Source of the DNA: Rhodosorus marinus CCMP1338
Lineage: Eukaryota > Plantae > Rhodophyta
Direction of reading: 5' to 3'
DNA: 64,000 nucleotides
Assembly (NCBI GenBank): GCA_029953675.1
Contig: JAMWBK010000011.1
Coordinates: 186,001 to 250,000, forward strand
Positions 1 through 64,000 of the stretch are shown piece after piece. How positions within the stretch are numbered: position 1 is the first letter of the stretch; every line of letters starts with the position of its first letter. The position numbers were made by a program, and so were the translations under genes. Under the pieces are notes generated by a model, which saw only the letters and a program-made list of their open reading frames with translations, did no database searches and was not told where the DNA came from.

Positions 1-1026
1 AGGTGATCACCAGGTCGGCTACACGGCGTTCATCATTTTGAAAGTCCGCGACGGGTAAAGGTTTCTCACGTTTGATTTCCAGACCGGCTTGCCGGACTAT
101 AGGCTGAAGTTCCCACTATAACAGGTTCAAGATCCGTGTATGGCGGCGGGTTCGAGCACCTTTCACCGCCGGGCAATTAGCGAGCAGGTGGGCGCCAAAA
201 TCTGCGTTGTCTTCAGTCTGAGAGAAGAGAGGGCACGACGAACCCATCTCGTACGGCCAGGGGGGCTGATGTAAGCCGAGGTATAAGCGCAGTGAAATAC
301 GCACTTCGAAATCCGACAGTGTGAGTGGCGGAAAGGCTGGTACGGTCATGAGCCACTGAGAGCTAATAACCCCTCCAAGAACACGTAGGCGGGCGCGGGC
401 GCGAGAAGATGAGACCATCTGCGCGAGGAGTCGGCCATATGCAGCACGGTGCAAGTCCCAAGAAAGGATATTTTGCAGCGCATCCGTGCGTGCTTTAGCT
501 CGGCTCCCAGCGCGCTGGGAATCATCAGGAGGATCAACTGGAACTTCTTCTTCTGCGGCAACCACTGGGTCAATCTCCCCTAGAACAGGTTCAGGCGCAG
601 GGCGAATCCCCGGGGCGGAGCCTCGAGAGCGGTCAAATACAGCTCGCCAGTCAGGAAGACTAACTAAACCCGCCCACGCTGAGCTCCACACGCGCTGAGA
701 GAACGGCTCCGTCCGCCGGAATGGGTGGGGAAACCCCAACCATAACGATTGGAAGGTGTGAAAAACCGATTCCCCCACGAAACCCCCAAAAAGAGAACTT
801 GTTCCCAACGTTTGCAACCAAAGAAAAACCACCACGACCTCCAAGGGGCGCTAGCAACCCCCAGCACGCACCACACCACTAGAAGATGCGGGGGAAAGGC
901 TGCAGAAAGAAGCGCCTCCCACCGAAGAACACAATTGCGACTCAAAACCACCAAAAGCCAGCACCATACACCCTCACGAAACCGAAAACTCTCACTTAAA
1001 TCGAGCAAAAATAAGCGCATGCATTT
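1..1026 (-). mobile_element. Family A RLE non-LTR element, internally deleted copy (5' UTR and first ~90 nt of ORF1 joined to the C-terminal region), cut by the window edge
   Basis: 1-660 is the reverse complement of ~8245-8905. 664-960 matches the 5' region at 3660-3925. The junction lies at 660-664. Confidence 0.85.
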
Positions 1027-1500
1027 CGGTGACAGAAAGGCCCCCATGATTTAGGTCACCACGGTGGAGGCACATCATCGGTTAGTGGTGGAGCAAATAC
1101 GGGCGAGGCAGGTCACTCTGGGGGTGACGAAGCTTTTCAGTGGTGTTCAGCCATTCTAGAGAAGTCTGGGAGAGACAAGCCGCATGGATACGGTGAACAG
1201 GGTGGGCCATAGGTAGGAGTGAAAGCTCCGGTGTTGACGGCGTTACGTACCAACTGGAAAACCTGGCGGTGAGCGACGACGTAGACGTGCCCATCAAAGT
1301 GGTCCATGCCAAGAATGCACTGGGCTGCAGCTTGGCAGGCCGAAAAATGTCCCACGAGTGCTGGGCTTTACTCTTCGAGCGGTCTGTTCGGCGCGCGGTT
1401 AAGAGGACAAACCGGAGGAGGTCCTCCTTAGGCAGGTAGATCGTGCCCTCCCATGGTCGAGAAGATGACCCGGTTAGGCCCGGTTGATTGCGGCGGACGA
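1027..1500. repeat. Unidentified multicopy module U (copy 1)
   Basis: Homologous to 11606-12000 and 21060-21530. The minus frame gives DHFDGHVY...VNTGAFTPTYGPP in all three copies. Confidence 0.7.
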
Positions 1501-1504
1501 TTGC

Positions 1505-1800
1505 CTGCAACTGCAGCTCCGTGACTATCTAGACGCCCTGGGTGGTTGCGAAAGAGACCTCGCAGCCAGGGAGAAACTACACTATCTATCAAGCCAAAGC
1601 ACTCAATAATGAGGGGGACGAACCGCCAGCCGCGGATACGCAGGTATGACCCTGAAGAAGCGAGAGCTGAGACTCCCCCCAAACCGCAGGCGATCCAAGT
1701 CGAGGCCGAGCACGAAGGTGAACTCAGAAGGGTGGTATACGAGTCCCAATGTACGTCCCACGAAAGGCTTTTTTGGATTACATCGGCCCTCGAGGGGCCT
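1505..1800 (-). mobile_element. Family C RLE retrotransposon fragment
   Basis: RFVPLIIECFGLIDSVVSPWLRGLF matches the RLE C-terminus at 25224-25658. Paralogous to 17780-17990. Confidence 0.7.
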
Positions 1801-3655
1801 GACCCGACCGGGAAACGCCCTCCTCTGCCAGTCTCGACGGCACAGCCACGGCGTCAATATCCTCTGCAGCTTCTACACCACTGTCCAACCTCGACTGGAC
1901 TATGGCAGCGGCAGCACCACGAGATCTGGACAGAGTTGGCCCGGTGATGGTTGAACTTTATCGACATTGTACCAGAGCCAGAAGCGATACTTTGAAAACT
2001 ACGGACTACGAACAAACATCGTTGGTACGCATGCAGGACCTTCAAACAGTAGCGTTGGATGAGACGATTGTATCACCTCTTCGGCGAAGCATTTGAACCG
2101 AAGTGAGAGCGAGAACGGTTGCGCAGCGAAGGTAACCGAGAGCTGGAAGGTCGTATCACCCCTTCGGCGAAGAATGCTTCGCCGAAGGGGTGATACAATC
2201 GTCTCATCCCATTTGAACAGAAGTGAGAGCGAGAACGGTTGCGCAGCGAAGGTAACCGAGAGCTGGAAAATCGCACGTTACAAGGAAGCAATAAGGATTG
2301 AGAAACCGAATAAAATTTTTTTTTACTCCAATCGCAAATGAGAGTTTTGGGAGGACTGGACAAATGGCGCTGGAATTCTTTGCTCGATAGCTGCAGCTGT
2401 AGGCGCTTATTACCGACCGGCGCGCGGAGATCAGCGATGTGCGGGTCAGATGAACGAGAGACTATGGCAAGGTAACGCCGAGATTGCACCAGGCGCACTG
2501 CGTGTGGACTAGCTGGAAAATGCACTGGTTTCTGTTTTTTCTTTCGAACGTAACGTGAGACCCGGTAGCCGGGCTACCGTAAGTACTCCCCTAGATGGCG
2601 GTAGAAATAGTGTTACACTGAAGTAGGCAGCTGCCCAGTAAAGCTTACGGCTACCTTAGTCTGGGACACGTATTATATGTTCACAACCCCATGACTCTGC
2701 AGGCATTCAAGGCCTTTACCACTGCACAAGTTCTACAGGGAGCTGGACACTGAGACATAGCATGGTCCGGGACGCTCTGGCTACACAACTCAGACAATGG
2801 AGACTGGAGGTGACGCTGGAACCGAGTGGACCCCGCCCAGGCAGCCACCTTCGACCGGACATTTTAGCTCGCCACCTTCGGAACTGGAAGCCGTACGTGG
2901 TCGACGTAAAAGTGAGCTCGCCGCTGTTAAAGACCTACCTATACAAAGCGTCCTGGGAGACAGGGTATTCGGCCCACAAGGCAGGGAAGTCCAAATACCG
3001 GCGATCGGAGGTCATAATGATGACATTTTCGTGATCTTCTTCGTGGCGACGGGGGAGGGCTAAGCAAGCTGATGAATCTTTAGAGGAGTTGACACTGCAC
3101 TAGCACCACCCAGCAACACAAGTCAGCGACGCACGCGCAAAACTGAACCGGAGGAAAGGGAATGCACTACTTGCCCCGCAGGCGCGCCCAATTGACGAAG
3201 GGAACTATAACATCGTCCCTCTAGTAGAACATAGCCACACAACCCATTAGGGTTTTTTTAACGCATGGATAGATTGCTTATTCCCTCCTGACGGGCTCCA
3301 ATAGGGAGTCTTTTAGTAAAGCGCTCACGGTTACGTTAGTCTGGTGCTACTCTCGAGAGAGGCTTACCAAACCGCTTTCACCCGACTGTTCACTGGTCCC
3401 CTACTCGACAAAAAAACACCGAGACAAACCACTTAACCACCTCTGTTTCTACAGACAAAACGCCAAATGAACACACCCCGACGGGACTACGATGGTCAAC
3501 TGCACAACTAGCATCCCAGATCCATCTACCCCGTGACTAGGGCTGGTCTCACAGGTTCCAGCCTTTAATTGCGGAAATCTTGGGTATTTGGAAAAGTCAA
3601 GCTTGGAGTGGCAGCGCTAAGGTTTCACCGAACATCCTGAAGAATATCTGGCGCT
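1640..3655. repeat. Segmental duplication, paralogue at ~17830-20160
   Basis: Colinear similarity over ~2 kb, interrupted in the paralogue by the family A insertion at 18406-18894. Confidence 0.85.
2675..3260 (+). mobile_element. Family D RLE retrotransposon 3' fragment
   Basis: Cys/His knuckle remnant, then RHSMVRDAL, RPDILARH..VVDVKVSSPL (PD...D-type endonuclease), ending ALLAPQARPIDEGNYNIVPLVEHSHTTH*. Confidence 0.75.
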
Positions 3656-3660
3656 CCACC
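3545..3660 (+). mobile_element. Family B RLE fragment
   Basis: RFQPF..EKSSLEW..FTEHPEEYLAL matches ORF 44754-45017. Confidence 0.7.
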
Positions 3661-4291
3661 AAAAGGTGGTTTTGAGTCGCAATTATGTTCTTCGGTGGGA
3701 GGCGCTTCTTTCTGCAGCCTTTCCCCCGCTGGGGGTTGCTAGCGCCCCTTGGAGGTCGTGGTGGTTTTTCTTTGGTTGCAAACGTTGGGAACAAGTTCTC
3801 TTTTTGGGGGTTTCGTGGGGGAATCGGTTTTTCACACCTTCCAATCGTTATGGTTGGGGTTTCCCCACCCCATTCCGGCGGACGGAGCCGTTCTCTCAGC
3901 GCGTGTGGAGCTCAGCGTGGGCGGGTTTAGTACCGCGGCCACCCTCACGGACTGCGCTGACGAGTTGGCCCATGGGATCTGCTCGAAACTGACAAGTCTT
4001 CTTGTGACTGCTTCCAAGGAACACCGCCTGCCCCTGCTGATCGCCTATTTGGGGTTACGGCTCCGTCCGCCGGAATGGGTGGGGAAACCCCAACCATAAC
4101 GATTGGAAGGCGTGAAAAACCGATTCCCCCACGAAACCCCCAAAAAGAGAACTTGTTCCCAACGTTTGCAACCAAAGAAAAACCACCACGACCTCCAAGG
4201 GGCGCTAGCAACCCCCAGCGGGGGAAAGGCTGCAGAAAGAAGCGCCTCCCACCGAAGAACATAATTGCGACTCAAAACCACCTTTTGGTGG
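3656..4291. repeat. Long inverted repeat, arms 3656-3891 and 4057-4291 (family A 5' UTR), 165-nt spacer
   Basis: The arms are reverse complements apart from a 1-nt indel in a C run. Confidence 0.95.
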
Positions 4292-4341
4292 TTTTTTGCA
4301 ACATACCCCCCCTGGCTTGATCGGGGCTGTCACGCAGAACG

Positions 4342-4754
4342 ACCGTGGTGCCCTAAATCATCGGGACCTTAGCTGTCACCGCTTGTGAAGCCCAACTTAC
4401 CGATGAGCTTGATCGGACGCTTTTCGCTCCACGCCTAGGAGCAGCCTTGCCCCGCAGCTACTGTGTGGCTTCCGTTCATCCCCGATGCCCCTCGCGCTCT
4501 TCTCCTGACGATGCTACTACCCCACCGCGCCTGCTTCAGGTTGCTTTCAAACCCCTTTCCTCGCGCTGGCAGGCTCCGGCACTTAGAAATGCGGTCCTAC
4601 AGACACATAGAGGTACGGACGGCGAAAACTGAGTTCCCTGCCGGGGAAGTGAATTCGTCTTCCTCCGCCGAAGAGCGATCTATCCCGCTAGGCCCCCAGT
4701 CAGCGGCTGTTCACGACTCAGCTTGCCGGCCCCGAGCTCCCGAGCAGTGCACCC
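4342..4754. repeat. Module U, left part, inverted
   Basis: Reverse complement of ~20735-21096. Confidence 0.85.
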
Positions 4755-6434
4755 GGCGGACGGAGCCGTTCTCTCAGCGCGCGTGGAGCTCAGCGTGGGC
4801 GGGTTTAGTACCGCGGCCACCTTCACGGACTGCGCTGACGAGTTGGCCCATGGGATCTGCTCGAAACTGACAAGTCTTCTTGTGACTGCTTCCAAGGAAC
4901 ACAGCCTGCCCCTGCTGATCGCCTATTTGGGGCGCTACTCCGCCTCCGCGCCTGCCCCGTACCCCCCGGTTCCCGTCCCCGCGGATCCGCACAGTACAGC
5001 GGGGCCTGCCTCCACCCGACCCGAGCTCGATCGTTTTGACGCCGGCTGGGTTCCTTCGTCGGCCTTGCAAAACCTGGATGCCTCGCAGGCTTCGGTTGTC
5101 GCGCTACACACTCATGCGGCGCGGCTCTCGCGCATACAGGCGAGCCTTTTCGCGCGTTTTCCTCCTCGCGGGGTCCTCCGCACCGCGCTAGAGGCCTTCC
5201 TCTCCACTGAGGCCACCCTGTTGGAAGCCCACCCTGCGTTTGACCTTCTGCCGCCAACTCTTGAGCACCCTTCCTCCCCTCGCCCTGTCTCCGAGCCTCG
5301 TGACACCGACATGGCAGAAGCACCATAGGCCTCTCCGAATCCGCTGGCTCTGGACACCCTCAGTCAAGACTCCGCTGCTGAAAACCCTGTGTCTACTTTC
5401 TTCAGGTCTTTTAGTTCCTTCGTGCGCCCCCCACGTAAGCGTCGTGCGGCTCCTGAGCCTCCCTCCGAGGCACCTCCTCCGGATATTCGATCTGCCTTCC
5501 CGACTGAGGGGAGGCCCGATGCCTGAGTCTTCCTCCTCCGCGAGCGTGTCGCCGGTTACCCCTGTTTACCAGTGACCGCTCAGCCTGGCATGAGCGTGTT
5601 CTCTCGTGCTTTTCGCACCTTGTCGCCTCCTACCCGGACGGTTCCCTTCCCCTTTGTCGTCAGAGCACGGCCGTACGGCTCCCTCGTCGACTTCATAAGC
5701 CCCTAGGATTGGTGTTGGATTTTCTCTGGCAGCAGGTCGCCGCGAACCCTCATTGCTTTCTTCGCTGGGAACTCTTGGTCTTTTTTCCCCGCCTCGTGCT
5801 CACCTCCTCTACCGTCCCCCTCAACCCACATCCTCGCCGGGTCCAACCTCGCCGAAAACTGCAATTGTTCCTTTCCGGCGACTTTGAGGACCTCGAACGT
5901 CTTTATTTCGCTTCTCTCTCTTCCTTTTCTCCTAGTGCTCCCTCAGCTTTTAGGTCTTCTCGACAGAATCGGGCGCGTCACGCGGTGGCAGGCGGTGATC
6001 TGCGGCGGGCAGCCGGGATCCTCCAGCAGCGGCAACCTGTGGTTCCATACTCCGATGATCTTTCTTCACCGCTCCGTTTGCTCTTTCCCTCGAAAGGCCC
6101 CCCTTGGGACTCCTCGTTTGAATCAGTGTTGGAAGAGTACCGCGCCGCGCCACATCCCAGTGCGCCGTTAGTGGTCAATCTGGAGGCGGTGCGTGAGTTG
6201 GTTTATGATGCTCCAAAGGGCGGTTCCCCAGGGCCCTCGGGGCTGCGGGTGGAATATCTCCGTTTCTTAAGTGATGAAGGTTTAAAGGCGTTGGCGTGGG
6301 TGGTCGAAGCGCTTGTGAATGGTGATCCCCTGTGTGAGTGTGCTTGGTTCTTGGTCGGGCATCCGCAGTTGTGTCTGCTTTCGAAGCCCGGTCACACGGC
6401 CTCGAGCCCTGCTATTCGCCCTATTGGCCTGGTT

Positions 6435-6469
6435 TGCGTAACCCCAGAGTAACGTAACCCCAGACTAAC
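6435..6469 (-). repeat. Junction filler: two tandem 16-bp units CGTAACCCCAGA(G/C)TAA, telomere-like
   Basis: 6437-6452 and 6453-6468 differ at one base and are absent from the equivalent element positions (7043 and 5857). Confidence 0.85.
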
Positions 6470-9323
6470 TGCAAATGTTCCTTTCCGGCGACTTTGAGGA
6501 CCTCGAACGTCTTTATTTCGCTTCTTTCTCTTCCTTTTCTCCTAGTGCTCCCTCAGCTTTTAGGTCTTCTCGACAGAATCGGGCGCGTCACGCGGTGGCA
6601 GGCGGTAATCTGCGGCGGGCAGCCGGGATCCTCCAGCAGCGGCAACCTGTGGTTCCATACTCCGATGATCTTTCTTCACCGCTCCGTTTGCTCTTTCCCT
6701 CGGAAGGCTCCCCTTGGGACTCCTCGTTTGAATCAGTGTTGGAAGAGTACCGCGCCGCGCCACATCCCAGTGCGCGGTTAGTGGTCAATCTGGAGGCGGT
6801 GCGTGAGTTGGTTCATGATGCTCCAAAGGGCCGTTCCCCAGGGCCCTCGGGGCTGCGGGTGGAATATCTCCGTTTCTTAAGTGATGAAGGTTTGAAGCGT
6901 TGGCGTGGGTGGTCGAAGCTCTTGTGAATGGTGATCCCCTGTGTGAGTGTGCGTGGTTCTTGGTCGGGCGTTCTCAGTTGTGTCTGCTTTTGAAGCCCAG
7001 CCACACGGCCTCGAGCCCTGCTATTCGCCCTATTGGCCTGGTTGAGGTGGTCCGCAAATTGGCGGCGCGATGGTTAGTGAAAATCCTGGTTCCCGAATCC
7101 CGCCGTTTCTTTGGGCACGTGCAGTTAGACGTGGGCTATCGTGGTGGCTGTGAGTTGTTGTCTGTTTTGCTCCGTTCGGAAATGGCGTACTCCCCAGATT
7201 CTGGGCTCCTCTCTGTAGATTTTACCAATGCGTTCAACCGCGTCTCTCGTCCGGCTCTCATGCACGTGGTGCGCGAAGTCTTCCCTGTAGGTTTTCCCTT
7301 TGTTAGTAGACTTTATTCTCCGCTTGGTCGTGGGGCTACCTATGACACCCTTGGCGCTTCCTCACACACGTTTGCGGCGCGCACAGGGGTACAACAGGGT
7401 GATCCCTTGTCCCCTTTCCTACATGCCTGTGGACTACAACTCGTCTTGCTTTGTCTTCGCTCCGAATTCCCGCAGGTTTGTACGGTTGCATACCACGACG
7501 ACGTGTGCCTCCTGGGGCCCCCTGATACTCCAGCACTCGCTTATGATCGTCTCCGCTCCTTGGCTTCGCGGGTTGACCTGGAGGTTAATCATCAAAAATC
7601 GTTCTACTGGGGAGGTGTAGCTGCACAAGATCAGCAGGTACCTGCGTCGTTTTAGGATATTTGGAGACCGGATGGTTTTGTCCACTTAGGCATCCCCTAC
7701 GGGTCGCCGTCCTTCGTTGAAGGCGAGTTGCTGCAGCTCCTCGGTAAGCACAGACAGCTGGTTGCAGAGCTTCGACGGCTACCTCCGGGCTTTCTCCAGT
7801 GCTCGTTGTTGCTGTTTCGTTATTGTTGCAGTCAGCGGTTAACCTATTGGCTTCGCTCATTTCCAACTCATTGGGGCCGGTGGTTGGCCACTCGTGCGGA
7901 TGCTGAAAGTTTCCGTGACCTTGGGTATTTTCTCGATGAAGAGCTGAGCGTTCTGCCGCGACCCACCTGTGATGTTGTGCGCGCCCAGGTAGGCCTCCCA
8001 TTGCGATTGGGGGGACTGGGCCTCTGCAATCGTGTTGTGGTCCAACCTGCAGCCGCAGTAGGGGCCTGGGGAACCGCACTTCCCACTTTGAGCAGCTTGG
8101 GTATCTCGAAGTTCCGCAATTTGATGGCGAGCCTCTCGCGGGGTGTCTTGCTTCCCAGCGTACCGGAAAGCGCCCAAGACTTGTTTCTGGAGCTCCAAAC
8201 CGCCCTGAATTCCTGTACTAGTCTCCCCGAAACCGTTCAACCCCGTCTTCCTGACTGGCAAGCTGTATTTGACCGCTCTCGAGGCTCCGCCCCGGGGATT
8301 CGTCCTGCGCCTGAACCTGTTCTAGGGAGATTGACCCAGTGGTTGCCGCAGAAGAAGAAGTTCCAGTTGATCCTCCTGATGATTCCCAGCGCGCTGGGAG
8401 CCGAGCTCAAGCACGCACGGATGCGCTGCAAAATATCCTTTCTTGGGACTTGCACCGTGCTGCATATGGCCGACTCCTCGCGCAGATGGTCTCATCTTCT
8501 CGCGCTCGCGCCCGCCTACGTAGTCTTGGAGGGGTTATTAGCTCTCAGTGGCTCATGACCGTACCAGCCTTTCCGCCACTCACACTGTCGGATTTCGAAG
8601 TGCGTACTTCACTGCGCTTATACCTCGGCTTACATCAGCCCCCTTGGCCGTACGAGATGGGTTTGTCGTGCCCTCTCTGCTCTCAGACTGAAGACAACGC
8701 AGATTTTGGCGCCCACCTGCTCGCTAGTTGCCCGGCGGTGAAAGGTGCTCGAACCCGCCGCCACACACGGATCTTGAACCTGTTATACCGGGAACTTCGG
8801 CCTATAGTCCGGCAAGCCGGTCTGGAAATCGAACGAGAGAAACCTTTACCCGTCGCGGACTTTCAAAATGATGAACGCCGTGTAGCCGACCTGCTGATCA
8901 CCTGTGTGACGACAGCCGCCGTACCACATACGTTGATCTTGCTGTTCCTAACCCTCAAGCTAGTCGTTATCTCCGGGCTGCGGGGGAACGCCGTGGATCT
9001 GCCGCCGCCAGCATGAGACGCCGCAAATAGATCAAATACGCGGGGGCTTTGTCTTCCCCTGGTGTTCGTGCTTCGGCACTAGCACATCGCTTGGTACCCC
9101 TGATCATTGAGTGCTTTGGGTTCATGGACTCTGTTGGTTCTCGCTGGCTTCGGGAGTTGTTCCGCGAACGCCCTGACCGTCTTCAATCGTTGTTTACCCG
9201 CTTAAGTTTCCTGCTGTGGCGCATGAATGCCGCTTTGATGTTGGAGGCGCGAGTACTTCGCCGCGCTTAGTCTTTTTTCCCCTCGGGGTTTTTTTTTTCA
9301 GCCTCCGATTAAACCATTCGTTC
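6469..9323 (+). mobile_element. 5'-truncated family A copy nested in the host copy
   Basis: Starts at the equivalent of ~5859 and ends in the tail at 9323. The flanks rejoin host sequence with GTT duplicated. Confidence 0.8.
6475..9270 (+). pseudogene. RT-zinc knuckle-RLE polyprotein, broken by frameshifts and stops
   Basis: ORF pieces 6475-6927, 6900-7655, 7728-8558, 8339-9016 and 9049-9270 give colinear RT domains, CPLC...HLLASC, RVADL and LVPLIIECFGF. Confidence 0.9.
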
Positions 9324-11605
9324 GTTGAGGTGGTCCGCAAATTGGCGGCGCGATGGTTAGTGAAAATCCTGGTTCCCGAATCCCGCCGTTTCTTTGGGCA
9401 CGTGCAGTTAGGCGTGGGCTATCGTGGTGGCTGTGAGTTGTTGTCTGTTTTGCTCCGTTCGGAAATGGCGTACTCCCCAGATTCTGGGCTCCTCTCTGTA
9501 GATTTTACCAATGCGTTCAACCGCGTCTCTCGTCCGGCTCTCATGCACGTGGTGCGCGAAGTCTTCCCTGTAGGCTTTCCCTTTGGTAGTAGACTTTATT
9601 CTCCGCTTGGTCGTGGGGCTACCTATGACACCCTTGGCCCTTCCTCACACACGTTTGCGTCCCGCACAGGGGTACAACAGGGTGATCCCTTGTCCCCTTT
9701 CCTACATGCCTGTGGACTACAACTCGTCTTGCTTTGTCTTCGCTCCGAATTCCCGCAGGTTCGTACGGTTGCATACCACGACGACGTGTGCCTCCCGGGG
9801 CCCCCGATACTCTAGCGCTCGCTTATGATCGTCTCCGCTCCTTGGCTTCGCGGGTTGACTTGGAGGTTAAGCATCACAAATCGTTCTACTGGGGAGGTGT
9901 AGCTGCACAAGAGCAGCAGGTACCTGCGTCGTTCCAGGATATTTGGAGACCGGATGGTTTTGTCCACTTAGGCATCCCCTACGGGTCGCCGTCCTTCGTT
10001 GAAGGCGAGTTGCTGCAGCTCCTCGGTAAGCACAGACAGCTGGTTGCAGAGCTTCGCCGGCTACCTCCGGGCTTTCTCCAGTGCTCGTTGTTGCTGTTTC
10101 GGTATTGTTGCAGTCAGCGGTTAACCTATTGGCTCCGCTCACTTCCAACTCATTGGGGAGGGTGGTTGGCCACTCGTGCGGATGCTGAAAGTTTCCGTGA
10201 CCTTGGGTATTTTCTCGATGAGGAGCTGAGCGCTCTGTTGCGACCCACCTGTGATGTTGTGCGCGCCCAGGTAGGCCTCCCATTGCGATTGGGGGGACTG
10301 GGCCTCTGCAACCGTGTTGTGGTCCAACCCGCAGCCGCAGTAGGGGCCTGGGGAACCGCACTTCCCACTTTGAGCAGCTTGGGTATCTCGAAGTTCCGCA
10401 ATTTGATGGCGAGCCTCTCGCGGGGTGTCTTGCTTCCCAGCGTACCGGAAAGCGCCCAAGACTTGTTTCTGGAGCTCCAAACCGCCCTGAATTCCTGTAC
10501 TAGTCTCCCCGAAACCGTTCAACCCCGTCTTCCTGACTGGCGAGCTGTATTTGACCGCTTTCGAGGCTCCGCCCCGGGGATTCGTCCTGCGCCTGAACCT
10601 GTTCTAGGGGAGATTGACCCAGTGGTTGCCGCAGAAGAAGAAGTTCCAGTTGATCCTCCTGATGATTCCCAGCGCTCTGGGAGCCGAGCTAAAGCACGCA
10701 CGGATGCGCTGGAAAATATCATTTTTGGGACTTGCACCGTGCTGCATATGGCCGACTCCTCGCGCAGATGGTCTCATCTTCTCGCGCCCGCGCCCGCGTA
10801 CGTAGTCTTGGAGGGGTTATTAGCTCTCAGTGGCTCATGACCGTACCAGCCTTTCCGCCACTCACACTGTCGGATTTCGAAGTGCGTACTTCACTGCGCT
10901 TATACCTCGGCTTACATCAGCCCCCTGGCCGTACGAGATGGGTTCGTCGTGCCCTCTCTTCTCTCAGACTGAAGACAACGCAGATTTTGGCGCCCACCTG
11001 CTCGCTAATTGCCCGGCGGTGAAAGGTGCTCGAACCCGCCGCCATACACGGATCTTGAACCTGTTATACCGGGAACTTCGGCCTATAGTCCGGCAAGCCG
11101 GTCTGGAAATCGAACGTGAGAAACCTTTACCCGTCGCGGACTTTCAAAATGATGAACGCCGTGTAGCCGGCCTGGTGATCACCTGTGACGACAGCCGCCG
11201 TACCACACATACGTTGATCTTGCTGTTCCTAACCCTCAAGCTAGTCGTTATCTCCGGGCTGCGGGGGAGCGCCGTGGATCTGCCGCCGCCAGCATGAGAC
11301 GCCGCAAAGAGATCAAATACGCGGGGGCTTTGTCTTCCCCTGGTGTTCGTGCTTCGGCACTAGCCCATCGCTTGGTACCCCTGATCATTGAGTGCTTTGG
11401 GTTCATGGACTCTGTTGGGTCACGCTGGCTTCGGGAGTTGTTCCGCGAACGCCCTGACCGTCTTCAATCGTTGTTTACCCGCTTAAGTTTCCTGCTGTGG
11501 CGCATGAATGCCGCTTTCATGTTGGAGGCGCGAGTTCTTCGCCGCACTTAGTCTTTTTTTCCCGTCGGGGTTTTTTCTTTCAGCCTCCGATTAAACCATT
11601 CGTTC

Positions 11606-12590
11606 GGTGGAGGCACAACTTCGATAGTGGTGGAGCAAATACAGTCAGCCACTCTAGAGACGTCTGGGAGAGACGAGGCGCATGGATGCGATGAGCAGGA
11701 TCGGGTGGCCCATAGGTAGGAGTGAAAGCCCCGGTGTTGACGGCCGCACGTACCAAGTGGAAAGCCTGGCGGTGAGCGACGTCGTATACGTGCCCGTCAA
11801 AGTAGTACATGCCAAGAATGTGCCTGGGCTACAGCTTGGCAAGCCGAACAATGTCCCACGAATGCTGGGCTTTACTCTTCGAGGGGTCTGTTCGACGAGC
11901 GTTCAAGAGGAAAAACGGGAGGAGGTCCTCCTTAGGCGGGTAGCTCGTGCCCTCCATGCTGTAGAAGAAAACCTGGTCGAAGGCCCCGGGCGATTGCTGC
12001 AGTTGCACGCGTTTGGGTGGTGCGCGAGCTGATTCCAGTACAAAAAGGTAGGCTCGACGTCGACTGCTTGGATGGACTAGCTCTGAAGTTGGGCAGCCAG
12101 TGCATTGCGACTGCATTTGTGCCTGAGCTTCCAGAGTGCAGTCGAAATGCGGTTATGGGGCTAGCAATAACTCGTACGTATTGTTGAAAAGAGTGCATTA
12201 GTTGATGGATGGATGGATAGATGGAGTACGTCGTCTGAAGACCCAGAAGCGCTAATCCTAACCGAACCCGACGACAGGATCGCAGGTCGTCTGTGGTCAT
12301 CGCTGCAGGGCCGGGCAAGGAAATATACGCCCTGTCCCTGGCCATCTGCGGAGCACCACCGAGCGCTGCAGAGGTCACATTTCTCCTCCACAAGCTCTTC
12401 GTGCACCTGCTGGTGACTCTGCTGGAGGCTGCTGTTGAAGCGGACCTGTAGGCGTATGGCCAAGGGAAGGGGGATGAACATCCTCAAAGCTTCAGATGAT
12501 ACAAGCTGAGACTTGCCAGCAAGAAAACGAATGGATGCTCGGTTGTGAATACCTCTGGCCATTAGCGTGACCAATTGAGGTCACGTAGAA
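11606..12590. repeat. Module U, right part
   Basis: Homologous to 21095-22140. Contains a GATG microsatellite at ~12203-12222. Confidence 0.8.
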
Positions 12591-12619
12591 TCTTAGTAAA
12601 ACAGGAGTTCCTTGTCCTC

Positions 12620-12985
12620 AGGTGACAAGGTACCTGCCTGCGTCCGCTCGGCGTCGAAGAGCTGCAGCTTGGTCCATGCGGCATGTGAAAGAATCGCAGT
12701 ACGCGGCAGCGATGTCAAACCCTAGCTTTCGCGATTCGGCGGTCACATACCGGTTCGTTCCCCTCGTTATTGAGTACTTTGGCTTGATATCTATCAAGAA
12801 CGTGATAGCTCACGTTCTTGCTGGCTTCGAGGTCTCTCTCGCAACGACCCAGGCGTCTAGATAGTCTGCTCACGGAGCTTTCTTTGACCCTGTGACGCTC
12901 AAATGCTGCTTTGTTTGTAGACGCGCGTCATCAGCGTCTTGTCTCTCGCTTCTCATGGTAGTTAGGCTCTGAATAAATTGATTAG
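12620..12985 (+). mobile_element. Family C 3' fragment
   Basis: RYLPASARRRRAAAWSMRHVKESQYAAAM...YRFVPLVIEYFG. The 3' UTR matches the reverse complement of 25120-25200. Confidence 0.8.
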
Positions 12986-15480
12986 TTTTGCAGCCCTTGC
13001 TCGTGTTTGTTTAGTAGCTCCAAGAAAACTAGCTTCCTTTTGCTTGCTTTGGGGTTATTGTTTTATTCCGTACAAAAACGTCTTGTTTTAGTATCCAAAG
13101 CTACAGTTCCGAGATAACAATGCCTGTGACAAAGCGAGAAACTGCTAGGTACTCTTACTCAAACGTTGCACGTGGACTGTAGGTCGCATGAAGCTCGAAA
13201 TTTCGTCGAGAATTACTGTCAGCTCCATCTAGCGCGCTACCAGAGTTTCAGCCGTTCACCTATTCTGACGCGTTGCTTTTATCACTAGGACAATTTCAGA
13301 ATCTCCAGCGACAATGCTTGTTGACAGAATTGGACCTCGCGTTCATAAACACAGTCTGTCCGCAACTACTACCACCTCAAAAATTGCCCCCCCGCCCCCC
13401 CCAATCTATACTTAACTCCTGGATCAGTGCAATGGTTGGTTGCATGGAAACCCTCCCCTCCTCCGCGGCGGAAATTCTGACCAGGAGAATTGAAAGCACA
13501 ACGCGAGTGGGAGCGGCTATTCCCGTACCGTGAAGAGAAACCAGCGCAAGTTGCCCTCGACTATCCTCACCACAGAGGTTGGTTGAAATGTACACCGAAG
13601 CGGCAAACCAGTAACCGCAAGCTTTACTGCGCAGCTGCCTACTGCAGCGCAACACTACGTCTAATCCTATCTAGGGAGAAACTAACCCCGTAGCCTTTAT
13701 TCGGCTGCTACCTACCGTAGCGCACCCCCTCTGTGGTATTGACTCAGTAGGACTAAGGGTTTGTTGGAGGGAGCGTCATCGGTGGAGGAACATTTGTCGG
13801 ACAATTACAGTCAGTACCATCTGAGAATACACACGTGTTTCGTCCGTCCGCATACTGTGACGCGCATGTTATGTGGATAGTTGGGTTGGAGAATAAGTAC
13901 ATGTTATCTTCTTCTTCTCGGCAGTACCAGAACACAGCCGTGCTGATGAGCGTGTCACCCAAAGCAGTGCAAGTCGCATTAAGGAAATCTTCGTCTGTAC
14001 AGCCGTCGCGGGGACACCCAAACGGTTGTTGACCGCTGCCTAGCCGACACACTATGGAAGAGTTCTCATCGGCAAGCTCGATTGGCTGGTTGCAGGGCCC
14101 TCCGCCGGTGACAAAACTGTTAACGAGAAAATCGCAGGACTGATCGGATACAGTTGGACCACCTACATTGTGATATGCCTCGATATATTTGCTGCCATCT
14201 GCTGCTTGGAACTGAAACGCGTTCTGTGACACACAAACCAACTTTGTGGGACCCTCCGAAGGAGTCGGCGAGGGTATCTCCGTTCTACAATCGCAGAATT
14301 CGTCCTCTCGAACATATGGTTCCTAGCCATCGGTGGTTGGTAGCAACGTTAGTCGTATCCAAAAGCGTTCACAGTTCGTCAGAGCTCAGACCCGCCCCGC
14401 CCCGCAAACCCGGAATATCCTCGCGCGGGGGGGAGCGACCACAAACAGCGCTCTGCCGAGCAGAGTTTGGGACGCGATTTACCTCGCCGATTGGGCATTC
14501 AAAACCTGCTGTTTCCTCACAAACTCCGCCTGGCCCTCGACACTGACCCGACTCGCACGGCGGGCAAGCTATCATAACGTCACAGGCAGTCGTGTTGTCG
14601 CCCTCCCTCGTCGTACACAGTTCATCCTCGTCCTCAGCGCTCAGAAAAACCCGGAATGGCTCGTCACTATCGCCTATCGCACTGACCATCGCGGAACCGA
14701 CCACCCCGACGCTCTGTCCACAACAATCAGTCTGTCCTTGCAATTCTTCGGGACACATAAGAACCCTGGCCCATCTGATCGTATCCGTAACCCCGTTCTT
14801 CGTCTTCCATCTGTCGATGTTCCTGCGAGAAGTGAATCTATCCTGACCGGTTGGGGGCTCATTAAAGTGCGCTCCAGCTCGAATCATGTTCAATTCATAT
14901 CCATCATCAGTCCTGAACTTGGCTCTGATACAACTCGGCAAGAACCCGGCCGCGGGGTCAAACTTTTTGTCGTTCAACTTGGTGTCCACACATATTTGGC
15001 CGAACCGGACTCCATGTTTGTCACGAAGGGGCCTACAGAACTCTGAAAATTCAAACGCTCCGTGCACCGGGTCAGCTGAACAGTCTTGAGATTGCGCGAC
15101 AGCGAGAACCACCACAACCACGAAGAGAAACAGTGCGTACGGTCCCATCTTCTCCTAATGCTTAACCCTCAACCAGAAAACCCACAGTCCCTCTTCCCTT
15201 CCCCTTAGCGTGTCCTCTATGCTTTTTGGTAGCGCCACGATCTATAGTTGACAGTCACGTCCTCGACCAACATAACCGAAGAAGTGGCTCCTCAACCCAA
15301 GTCTCATAGCACTGTCTTTCGCGCTGTGATATATATATATACATATCCATCTGTCTATACACACTATTGTTTGAGTTCCTCCCCAGGGTATTCATCCTAT
15401 TGCTCGGAAACTAATCGACATACTGAACTTCCATCGTAGGAAAACTCAGTCGCCTTCTCCCCACCTTCCCATGTTGGTCT
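12960..15480. repeat. Segmental duplication, paralogue at ~22330-24890
   Basis: Colinear high similarity, including the Cys-rich gene and its flanks. Confidence 0.9.
13753..15148 (-). CDS. Secreted cysteine-rich protein, 2 exons (15148-14483 and 14322-13753), 411 aa
   Basis: Hydrophobic signal peptide MGPYALFLFVVVVVLAVAQS. A 160-nt phase-0 intron (GTAAAT donor, GACTAAC branch, CTAG acceptor) joins the two track ORFs in frame. Confidence 0.8.
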
Positions 15481-15789
15481 TGTTCGTTCGTTGTGTAGAA
15501 TCTCATTGTTTCCTTTTTTTGTTTTTTTCTTTCAGTGCTTAGAAAATTGAAAATCCCGAGCTCTTGAGCACTGACTAGACACATCTTTACGTGATTTGCT
15601 TGGCGATTTGCCAAGCCGCAATGGCTCCCCACCCATCCTACCTCTTGTTGTTGATTTTAGGATAGTGAGTTCCGAACAACTAAGTTTACATTTTACAAGA
15701 AAATTGTAATAATATAGCTTAATAATATTAGGTTAAAAATATATTTGTTTATCGAGGAATATTATGTATCAAGGGATTTCGGTTACCAA

Positions 15790-16000
15790 GATGATCGTGC
15801 GTCTCCAACATCAAAGCAGCGTTCATACATACGCAGCAAGAAACTTAGACGGGTAAACAACGAGGACGAGGCGGTCAGGGCGTTCCCCGAACAATTCCCG
15901 ACTGCAACGAGAACCACCAACCGAATCCATAAGCCGAAAGCTCTCAATGACCGGAGGTACCGGGCGACGAGCTAGAGCCGAAGCACGAATACCTGGGAAC
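15790..16000 (-). mobile_element. Degenerate family A 3' fragment
   Basis: Reverse complement similar to 9060-9260. Confidence 0.75.
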
Positions 16001-16139
16001 ATCCAGTAGGGCGAATCGGGACGGGGGGGGGGTTGCGGAAATAGCGTTCACTTGAAAAGAAGTAAAAGCACGGCCTTTGGGAAAGGGAATTTTTTTCACC
16101 CCTGTTTTTCAGTTTTTTCAATATATCCCAGAAGTCATT

Positions 16140-16460
16140 GCATGATAATCTCAGCTTTTCAGGACGAGAAGTAATCGTGATTCATGATATGCGAAGTTTG
16201 AGATCCTTGTCCTATCAACAAGTAATCATGATTCGATGCGTGGACCGGAGATGATTGATTAGCCCGCTAACGTTGATTGAACAACAGACAAATTCTCGAA
16301 CCCTTTAATCGAACGGCAGAATCCGACATGTTTTTTTCGAAGAATTGCAATCAGGCACCGTTTACATTTATACTGATTTGCAATGGTCTGAGAACTAGCC
16401 ATTTCCATGATAAGCTCAGTTCATGGCGAGAAGTAATCGTGATTCATGATATGCGAGTGT
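16140..16460. repeat. Module with recurring 15-mer AAGTAATCRTGATTC
   Basis: Copies start at 16169, 16220 and 16431. The inverted paralogue has copies at 24981, 25033 and 25080. Confidence 0.8.
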
Positions 16461-16591
16461 AAACCCACTTCGAAATTTTATCCGACCGTGTGATAAACGG
16501 TATTGGATGGCCCATGACGACCTTATTCATATCACAAATTCATTCGTATGTATTGTATACCGTATATATAATAACGTTGTAGGGTCATTGA

Positions 16592-16878
16592 AAGAAATTT
16601 GTTTAATCAGTGATTGAAGAAAACAAAACCCTGAGGGAAAAACGAAAAAGAAAGAGCGGCGAAGATCGCGATTCTCGAACATCAAAGCAGCGCGTTCATA
16701 CGCCACCGCAAGACACTTACATGGGTAACAACGAGGACTCAGGCCGTCAGGGCGTTCGTGGAACACTTTCCCGAAGACAACGAGAACCAACCGAGTAACC
16801 CCAGAAACCCAAAGCACTCAATGACCGGAGGTGCTGCCAGGCGATGAGCTAGAGCCGAACCACGAGTACCCGGGAACA
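16592..16878 (-). mobile_element. Degenerate family A 3' fragment
   Basis: ORF 16527-16817 contains ERPDGL and AALMFENRDLRR. 3' UTR remnant is present. Confidence 0.75.
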
Positions 16879-17489
16879 TTCACGTCACCCCAGACTAACA
16901 TGGAGCGAGCAGATGAGGATGCGACGGGGAGGAGGGGAAAGTATCGTTCATTTGAGAAGAAGTAAAAACACATACTTTTGGAAAGATAATTTTTTTCACC
17001 CCTTTTTTTCAGTTTTTTCAATATATCCCTTGTATACGTTGATTTTTTTTCCGTATGGTATTTATGCTTTTTTGGATTTTTTTCTATCTGCTGGAGGGAC
17101 TCATGGATCACACGCATTTTGAACATGAGCTAAAAGCTAACAATAAAAGTTAAACTCCAAAATAACAAAATTGGAAGAAAATTCGTAGAAAACCGACGAC
17201 TACTCCGAAGAGATCCGGGGGTGTGGGAAAACGGGAGAGAACCTTTCTTCAAGGGTTGAATTACACAATTAGCTCACTTGGGGCAGAGATCTGTTTCCGC
17301 CGCATGGATCCTCGGGAAGCAGAATTCAAAGTGTGAAATCTTGTCATTCCTCTTCTGAACGATATCAGGGTCTGGTTCTTTTCTGCATCGTTGAAAAGCG
17401 TATAACGTAACCCCAAACCAGGTAAATCATGGGGAACCGGAGATTTGTGTAGTCAGCGTTCTCTTTCAAAAGACATTTAAGATCAGTGA

Positions 17490-17990
17490 CCACAAGGTCC
17501 GCCACCCGTTTCACCACTGGGGCGTCAAATTCATCAGTAAATTGCCCGTGCCACCGGCATGGGGACGTCACACTCCGCCTCGCGGTCCGTGCCCAGCTCC
17601 TGATAACGAAGATAGCGGAACAGCAAGCGGTTGAGGCGCGTATGGCGTCTTTTCCGGGCCCCTGGGACCTGTGGACAGGATGCCAACAAGTGCCCACCAA
17701 AATCACCGGAAGGCACCGAACCGCCGCACAGGTTACACCTCGAATCCCTGTCCGCAAGCCATGGAGGTTGTGGCAACCCTAGGTACAAGCGCAAGCTCGT
17801 ACGAAGCTCGAAATCTGTCACCGCCAACCGCTGATGGGCAGGAATGACCGTAAAAAACGGGGGCTCAGACTTCCCCCCAAAACCAAGGAGGCGTGCCAAG
17901 GTCGAAGGCAGAAGGGAAGGCGAACTCAGAAAGGTGCCGCCCGAGTCCCGATGTTTGTCCCAAGACAGGGTGAAAGAATGCGATCCGGCG
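17490..17990 (-). mobile_element. Family C fragment with zinc knuckle
   Basis: DFELRTSLRLYLGL..CNLCGG..HLLASCP..RRHTRLNRLL, then RVADLVVTDL. Confidence 0.85.
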
Positions 17991-18405
17991 GTTTCATCAC
18001 CGTCCAACCTCGACTGGACTATGGCAGCGGCAGCACCCGAGATCTGGACAGAGTTGGCCCGGTGATGGTTGAACTTTATCGACATTGAACAAGAACCAGA
18101 GGGGTACTTTGAAAACTACGGACTACGACCGGACATCGTTGCTACGCCTGCCAGGACCTTCGAACGGTATGCGTTGGATGTGACGATTGTATCACCCCCG
18201 CGGCGATGCATTTGAACCGAAGTGAGAGGGAGAACGGGTGTGCAGCGAAGGTAGCCGAGAACTGGAAGATCGTACACTAGGAAGCAATGAGGATTGAGAA
18301 ACTGGGTGAGAATTTTATTCCAATCGCAAATGAGAGTTTTGGGAGGACTGGACAAATGGCGCCGGAATTCTTGCGCGAATGCTGCAGCTGTAAGCACTGA
18401 TTACA

Positions 18406-18894
18406 ACGTGAGAAACCTTTACCCGTCGCGGACTTTCAAAATGATGAACGCCGTGTAGCCGACCTGGTGATCACCTGTGACGACAGCCACCGTACCACAT
18501 ACGTTGATCTTGCTGTTCCTAACCCTCAAGCTAGTCGTTATCTCCCGGCTGCGGGGGAGCGCCGTGGATCTGCCGCCGCCAGCATGAGACGCCGCAAAGA
18601 GATCAAATACGCGGGGGCTTTGTCTTCCCCTGGTGTTCGTGCTTCGGCACTAGCACATCGTTTGGTACCCCTGATCATTGAGTGCTTTGGGTTCATGGAC
18701 TCTGTTGGTTCTCGCTGGCTTCGGGAGTTGTTCCGCGAACGCCCTGACCGTCTTCAATCGTTGTTTACCCGCTTAAGTTTCCTGCTGTGGCGCATGAATG
18801 CCGCTTTGATGTTGGAGGCGCGAGTACTTCGCCGCGCTTAGTCTTTTTTTCCCCTCGGGGTTTTTTTTTCAGCCTCCGATTAAACCATTCGTTC
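18406..18894 (+). mobile_element. 5'-truncated family A insertion with GATTACA TSD
   Basis: TSD at 18399-18405 and 18895-18901. The empty paralogous site is at ~2405-2415. RLE motif RVADLVITC...YVDLAVPNP is intact. Confidence 0.92.
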
Positions 18895-19159
18895 GATTAC
18901 ACTGGAACGCGGAGATGAGCGATGTGCGGGCTCAGATGAACAGGAGACTATGGCAAGGTAGCGCCGAGATTGAAATAGGCGCTTTGCGTGTGGACCTGTT
19001 GGAAAATCTCCTGGTTTCTGTTTTTTCTTTCGAACGTAGCGTGAGACCCCGGTAGCGAGGTTCCTGTAAGTATTCCCCTATATGGCGATAGAAATAGTTT
19101 TACGCCGCAGTCGGCAGCCGTCCAGGAAAGTTTACCGCTACGTTAGTCTGGGGCATGTA

Positions 19160-19780
19160 CTATATGTTCACAACCCCATGACTCTGCAGGCATTCAACGC
19201 CTTTACCACTGCACCAGTTGTACAGGGAGCTGGGCACTGATACACAGCATTGCATGGTCCGGGACGCTCTGGTTACACAACTCAGACAATGGAGACTGGA
19301 GGGGACGCTGGAACCGAGCGGACTCTGTCCAGGCAGCCACCTTCGACCGGGCATTTTAGCTCGCCACTTTCGGACCGGGAAGCCGTACGTGATCGACCGA
19401 AAAGTCACCTCGCTGCTGCAAAAGACCTACTCATACAAAGGGTCCTCGGAGACAGAGTATGCTGACCACAAGGCAGAGACGTTTGTCCAAATACCGGCTA
19501 TCAGTGCTCGTAGTGATGACATTTTCGTGCCCTTCTGCGTGGAGAAGGGGTAATGGCTAAGCAAGCTGATAAATTTTCAAAGAGGTGACTCTGAACTTGC
19601 AGCACGCAGCGGCACAAGTCAGCGACGCACGCGCAAAAATCAACCGGTTCTTATGGGAAGCAAATGCACTACTTGCCACGCAGGCGCGCCCAATTGACGA
19701 AGGGAACTATAACATCGTCCCTCTAGTAGAACATAGCCACACAACCCATTAGGGGGTTTTTAACCCATAGATAGATTGCT
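19160..19780 (+). mobile_element. Family D 3' fragment
   Basis: Paralogue of 2675-3260. C-terminus RAKINRFLWEANALLATQARP resembles the family A C-terminus. Confidence 0.75.
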
Positions 19781-20059
19781 TATTTTCTCCTGACGGGCTC
19801 CAATAGGGAGTCTTTTAGTAAAGCGCTCACGGTTACGTTAGTCCGGTGCTACTCTCGAGAGAGGCTCATCAAACAGTTTTCACCCGACTGGTCACGGGTC
19901 CCCTACTCGACCAAAAAAAAACCAAGACAAACCACCAAACTACCACGGTTTCAACAGACGGAACGCCAAATGATCACACCGCGACGGGACTACGGTGGTC
20001 AACCGCACAACTAGCAGCCCAGATCCATCTACCCCGGGGACTAGGGCTGGTCTCACTGG

Positions 20060-20300
20060 TTCCAGCCTTTCATTGTGGAAAGCTTTGAGCATCTGGAAAA
20101 GTCAAGCTCGAAGCGGCAGCGCAAACGTTTCTCCGAACATCCTGAAAAATATCTGGTGCTCCTCCGCCGTTTGACTGTCACTCTCTGACGGTATCTAGCG
20201 ACATGCTCGCCGAGCCCTCCGCCGGGGCTTGCTTGCTCTTCTCCCTAGTCCCTAGTTTCCTTTTACGTCTTGCGTAGCGCATCAGGTTACGTTAGAAAAC
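20060..20300 (+). mobile_element. Family B 3' fragment
   Basis: Matches 44200-44420. Confidence 0.75.
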
Positions 20301-20499
20301 CACAACCGCCAAAAGACACTACGGGTTGTAGAGAACCGATTTTGCCTTGGTGGTAGTTGGAAAACTCCTCTTCGGAAGGCCCGGCGGGGGACAGATGTGT
20401 CCAGACACAAAATTACACCACAGAGTTCGCGGTGCCTTCGTCCTGAGAGCATAGAGGGCACGAAGAACAAAAAATTAGTTTATAAGGTCATCTCATCAT

Positions 20500-22140
20500 C
20501 GAAATGTAATTGCACAGCAGTCGACACGCGAGCGAGGCCGAGAGCTGCAAGAATGGACCCCGGCACCCGAACTGCCCATTGGCGGGGGTGCGATTGGAGG
20601 TTCGTCATTCCAGGACCTCACTTTGCTTTGGGCTTTTGGCTGGCCGGTCGATGTTAATCTGGTCCTGTGCCGTCTCCAACCTTTGCATGGGCTTGCCTGG
20701 GTCTGGAGCATGTAGCTCAACAGAGGGGCCGTGTGGGTGCACTGCTCGGGAGCTCGGGGCCGGCAAGCTGAGTCGTGAACACCCGCTGACTGGGGGCCTA
20801 GCCCGATAGATCGCTCTTCGGCGGAGGAAGACGTTTTCACTTCCTCAAGTGGGGAGCTCACTTTTCGCCGTCCGTACCTCTCTCTGTCTGTAGGCCGCAC
20901 TTCCCAGTGCCGGAACCTGCCGGGCGCGAGGAGGGGGGTTTGAGAGCAACCTGAAGCGGGCGCGGTGGGGTAGCAGTATCTTCAGGAGAAGAGCACGAGG
21001 GGCATCGGGGATGAATGGAAGCTCAGCGGTAAGGTGGAAGGCGAAAGACCTCACGAGCGGTGACAGAAAGGCCCGATGATTTAGGGCACCACGGTGAAGG
21101 CACAGCATCGGTAGCGGTGGAGCAAATACAGGCGAGGCAGGTCACTCTGGGCGTGACGAAGCTTTTCAGTGGTGTTCAGCCACTCTAGAGAAATCCTGGG
21201 AGAGACGAGCCGCATGGATACGATGAGCAGGATCGGGTGGGCCATAGGTAGGAGTGAAAGCCCCGGAGTTCACGGCGACGCGTACCAACTGGAAAACTGG
21301 CGGTGAGCGCGCGCGGACGACGATGTAGACGTGCCCGTCAAAGTGGTCCTTGCCGAGAATGTGACTGGACTGCTGCTTAGAAAAGCGGAACACTGTCCCA
21401 CGAGTGCTGGGCTTTACTCTTCGAGGGGTTTGCTCGGCGCACGTTCAAGAGGACAAACGGGAGGAGGTCCTCCTTAGGCAGGTAGGTCGTGCCCTCCAGC
21501 TGGAGAAGAAGACCCGACTGAAGGCCCAGGCGATTGCTGCAGTTGCACGCGTTGGGCGGTGGGCCAGCTGATTCCCGTAAAAAAGGTAGGCTCGACGTCG
21601 ACTGCTTGGATGTACCAGCTCTGAAGTTGGGCAGCCAGTGCATTGCGACTGCATTTGTGCCTGAGCGTCCAGATTACAGTCGAAATGCAGTTATGGACTA
21701 ACCGCAACTCGTATGTACTACTGAAAAGAGCGCATTAGTTAATGGATGGATGGATGGATGGATGGATGGTTGGATAGATGGAGTACGTCGTCTGAAGACC
21801 CAGAAGCGCTAATCCTAACCGAACCCGACGACAGGATCGCAGGTCGTCTGTGGTCATCGCCGCAGGGCCGGGCAAGGAAAACTACGCCCTGTCCATGGCC
21901 ATCTGCGCAATAGCACCGAGCGCTGCAGAGGTCGTTCTCCTCCACAAGCTCTTCGTACACCTGGTGGTGACTCTGGTGGAGGCAGCTGTTGAAGTGGACC
22001 TGTAGGCGTATGGCCAAGGGCCGGGGGATGAACATCCTCAGAGCTTCAGATGATAGAAGCTGAGACTCGCAAACAAGAAACCGCATGGATGCTCAGTTGT
22101 AAGTACCTCTGGCCATTAGCATGACCACGTGAGGCCACGT
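20500..22140. repeat. Module U, longest uninterrupted copy
   Basis: Joins the U parts seen separately at 4342-4754 and 11606-12590. (GATG)n microsatellite at ~21742-21780. Confidence 0.8.
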
Positions 22141-22184
22141 AGAATCTTCTTGCGATACTACTTTCCTGTTGAATACTTGGAACT

Positions 22185-22345
22185 TTTGCGGTGTTTAAGT
22201 GTCTCTCTGTGGCGATATTCGAGCAGCATGCTTGCCGAGGCGCGCCATCGGCGCCTGGGTTTGCACGCTTCCCTACCTAGTTCTTAGTTCCTTTTCAGGG
22301 TTTGCGTAGCGCTTTAGGCTATGCTAATAAAGCCTGTAAAACAGG
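22185..22345 (+). mobile_element. Family B 3' fragment
   Basis: SSMLAEARHRRLGLHASLPSS* followed by the family B 3' UTR. Confidence 0.75.
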
Positions 22346-23006
22346 AGTTTCGCAGCCCTGGTTTGTGGTGTTTGTATAGGAGCTCCAGGAAAACTCGGTT
22401 CTTTGGCTTGCTTTGGGGTTATTGTTATATTCCGTACAAAAACGTCTTTTTTTAGTATCCAATAGCACAGTTCCGAGAGAACAATGCCTGTGACAAAGCG
22501 AGAAACTGCTAGGTACTCTTACTCAAATGTTGCAGGTGGACTGCAGGTCGCAACACGCTCGAAATTTAGTGGACAATTACCGTCAGCTCCATCTATCGCG
22601 CTATCGGAGTTTCAGCCCTTCACCTATTCTGACGCGTTGTTTTTATCACTCGGACAATTTCAGAATCTCCAGCGACAGTGCTTGTTGACAGAATTGGACC
22701 TTGCATTCATAAACACACTCTGTCCGCAACTGCAAACACCTAAAAAACTGTGAACCACCCCCAACTCGTATACTTGGCGCCTGGATCAGCGCAATGGTTG
22801 GTTGCATGGAACCCCTCCGCTCCTACGGGGGGGAAATTCTCAGAAAGGAAAATTGAAAGCACAACCCGAGCGGGACCAACTATTCCCGTACCGTAGAGAG
22901 AAACCGGCCGTTAGTTCCCCTCGAGCATCCTCACCACAGAAGTTTGTTGAAAGGTACACTGAAGCGGCCAACTAGCAACCGCTTCTGTGGAATTGACTCG
23001 GTAGGA

Positions 23007-24399
23007 CTAGAGGTTTGTCGGAGGGAGCGTCATGGGTGGAGGAACAGTTCTCGGACAATTACAGTCAGCACCATCTGGGAATCCACAGGCGTTTCGTCCG
23101 TTCGCATACTGTGAAGCGCATGTTACGAGGATAGTTGGGTTGGAGAGTACATCTCCTTCTTCTCGGCAGTACCAGAACACAGCCGCGCTAATGAGCGTGT
23201 TACCCGAAGTACTGCAAGTCGCACTAAGGAAATTTTGGTCTGTACAGGGGGGACACCCCGCCGGTTGTTGACCGCTGCCTGTCGCACACACTATGGAAGA
23301 GTTCTCATCGGCAAGCTCGATTGGTTGATTGCAGGGCCCTCCGCCAGTGACAAAACTGTTAGTGAGAAAAGCGCAGGCCTGGCTTGCTACGCTTGGACCA
23401 CCGAAGTTCAGACGTGCCTCGATCCGTTTGCTGCCATCTGCTGCTTGGTACTGAAACGCGTTCTGTGACACACATTCCAACTTTGTGGGACCCTCCGAAG
23501 GAGTCGGCGAGGGTATCTCCGTTCTACAATCGCAGAATTCGTCCTCTCGAACATATGGTTCCTAGACATCGGTGGTTGGTAGCAACGTTAGTCGTATCCA
23601 AAAGCGTTCACAGTTCGTCAGAGCTCAGACCCGCCCCGCCCCGCAAACCCGGAATATCCTCGCGCGGGGGGGAGCGACCACAAACAGCGCTCGGCAGAGC
23701 GCTGTTTGTGGCAGAGTTTGGGACGCGACTTACCTCGCCGATCGGGCATTCAAAACCTGCAGTTTCCTCACAAACTCCACCTGGCCCTCGACACTGACCC
23801 GACTCGCACGGCGGGCAAGCTATCATAACGTCACAGGCAGTCGTGTTGTCGCCCTCTCTCGTCGTACACAGATCATCCTCGTCCTCAGCGCTCAGAAAAA
23901 CCCGGAATGGCTCGTCACTATCGCCTATCGCACTGACCATCGCGGAACCGACCACCCCGACGCTCTGTCCACAACAATCAGTCTGTCCTTGCAATTCTTC
24001 AGGACAGACAAGAACCCTGGCCCATCTGATCGTATCCGTAACCCCGTTCTTCGTCTTCCATCTGTCGATGTTCCTGCGAGAAGTGAATCTATCCTGACCG
24101 GTTGGGGGCTCATTAAAGTGCGCTCCAGCTCGAATCATGTTCAATTCATATCCATCATCAGCCCTGAACTTGGCTCTGATACAGCTCGGCAAGAACCCGG
24201 CCGCGGGGTCAAACTTTTTGTCGTTCAACTTGGTGTCCACACATATTTGGCCGAACCGGACTCCATGTTTGTTGCGAAGGGGCCTACAGAACTCTGAAAA
24301 TTCAAACGCTCCGTGCACCGGGTCCGCTGAACAGTCTTGAGATTGCGCGATAGCGAGAACCGTCACAACCACGAAGAGAAACAGTGCGTACGGTCCCAT
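23007..24399 (-). CDS. Secreted cysteine-rich protein paralogue, 2 exons (24399-23734 and 23561-23007), 406 aa
   Basis: Same structure as 13753-15148. The 172-nt intron has a GTAAGT donor, GACTAAC branch and CTAG acceptor. Confidence 0.8.
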
Positions 24400-24671
24400 C
24401 TTCTCCTAATGCTTAACCCTCAACCAGAAAACCCACAGTCCCTCTTCCCTTCCCCCTAGCGCGTCCTCTATGCTTTTTGCTCTTGGTAGCGCCACGACCT
24501 ATAGTTGACAGTCACGTCCTCGATTAACATAATCGAAGAAGCGGCTCGTGAAACCCGTTCCTGTAGCACCGTCTTTCGAGCTGTGATACATATACATATA
24601 TATATATCTGTCTACATACCATTGTTTGAGTTCCCCCGCAGGATATTCATCCTATTGCTCGGAAACTAATC

Positions 24672-24826
24672 CCTGACCGTCTTCAATCGTTGTTTACCCG
24701 CTTAAGTTTCCTGCTGTGGCGCATGAATGCCGCTTTGATGTTGGAGGCGCGAGTACTTCGCCGCGCTTAGTCTTTTTTTCCCCTCGGGGTTTTTTTTTTT
24801 TCAGCCTCCGATTAAACCATTCATTC
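24672..24826 (+). mobile_element. 155-bp family A 3' insertion with 10-bp TSD GAAACTAATC
   Basis: TSD at 24662-24671 and 24827-24836. The empty site is at ~15406-15420 in the paralogue. Confidence 0.95.
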
Positions 24827-25109
24827 GAAACTAATCGACATACTGCACTTCCTTGGTAGGAAAAACTCTATCGCCTTCTCCCCCCCCCCCTCAGTTTATC
24901 GAACCCCCCTCAAGGGTTCGATAAACCGTCCGTGTTCAATCAACGTGAGCGTAATCAATTATCTCACCGGTCCACACATCGAATCATGATTACTTCTTGA
25001 TATGACAAGGATCTCAAACCCTCGCATATCATGAATCACGATTACTTCTCGCCATGAAAAACTGATATTATCATTCAATGAATCATGATTACTTCTCATC
25101 TCGACAGGC

Positions 25110-25690
25110 TGTCATTGCAAACACCAATCATCAGTTTATCAGAGTCTAACTACCCTGAGAAGCGAGAAACAAGACGCTGATGACGCACGTCGAACAATAA
25201 AGCCGCGTTGGAACGCCATAAGGTCAAGGACAGCTCCTTGAGGAGGCTATCAAGACGACTTGGGCTGTGACGAAAGAGCCACGAAGCCAGCGAGAGGCGA
25301 CACAATCAACTAAACCAAAGCACTCGATGATGAGTGGAACAAACCGATAGGACAAGGCCGAATCGCGGAGCGTAGAGTCCAACATAGCTGCAGCGTACTG
25401 GGACTCCTTCAGTTGCCGCATTGACCGAGCCGCAGCGCCACGGCAGCGTGCAGATGCGGGTAGGTATCTGGTCCCCGGAGGAGAAGGAATGGAAAGGTCA
25501 ACGTACTCACTCCGACGGGCGCTCAGATCAGTCACCACTAGATCCGCCACCCGCTGCCCCCCTGGTGCGTCAGCCGTATCAGTAACGGGCTGAGGGACCT
25601 CATACTCCACCTCCCGGTCCGTGCCCAGCATCTGGGAACGAAGATAGCGAAACAGCAACCGGTTGAGCCGCGTATGGCACCAATCCGTGT
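25110..25690 (-). mobile_element. Family C 3' fragment
   Basis: RVADLVVTDLSARRSEYVDLSIPSP...YRFVPLIIECFG. Confidence 0.85.
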
Positions 25691-25799
25691 TTTCCGGAGG
25701 GATTCATCATAGTAAACTACTTGATAAAGAGTCTTCCCGAGGCATTCGTGCCCTACCAAAAAAAGACTCTAGCTCATGATCGCCTGATACCTCTAGGGG

Positions 25800-26037
25800 C
25801 GGGGGGTAGTCCTTGAGTACTTTGGGTTTCTGGATTCGGTTTGTTCTCGTTGGCTTCGGAAATTGTTCCGCAAACGCCGTGACCGTCTTGTCCTCGTTGT
25901 TTACCAATTTAATCTTCTTTCTGTGGCGTATGAACGCTGCTTTGATGTTGGAGACGCGCGATCTTAGCCGCGCTTAGTCTTTGTTTTCCCCCTCGGGGGG
26001 TTTTTCTGTTTCAGCCTCCGATTAAACCAATTCATTC
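25800..26037 (+). mobile_element. Family A 3' fragment
   Basis: C-terminal codons, the CCCCTCGGGG 3' UTR and an ATTCATTC tail. Confidence 0.8.
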
Positions 26038-28095
26038 ACCTGTTAATTTGCGGGAACCGAAATCCCTTGATAGAAAACATTCCTTGATAAAATATATATA
26101 TTCTTAATATAACCTAAAAATCAAAGACAAAAGGTAGGATTTGGGATATCGTTTTCGCGGCTTGGCAAATCGCCAAGCCGATCGGACGTGAACATTTGTC
26201 TTATCAGTTCACAGTAGCTTGGGAGTTTTCTAATCAGTGAAAGAAAAAAGAAAAAAATAAACAACGAGACTCTTCACAACGAACGAACGAACGAACGTCA
26301 CAACAAGGCCAACATAGGGGGGGGGGGGTTGGGGGGAACTGGCGTTCATTTGAAAAGAAGTAAAAACACCCCTTTTGGGAAGAGATTCTTTTCACGCTTG
26401 TTTTTCGGTTTTTTCAATATATTCCTGGGATACGTAGAATGTTTTTACGTATCGTATTTATGTTTTTTCGAATTGTTTTCTATCTGTTTGAGATACTGTT
26501 AGAACACGCGCTTTTAAAAATGGGCTAGAAGTTAAACTCCATAATAATAAAATTGGAAGAAAATTAATAGAAAGCAGACGATCACTCTGGGGGTATGGCA
26601 AAACGGGAGAGAATCTTTCTTAAAGGGTTGAATTGTACACTAGATACCTTGGCGCGGAGATCTGTTTCCACCCCATCCGCCCCTTGGGAAAGCAGAATTC
26701 ACAACATGAAGACTTGTCACCCCTCCTCTGAACGACATCAGGGTCTGTTTCTCTTCTGCCATCCTTGAAAAGGCCAACCCAGGTAAATCACGCAGAACGG
26801 GCAACTTACTTCGGCGGAGATTTGGTTGTGCGAAAACTGGAGAACATTTCGTTGTAAACGGGACAGCTCGCTCTCCCTTGGGCAAGGAGGTCAGTTTTTC
26901 TCTTCCAAAAGACATCAAGATCTTTGTCTTCCCTGCTGAAGGTACATATACCGAGGTACGAGCATCCTCTTTGGAAGAAATTCATGCGGAGCCGACACTC
27001 ACCCCGCAGGGATCTGGTTGTTTCGAAAACCAGAGAACTTTTCTTGGAAGGTTGAATTGATTGTGTGGTCATCGCTCTGGGGAAAGAAGACTCACTACAT
27101 GAAAATTGGCATCTCTTCTAAACCACAACGTGGTCTGCTTCCCAGAGTACCACTAAGTTTGAAAGATGCCAGTGCTTTCCTGCGGAAAGCTGAGCTAGGA
27201 ACGTGAAAAACTTCTCCCCTACCCTGACAAACATTAAAGTCTGTTTCCTCCTACCTTTGAAAAGGCAACCCAGGTAAATCGTTTTGTAAAACACCTAACG
27301 TGAAAGGATGTACCTCCTTCTTTTGTCGTGGTACCCAGATCTCATGAACTTCCATCAGATACCTCACACGAAGCTCTCCAAACCATCTATATGTTTTGAT
27401 TAATTCCCTCCTTTGCTTTTCTCCATGGGTTCCGAGCCCGTTCACCTTCTTGAAAATGGTAGGGGTGGGAGCCGCCGAGCCTACTAAGGTGGACTCGCCT
27501 CGACACTCATTCTATTCGACACGCAGAATTGTTCACAAATAATTCAAAATTTAAGGTCAGCTATGTGAGCGTTAGGAGAAAAGCGGATTAAACGAATCTC
27601 ATAAATTTTGCCTCTCCTCTACCCAAAGGCTCTCGAAGATAAGACCGGCCGAACGAAACCCGACCAAGTCTGGTGTACCAAGAATTCATTTGCTTAGTCT
27701 TCTCCTACCTTCCCAAATTCGGCGTGGAGCCATGTAACATGGGCGACTGCACGATTCCGGTTTAGTAACCGCTACCAAGTCCTATCCACGCTCAGCCTTG
27801 TCCATCCTGATGGAATCTAGTTGTACCGAAATCTCCCATGGACCCGCTAACTCCAAAACCTTCCTCGCAAGGTGCTCGGCCATGACAAGCGCTTACCTAC
27901 AACTACATACTCCCAAGGAAGAGATCAGTAAGTTCTTTTACCTTGTGGAAGAACTGCACCCCCATGCAACCCCGAAAGGAAGAGTTGCAGCGCCTGAATG
28001 AACACCTTCAGCAGCTGCGCTGCATGCCCACCCGAGATCCCCGGTGCCCCAGGAGTATGCCCAGAACAACGTGCCCCGACGGGCAGCCAACTTAC

Positions 28096-28870
28096 TGAAT
28101 GTGATTAGGAGACTGAAAGAAGAAAACCCGAAGGGAAAAAAGGGACTATGCGCGGCGAAGATCTCGCGCCTCCAACATCAAAGCACCGTTCATACGCCAT
28201 AGTAAGAAACTTAAACGGGTAAACGACGAGGGCAGACTGTCAGGGCGTTCGCGGAGCAACTCCCGAAGCCAACCCAAACCAATGGAATCTAAAAACCCAA
28301 AGCATTCAATGACCAGAGGCACCAGGCGATGAGATAGGGCGGACGCACGAAATCCTGGGAGGGCAGAGCCCCCGCATATTTCAGCGGTTTGCGATGATTG
28401 AATGAATGAATTTTTTAATCGGAGACTGAAGGAAAAAATCGTGAGAGGAAAAAAATTACTGAGCGCGGCGAAGATTGCGCGCCTCCAACATCAAAGCAGC
28501 GTTCATACGCCACAGCAAAGCAACTTAAACGGGTAAACAACTAGGACAGACGGTCAGGACGCTCGCGGAACAATTCCCGAAGCCAACGAGAACCAACGGA
28601 ATCCATAAACCCAAAGCACTCAATGACCAGAGGTACGGGGCGATGAGCTACAGCCGAAGCACGGGTGCCCTGTTGAAGACACAGCCACCAACTCTTTGCG
28701 AAATCCCGTACTGACAGCGGCAAATCCTCGGCGCTTTCCCGCAGCCGGCAAATTACGACTAGCCTGAGGATTAGGAACAGCAAGATCAACGTACGTCGTA
28801 CGGCGGCTTGCGTCACAGCTGACCACGAGGTTAGCCACGCGGCGTTCATCATGATGAAAGCAGAAAGTAA
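28096..28870 (-). mobile_element. Two adjacent family A 3' fragments (~28096-28365 and ~28400-28870)
   Basis: ORFs 28541-28852 and 28620-28877 carry RVANLVVSC..YVDLAVPNP. (ATTC)n tail at ~28400. Confidence 0.8.
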
Positions 28871-28999
28871 TTCTCAAGTAGGTTCACCAACCAACCATTC
28901 TCAGATAGGTTTGAGCCTTGATTTAGATTTTGATTGGAGCGACAACAATGATTGCAATCATTCAATGACGGGAATTGACAACTTGCATTCTAGAACAAT

Positions 29000-29225
29000 A
29001 GACTAGGCCTTACTAGACTGGGCTTTACTAGCATAGCCTGAAACGCTACGCAAGGCGTGAAAAGGAACTAAGAACTAGGGAGGGAAGCGTGCAAACCCCT
29101 GCGCCGATGGCGCGCCTCGGCAAGCATGCTGCTAGAATATCGCCACAGGGCGGCACTCAAACGCCGTAAAAGCGCAAAGTACTCAGTAGAATGCTCAGCG
29201 AAACATTTCCGCAACCACTCTAAAG
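29000..29225 (-). mobile_element. Family B 3' fragment with repeated tail
   Basis: Reverse complement of the family B 3' end. Tail reads CTAGTAAAGCCCAGT-CTAGTAAGGCCTAGT. Confidence 0.75.
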
Positions 29226-29779
29226 ATGAAGGTTGCAAGGCGTTCCATAATTAGCGATGAGTCTTGCTCCGCCTGACTCCTATTTTCAGCATTTTTCTCC
29301 GCATGGATTTGTATTCTTAGGGTCGGAAGGCCACGCTAGTCATTGGTTGTGCGCCAAGGGAATGAAGAAAATGTATCCAGTGTAAATGTTACAAATCTCA
29401 TCCGAGAATGAAGTACTTCCTAAGCAGTTTACAATTAGCCGAGAGCGTTGCTCAGCCGGATACCATCTAAAAGAATGTCTAGGGAGTGTTTTCCCAAAGC
29501 CCGATTGTCGCGCTCCCCGCAGATCTCATGCTCTCATCCGATCTAACACTACTGCCGTACCACTTAGTCCCAACTGCTTGTGCAAGACGAGTCCGGAGTA
29601 CTTCCTCAACAGAAAAGAGAGCAATATAGTCATTAACCTTCAGCTCACTGGTCAGCAAACATGTGAAGCTCACAAACTAGCCGTGTACAACCACGTCAAC
29701 AACCAACTGGTGAAATTTCGCCAAGCGCTCCTTTGCTGAACAATCTGCAACTCAAAATCAGGTTTGGTGATGAAAAGAG

Positions 29780-30874
29780 CTACAGAGCTGCCTCATTTCT
29801 TTTCAGCCAGTCGTCCACAATTCCTACTAGCACATCTGGCTTTTCTTCGTGTGGATTGTGCCCGCAGTCCGAAATTGTACGAAGCTCAGCGTGCGGAATA
29901 CACTTCTGCAAGTGTTCTACTTCAGGACGCTGGATAACTCTATCATGCGAAGCACTAAGAATCAGTACAGGAATGTCAAGCCTCCGCGCATCATCGGACG
30001 AGTCGTAGTCTCGCATTGCTCGCACTATCTCCACCGCTCCACGCACCCAGCCTGAGTGCCGCATAGGTCTCGTGTACCCATAGAAAATATCCTCGCAATC
30101 TAGCCTAGAGCTGTCAAAGTAGTATCTCTCAAGCAAGTTCTCAAAATACGCACGACAGGTTGCCCTCCTCCCCATTGCCACGAAGAACAGAACGGAAGCG
30201 ATGATGGGAATTTTGAAAAGGAACAGGAAGAAATTTGGCAGTGTGATTCTGGAACGAGTAAGTGTCGTCGCCGGGGCAATGAGTACGAGTGCCCTGACTC
30301 TTCCAGGATTGTTTACAGCCACCTGAATAGCCAGGGACGCGCCCATTGAATGTCCTACGGCAACCACTTTGTCCATGTGAAACTCCTCCATGACCCCTTT
30401 TGCATGTCTCCCGCAGAAGTCCAGGGAGTACGGGTTTACCCTCCCACCAGCAAGAGCCCAGGAAAGCGCACGAGGTCGTGAGCTTAAACCGAACGGAGGT
30501 CTGTCAAATGCCACACACTGACCGCCGCCAATTCTGGACAGCGGTTCTAAAATCCGCTTGAATGAATAGGTAGAGCTCAATGCACCATGCAATAAGAGCA
30601 GGTCCACTTCTCCCGACTTCCTCGCTGGTTTCCCCGCGACCGCACAGTGCGTCCTGATCCTTCCGCCTCCAGCATCTCCAGTATTTACATGCACAAACTT
30701 GGACCTCTCCTCGTCTACAACCAGCTGCGCCGGTTGAGTAACGATCGACCGAGCCAGGCGAATGAGAGCACGTCCAACTGACACTTTTCTCACTCGAACC
30801 CCATTCACTCTGGTAGCACCTACGCAGGTAGGATTCAGAAATCCAATTCGTGAATCTATTTGTCTTGTCTCCAT
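29780..30874 (-). CDS. Alpha/beta hydrolase (copy 1); the 5' end may extend through upstream exons
   Basis: LLLLHG oxyanion motif, DRPPFGLS, GHSMG nucleophile elbow, HD acid and CGHNPHEE catalytic His. Confidence 0.88.
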   Translation of the reverse strand: METRQIDSRIGFLNPTCVGATRVNGVRVRKVSVGRALIRLARSIVTQPAQLVVDEERSKFVHVNTGDAGGGRIRTHCAVAGKPARKSGEVDLLLLHGALSSTYSFKRILEPLSRIGGGQCVAFDRPPFGLSSRPRALSWALAGGRVNPYSLDFCGRHAKGVMEEFHMDKVVAVGHSMGASLAIQVAVNNPGRVRALVLIAPATTLTRSRITLPNFFLFLFKIPIIASVLFFVAMGRRATCRAYFENLLERYYFDSSRLDCEDIFYGYTRPMRHSGWVRGAVEIVRAMRDYDSSDDARRLDIPVLILSASHDRVIQRPEVEHLQKCIPHAELRTISDCGHNPHEEKPDVLVGIVDDWLKRNEAAL

Positions 30875-31609
30875 TTCTTGCCAGAACCAGCGGCAGCCCT
30901 GCTTCCCACGCTTTGCTCACCCGTCTCACCTATTCAGACCTTTGACAAGTCATATGAGACAATGCTATGTATGCATTGTCTTATATGAGCGGAACCTTCA
31001 GGTTCGGGAGCCCACTTAACCGAGAATACTACGGTGCGAGCATTCCTAAGTTGCCTGGAGATCGCTCGTCCTATTGTTCTCTTTACTAAAGTGTTATCCC
31101 CTTCCCTGGCGGCGCAAGCTCAAGTGTTTCAGGTTCATGACGTACTCCTTTTTACCGATCCATGGACAGACCGCAGTCTTGGACGAGCCACAGTCCAGTA
31201 GCCTCCCTCGATACTCTCGGATTTTTCACTTGCTAGTCATCGTGTCCCGAGAAAACCCGGAAATAGCTCTACCTAACTACGGCCACCCAAGGAACCCACA
31301 AAAAAAAACCATCCTTCCGGCGCTCCGTACCTCCTCGAGTAATAGAACCAACACGAGTTCCTCCCTCTTCACATATCGCCATTTCTAGAAGAAACGCGTT
31401 TCTCAAACAATTTTCTCCTATGATCCCGCTTGTCGTCATCATCGTATCCCCAACCTCATTTCTACCCAAACCAAAACTCTCAACTCTGGTAAGAAAGCGG
31501 CTCAACAGAATGCATAGCATCTGCAATCAACGTCCTCTCAATCGCCTGATTTAGAAACTTCCTAAATTGCACAGCACTCCATCACATCATCCTTATTCAT
31601 AATATTTTC

Positions 31610-31801
31610 TCGTTGGCTTCAGCAAGTGTTCCGCGAACACCCTGACCGTCTGTCGTCGTTGTTTACCCGTTTAAGTTTCTTGCTGTGGTGTATGAACGCT
31701 GCTTTGATGTTGTCGGAGGCGCGCGAGCTTCGCCGCGCTTAGTTCTTTTCTTCCCCTCGGGGTTTTTTCTCGAGCCTCCGATTTAACAAGTTCATTCATT
31801 C
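31610..31801 (+). mobile_element. Family A 3' fragment
   Basis: 3' UTR and TTCATTCATTC tail. Confidence 0.8.
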
Positions 31802-32883
31802 AGTGCTTTCCCGTTATGCACAAAGTATCTATTTCTTTAATTGTTTCCATGGTTTTTCAATAAGATCAGATTATTCATTAAAACATTTGTTCAAATCGAT
31901 ACAATCTCAAAAAAAAGCGCATCGACCACAAAAATTATTGAATAACAATTTGATATACTTCTATACATATTATTGAATGAATGGTTTATTATTAGCGTCG
32001 TTATAAGTAGAAACAGAATTATGGAGTTTTATATGATTGGTTCGTGAATATTGAATTAAAAAATAAATGTGCGTATCGGGTGAGGTTTTCTTCTTCCATA
32101 GACGACGTGGGTTGCCTGCCTGGTCCAGCACATTTCTCAGAGTGAGTTATTCCGGGCAAAAGACGCCCTTCTCATTCTGTCCATTTAACTTCATTCTGCC
32201 CAACCTGAAACCGACTCTCATCCCGGACAATCAAGCAATACCTCAGTTGCTGACTTGCACCGTGCTGCCTATAGGTCTCGTTTCCCCATGAACACACTCG
32301 CCCGCGGAGGGTGGGGGATTGCATCGAAATGGCTCACCACCGTTCCAAAATTCCGCCCCTTCACGCTCGCGGATTTTGAAGTGCGCGCCCCTCTCTGTGC
32401 AGGTAAGCAGGTAAGTTATACCGATGACTTTGTCCCATTTGCGATCTCCGCCGAGCATAGTATTTTTTTCCCCTCGGGGGCTTCTTCTTTCGGTCTCGCC
32501 TAACGAGTTGATACCTATTTCTATGTATATAGTTGGCCTTGCTACAAGGAGAACAGATATACGTAGATTGGTATGATTGGTTAGACAAAAATGAACTGAG
32601 TAGCAAACGTAACGTATTGTGTATGGTCTTGAACGGGAGTGTTCAAAGCTCACTACTCGGCTTTCTTCAGACTCCACCCCTTGCAGCCGGTGAATGCTCG
32701 CGTCGACCGCAGTCCCGAAGACCTTTGATCTTCAAAAACAGTTATATTTGTGAACAAACATTAAAACCGCCCTATAAATGCAAGAACAAATATTGGCACA
32801 ATCGAGAGACTGAGACGGGAACACCATAAATCTTCGGTCTGCGTGAGCATGCACTCGGCTGTATCAGGCACAGGCTGACTAGC

Positions 32884-34419
32884 TCATTCTACTTTTTCGA
32901 TCCCAGGGGGATAGTAGAGGCCACTTGATACCACCGATTCTGGTGCGTAGACACGGGTGACAGCGTAGAATAATCCGTCTGGAGCTGGAAGCCAGTTCCA
33001 AGGTTCAGCGTTGTACGGTGGCTTCACGGGTTGCTTATAGCTCATTACAACCGGATAGTTTCCATCCTCATCTGGAGTCGCATTTTGGATATTGTAATGA
33101 TAGATTTCCTCCGAGTTTTCGACCAGCATGAAGTTGCTGGAGTTGTACATTGTGAGCGACCAATATCCAGTGGATTTGACGGGCATATTCCCGGGAATGG
33201 TCACTGTGTACATTCTGTTGTGCTTCGCGTTGAGTGGCTTCCCATCAGTAGATTTATCTCCCTTAAAGTAAACCGCGTCCCGGGCGCAGTTCGCAGCGAT
33301 GTATGCAATCGCCACTATGTCCCGAATCAGGTACCCCCGGTTGTTGTTCGTGAACGTAGTACAGGGGTTTATGAAGATGCTCGACGTATAGTTCTGCGGG
33401 TTAATCATGATGCTGAGGCGCTGTTCGTATTTGAAATATACACGAAGCCAGTTGTTCCACATCTCAGCTACTTGGCCCAGAATATTCCTCTGCTTCTTCG
33501 TGAGCCTTTTCGGGTTGAAGACGCCGTCTACATCGAACCCAACCTTCTGTGAGGCTTCGATTACATCCTCATTGATCACTCCGCCGATTTTGTACCCGTC
33601 AAAGCTGTAAGGCCTGTCACTGCGCCACGGTTTGTTCTCTTGCCATACATCTGAGATAGTCACCCAGGGATACAAGCCCGATCCAACGTAATCATGCGGG
33701 TTCGACCCCGCTGGTTCCACCCAGGGACTACCCCGATGATGGAAGGTTGGTATCGGCGTAGGTTCAGGCGTTTTCCCGTACGTCTGAAGAGTGAAACCTT
33801 CTGCACACTCCTGGGCGGCTTCAGTGTCGTCCGGTCCGTTCCATTTGACCCTCAGCACAATCCACATGATCGGAGTCGGAGAACGAATGACGCTGATTCC
33901 AGGAGCAACAGACGGGACCTCGTCGCCGTGGTGGAACACAACTGTCTGCTTGCCAGTTTCTCCGTTAGTGTATCCAGGAGCGGCGAAGACTCCCTGATAA
34001 TAGTGGATGCATTCAGCAATGAAGAAACGCCCCTCGGTGTCCGGGATGTTGAGCTGTACCGGTCCGTCTGCCAGATTGAGCCATGCTGTGTTGTAAACAA
34101 CATCAACGTTCGGCGAAACAATGGAGGCATCGCTGGGATCCGCTGGTCCGCTGTGGGTAAACTGGTTCATAGGGTTATAGACTCCAGTGGTTTGGTTCGA
34201 CCGTACCCACTGTGACTGGATTGCAGTCGTTCCCCACCAAAGCACCTTCATAGCATTTGCCATGAACTCCTTATCACGGATGGAGACGTCGCCTGCCTGA
34301 GCCATGCTCGCGGCTACAGCATCCTCCAGTTCCAAACCGAGAAGCGGAAGTCCACTTACAACTGCAGCACACAGTACCGTGCAGCAAATAGCTGCCTTAT
34401 TCATACTAGTACTCTTCAT
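32884..34419 (-). CDS. DUF1254/DUF1214 domain protein with signal peptide, intronless, 511 aa
   Basis: SPNVDVVYNTAWLNLADGPVQLNIPD (DUF1254-like). DGKPLNA..YWSLTMYN and NWLPAPDG..RVYAP (DUF1214-like). Confidence 0.85.
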   Translation of the reverse strand: MKSTSMNKAAICCTVLCAAVVSGLPLLGLELEDAVAASMAQAGDVSIRDKEFMANAMKVLWWGTTAIQSQWVRSNQTTGVYNPMNQFTHSGPADPSDASIVSPNVDVVYNTAWLNLADGPVQLNIPDTEGRFFIAECIHYYQGVFAAPGYTNGETGKQTVVFHHGDEVPSVAPGISVIRSPTPIMWIVLRVKWNGPDDTEAAQECAEGFTLQTYGKTPEPTPIPTFHHRGSPWVEPAGSNPHDYVGSGLYPWVTISDVWQENKPWRSDRPYSFDGYKIGGVINEDVIEASQKVGFDVDGVFNPKRLTKKQRNILGQVAEMWNNWLRVYFKYEQRLSIMINPQNYTSSIFINPCTTFTNNNRGYLIRDIVAIAYIAANCARDAVYFKGDKSTDGKPLNAKHNRMYTVTIPGNMPVKSTGYWSLTMYNSSNFMLVENSEEIYHYNIQNATPDEDGNYPVVMSYKQPVKPPYNAEPWNWLPAPDGLFYAVTRVYAPESVVSSGLYYPPGIEKVE

Positions 34420-34923
34420 CTTCCGGTTACGCTTGATTTATGCTCTCTGTACAGGGTTCTCTTCACTTGCAGGACTGGAAGACGCGCCTAACTCCGCTTG
34501 TATACTCTTCTTGTTGTTCTGGGATCAATAAAAGAATTCCTAACTCAGGTAAGTTTTGTGTAGAACCAGCGCTTTTCGATGATCTGCGCTTCTGGATGAT
34601 GCTAAGGAGCTGATACTACCATACCTCTCGCATGTGCTTGTATGACACTCATAGTCGCTAGTCTCGGGTGATCTTAACGCATCGATAGGTTCCTTATTCG
34701 CCGGCTCCACGGCGAAGTCTTTAGTAGAGCGTTCATGTTTAGGAAGGAAAATCAGCAGCAACCCCGATGCTACTACTGCCCCCCTAGTTCAAACCTTTTG
34801 GAAGGAAACTAAAGGCTTCCATGGTCACTTGTGGTTCACTATTCGTCACGTCTTGAACTCTTCCTCAATATTCTATTAGCATGTCTATGAATAGAAGAGA
34901 AAAACCAGGAAGGGTAGTTAATA

Positions 34924-36100
34924 TGAATGAATTGTTTAATCGGAGACTGAAAAAAAAAACCGTAGAGGAAAAAAAGGCTACTCGGCGCGAATGTCGCGCC
35001 CCTCCAAGTAGCAACGCAGCGTTCATGCGCCACAACAAGAAACTCAATCGGGTATACAAAAGATTTTAGACGGTCCGGGCGTCCACGTAATCTCTCCCGA
35101 AGCCAACGAGATCCAACGGAGTCTACAAACCCAAAGGATTCCATGGTAAAAAGGCACTAAGCGGTGAGCGAGAGCCAAAGCACAAACCCCTGGTGTAGAC
35201 ATAGCCGGCCCAAATTTCACTTCTTTTTGTCGGCGCATACTAGCCGCGGCGAATCCACGGCGCTCTTCCGCTGCCGGTAGACAAGAACTAGCCTGCGGAT
35301 TAGGCACAGCCAGGTCAACGCTTGTTGTACGGCGGTTATTGTTGCAGCTGGCCATCAGGTTGGCCACTAGGCGCTCATCATTTTTAAAGTCTGCGACAGG
35401 CAGGGGCTTCTCACGTTCAATTTCAAGGCCCTCATGCCGGCCGATAGCCCGAATTTCCCTGTATAATAAGTTCAAAATCCGCGTATGGCCACGAGTTCGA
35501 GCACCTTGCACCGCTGGGCAACTGGCGAGCAGGTGAGCACCAAAATCGGCGGTGTCTTCAGTCTGGGAGCATAGAGGGCACGGCGAACCCATCTCGTACG
35601 GCCATGGGGATTGACGTAACCCTAGGTATAAGCGCAGAGAAGTACGCACTTGGAAATCCGTGAGTGTGAGTGGCAGAAAGGCTGGAACCGTCATGAGCCA
35701 CTTCGAGTTGATACACCCCCCCTCCAAGACTACGTAAGGGGGCGCGATCGCGGGAAGAGGAGACCTTCAGCGCGAGAAGCCGGCCATATGCAGCAAGGTG
35801 CAAGTCCCAAGAAAGGGTGTTCCTGTAACGCATCGGCGCGTGCGGTGACACGACTCCCAGAGCCCAGTCCATCAGGAGGAGGATCTCGAGGGACCTCAGT
35901 TTCCGGCGCCACGACAGGATCAAGTGCGTCCGAGACAGGAACAGAAGCTATGCGCGTCGGGGGGCCTCGAGAACGCGTAAAAACTGCTCGCCAGCACGGT
36001 AAGCGGGGGTGGATGTCAGCAGGGAGACGGCTACAAGATGACATCGGCGATCGGAGTTCCAAAAACCCCGGACGCTGTCGGGGACAATGGAGTGTAGTTC
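34924..36100 (-). mobile_element. Divergent family A subfamily (A2), 5'-truncated
   Basis: ORF 35044-35727 has CPLCSQTEDTADFGAHLLASCP and VDLAVPNP. The 3' UTR and tail are conserved but the sequence is clearly diverged from 8400-9320. Confidence 0.88.
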
Positions 36101-36427
36101 GTCACGGAACGGACGGACCTCTAGATGTCGGAAATTTTTGAAAAATATTCGCGTTGCTATAAAATATAGCATTTCTTTTCCCCTTACTGACCCAGCATCC
36201 AGGTCACTAGAAGTTCCACAACCTGACAGTGACTCCCACGCTGATCAGCGATACTGCACGCTTATTAATTAATTCAATATTAGCTAACCAATCACGTCAA
36301 TTTTCATAGATCTGCTCCTATTTATAGCATCGCGAATATGTTTCTATAGATATATGGAAACAAACAAAATTGTTTTTTCAATGCTTTTTGTGCTCTCGAT
36401 TCGTTTTTCCTTACCAGACTCCTGATT

Positions 36428-36678
36428 CGAATCGAATGGTTTAATCGGAGGCTGAAAAAAAAAGCCCGAGGGGAAAAAAAGACTAAGCGCGGCGGAGTAC
36501 TCGCGCCTCCAACATCAAAGCGGCATTCATGCGCCACAGCAGGAAGCTTAAGCGGGTAAACAACGATTGAAGACGGTCAGGGCGTTCGCGGAACAACTCC
36601 CGAAGCCAGCGAGAACCAACAGAGTCCATGAACCCAAAGCACTCAATGATCAGGGGTACCAAGCGATGTGCTAGTGTA
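36428..36678 (-). mobile_element. Family A 3' insertion with 10-bp TSD ACTCCTGATT
   Basis: TSD at 36418-36427 and 36679-36688. The empty site is at ~49790-49810 in the inverted partner. Confidence 0.88.
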
Positions 36679-38037
36679 ACTCCTGATTTGAGCAAATGTT
36701 TTAATGAATAATCCGATCCTTTAGAAACCAGAGCAATAATTAAGGAATATAGCCACTAGCTACGGATGAATGTTCTTTCTGGTGAACAACCAACACTCCA
36801 GTTCCACCGACAGCGCCCAGAGTTTGCTTTTGGAACTCCAATCGGCGATATTTTCTTGTAGCCGTCTCCGTGCTGACATCCACCCCCGCTTACCGTGGTG
36901 GCAAGCCGTTTTTGCGCGTTCTCGAGGCCCCACGACGCGCATGGTTTCTGTACCTGTCTTTGACGCACTTGAGGAATTATAGATACTTTGTGCGGATCGT
37001 AAGTAAGAGTTTGCTTTTTTTTGAGGTAGTGGTTTTTTGAGCTATCTAATGGAAAAAGTTTTTAATAAAGATAATGCGGGTGAAATGGTATGTACTGACA
37101 TTACTAATGTGAACAAATTTCATTCAGTGAATAAATTGGTTTAATTGGAGGCTGAAAGAAAAAAAGCCCGAGGGGAAAACAAAAGACTGAGCACAGCGAA
37201 GATCGCGCTCTTCCAACGTCAAAGCAGCGTTCATACGCCACAGCAAGAAACTTAAACCGGTAAACAACGAGGACAGACAGTCAGGGCGTTCGCGGAACAA
37301 TTCCCGAAGGCAACGAGTACCACGGATTCATTCAGTAATGTAGATGTTTCTAAATCATTTGGATGCCCAATTGTGCCGTTGCACGAACAGGTTTCGCGGC
37401 TGGTCTCGAATGCGCCGCTCGAGTACGAGCGCCGTCAGCTTCCGCAACGTCTCGGGAATCATGGTCCGTCGAAGCCTCGGGTGATCGGGTGTGCAGTCCT
37501 CTTTCAGCAGGCGGATTTTTTGCAGCTCGTTCTCATTGTGTTCGGGCCGTTTTCTTACACGATTTGAGAGTTTGGTTTGAGGTTGAGATGGGGTGGGGGG
37601 TATTACGATGACCACAAGCACAATTTATAGTAGAAAGTTGTTTGACAAAAGTATTTCTTCCAGAAACGGCGATACGTGAGGAGGGGGGGACTCGTGATGC
37701 TTCCATTGCGTGCGCGAGGAGGTATAGAGCGCGGGCTGTGCGTAGATTGGTGAAAAACGAGGACGCCACAAACCTGAAACGCTTGAGGTTGCCCTGACGA
37801 GGGAAGGGGATAACAACGAGAAACGTCAGACGAACGAACAATCCCGGGCAACGTACGAATACCGTAGTATTTTCAGTTGAGTGGGCTCCTCACCCTGCTG
37901 GTTCCGCTCATATGAGACAATGCATATATAGCACTGTCTCTTATGAGGTGTCGAAGGTATGAAGGGCAGTGTCTCACATAGGTGGTTCTACTATCATATG
38001 AGGTGTCAAAGATCTGAATAGGTTGGATGGGTGAGGC

Positions 38038-39171
38038 GTGGGAAAAATGGCTGCTTCTGGTTCTAGCAAGAAGGAAACGGCAATAGGACAAATGGATTCA
38101 CGAATTGGATTTCTGAATCCTACCTGCGTAAGTGCTAGTAGAGTGAATGGGGTTCGAACGAGAAAAGTGTCGGTTGGACATGCTCTGGTTCGCTTGGCTC
38201 GGTCGGTCGTTACTGAACCGGCGCAGCTGGTTGTAGACGAGGAGAGGTCCAAGTTTGTGCATGTAAATACTGGAGAGGCTGGAGGCGGAAGGATCAGGAC
38301 GCACTGTGCGGTCGCGGGGAAACCAGCGAAGAAGTCGGGAGAAGTGGACCTGCTCTTATTGCATGGTGCATTGGGTTCTACCTATTCATTCAAGCGGATT
38401 TTGGAACCGCTGTCCAGAACTGGCGGCGGTCAGTGTGTCGCATTTGACAGACCACCTTTCGGTTTAAGCTCACGACCTCGTGCGTTTTCCTGGGCCCTTG
38501 CTGGTGGTAGGGTAAACCCGTACTCCCTGGACTTCTGCGGGAGACATACAAAAGGAGTCATGGAGGAGTTTCAAATGGACAAAGTGGTTGCCGTAGGTCA
38601 TTCAATGGGCGCGTCCCTGGCTATTCAGATGGCTGTAAACAACCCTGGAAGAGTCAAGGCACTCGTGCTCATTGCCCCGGCGACAAGGCTTAGTCGTTCC
38701 AGAATCAGACTGCCAAATTTCGTGATGTTCCTTTCCAAAATTCCCATCATCGCTCCCGTTCTGTTCTTCATGGCAATGTGGAAGAAGGTAACCTGTCGCG
38801 CGTATTTTGAGAACTTGCTGGAGAGATACTACTTCGACAGCTCTAGGCTAGATTGCGATGATATTTTCTATGGGTACACGAGACCTATGCGGCACTCAGG
38901 CTGGGTGTGTGGAGCGGTAGAGATAGTCCGAGCAATGCGAGACTACGACTCGTCCGATGATGCACGGAGGCTTGACATTCCTGTCCTGATTCTTCGTGCT
39001 TCGCATGATAAAATTGTCAAGAGTTCTGAAGTAGAACACTTAAAAAAGTGTATTCCGCACGCTGAGTTTCGTACAATTTCGGACTGCGGGCACAATCCAC
39101 ATGAAGAAAAGCCAGATGTGCTAGTAGGAATGGTGGGTGACTGGCTGAAAAGAAATGGGGCAGTTCTGTAG
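38038..39171 (+). CDS. Alpha/beta hydrolase (copy 2)
   Basis: Intact ORF with the same catalytic motifs. First ATG is at 38047. Confidence 0.88.
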   Translation: MGKMAASGSSKKETAIGQMDSRIGFLNPTCVSASRVNGVRTRKVSVGHALVRLARSVVTEPAQLVVDEERSKFVHVNTGEAGGGRIRTHCAVAGKPAKKSGEVDLLLLHGALGSTYSFKRILEPLSRTGGGQCVAFDRPPFGLSSRPRAFSWALAGGRVNPYSLDFCGRHTKGVMEEFQMDKVVAVGHSMGASLAIQMAVNNPGRVKALVLIAPATRLSRSRIRLPNFVMFLSKIPIIAPVLFFMAMWKKVTCRAYFENLLERYYFDSSRLDCDDIFYGYTRPMRHSGWVCGAVEIVRAMRDYDSSDDARRLDIPVLILRASHDKIVKSSEVEHLKKCIPHAEFRTISDCGHNPHEEKPDVLVGMVGDWLKRNGAVL

Positions 39172-41435
39172 TTCCTTTCATCACCAAAGGTGATTTTGAA
39201 TCCGAGATTGTTGAGCACAGGGGCGTTTGACGAAATTTCACCAGCTGGTTGTCGTCGTGATTGTGCACGCCTAGTTTGTGAGCTTCACATGTTTGTTGAC
39301 GGCCAGGCTGAAGATGAAGGAACACGTTGCTCTCCGTTTTGCTGAGGAAGAACTGAAGACCGCCAGTCACGGCTGCGAATCCGACCTTGCTCCGATTTTC
39401 GTTTGGCATGGCTAGTGATTTGTGAGTTGTTATTTGGGTTCTCTCTATGGAGGATGGCCGTTGGACTCTGCTGGTCGCCGTTCACAGTTGATTAGTGTAA
39501 AGGATTATTGTGTGATCAAACAAAATATTTATACATATAAATAAAAATAAGAATGCAAATCTGCCGAAAGTCCATCGCAAGATCCCGCGAGCCCCGCGGT
39601 GCGGGCGGCTTAACACGTTGGTACGGGTAGGTGGCGAGCGAGTTAGGACCTACCCTGGGTCTAAGCGGGAGAAGCTTAATAGTTCCTTGACTTCAGATGC
39701 AATGTCGCAGCCCCTGGATTTGCAGGCTTACATAGAGGGGGAGGGCGTGGATTGGGGCAGTTAGAGGAGGCGATTTCGTAGTTGGCTTCGGAGGTGAATT
39801 ACGTCGGATGGGGTATGAGGTTGTTGATGGCATAGTCATGATGAGAGTCACTGTCAGGTTGTGGGATCTTCGAAGTGATTTGGATGAAGAGTCAGTCAGG
39901 GGAGAATTAATGAACAGTATGAGATCATGCGGCGTCTGATCATATGCTTAGAAGAGGTGAATATAGTTTTCTTCCTTCCATAGACGAAGCATAGAACATC
40001 GGGGGCAAAAAGTCGAATCCAACATTTTCTCGCCATTACCCTCGGCAAGAACTCTTCAGCAGGTCTATCCAGCCTTATCCAGCCTCCGCAAACCAGAGTT
40101 GCGGTAACACTAGGCTAAAGTATAGAAGGTTCCTAAAAGTTACACGGAGCCACTAAGTTCATTCTGCCCAACCTGAAACCGACTCTCATCACCGACAACC
40201 AAGCAATACCTCAGTTGCTGACTTGCACCGTGCTGCCTATAGTCCACTTTTGTTGCAGTTGATCTCCTCTCCCCATGAACACACACGCCCTGCGGAGCCT
40301 GAGGGATTGCATCAGGGCGTAATGGCTCACCACCGTTCCAAAATTTCCGCCACTTCACGCTCGCGGATTTTGAAGTGGCGCCCCTCTCTGTGCTTACCTG
40401 TTCTACCGCGGACTTCGTCCCATTCGCGATCTTCGCCGAGCAAGAAAAAGCCCAGATGGGCTTTTTCTTCCAGTCTCCGATCAACAAATTTATTCATAAA
40501 AACCCAACAGGAAAATAGTTTTCCAAATATTAACTCAAGAAGTAATAGTATTGGATAAAACAGGTATCTATTCGTAAATAGTTTCCTTGGTTTCTCAATA
40601 CGGCTCGAAAAATTCAGTAATACATTTTCAAGATAAGAATAAGTTAAAAAAACAGTGCACAAAAACTATTGGCTAATGAGTTGATATTTATCTCAATATA
40701 TATAGTTGGCCAGTTGCTACTGGGAGAAACAGATATATGTAGCTTGTTATGATTGGTTAGATAGTAATGAATTGATTAACAAATTGTAACGTATTGTATA
40801 TTGTCTTGAAGGGGAGTGTTCAAAGCCCTCACTAATCGGCTTTCTTCAGACTCTACCCCTTGCAGACGGGGAGAGGGCACGCGTCTGAATGTTTTCGTCG
40901 AACGCGCTAGCTTTGTCTGCCAAGGGCTACTATCATCAGGCCACCTTCTACCTGTTCGACTACCAAAATTCTTTCTGAACTCTGTTCTTGCACTCCTATC
41001 TACCTGCTGCATATGGAGGTTTACATCGGGTAGCCAAACCACCATCAAAACACCGCAGGGGATCAAAAACTACGACAGCAGCGCACTGGAAGTAATCGCT
41101 CGCTCTGAAGGTCGAGGCTATCACTTCCATAATCACTGTACCGGGTTTTCAGCGAACGCAGACAACCTACATTTCAGCAAAGTCGGATATCGAACTTGCC
41201 ATAAGTTGCACTGGACTCCTTTTTTTACAGAGAGCTGAGCTTTCCAAGCTCGCATCGACCGCAATCCCGACGACCGTTGATCTTTAAAGACAGTTACATA
41301 CGTGAACGAACATTAAAACCGCCCTATAGAGGCAAGAACAAATATTGGCACAATCGAGAGATTGAGACAGGAACACCACAAATCTTCGGTCTGCGCGAGC
41401 ATGCGCTCGGCTGCATATGGCACAGGCTGACTAGC

Positions 41436-42954
41436 TCATTCTACTTTTTCGATCCCAGGGGGATAGTAGAGGCCACTTGATATCTCCGATTCTGGTGCGT
41501 AGACACGGGTGAGAGTGTAGAACAATCCGTCTGGAGCTGGAAGCCAGTTCCAAGTTTCAGCGTTGAACGGTGGTCCCACTGGTTGCTCATAGCTCATTAC
41601 AAACTGATAGTTGCAATCCTCATCTGGAGTCGCATTTTGGATATTGTAGTAATAGATTTCCTCCGAGTTTTCGACAAACATGAAGTTGCTGGAGTTGTAC
41701 ATTGTGAGCGACCAATATCCAGTGGATTTGACGGGTACATTCCCGGGGATGGTCACTGTGTACATTCTGTTGTGCTTCGCGTTGAGTGGCTTCCCATCAG
41801 TAGATTTATCTCCTCCAAAGTAAACCGCGCCCCGGGCGCAGTTCTCAGCGATGTATGCGACCGCAACTAAGTCCCGAATCAGATACCCCAGGTTGTTGTT
41901 CGTGAACATAGTGCAGGGGTTCATGAAGATACTCGACGTATGATTTTGCGGGTTAAATATGATGCTGAGGCGTTGTTCGCATTTGAAATATACACTAAGC
42001 CAGCTGTTCCACATCTCAGCTACCTGGCCCAGAATATTCCTCTGCTTCTTCGTGATCCTTTTCGGTTGGAAGACGCCGTCTACATCGAACCCAATCTTCT
42101 GTGAGGCTTTGATTACATCCTCATTGATCACTCCGCCGACTTTTTACCGGTCAAGCTGTAACGCCTTTCATTGCGCCACGGTTTGTTCTCTTGCCATACA
42201 TCTGAGATAGTCACCCAGGGATACAAGCCAGATCCAACGTAATCACCCGCGTTCGACCCCGCTGGTTCCACTCAGGGACTACCCCGATAACCATTCGTTC
42301 GTTCGATGATGGAGGGTTGGTATCGGCGGAGGTTCAGACGTTTTCCCGTACGTTTGAAGAGTGAAACCCTCTGCACAATCCTCGGCGGCTTCAGTGTCGT
42401 CCGGTCCGTTCCATTGGACCATCAGCACAATCCACATGATCGGAGAACGAGTGAGCGTCGCCGTGGTGGAACACAACTGTCTGTTTGCCAGTTTCTCCGT
42501 TAGTGTATCCAGGAGCGGCAAATACTCCCTGATAATAGTGCATGCATTGAACATTGAAGAAACGCCCCTCGGTGTCCAGGATGTTGAGCTGTACCGGTCC
42601 GTCTTCCAGGTTGAGCCACGCTGTGCTGTAAACAACATCAACGTTCGGCGAAACAATGGAGGCATCGCTGGGATCCGCTGGTCCGCTGTGGGTAAACTGG
42701 TTCATAGGGTTTTAGTCTCCAGTGGTTTGGTTAGATCGAACCCACTGTGACTGGATTGCAGTCGTTCCCCACAGAAGCACCTTCATAGCATTTTCCATGA
42801 ACTCCTTATCACGGCTGGAGACTTCGCCGGCCTGGGTCATCCTCGCGGATACAGCATCCTCCAGTTCCTTACCGAGAAGCGGAAGTCCACTTACAACTGC
42901 AGCGCACAGTACCGTGCAGCAAGGAACTGCCTTATTCGTCCTAGTACTCTTCAT
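41436..42954 (-). pseudogene. Frameshifted DUF1254/DUF1214 paralogue
   Basis: Pieces 42712-42954, 42391-42705, 42279-42665 and 41436-42131 match the 511-aa protein in different frames, with internal deletions. Confidence 0.88.
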
Positions 42955-44189
42955 CTTCTCGTTACGTTTGATTTATGCTCTCTGTACAGGGTTCTCCTTC
43001 TCCTACAGGACTGGAGACGCGCCTAACTCCGCTTGTATACTCTTCTTATTGCTCTGGGATCAATAAACGAATTCCTGGCTCAGGTAAGTTTTGCGTAGAA
43101 CCAGCGCTTTTTAATGATTTGCGCTTTTGGATGAGTGCTAAGGAGCTGACACTACCATATTTTTCGGATGTCCATGTGTGACTCTCATAGTCGCGAGTCT
43201 CGGGTGATCTTAACGCATTGGGGGCGCCTAAAGTAAGCCAACACCAAAGTAAAGCCCTTGAACGAAGCGCCTTGTGGAATTTCATCCAGGTATGTTAGCT
43301 CGAAGGACGATCTGAGGGGTTCTAGCCGAAGGTTCTAGCCAAGGCTCTGGCAACGGATTCCAAACGTTTTTGCCTACGATGTTTTATTTTTCATCTATGG
43401 AAGGAGGAAAACACTACTCGTCTTTTCCAACTATTTTATGAGACGCGCAATGATAGTATAAAGCTGATCGTTTGTTTTTTCCTGACCGACGCAGGGTTCA
43501 AATAGCTGAGAAGTCCGGTGGGGCCCTTCTAAGTGCTAGGAGATCGTTCGTTCAACATTTAATGTTACGAAAGTTCTTTTCGCCTCCCTGTAAAAGATCA
43601 AGCTCAAGCCCGCGGGCGGAGCTGCCTATCGTGAGCGAGAGAAGAGAGGTGCTTGGGGCCGTATCGAAGGTCAGCGTAGCATCAGGAGTGCATGGGCAAA
43701 AGGGCGATCCTATTAAACTCCCTTACGCCTGCGATGCTGGGATTCATATATAATTTGATTGTATCCTGACAACATGGCGCTCAGCCCTCCATGAAGATGT
43801 GAAGCGTCCAGTGTATATAAACAAATTTCGAACTTGCGTGTTTTTGGCGCCTTTTGAAGTAGAAAGAAGTGTGATTCAGCCAAGTTTTGAGTCTATTCAC
43901 TTAGACCACCATTAAAGCGCCTACTAATCGCAACGGAGGCTTAACAGGCCTTTGAAATGTCTGTGGGATGTTCAAAGCTCACGGCTTGAATCTTCCTGAG
44001 ATCCTCAGCCCTTCATGCGTGCCGCCTCAATGCTTCCGTCTAAAATCAGATAATCCCAACTACAATAGATCCCGAGAGAAAACCTCGAATACGCATTGGA
44101 CGCCGTCTTTATGGACGAATCAGCGTCACATCATCGCGCTTACATATCCAGTACGCTGGCCCTCTTTGCTAAGAGAATCTGGAATCCAA

Positions 44190-44465
44190 CTGCCCTCGAC
44201 TGTTCGAATCTGGAAAAATCAAGCTTGGAGTGGCCCCATAAGTGTTTTACCGAACATCCTGAAGAATATCTGGTGCTCCCCCGCCATTTAAGTACCGCAC
44301 TCTGGCGGTAATTCTAGCAACATGCTCGCCGAGGCGCGCCACCGTCGCCTGGGCTTACATGCTCTTCTTCCTAGTCCCTAGTTTCCTTTTACGTCTTGTG
44401 TAGCGCATCAGGCTATGTTAGTAAAGTAGGTAAAACCAGTGCAGTAAAACCCAGTAAAACCACCA
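44190..44465 (+). mobile_element. Family B 3' fragment
   Basis: FTEHPEEYLVLPRHLSTALWR, 3' UTR and CAGTAAAACC-type tail repeats. Confidence 0.8.
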
Positions 44466-44634
44466 CCATTCGAATACCCAAACCCTTTCCTAGCTCTATG
44501 TTTGGACTCCTATATCTACACTGAAGCCCAGTCTCACTCGGATCGGAGCAACTCACCGACCCTGCAGTTTTCTTTGCTCCTTGTACCATCGGACCATCAG
44601 CCCACCAGCAGAACACGACGGGGCATAGAAAACT

Positions 44635-45024
44635 GGCTTTATTGGCAAAGCCTACAGCGCTACGCAAACCGTGAAAAGGAACTAAGAACTAGGTAGGGAA
44701 GCGTGCGAACCCAGGCGCCGATGGCGCGCCTCGGCAAGCATGCTGCTCGAATATCACCACCGAGAGACACTTAAGCGCCGCAAAAGTTCCAAGTATTCAA
44801 CAGGATGCTCAGTGAAACATTTCCGCAACCACTCCAAACCCGACTTCTCCACGTGACCAAAGCTTTCCACAATGAAAGGCTGGAACCGGTGGGAGCGACC
44901 CTCAGCGCGAGGCAGGCTGGCCATACTCTCAGCATACCGTCGTTCCTTCACGCGGCGAAGGGCCGAAGCAGCTGCTCCCCGGCGGCGGGCGGCAGCCGTC
45001 AGATGGGCCCTTGCCACAGGGCAT
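44635..45024 (-). mobile_element. Family B insertion with 12-bp TSD GCATAGAAAACT
   Basis: TSD at 44623-44634 and 45025-45036. An empty homologous site is at ~54255-54270. Confidence 0.88.
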
Positions 45025-45394
45025 GCATAGAAAACTAACTGCAGCCGGGCCCCGGAAGGACAGCGTGGAGCCGTATCGCTTGCTTTTAAAGGTCTTCAAT
45101 TCACTTTCGGAGATTCACGCGCGGTTTTTATCAGAATATGCACTGGACTCCATCTTTACGGAGGGTTGAGCGTCACTTCTCCGGATTGCGGATTACCATC
45201 AAAATTATATACGACCTTCAGCATCGTCACCCCACCTTTCAGGACCAGTCCGCGGCCACCCGCGTTTGCGAGCTTGCCTTGTTCCCAGCCAGATATATAC
45301 AAATTCATTCATCTATATATGTCAGCAGAAACCGGTAATGAAAAAAGCAAATAGTTTTTAGTTCTTTTATGGTCACTTGCTTGGAACTTATAAT

Positions 45395-45652
45395 GAATGA
45401 ATGGTTTAATCGGAGGCTGAAAAAAAAAAACCCCGAGGGGAAAAAAAGACTAAGCGCGGCGAAGTACTCGCGCCTCCAACATCAAAGCGGCATTCATGCG
45501 CCACATCAGGAAACTTAAGCGGGTAAACAACGATTGAAGACGGTCAGGGCGTTCGCGGAACAACTCCCGAAGCCAGCGAGAACCAACAGAGTCCATGAAC
45601 CCAAAGCACTCAATGATCAGGGGTACCAAGCGATGTGCTAGTGCCGAAGCAC
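45395..45652 (-). mobile_element. Family A 3' insertion, TSD GAACTYATAAT
   Basis: 45384-45394 and 45653-45663 differ at one base. The insert is near-identical to 9060-9320. Confidence 0.85.
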
Positions 45653-45844
45653 GAACTCATAATAGGGTTGTACCAAGTGGTGCTGTCTCCTATGAGCGCT
45701 GTTTTGATGTTGGATGGGCGCGATCTTTGCGCCCAGAAAAGACTCCGAGGGGGAAAACAGGCTACGCAACGCGTAGTCACTCAAGCAAAAAAAATAAAAA
45801 AAATTCATGCAATGATTGGAATTGTCAGCGAACTGGCATTCTAG

Positions 45845-46135
45845 AACGAGGCACTCGCTCCCACCGGTTCCAGTCTTTCATTGTGGAAAGCTTTGGTGAT
45901 GTGGATAAGTCGGGTTTAGAGTGGTTGCGGAAATGTTTCGCTGAGCATCCTACCGAGTACTTGGCGCTTTTACGGCGTTTGAGTGCCGCCCTGTGGCGAT
46001 GTTCTAGCAGCATGCTTGCCGAGGCCATCGGCGCCTGGGTTTGCACGATTCCCTCCCTAGTTCTTCGTTCCTTTTCACGCCTTGCGTAGCGCTTCAGACT
46101 ATGCTAATAAAGCCCAGTAAAGCCCAGAACAAGAC
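45845..46135 (+). mobile_element. Family B 3' fragment
   Basis: SHRFQSFIVESFGDVDKSGLEWLRKCF. Tail reads TAATAAAGCCCAGTAAAGCCCAG. Confidence 0.85.
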
Positions 46136-46259
46136 ACTTGCAAAATGTTCCATAATTAGCGATGAGTCTTGCTCAGGCAGATACCTATTTTCAAAAATTT
46201 TCTCGGATATGGAATGCATCCGTAGGCCGGGATGCCGCTCTCCAGTCTTACAAACATAG

Positions 46260-46830
46260 GCTGATGGGCCACCGCAAGACGTAAAAGGAAACTAGGGACT
46301 AGAGAGAAGATCATGCAAGCCCAGGCGGCGATGGCGTGCCTCGACGAGTATGTTGCTAGAATACCGCCAGTCAGGAATACATTTCCGCAGCCACTCCGAG
46401 CCGTATGTTTCAAGATGACTGAAGGTATCCACAACGAAAGGCTGGAACCTTCACAAGGGAGACTGGCCATTTTCTCTGCATATCGTCGTTCCTTCATTCG
46501 GCGAGGAACCGAAGCTGGTGTACCACGGAGTCGGGAGGCAGAGGAGAGACTAGTATCGGCACAAGGCAAGTGAACGCGGGATCCACAATCCGCATATGCT
46601 GAGCGTCTCGCGGCTGCGTTCGATACCAGAAGATCTGCAGTGCATCGAGGAGGCGAGATGGCGGAGGCTGATCTGGTCAGTGCCGATTCGACCTCGACCT
46701 TGTGGCCAAACCGGGTCAAAAGTTCGCTCAGAATGTACCCCAGACGGGCTTGACGTTTAGTACGACGATCTCTCAATAGCCCACACGAGCCCAGAAAGTG
46801 GTGTCGGCAAACCTTTGATACGACGCTCAC
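46260..46830 (-). mobile_element. Longer family B-like RLE fragment
   Basis: Knuckle remnant HFLGSC, then TADLLVSNAAARRSAYAD and MKERRYAE. Confidence 0.75.
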
Positions 46831-47679
46831 AGCCTTGGAAATAGGAAAGTCGATTAGATTGCCAAGAAACCTGTAGCCAATCCAGCGAGATCCGTGCAGC
46901 AGTCCAAAATTATCACATCACCGAGTCTCGTAAATTTCGCGCCAGACTCGCAAAAATGAATCCAAAATGCATCCAGCTTGTAAGGGCTCCCTGCGGGGCA
47001 GAAGTACACGCAGAATCCTGCCGAGAAGGGAAAGTGATCCCCCATCCGAAGTAATCCACCTCCGAAGCCAACTACGAAATCGCCTCCTCCAACTGCCCCA
47101 GTCCACGCCCTCCCTCTCTACGTAAGCCTGCAAATCCAGGGGCTGCGACATCGCATCCGAAGTCAAGGAACTAATATGCTTCTCCCCCTTAGACCCAGGG
47201 TCGGTCCTAACTCGCTCCCCACCTACCCGTACCAACGTGTTTAGCCGCCCGCACCGCGAGGCTCGAGGGATCTTGCGATGGACTTTTAGCAGATTTGCAT
47301 TCTCGTTTTTATTTATATGTATAAATATTTTGTTTGATCGCACAATAGTCCTTTACACAAATAAACTGTGAACGGCGACCAGCAGAGTCCAACGGCCATC
47401 CTCTATACAGAGAACCTAAATAACAACTCACAACTCACTAGCCATGCCAAACAAAATCAGAGAAAGGTCGGATTCGCAGCCGTGACTGGCGGTCTCCAGT
47501 TCTTCCTCAGCAGAACGGAGAGCAACGTGCCTTCACCTTCAGCCCAGTGGTCAACAAACATGTAAAGGTCACAAACTAGCCGCGTACAATCACGCTCGAC
47601 AACCAGCTGGTGAAATTTCGTCAACCGCCCCTTTGCTCAACAATCTCGGATTCAAAATCACCTTTGGTGATGAAAGGAA

Positions 47680-48810
47680 CTACAGAGCTGCCCCATTTTT
47701 TTTCAGCCAGTCATCCACCATTCCTATTAGCACATCTGGCTTTTCTTCATGTGGATTATGCCCGCAGTCCGAAATTGTACGAAACTCAGCGTGCGGAATA
47801 CACTTTTGTAAGTGTTCTACTTCAGGACGCTGGACAATTTTATCATGCGAAGCATTAAGAATCAGGACAGGAATGTCAAGCCTCCGTGCATCATCGGACG
47901 AGTCGTAGTCTCGCATTGCTCGGACTATCTCTACCGCTCCACGCACCCAGCCTGAGTGCCTCATAGGTCTCGTGTACCCATAGAAAATATCATCGCAATC
48001 TAGCCTAGAGCTGTCAAAGTAGTATCTCTCAAGCAAGTTCTCAAAAGACGCGCGACAGGTTGCCTTCTTCCACATTGCCATGAAGAACAGAACTGAAGCG
48101 ATGATGGGAATTTTGGAAAGGAACATCACGAAATTTGGCAGTCTGATTCTGGAACGACTAAGCATCGTCGCCGGGGCAATGAGCACGAGTGCCTTGACTC
48201 TTCCAGGGTTGTTTACAGCCATCTGAATAGCCAGGGACGCACCCATTGAATGTCCTACGGGAACCACTTTATCCATTTGAAACTCCTCCATGACTCCTTT
48301 TGCATGACTCCCGCAGAAGTCCAGGGAGTACGGGTTTACCCTACCACCAGCAAGTGCCCAGGAAAACGCACGAGGTCGTGAGCTTAAACCGAACGGAGGT
48401 CTGTCAAATGCGACACACTGACCGCCGCCAATTCTGGACAGCGGTTCCAAAATCCGCTTGAATGAATAGGTAGAGCCCAATGCACCATGCAATAAGAGCA
48501 GGTCCACTTCCCCCGACTTCCTCGCTGGTTTCCCCGCGACCGCACAGTGCGTCCTGATCCTTCCGCCTCCAGCCTCTCCGGTATTTACATGCACAAACTT
48601 GGACCTCTCCTCGTCTAAAACCAGCTGCGCCGGTTCAGTAACGACCGACCGTGCCAAGCGCATTAGAGCACGTCCAACTGACACTTTTCTCGTTCGTGCA
48701 CCATTCACTCTGCTAGCACTTACGCAGGTAGGATTCAGAAATCCAATTCGTGAATCCATTTGTCTTGTTTCTATTTCTTGCCAGAACCAGCAGTCAGCCC
48801 TCGTTCCCAC
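47680..48810 (-). CDS. Alpha/beta hydrolase (copy 3)
   Basis: Intact ORF with the same motifs. The track start is non-ATG, so the true 5' end is uncertain. Confidence 0.87.
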   Translation of the reverse strand: MGTRADCWFWQEIETRQMDSRIGFLNPTCVSASRVNGARTRKVSVGRALMRLARSVVTEPAQLVLDEERSKFVHVNTGEAGGGRIRTHCAVAGKPARKSGEVDLLLLHGALGSTYSFKRILEPLSRIGGGQCVAFDRPPFGLSSRPRAFSWALAGGRVNPYSLDFCGSHAKGVMEEFQMDKVVPVGHSMGASLAIQMAVNNPGRVKALVLIAPATMLSRSRIRLPNFVMFLSKIPIIASVLFFMAMWKKATCRASFENLLERYYFDSSRLDCDDIFYGYTRPMRHSGWVRGAVEIVRAMRDYDSSDDARRLDIPVLILNASHDKIVQRPEVEHLQKCIPHAEFRTISDCGHNPHEEKPDVLIGMVDDWLKKNGAAL

Positions 48811-49393
48811 GCCTCAACCATCCAACCTATTCAGACCTTTGACACCTCAAATGATAGTAAAACCACCTAATGTGAGACACTGCCATTTATACCTTCGACA
48901 CCTCATAAGAGACAATACTATATATGCATTGTCTCATGTGAGCGGAACCTTCAAGTTGAGGAGCCCACTCAACTGTAAATACTACGGTACTCGTAAGATG
49001 CCCGGAATGTTCGTTCTTCTGATATTTCTCTTAAAAAAAGTTGCTATCCCCTTCCCTCGTCAGGGCGAGCTCGAGCGTTTCAGGTTTACGGTGTCCTCGT
49101 TCTTCACCAATCACGCACAGGCCGCGCTCTATACCTCCTCGCGCACCCAATGGAAGTAACACTAGTCCCCCACCTTCACATATCGCCATTTCTAGAAGAA
49201 CACTTTTCTCAAACAATTTTCTACTATGGCTTCTGCTTGTGGTCATCGTAGTATCCCTCCCCCCACATCTCAACTCCAAACCAAACTCTCAATTCTTGTA
49301 AGAAAACGGCCCGAACACACGAGAACAAACTGCAAAAAAAAACCGCCTACTTCCAATCGCCTGATTTAGAAACATGTACATTACTGAACGAAT

Positions 49394-49591
49394 CCGTTGG
49401 TTCTCGTTGGCTTCGGGAATTGTTCCGCGAACGCCCTAACGGGTCTGTCCTCGTTGTTTACCCATTTAAGTTTCTTGCTGTGGCGTATGAACGCTGCTTT
49501 GATGTTGGAGGCGCTCGATCTTCACCGCGTTTAGTGTTTTTTATTCCGTAAGGGTTTTCTCCTTTCAGCCTGGGATTAAACCAATCCATTC
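49394..49591 (+). mobile_element. Family A 3' fragment, shared with the inverted arm (~37128-37325)
   Basis: Flanked by ACTGAACGAAT and ACTGAATGAAT. Confidence 0.8.
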
Positions 49592-50675
49592 ACTGAATGA
49601 ATTTTGTTTACATTAGTAATGTCAGTACATACCTTTTCACCCGCCTTATCTTCATTAGAAACGTTTCTACTAGATAGCCCTCAAAACCACTTACCTTGAA
49701 AAGAATACTTTACGATGCCAACAAAGTGTCTATTCCTTAATTATTGCTCGGATTTCTAAAAACGAATCGGATTTTTCATTAAGACATTTGTTCAAATCAG
49801 ACTATTGTAAAGAAAAACGAATGCAGACCACAAAAAGCATTGAAAAACAATTTGATATGTTTCTAATATATATATGGAAACATATTCGCGCTGCTATAAA
49901 TAGAAACAGAGAAATAAAAATTGACATGATTGGTTAGCTAGTATTGAATTGATTAATAAACGTGCCGTACGTACCGGATGTCGATGTTCATTGTATGATG
50001 ATCAGCATGAGAGTCACCGCCAAGTTGTGGAACCTCTAAGTGAGCTGGATGCTGGTTTCACGACGTGCTTCTTTCAAGTGGATTACGTTGGTTGACCCGC
50101 GAAACAGTCTTGCGAAAACACTGGGACAAAAAAAAAGTAGTGGAAGGTTCCTGAATTTACACGGAGCTCGGTTCCCGCGCAGCTAGCTCTGTTTTCGCTC
50201 AGCTATGGGGCCCAGATTCGTCCTCAGCTTCTGCATGAGCTTTTCCGGGCAAAAGACGCCCTTTTCATTCCTGGTACCCCAATGAAAGCGCGAAAAACAA
50301 AAAAATCAGCCCACCCTTACTCCCCAGCCTGAACGGATTCTCATCGCGGACAGTCAAGCAATAGCTCATTTTCTGACTAGCATCGTGATGCCTATAGCCG
50401 AATTCAGGCGCAAATGGACCCCTTTTCTCAGGAGCCCCCGCCTGTCGCAGACTACCAAAATGATGCTCTTCGAATGGCTGATAATCCGCCTGCAGTGGAT
50501 CCCGTGTGAAAACCTCGAATATGCATTGGACGCCGTCTTTGCGGATGCTTGAGCGTGACATTGCGCTTACATATCCAATACGCTGGCCCTCTTTTCCAAG
50601 AGAAACTGTAATCAGACCGCCCTCTAACTATTGGACTACCCAAACCCTTCCTAGCTCAACGTTTCGACTCCTATC

Positions 50676-50724
50676 GAACGAACGAATGGTTTAATCGGAG
50701 GCTGAAAGAAAAAACCCCGAGGGG
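50676..50724 (-). mobile_element. 49-bp family A terminal insertion with 10-bp TSD GACTCCTATC
   Basis: TSD at 50666-50675 and 50725-50734. Empty homologous sites are at ~44510 and ~54127. Confidence 0.9.
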
Positions 50725-50934
50725 GACTCCTATCTACGCACTGCAAAATCTGGAGTCCTCGTCTCACTCGGAGCGGAGCAACTCACTGACCATGAGATCG
50801 ACTCTGCGGTGTTTTTTGAGTCTCTGATTAAAAACCTTCATTCAGCCAGTGTACCTGACCAAAACCAAACAGGTTTCAGGCTTTTATGGTGAGTTAATTG
50901 GTGTTTTCAGTACTGAATGCGTAAATTATATTCT

Positions 50935-51540
50935 AATCCTCAGGCTAGTCATGTGCCGGCTGCGGGAGAGCGCCGTGGATTTGCCCCTGCCAGTATGAGA
51001 CGTCGCAAACAGTGAAATATGCGGGGGCTTTATCTTCCCCAGGCATTTGTGCTTCGGCTCTAGCTCATCCCCTGGTACATCTGGTAATTGAATGCTTTGG
51101 GTTTCTGGATTCCGTTGGTTCTCGTTGCTTCGGGAAGTGTTCCACGAACGCCCTGACCGCCTGTCCTCGTTGTTTACCCGTTTTAAGTTTCTTGCAGTGG
51201 CGTATGAATGCTGCTTTGATGTTGGAGGCGCGCGGTCTTCGCTGCGCTTAGTCGTTTTTCTCCTCTCGGGGGTTTTTCTTTCAATCTCCGATTAAACAAG
51301 TTCATTCATTCAATCATATTCGTGTACACGTCCAGGTTTGACCAGGACTCGACTGTCCTCGTTGTTTACCCGTTTTAAGTTTCTTGCTGTGGCGAATGAA
51401 CGCTGCTTTGATGTTGGAGGCGCGCGGTCTTCGCCGCGCTTAGTCTTTTGTCTCCCCTCGGGGGTTTTTCTTTCAATCTCCGATTAAACACGTTCGTTCA
51501 TTCAATCATATTCGTGTACACATCCAGGTTTGACCAGGAA
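50935..51540 (+). mobile_element. Family A 3' fragment followed by a ~190-bp tandem duplication of its end and flank
   Basis: Two 3' UTR and tail units, each followed by AATCATATTCGTGTACAC..CCAGGTTTGACCAGGA. Confidence 0.8.
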
Positions 51541-51914
51541 TCGATAGTATTAACTCATAGATATTTTTTAGGTATTGCTGAAGCGATCCGTTGGTGACAT
51601 CGATTTCGTTCGTGCCATTGTGGCTGCCATGGAGCCATACTTAAAGCATAGAGAAGTAGTTCTCAGGTAGGCTTTGGCATACTCTTTTCCATCAACCCAC
51701 GGACACAGACCGCACTCTTAGAAGAGCCATAGTCCAGTATCCTCTTTCGATGCTCTCGGCTACACTCGCTTGTTAACCCTCGCGTCCCGAGAGAACCCGG
51801 AAATAGCCCTACCTAACTACCGCCACTCAAGGAACACATAAACACCATCCTTCCTACGATCTGTGCCTCATCCGGAAGCAATAGAACCTTTTTATTCCAG
51901 GCGCGATCGCTCTC

Positions 51915-52200
51915 TTGGTCCCCCCGCGTTTCTGGGATATTTGGTGTCGCGCGGCGTTTGTCCACCTGCGCATTCCTTCTGGGTCCGCGTCGTTCGTGGA
52001 GGGTGGGTTGCCGCAGGTTCTGAGTAAGTACCGGCCGTTGGCCCTGGAGTTGTTCCGCGAACGCCGTGACACCCTCTCCTCGTTGCTTACCCATTTAAGT
52101 TTCTTGCTGTGGCATATGAACGCTCCTTTGATGTTGGAGGCGCGCTATCTTCGACGCGCATAGTCCTTTTTTCCCCTCGAGTTTTTTTTCAATCATTCAT
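51915..52200 (+). mobile_element. Family A internal-deletion derivative
   Basis: DIW..AFVHLRIPSGSASFVEG (post-RT region) is fused in frame to LFRERRD...LEARYLRRA. Confidence 0.75.
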
Positions 52201-54537
52201 ATCTACCCGAACCAGACTTTCAACTCTTGTAAGAATGCAGCCCAACACAATGCGGACACATCACCACCCGCGCTCTTTCGATCGCCTGTTTAAAAACATC
52301 TAAATTTCATACAATTCCTTCACATTATCCGTATTAAAAACAATTAAAGAAATTAGTTTCCAAACTACTACCTCAGAACAAATAATATTGGCTGATCAAA
52401 GTATCTATTCCTAAATAATGTCGATGGTTTCTCAATACCGTCTCAAAGTATTCATTAAACATTTAATTAAATTAGAATAATTCCAAAAAACGAGGGCATA
52501 GAAAATGATTGGCTAACAGTGTGATATATTTCTATAAATTTTATTACAAAACTATAAATAGAAACCTGGTAAATACCGAGAGGTATGATTGGTTAGCTAA
52601 TATTGAATTGATTATTAAGTGTATTCTATTGTACTCTGATGTTGACGGGATGATCAGGATCAGATTTTCTGTCAGGTTGTGGTGACTTCCCAGTGACGTG
52701 GCTGCCGAGTCATTCAGGGAAGAACAAATGAACAGCTGCATGAGATCACGCTGCGTCTGATAGTATATTTAGTAGAGACAAGTATCGTTTTCTTCCGTCC
52801 ATATATGAAACCAAAAACACCGGATGCGAAACCATTTGAATTCCCTGGCCACTATCCTTGGCAAGAACCCTCCAGCATGTCCGTCCAACTGACATGCCTG
52901 GATTACCTTCCACGAGGCGCTTCATTCGCGTAGCTTAGATTAGTCGACCCGCAAACGGGTCTTGCAAAAACAGCTAGGCTAACGTGTAGAAGGTTCCTGA
53001 CAGTTACCGGATCTCTTTGTACCCCAGCCCAGATACGTGGCCAAGCATCGTCCTCAGCTTCTGCGTTAGCAGGTCCGGGTAAAAACGAAAAGAAGCCCTT
53101 TCCATTCATGGTACTCCAAGGAAAGCAGGGCAAAAAAGACAATCAACCAACCCTCACCCGCGGCAAGAAACCGTCCTCATCGCGGACAGTCAGGCACTAC
53201 ATCAATTGATGAAAGCGATACTCGTCTCACGTAAATCCAAAATCAATCGCAGCATGATCTCACGCAAGTGTTCATTTGTTCTCCCCTGACTGGCTCAGCA
53301 GTCACGTAAACGAGAAGTCCGAGGCAACCACTGAAGTTGCCTGGAGAAAGCTCTTCCGACAATCAACGATACAAAAGTTCTTATCCCCTCCCTTTGCAAG
53401 GTCGTGCTCAATCCTGTCAGATAGAGCTGGCCAGGGTGACAGCGAAGGGGAAGGTGAAGAGGCCGCTGTCGAAGAGGTCATCCGTATCATACAGCTGCTG
53501 CGTGGGCATAAGAGCGACCCCATTAACTCCAACATCCTTTCTGAAAGTACGATTATAGAACGCATTTGAAGAGTTTTGAGAAATTTGTGAGCAAAGATTT
53601 CCAGGAGGGGAGGGTTAACCCGGTAGCGGGGGACCCGTAAGCATTTCCCCAGATAGTGTTCGAGTTAGTGTTACGCTGCAGTAGGCAGCTGCCCAATAAA
53701 GCTTACGGTTACCCCAGAATTCCAACGGTTGGTACGTATCGCGTTACGGGCGCATTTTGACGTTGAAAGAAGTTGGAATCAGCCGCAAGCTATTTAAAGA
53801 CCCTACTTAATAGTAAAGGAGGCTTCACAGGCCTTTGTAATGTTTCTGGGGTATTCAAAGATCACGGCTCGGTCTTCCTGGGATCCTTGCCCGCTCGTGC
53901 GGGGCGCGCTGTCTCAAGCCTTTCGTCTAAACCCAGATAATCCCCTCTGCAGTAGATTCTGAGCGAAAACCTGGAATGTGGATTGGACCCCGTCTTTACC
54001 GAGGGTTGAGCGTCACATTTTCGCGCTTACGTATCCAATAAACTGGCCCTCTTTGCAAAGAGAAACTGTAACCAGGCCACCCTTGAACTATTCGACTACC
54101 CAAACCGTTTCCTAACTCTGCGTTTGGACTCTTATCTACCCACCTCCAAATCTGGAGGCCGGGGGTCTCAGTCGGAGTGGAGCAGATCATAGACCCTGGG
54201 GTCATCTCTGCTCCTTGTACCATCTAGTAATCAACCCGCGAACAGAACACGGCAGAGCATCGAAAACTGGGACATCTGGGGCCCGGAGAGTTCAACGCGC
54301 AGGGTTTTCGTCAGAACATGCACTCGGCTCCATCTTCCCGCAGGGTTGAGCGTCACTTTGTCCAAATTACTCTGAAAAATATTTGTGGGCTCCAGCACCG
54401 TTACCCATCACCTGTCAGGACCAGTTAACGGATACCCGCGAAAGCGAGCTCGCGTCGGTCCCAAACCCATTCCAGCGTAACCCATTCATTCATTCAATAA
54501 AAACAAACACGCATTAGGCTTTTATAGTAAGAGTTAA

Positions 54538-54890
54538 TTGAATGAATGTGTTTAATCGGAGGCTGAAAAAACCCGGAGGGGAAAAAAAGGGCTACGATCG
54601 GCGAAGATCGCGCCCCTCCAACATCAAAGCAGCGTTCATATGCCACAGCAGAAAGCTTAGTCGGGTAAACAACGAAGAAAGACGGTCAGGCGTTCTCGGA
54701 GCAGCTCCCGAAGCCAACGAGAACCCACGGAATCTATCAATCCGAAACACTCAATTATCAACGGGACCAGGCGATGAGCTAAGGCCGAAGCTCGAATTCC
54801 CGGCGAAGACAAATTCCCGGCGAAGACAAAGCCCTCGCATATTTCACTTGCTACGTCTCATAGTGGCTGCGGGGAATCCACGGCGCTCTC
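54538..54890 (-). mobile_element. Degenerate family A 3' fragment
   Basis: 3' UTR, tail and C-terminal codons. Contains an 18-bp tandem duplication near 54795-54830. Confidence 0.8.
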
Positions 54891-56029
54891 CAGAGTTAAT
54901 TGGTCTTACAATATTGAATAAGCAAAAATATATTCATGGTAATTGTACGGTTTGATCGGGCCTCGATAGTATTGATTGATAAATATTCTGGAGTCGTTGG
55001 AGCGAGCCGTTCTTGACGATTTCGTTCGTCCACTGTGGCTACCATGGAGCCATAGTTAAAAGCAGGGACGAGTTCTCTTGTAGGTTTGAATCTTGAAGAA
55101 GGCTCTTCTGTCTGAATTTTTGTCAGTCTTAAGCAGAGCATCGCTATCTCCCCCCAAACCACCAAACCACCACGGTTTCTGCAGACGGAACGCCAAACAA
55201 ACAGCAATACAACGCTAATTGGGCCCAGAAACCAAACTCGGTGATTGAAATGCGAGTCGTGTCGGAGCATGTTCTTTCAACAAATATTGACGCATTCTTT
55301 TGATGTTTCCAATGGACTCCATGAGATATTTCGGGGTTGAGAATTCACCAATGATTTTAATTCTCAACTAACTAGGATCTTAGAACAATACCCTTTCGAA
55401 GCATTACAGAACTAACGATGCGTCTTGCCCAGCCGGATATCTATTTTCAGCACCGTTCTCCGATATGGATTGTGTTCGTAGGGTCGGGCGGCCGCACTCT
55501 CCGGAAAAACTAGCCCCGTGCCATTGGTATGCAATAGCGTGTGCTCTAAGCTGACGAAGTAAGCACGTTGCCCTCCTCCACAAATGGTTCAAATTTATAA
55601 CCTCTGGAACGAAGTACTTCAAAAGCAGTTTGCAATTATCCTGTCCGCTACTCAGCCGGATAGAACTCACAAGTTTATATGTTTCCAGCAGAGCTATCGT
55701 CTAGGGAGTATTTTCGCGAAGTCCGACCGTCTCGATCCCGGCGGGATCTCTTGCTCTGATCCGACCCAACACTAAGGCAGGTCCGTGTGTAAGATATATA
55801 CGGCCAAACGGGGCGTAAGACAATACGGTTCTAAGCATCGTTTTTTGGGATAACCGCTAAGCCTGTCCGACCAGATGCTTGTCCGCAAATGCTCAATGCC
55901 GAGAAATGGGCTACCCAGCATCAAAAGATAACGTTTCTATCGGCGATTCTAAAATGCCGTACCATTTCCCCCTAACTGCTTGTTCAAGCGTCCCAGAACA
56001 AGGAACGCTTATTGCTGGAAACAAATATT

Positions 56030-56970
56030 ATTCGTCTGATGCAAATCTATTATTGGAGGCAGCATTGTCTCATATGAGCAGAACCTTCAGGCTCGGGAGT
56101 CCACTAAACTGAACGTGCCCTGGTGCGAACACTTGTAAGTTGCCTGGAGATCGCTAGTCCGATATTTCTCTTTACAAATGGTGTTTATCCCTTTCCCCTT
56201 TCCGGGCAAGCTCAAGCGTTTCAGGTTTATGGCGTACTCGTTCTTCACCAATCTACGGACAGATCGCAATCTTGGAGGAGCCAAAATCCAGTATCCTCTT
56301 TCGACTCTCTCGACGAGACTCGCTTGCTAGCCATGGTTTCCCGAGAAAACCCGGAAGAAAAATAGCTCTACCTAACTACCGCCCCCAAGAAACCGCAAAC
56401 ACCATCGTTCCCACACCATCTCTTGGCCTCCTCCGCACGCAATAGAGCCAACACGAGTTCCTCCCTCTTCACATTTCTAGAAGAAACACATTTCTCAAAC
56501 AATTTTCTCCTATGATTCCCGCTTGTCGTCATCATAGTATCCCCCAACCCGTTTCCACCCACAGCAAACTCTCCACTAGTGCCGGAAATCGGCCCACCGA
56601 TGCGGACAGTAGTTGTGCTCTTTTTTCCGGGCTCCTTACTTAAAAACATCTCAATTTCATACTATTCCGTCCCGTCAACCTAATAAAAAATACACAACGA
56701 AATTTATTTCCAAACTACTACCTCAAAACAACTAGTATTGGCTGACCAAAATATCTATTCCTAAATACTTTCCACGGTTTCTCAATATCCCTCGAATTAT
56801 TCATTAAAACTTTTCTTCGGATCAGAATAATTTCGAAAAAAGAACACCGCCGTCATTGGCTAACAATTTGATATATTTCTACGAAAAATAGTATATATTG
56901 CTATAAATAGAAACAGAGTTGTAGAGGTTGAAATGATCGGTTAGCTAATATTGAATTGATTATTAAAATG
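56030..56970 (-). pseudogene. Remnant of the hydrolase 5' region and AT-rich upstream module, without the hydrolase ORF (similar remnant at ~51700-52620)
   Basis: Similar to 30960-32060 and 48910-49960. Confidence 0.65.
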
Positions 56971-57916
56971 TGTATCGGATTTTCGGATGTTGATGGTCAC
57001 GACGAGAGTCGCTGTCAGGTCAGGCTGTGTGAGGGCAGGGGTTGATTGGGTGGGGTTGGAATGGATGCTGTAAGTGCGGGGTGTGCTATGAGAAACGTCT
57101 AATCTTCAGTCTTTTTTTGGTATTTTTAAAAGGTTCTTCGTGGGGCTTTATCGGTGCCGCACTTCTCCGTGGGTGGGCTAGGGTTGGGGCTTAGACTAAC
57201 GGGGTACGGGCCACCCCTCTCCAGCAGGCCGTCTCCCCCAAAACGGTTTGGTCTAGGCTGATGAATGAAGGTCCGTGCGTAAGATATATCATTGTAAACT
57301 GGGGGTAAGACAGTACGGTTTCTAAACATCGTTGTTTTGGATAACCGATGAGTCCGAGTCCATGCCTGTCCGACCAGATGCTTATCGCAAAAAAATGTTC
57401 AATGCAGAGAAATGGGCTACACATCATTACAAGATAAAGTTTCTATCGGTGGTCCTAAGATGGGGCGGGGAAAAACTAAACCTCCATCAAAAACGTAGTG
57501 GAGTCCTGGTGTCCTTTCTTATTGAAATTTTTTCGGATGTCCTGCTTATCCGCGCTTGGTCCGGTCCGTTCCACGGACAACAGCCCGCTTCGGGAATTTG
57601 GATTATTGACTCATAAGCAACCGACAGCTTTGACGTTAATTTCTTTTGTTCAGTATTTACAGCACTTATCGCCTAGTTGTCAGCTTACTGCAGTTTGAGG
57701 TTGCTCTCCAAAAGTGACTGACCGGCGTTTGCCAAGAATAGTGTTTGACGTTTATCTCGAAGTCAGCGTGGATCGAGGTCGCAATGTCTATGTTGTATAG
57801 ATATAGACCCATCCTGCCTAACTCAGGTTGATACAGCTTGGTGCGCTAGATGATCGAGTTGAGATGTCGATGAACACAGTGAGAATGGTGAAAGTTACAA
57901 CGAGCGTCGTAGAACA

Positions 57917-58588
57917 ATGACAACAGAGAAAATGGAAAAAAAGTCGGGTACAAAGGGGGGACACAGGGAGGGCGATAGGGAACGAGTAGGCACAGCATGT
58001 TCAATACTCAGGTTGCTCGAGAGGACTATGCAGAGGAACGCCGTGATGTTCGTTCCAAACTTGGAAAGTTGCGAGCCCAGCATGATATTCTACTCATCTA
58101 CGAGACCAAGAGTATCTTTGAAGGTCTTCCTGTTCAAGATTTTCAAGTACCTGAATTGCCCACGTTCGGTCTTCGTTCACGCCTTGGCACTGATGGATCG
58201 GCTTGCCACGGGGGATGACCAGCTGAAGTTGAACGAATACAACGTCCATAGACTCTTCCTCGCCGCGGTACTACTGTCCGAAAGGCACTTTGCTACTGGG
58301 CAAAATACTATCAAGATTCTATCCATTGTCGCGGGAATCTCTACCATCGAGCTCACCGCGATTGAGACTATGTGCTTGGAGATGCTTGAGTACCGGACCG
58401 ACGTCGATCCAGTTCTTTACAAAGCCTACGCGGATCGCGTACGGGATGCTTCAGTCAGTGCCCGCAAGAGTGACCTCAGGACGAAAGTGGAGAAACAAAA
58501 CCTAAGGCACGCCGAAAAGGACGCTCTGCGACGTGCCCGGCGTCTCATCTCCGCTAAAGCAAATAGTTTTGATATTAACTTCAACTAA
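57917..58588 (+). CDS. PHO80/cyclin P/U-like cyclin
   Basis: PRVSLKVFLFKIFKYLNCPRSVFVHALALMDRL...NVHRLFL...GISTIELTAIE..L..LEYR follows the PHO80-like cyclin box. Confidence 0.8.
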   Translation: MTTEKMEKKSGTKGGHREGDRERVGTACSILRLLERTMQRNAVMFVPNLESCEPSMIFYSSTRPRVSLKVFLFKIFKYLNCPRSVFVHALALMDRLATGDDQLKLNEYNVHRLFLAAVLLSERHFATGQNTIKILSIVAGISTIELTAIETMCLEMLEYRTDVDPVLYKAYADRVRDASVSARKSDLRTKVEKQNLRHAEKDALRRARRLISAKANSFDINFN

Positions 58589-59760
58589 TCATAGAATACG
58601 ATGTATGTAACTTAATAAATTTATTTTACTTTCACAATCAATGAGGACAGACCAACTTGTATTTTTTAGTGCTGTACCGTCCCGTGAGGAATGTGTAAAC
58701 ACACCAGGAGCAGGCACAGGCTATCCGGACCATTGCGAATGTGCACTCTTCGCTGTTCTTCCCCAACGACAACTTGCATACTTCGATTCTGATTGCGTCC
58801 CCAAGTCTGCTGGTTTCGTCGTCACCCGTGTATTCGGAGGACTCACCCGAGCACGATCCCTCTTCAGAAAACGAAGGGACCACGTCATATTCATTGGCTT
58901 ACGTGTAAAACCTTACAGTATTGTTACCCAATAACGTACAGAAACCCTCTCAACGTCCTAAATATTTCACCAATATATGATATTTGAAGATGAACTCTTT
59001 AATTTCGAGGATCATCTTACGATTCTATCCAATCATCCCGGCTCACACTTCTGACTTAACCCAATTAAAACTCGATTCCGCTATTATAATAGAAAGTCAG
59101 GCGTCAACCCCCGGCCGTCGTTGACCCTTCCAAAGACGCCTCTTATTGTCTTCATCAATCAATTCATTTCACCATAAACATCAATAATTCAATTATATAA
59201 CGACTAGAAAACAAAATTTATTTCGTTATTACAATAACTAAAAAACTTAGTTGATTGATACTTTGATTTGTTTAAATTATCTCAGGTATGACAGATAAAT
59301 AAATGAAGGGAATTTGTGCCAGCAGTGGGACTGAATGGATACTTTTTTATCGACTTAACGAAGGGGATGGACATCAATCGGGTGGCATCCACGGTTTCCA
59401 TGTAGCTGAAAACGGGCTTTGCAGTTGGAAGCGGGTTGATCTAAAGGTGGACCTGGTATCTTGGAGGTGGGTGTGAAGGCTTACTAGCTGAACTTTTAGG
59501 CAAGTCTATTCCACCGCTCAGTGATTGAGGACTGGTCCCCCTGGACTGTTTTTCGGTCGTGGAACGCAGACGAAGGGGTGGATAAGGAGCGTCAGCAGGG
59601 AGCGTATGGGCGCCCTGGGGCTTGTCTGAAGAGAGGGGAAGGGTAAAGGATAAGGGTCGCAAGAGCACAAAACGGTGATCCGATGCGGGTTGGAAGCGGA
59701 TAAGCGTGTTTCCTTGAGTGATTGGTTTTGTAGATTTGTAAAGTGTGAAGGTTTGGAAGG

Positions 59761-62020
59761 ATGCTGAAAGGACTGTTTGGAGGGGGGGGAAAGGGTGACG
59801 AGGATGGTGACTTTTTGTCCGCTGGTGAGGATCAGAAGGGGGGTGGCGATGGAGGTGGGTATGGAGCCGGAGGTGGAGGTGGAGGTGGAGGTGGAGGAGG
59901 TGGGCTTGGCTTTGACCCGCGGGGGTTGGAGAGGGCTGCGAAAGCTGCAAAGCAGCTGGATTCGAGCCCAAATGCCAGGTCGGCGTTGGATCTGGTTAAG
60001 GAGCAGGAGAGAACGAAACAGGCGGACTCCAATGCCAAAGCAGCTGAGATGAGCGCGTACGCAAAGCAACTAGAAATAAAGAGGCTTCATGAGGTGAGGA
60101 TCCCTTGCTTCCGTTCGGGCCTGACTGCGGGTGAGTTGACTTGCTCACCCGATATGGATACGTTTCTCTTGAACACGAACGCAGCAAAGCGAGGAGCAAA
60201 GGAAGACCCTGGAAGCTCAGACGCAGAAACAGCAGCAGCTCGAACAGTACAAGGATCAACTCGAGCGAAAGCGTCAAAACGACGCCCTGAAACAGCAAAT
60301 CTCCGCTCAGCAGTACTTGAAGGAGGAGGAGAGAAGAAAGGATGAAGAGGCAGTCAGCAGACAGGAAGCCATGCGGAGAAAAACCCTGGAATACGAAGCA
60401 GAGCTTAGACGATCCACCGAGCTTGCCAAGGTTGGCAGCCACGTTCATCTCGGGCCCAAAGCAGCTCTGATCGCTGAGAAATTCCTTCCTCTAAACGCGC
60501 ACATAGGTCAAGGCAGAAGCTGAAGGTAGAATTCTACAGGAACGAAAAAATCAGGACATAAGAATGTCCGAGCTGAGAACATCTGCTCGCGAGTACCGGC
60601 GGACTGTCATCGAAGCGATTCGGGCTGCAGGATCGACAATTGGAACTGGTAAGCAGCACTCTATGAGCAAAGGGGGATGGCAGCTTCCACCAGATTCTGA
60701 TAAGCGCGAGCTTTTCAAAACCAGGTTTTACGGAGTTCATCAGCGACAGAGAGAAGCTGACGGCGTCAGTGCTAACGCTCACTGGACTCGCGTTCGGATT
60801 CTACGCAGCGAAGGTAATTTCCTCCCCCTACACTCACACCCAGATCACAAAGCGCCCAGGACTTTAGCTTAAAAGTCTCTAAACATGGCTAGGTCGGCAC
60901 CGGAGTAACTGGTCGGTACGTGGAGTCAGTCTTAGGAAAGCCGTCTTTGATCCGAGAAACTTCAAGAACGAGCCCGTTGGACATTGTTCGGAGGCCGGTT
61001 GGGTTTTTGAGAAGCCAATCGAGGGCGTCCAAGCCAGATTCTGCATTGGAAGGACTTGTTCTCAAGGAAGAACTGGACAAAAACCTTCGAAGGATCGCCG
61101 TCGCCGCGGCGAACACGAGGAAGAACAGCGCGCCGTTTAGAAATGTCCTTCTGCAGGGTCCTCCTGGCACCGGAAAGACCCATTTTGCTAAGGGTGAGTT
61201 GACCAGCGCTCCAAGTCGACTGCTTACTTCTCGATCAAGCCTCTTAACCTTGGGATTGCTCATGCTCAGGGCTGGCAAGGTACTCCGGGCTGGAGTACGC
61301 GATCTTCACCGGTGGAGATATTGCACCACTGGGGAAAGATGCAGTGACGGAGATTCACAAGATCTTCGAGTGGGCGTCGAGGTCACGGAAGGGCCTTCTG
61401 CTGTTCCTCGACGAGGCGGACGCATTTTTGAGGAGACGATCAACTGAGCGTATTAGTGAAGACTTGAGGAGTGCGCTTAATGCGTTTCTGTTCAGAACAG
61501 GAGAACCTAGCGATCGTTTCATGCTTGTTTACGCGTCCAACCAACCGGAGCAGTTTGACTGGGCCGCGAACGACCGTATAGATGAGATTGTCACTTTTGA
61601 CTTACCAGGTGAGTTGATTCTTTAGAATCTGGAACGCTGCTCAGCCGAGGCTGAGTATCTTTGGTGGCTATCGCTTGATCAGGGAGAGAGGAGAGGCTAA
61701 GGATGATCAAGTATTACTTTAAAAAGTACGTCGAAGCAGCCGCGAGCGGAGCCAGCACTCGAATCAAGCTTGATGGCATCACTGAGGAACATTTTGTGGA
61801 AGCGGCGAAGAGGACGGAAGGATTTTCAGGAAGAGAGATTGCGAAGTTGGGTATCGCCTGGCAGAGTGCAGGTTACGGAACCAATGAGGCAAGGATGACT
61901 CCAGATTTGTACATGATGGTCCTCGATGCTCAAGTAGGACAGAAGCTACTCAAGTCTGAGTGGCGAGTGGCTGCGGAAGGGACTGCATCACATCGACAAG
62001 AGGCTGTCGCATCAACCTAA
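59761..62020 (+). CDS. ATAD3: ATPase family AAA domain-containing protein 3, 7 exons: 59761-60093, 60185-60430, 60507-60648, 60725-60813, 60893-61193, 61270-61608, 61683-62020
   Basis: [15 protein letters not shown]-terminal domain, coiled coil, TM segment, [11 protein letters not shown], Walker [18 protein letters not shown] and Walker [12 protein letters not shown]. All six introns are GT-AG and keep the frame. Confidence 0.95.
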
Positions 62021-62798
62021 GTTGTGGTAAGCCACGCTGAGTGTCTTCGTCCATGCGCTAGTCTGGACAGGACAGCATCAACTCGAGTAGGAATGTATGT
62101 AACATAGCGCTTTGAAGGACACAAAAATTTTGACGATTCACAGTACCGAACGGAACAACGTATCAAAACCGCTGATTCCGAAAGCCTTGCGTCAGAAACG
62201 ACCACAGCCGCAGCGTTGTGAAAGCACCAAAGCTCGAGTCATACTGTCCAGCCAAGCATCTTGGAACTTCATCCGCTCGGCATTCTTCCAATAGTTTCTG
62301 GAAAAGAACCATTCTGAGACCCCAGGAAGGTCACGAAAAGTAGGAGACTGACTAGAGCTGATTCTTGTCAAGAGCAGGGGCTCAGTTTCTAACGTTCACA
62401 ACAGGGAGAGGCAGATCCTCAACCCCGAAATCGAATAGACATATGTCACTAAATAATTGGATGAATCAGATCTTGATTACAGATGGCGTATTATTATTGA
62501 TCAAATCCAAACCCGAGTTTTGTACGCTTAGGCCCGTGACTTGGGGTTGAGTATCGTTGACTGCCGAGACTTCCAGACGTGCTCAAGAATCTCTGCGAAG
62601 ATCATGGATGGCTTTCGGAGCAGAGTATTATCAAGCTTGGCATAAGACACTTCTCTAATGATCGCCATCAGCGGGACTACTCGATCCTGGTTCGTTCGCA
62701 GGGCTGCACACCAAGCGGTGCGGAGGGATTCATCGGGACGGCGGTCGAGGTGCTTTGGATGCTTGTCCTGTTCTGCACTTGAACTTTGGGAAAATGCT

Positions 62799-64000
62799 AG
62801 TTCAGTCCCTTCCTGAAGGTCCGTTGGACATCGTCGGTGAGTTCCTATCCACAAACGTTAGGCGTTTTCACATTGTACGGATTCCGAAGGCGACCGAAAC
62901 TGAGCGCTTTCCCTCGGAAAAGGTGATATTCATGGAGAGTATGGCGCGCTTCTATCCCTTATGGACCGTATGGGATACGACTACGAAGGTAACCACAGCG
63001 AGGGACGAGTTATGGTGAGCTTTTGGCCTCATTGGACGTCCGGATCCCGGTGATATCCTCCGGGCATCAGCGCACTAATGATCCTCGCCGGTGTGACAAA
63101 GGTATTCGTTGGTGACTTGATCGATCGTGGGCCAGACTCAATATCAGTTGTGAGGCTAGTTCGTCGGCTTGTAGATACAAAGCGTGCGTACTGCATTCTA
63201 GGCAACCACGAGCTGAACGTACTGCTGGGTAAGGCCAACTCGGGGAGCAAGTGGCTCTATGGAGAGAAAGAGAGCTTGATACGTGATAAGAATGATAGAC
63301 ATACTCTGCAGGTAACTTCTCAAAGCCAAGAATCTTCATGCAAATATCCTTGGACAAACTCGAGAGCGGCTGAACGGGGCGGAACTCACTGCTCGTTTCG
63401 ACATGTTCTCGACTACAAAAGGCACTTGCCGATGAGGCAACCAGAAGCGAGATCTTGAGCTTCCTCCAGCAATTGCCAATTATCCTCGAACGAAGCGATG
63501 TAAGGGTCGTTCACGCCGCATGGGACGATGCGGCTGTTGACAAACTCAGGTTGGATATCCGCGTCCCACTTCTGTCAGTTTGGTGGAAGTCTTTAGCAGT
63601 AAAACGTACATATCTGTACTAACACGGTCTCCTGGGTTTCATATCGTTGTTACAGAGGTTCGAAGCTCAGAACGGTCCTGGACGCGTACTATTTCTATAA
63701 GGGTGAAGTGGACAATAGAATAATTTCCCTTTTAAAATCGGTCACGGCCAGTGCCGAACGCGACGTACTGCTGGCACAATGGACCCCTACTGGCACAGAG
63801 GAGTTGAGCGCCAACCAAAGGAACGCACGGGTTTCTGAAGACGAGCTTTCCGCGCAGTGCGCCGAGCTTATGTACCAGAACGAGAACCCGGTCAATGTCG
63901 TGCTGAGCGGTTTTGAGGAAGTCTCACCGAGCCCCTTTTTCGCAGGGGGAAAGGAGCGAACGGTGAGCAGAACGTCACAAGCCTTCTCGCCCCCCACCGA
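62799..64000 (+). CDS. Calcineurin-like metallophosphoesterase, spliced; 5' start unresolved, runs off the window
   Basis: Exons ~62799-62836, 62923-63014, 63102-63311, 63422-63549 and 63656 onward give DIVGDIHG, VFVGDLIDRG, LGNHE and VVHAAW. A TACTAAC branch point lies at ~63617. Confidence 0.85.

Follow-up and report, generated by a model that had tools for sequence, protein, structure and literature searches.

Long, non-canonical telomerase repeats are known from yeasts, with GGGTTAGTCA in Yarrowia lipolytica and units of 16-25 nt in Candida and Kluyveromyces; to our knowledge, a 16-nt telomerase repeat is unknown outside the budding yeasts. In primates and rodents, telomerase is said to insert short interstitial telomeric repeats at sites of double-strand-break repair, reportedly the finding of Nergadze et al. 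in 2004 and 2007. LINE-1 inserts endonuclease-independently at dysfunctional telomeres, and HeT-A/TART of Drosophila, TRAS/SART of Bombyx and Athena of rotifers are telomere-associated, with short telomeric tracts between the elements. Template switching at LINE 5' junctions is represented by U6/L1 chimeras, template jumping of R2 and twin priming of L1.

Rhodosorus marinus CCMP1338 is a red alga of the Stylonematophyceae (assembly GCA_029953675.1; PMC10250338). The assembly was made from Nanopore reads with NextDenovo, polished with Pilon, and comprises 13 large and four small contigs (PMC10250338). At least one telomere has been claimed for 12 contigs, with 18 ends scored as telomeric; the telomere motif is nowhere given in the genome paper, and the 16-mer described here does not occur in its supplementary text (PMC10250338). 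Mesophilic red algae of three classes were TRAP-negative with all standard telomere motifs and primers (PMC3622300), and red algal telomere data have been termed fragmentary (PMC7046594). A literature search found no Rhodosorus telomere sequence and returned, for all rotations of the 16-mer, chance matches to primers only.

In this study, a stretch of 64,000 nt (the window) was analysed. It is internal on contig JAMWBK010000011.1 (1.44 Mb), about 190-250 kb from a contig end. At 6435-6469, TG and 2.06 head-to-tail units of CGTAACCCCAGA(G/C)TAA were found between two copies of one LINE family. Like the long repeats of yeasts, the unit combines a GGGTTA-type core with a spacer and a telomeric-type strand bias; unlike them, it comes from a red alga and is known here from internal sequence alone. 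The junction resembles those of telomere-associated LINEs in that the element directly adjoins telomere-like repeats, with an atypically short target duplication and with the C strand upstream of the sense element, the polarity for a continuous G-strand 3' end and cDNA. It differs in lying about 0.2 Mb from a contig end, inside another LINE and with two units only; in most copies of the family, moreover, the duplications are of the ordinary 7-10 bp and the sites are unrelated. We tentatively favour, at somewhat less than even confidence, a reading in which the filler is templated and was laid down as the 5' end of the nested LINE was joined to its target; telomerase would have made it, and the other short pieces of the unit would be telomerase additions.

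The junction and its LINE family

The first-pass annotation had described two head-to-tail 16-bp units between the target flank and a 5'-truncated nested element. The sequence, which reads tg CGTAACCCCAGAGTAA CGTAACCCCAGACTAA C, and Tandem Repeats Finder (6437-6469; period 16, 2.1 copies, 94% matches, score 59) both agree with that description. The G strand, TTAGTCTGGGGTTACG, consists of 6 T, 6 G, 2 A and 2 C; its GGGGTTA core, G run and strand asymmetry, with only two C on a T/G-rich strand, justify the term telomere-like. By itself, a tandem of two copies counts for little, as the window contains about seven further two-copy tandems of period 13-20. One of the several is a perfect 17-nt x 2.1 tandem of AATTCCCGGCGAAGACA at 54795-54830, within an old LINE 3' fragment. 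The coordinates of the features are listed in Table 1.

Table 1. Features of the junction, pieces and variants of the 16-nt unit, and neighbouring genes. Positions refer to the window unless locus L002 or L003 (contig 13) is named.
Feature	Position	Strand	Remarks
Host LINE copy H, left part	4468..6434	+	stops within RT motif ...RPIGL(V)
TG dinucleotide	6435..6436	.	neither element nor unit
Filler unit 1	6437..6452	-	+ strand CGTAACCCCAGAGTAA; G-rich strand TTACTCTGGGGTTACG, one base off consensus
Filler unit 2 and one base	6453..6469	-	+ strand CGTAACCCCAGACTAA+C; G strand G+TTAGTCTGGGGTTACG, the consensus
Nested LINE copy B	6470..9323	+	5'-truncated, frameshifted; 97% identical to reference
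Host copy H, right part	9324..11605	+	starts GTTGAGGTGG
Class I: filler	6437..6469		33 nt
Class I: 17-nt single unit	16883..16899	-	+ strand CGTcACCCCAGACTAAC; clean insertion relative to paralogous unit at ~16000
Class I: 13-nt piece	17403..17415	-	+ strand TAACGTAACCCCA; within a 13-14-nt insertion
Class I: piece at inverted duplication	4048..4059	+	TTTGGGGTTACG: element's own TTTGGGG, then TTACG, at the centre
Class I: L002 piece	L002 12887-12904		native CTTAGT(C) of CRE 3' UTR, then TGGGGTTACG, then native T-run
Class I: L003 piece	L003 142-156		body-less, with TGGGGTTACG
Z2 conserved end	3329..3344	+	GGTTACGTTAGTCTGG, one full permuted unit; duplicate copy 19831-19846
Z1 conserved end	19137..19153	+	gCTACGTTAGTCTGGGG; duplicate copy 2656-2665 reads TTAGTCTGGG
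T-type copies, window	44208-44425, 44637-44851, 46248-46370, 22194-22342, 29023-29161, 20091-20299
T-type copies, L002	3418-3618, 14234-14455, 15046-15260
T-type copies, L003	6412-6559, 7602-7830, 14642-14897, 16672-16872
Alpha/beta-hydrolase genes (three)	29780-30874, 38038-39171, 47680-48810
DUF1254/DUF1214 genes (two)	32884-34419, 41436-42131
Secreted Cys-rich 260-aa ORFs (two)	14369-15148, 23608-24399

Within the left part of the host copy, 4468-4754 recurs at 21022-20735, and there is a 95-98% match between 5857-6434 and 6467-7043. Copy B spans 6467/6470-9323 and its 5' end corresponds to H 5857/5860, so that B is a 5'-truncated copy nested in H. It ends in ...GATTAAACCA, followed by the tail TTCGTTC(GTT). 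Three uninterrupted copies of the family define the empty site as cctattggcctggtt/gaggtggtcc (slash, insertion point), with no motif there. Since H-left ends in ...ggcctggtt and H-right begins with gttgaggtgg, the target duplication is at most GTT (0-3 bp). A duplication of this size together with a 34-nt filler, against the 7-10 bp duplications of the family, indicates that copy B was joined atypically. At the truncation point the family consensus reads ...gaaaAC/TGCAA and copy B ...ctaAC/TGCAA; AAC at 6467-6469 is common to filler and element and constitutes a microhomology. Comparison with the 4.3-kb element reference gave no match to the filler, in line with the earlier statement that it is not element sequence. 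The other points made from the junction also hold: the expected cDNA 3' end (...GCAGTT) overlaps the unit by GTT/AAC, and with this overlap the polarity fits extension of a cDNA 3' end.

An identical final structure would result from two events, if the 16-mer block had already been present in the host copy and LINE B had later inserted exactly beside it, the LINE endonuclease or priming step perhaps preferring the 16-mer sequence. Stand-alone insertions of the motif do exist elsewhere, but two rare events would be needed at one nucleotide, the target sites of about ten other LINE copies have no resemblance to the 16-mer, and the three uninterrupted copies lack the motif at this site. We consider such a history unlikely.

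The reverse transcriptase (RT) of the element is of the non-LTR type (Pfam RVT_1, E=1.2e-10), with LINE-1 ORF2p and R2 proteins as its best PDB matches (E=4e-10 to 6e-9). The C-terminal CCHC region, CPLCSQTEDNADFGAHLLASC, matches region 944-983 of the R2 protein (E=7e-4), and a PD-(D/E)XK-like stretch (D...D/E-K motifs) C-terminal to the RT was recognized by eye only, Pfam giving no match. The element shares with the CRE/R2 group (SLACS, CZAR, CRE1/2, NeSL, R2) a single RT, here followed by a probable CCHC motif and a putative restriction-like-endonuclease region. It also shares with the group the lack of poly(A): its 3' end, ...GATTAAACCA, is followed only by a short-repeat tail, (TTCG/ATTC)n. 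Unlike members of the group it is not spliced-leader- or rRNA-specific, its copies being dispersed, mutually nested and in variable targets. The roughly 20 copies in the window are mostly 5'-truncated and have differing 7-10 bp target duplications at unrelated sites; among them, no insertion into one specific repeated gene of the spliced-leader or rDNA type was found. Two R. marinus genes were retrieved in protein searches with the C-terminal domain and the RT; a LINE cluster in the interior of contig 13 contains both. LINE/CRE elements make up 9% of the R. marinus genome, with 4036 copies (RepeatMasker table, PMC10250338).

At window positions 1-21000, L002 2600-13600 and L003 1000-18900, CRE-type LINEs both young (96-98% identical) and old are densely nested. 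Situated in one place on each of two contigs, the nests may be centromere-like repeat islands. At 51161-51544, a 192-bp unit of LINE 3' UTR and tail is present twice at 94% identity, representing two 3'-end fragments in tandem. Two units about 900 bp apart, u1 and u2 (15790-17030), each consist of an antisense LINE 3' fragment and the 3' UTR of a second LINE family; the antisense fragments of both are truncated at the identical base. The endonuclease ORF of this second family (17534-18085, - strand) had no detectable homolog in the protein database. Between 12000 and 50000, segmental duplications of a gene set (Table 1) are found amid LINE fragments, and a cluster look-up with the genes of the window returned no copies elsewhere.

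Recurrence of the unit

The survey for recurrence covered 113 kb from two contigs, that is, the window and the loci L002 and L003. Pieces of the circular unit were found at a minimum of eight other sites on the two contigs, including both loci. With up to three mismatches the 16-mer occurs six times (0.54 expected), and one of the matches is a 17-nt copy with a single mismatch. Outside the filler, 12-mers of the circular unit gave 15 matches in the window against 0.2 expected. These formed seven clusters, compared with a mean of 0.16 for 400 permuted 16-mers; 13-mers formed five clusters, compared with 0.04 (maximum 2) for the permuted motifs. The recurrence is far beyond chance. No array of more than two units, no telomerase RNA template and, besides the filler, no C-strand stretch longer than 17 nt was found in the 113 kb. 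The window and both loci contain no Rfam family or tRNA. The exact 23-mer had no match in a metagenome scan, and the looser pattern TGGGGTTACG-N4-10-TGGGGTTACG had more than 120 metagenome matches, all unrelated (for example, Gly-Tyr coding repeats and degenerate TTAGGG satellites).

Two explanations lose most of their plausibility with this recurrence. The first is that random nucleotides at the junction were duplicated once by replication slippage and look telomere-like by chance; in its favour, tandems of two copies and period 13-20 are common in this DNA. The 16-mer, including its 17-nt one-mismatch copy, recurs at levels that permuted motifs do not reach, and we regard slippage as very improbable and close to refuted. 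The second is an assembly, polishing or adapter error: the region is a nest of near-identical repeats in an assembly made from Nanopore reads with NextDenovo and Pilon. The motif is nonetheless shared by duplicate copies of repeats that differ from each other by 7-14%, and is present on a second contig as well, which is unexpected for adapters or polishing errors, and an artefact is hardly credible. The Nanopore ligation adapter presumably has only the 7-mer GTTACGT in common with the unit.

Recurrences are of two kinds. Class I was defined as body-less pieces containing TGGGGTTACG, and six such pieces, the filler included, were found (Table 1). Comparison with paralogs identified three as clean insertions, of 17 nt (16883-16899), 13-14 nt (17403) and about 10 nt (L002 12887-12904). 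The first is flanked by AACAT...AACAT, a 5-bp duplication; the second is missing from two paralogs (~26770 and ~27250). Read on the G strand, all six pieces end in ...T(T/G)ACG. In those whose native sequence is known from a paralog, the start is in register with 3-6 native bases (GTT, GTT, TGG, TGGGG, TTAGTC). Judged from sequence, these starts and ends look like the outcome expected if a 3' end annealed to an internal RNA template and was elongated as far as a fixed boundary. The interstitial copies have the look of de novo additions, being pure repeat, in register and absent from the empty site; the same pattern could also be obtained from another RNA template with a fixed end.

In being short, pure, missing from the homologous empty site and without an element body, and in beginning in register with a few native bases, the R. 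marinus blocks are like interstitial telomeric insertions. They are unlike them in their 16-nt unit, in their length of at most two units and in the position of one block at a LINE 5' junction, the likeness being one of pattern alone.

The piece at 4048 lies at a 236-bp inverted duplication (3656-3891 / 4057-4291), the arms of which are 99-100% complementary and separated by 165 bp from the LINE 5' region. At its right junction, ...TTTGGGG is followed by TTACG and then by the inverted copy. The duplication may be a genuine fold-back rearrangement or may have arisen in the Nanopore assembly. Three other origins for class I pieces were considered and set aside. A 2.26-kb transposon bounded by 12-nt inverted CCCCAGACTAAC (16887 and 19153) was discarded because the paralogous unit is without the 17 nt only, not without the 2.26 kb. 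A spliced-leader relic of the dinoflagellate-retrogene type does not agree with a motif present in either orientation and at a distance from gene starts. An origin as NUMTs from mitochondrial minicircles is at variance with the length of the pieces, 5-17 nt being too little for a typical NUMT.

Class II comprises element-borne versions. The first-pass annotation had held that its telomere interpretation would fall if the filler mapped as ordinary unique or element sequence elsewhere in the genome, and this applies in part: interspersed repeats have most of the unit (GGTTACGTTAGTCTGGGG) as their conserved end. Repeats Z1 and Z2 (1900-3345 and 18019-19847) have copies that are 86-93% alike. The Z1 terminus is ...TACGTTAGTCTGGGG and that of Z2 is ...cacGGTTACGTTAGTCTGG, both present in diverged duplicate copies; other Z1-type copies stop at ...CTTACGGTTAC and have unrelated flanks.

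Repeats of 10-15 nt related to the unit flank another element family, here called T-type, of which at least 14 copies were found, with a core of about 220 bp and a length of up to about 500 bp. One constant end, ...GCGTAGCGCATCAGGCTATG, is followed by variable tandem repeats, (TAAAGCCCAG)n, (CAGTAAAACC)n or (GTAAAGCCCAGTCTA)n, about 75% similar to the unit. The element may be SINE-like or a MITE. T-type copies in L003 carry CCCAGACAA(A/G)CGTAAC and GTTTGTCTGGG(G) about 500 bp apart, beside a palindrome at 6083-6119 (CTAG/CCCAGACAAACGTA/GTTACGTTTGTCTGGG/CTAG; 30 bp, perfect arms). A variant of the unit thus forms inverted ends and a 30-bp CTAG-flanked palindrome in T-type elements. The palindrome looks like two inverted element termini joined, as an excision footprint or an internally deleted element. 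A clean TIR transposon was considered for the T-type and not established, homology running past the putative right end. At L003 15033-15052, TAACGgAACCCCAGACTAgC follows a CRE-subfamily 3' UTR in sense orientation (18/20 match). Class II ends may be retroelement tails, transposon termini, or old insertions later amplified. Element ends with up to one unit exist, and none with two tandem units was found in the 113 kb.

Candidate templates for the filler

Template-switch capture of mobile-element sequence stays a serious alternative because most of the unit is an interspersed-repeat end. The 16-mer would then belong to another family (Z1/Z2-type, T-type or a CRE subfamily) as its terminal repeat or tail repeat. 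Either the R2-like RT would have jumped from the truncated LINE RNA to the RNA of that family via the AAC/GTT microhomology, or the 3'-OH of the upstream target would have served as primer on that RNA, in a manner similar to twin priming, with copying of 33 nt and joining of the ends. Abortive copies of a terminus alone, or excision footprints, would account for the other short pieces. Template jumping is an established property of R2 enzymes, and the LINE protein is R2-like. As in template-switch LINE chimeras, a 5'-truncated copy made by an R2-like enzyme has foreign sequence next to the target and a 3-nt microhomology at the truncation point. The captured sequence differs from that of such chimeras in that it consists purely of tandem repeats, ends in a fixed phase and is not a known RNA 3' end. 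Besides the ends of Z1 and Z2, the variable repeats that flank T-type elements, the L003 termini with their CTAG palindrome and the sense-oriented copy after the CRE-subfamily 3' UTR all speak for an element source, as does the AACAT duplication around the insertion at 16883, for which staggered cutting by an endonuclease is a better explanation than simple repair of a break.

Several observations are difficult to bring into agreement with this origin. An element body with tandem 16-mers was not found in the 113 kb, whereas pure pieces without a body number six. The junction TGGGGTTAC, present in 6/6 body-less pieces, is not spanned by the element termini, and element-borne versions are diverged where the insertions match one consensus. 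The T-type tail repeats were never found as body-less insertions in the window and loci, which speaks against tail-only retroposition being general in the R. marinus genome. We regard an element source for the filler and the other pieces, by either route, as only slightly less probable than synthesis by telomerase.

The reading we tentatively favour, synthesis by telomerase, can be set out in steps. The minus-strand cDNA would leave its RNA at element position ~1458, ending in ...GCAGTT-3', and its GTT would pair with an RNA template bearing the C-rich strand (...CGUAACCCCAGACUAAC...). Two rounds of extension would add AGTCTGGGGTTACG and then TTACTCTGGGGTTACG, both stopping at ...TTACG. The extended end would then be ligated to the upstream target via two extra bases and without the usual staggered second cut. 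Telomerase would be the best-fitting enzyme, with its internal template of fixed end, pure repeat products and register-matched priming. TTAGTCTGGGGTTACG would be the product of the R. marinus telomerase, and the other short pieces would be additions at breaks, in the manner of short interstitial telomere-like insertions. We infer that the template is the telomerase RNA and that chromosome ends carry the TTAGTCTGGGGTTACG repeat.

The telomerase interpretation, already advanced in the first-pass annotation, is supported in part. Junction, polarity and recurrence are consistent with it, and so are the end phase shared by class I, the T-type tails that are never body-less and the absence of any canonical telomere motif of 12 nt or more from 118 kb. 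Against it stand the conserved ends of Z1 and Z2, which carry most of the unit, the internal position of the window and the limit of two units per array. In its favour, the duplicate Z1 end, TTAGTCTGGG, differs by one base from the Yarrowia sequence TTAGTCAGGG.

Possible significance for red algal telomeres

For non-cyanidialean red algae, there is a recognised gap in what is known of telomere sequences. If the 16-mer is a mobile-element terminus, the site described here is an ordinary chimeric LINE junction, and it would still represent R2-like template switching in an alga. The sequence features allow the tentative suggestion, which we put at rather below an even chance, that R. marinus and perhaps other mesophilic red algae use the 16-nt telomerase repeat TTAGTCTGGGGTTACG, and that the enzyme also acts on internal 3' ends. 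Within the same suggestion, LINE cDNAs and broken DNA would keep scars of one or two units, and the end that these scars have in common would correspond to the boundary of the template.

If the 16-mer caps the chromosomes of R. marinus, a long telomerase repeat would be known for the first time from Archaeplastida, and the failed TRAP assays of three red algal classes (PMC3622300) would be explained. The 16-mer would then serve as a probe, as a TRAP primer (ending ...TCTGGGGTTACG) and as a search key for the telomerase RNA (CGTAACCCCAGACTAACGTAAC, template ending 5'-CGUAAC...). In the internal scars, the action of telomerase on retrotransposon cDNA and on breaks would be naturally recorded, with a bearing on the long-standing connection of telomerase to non-LTR reverse transcriptases.
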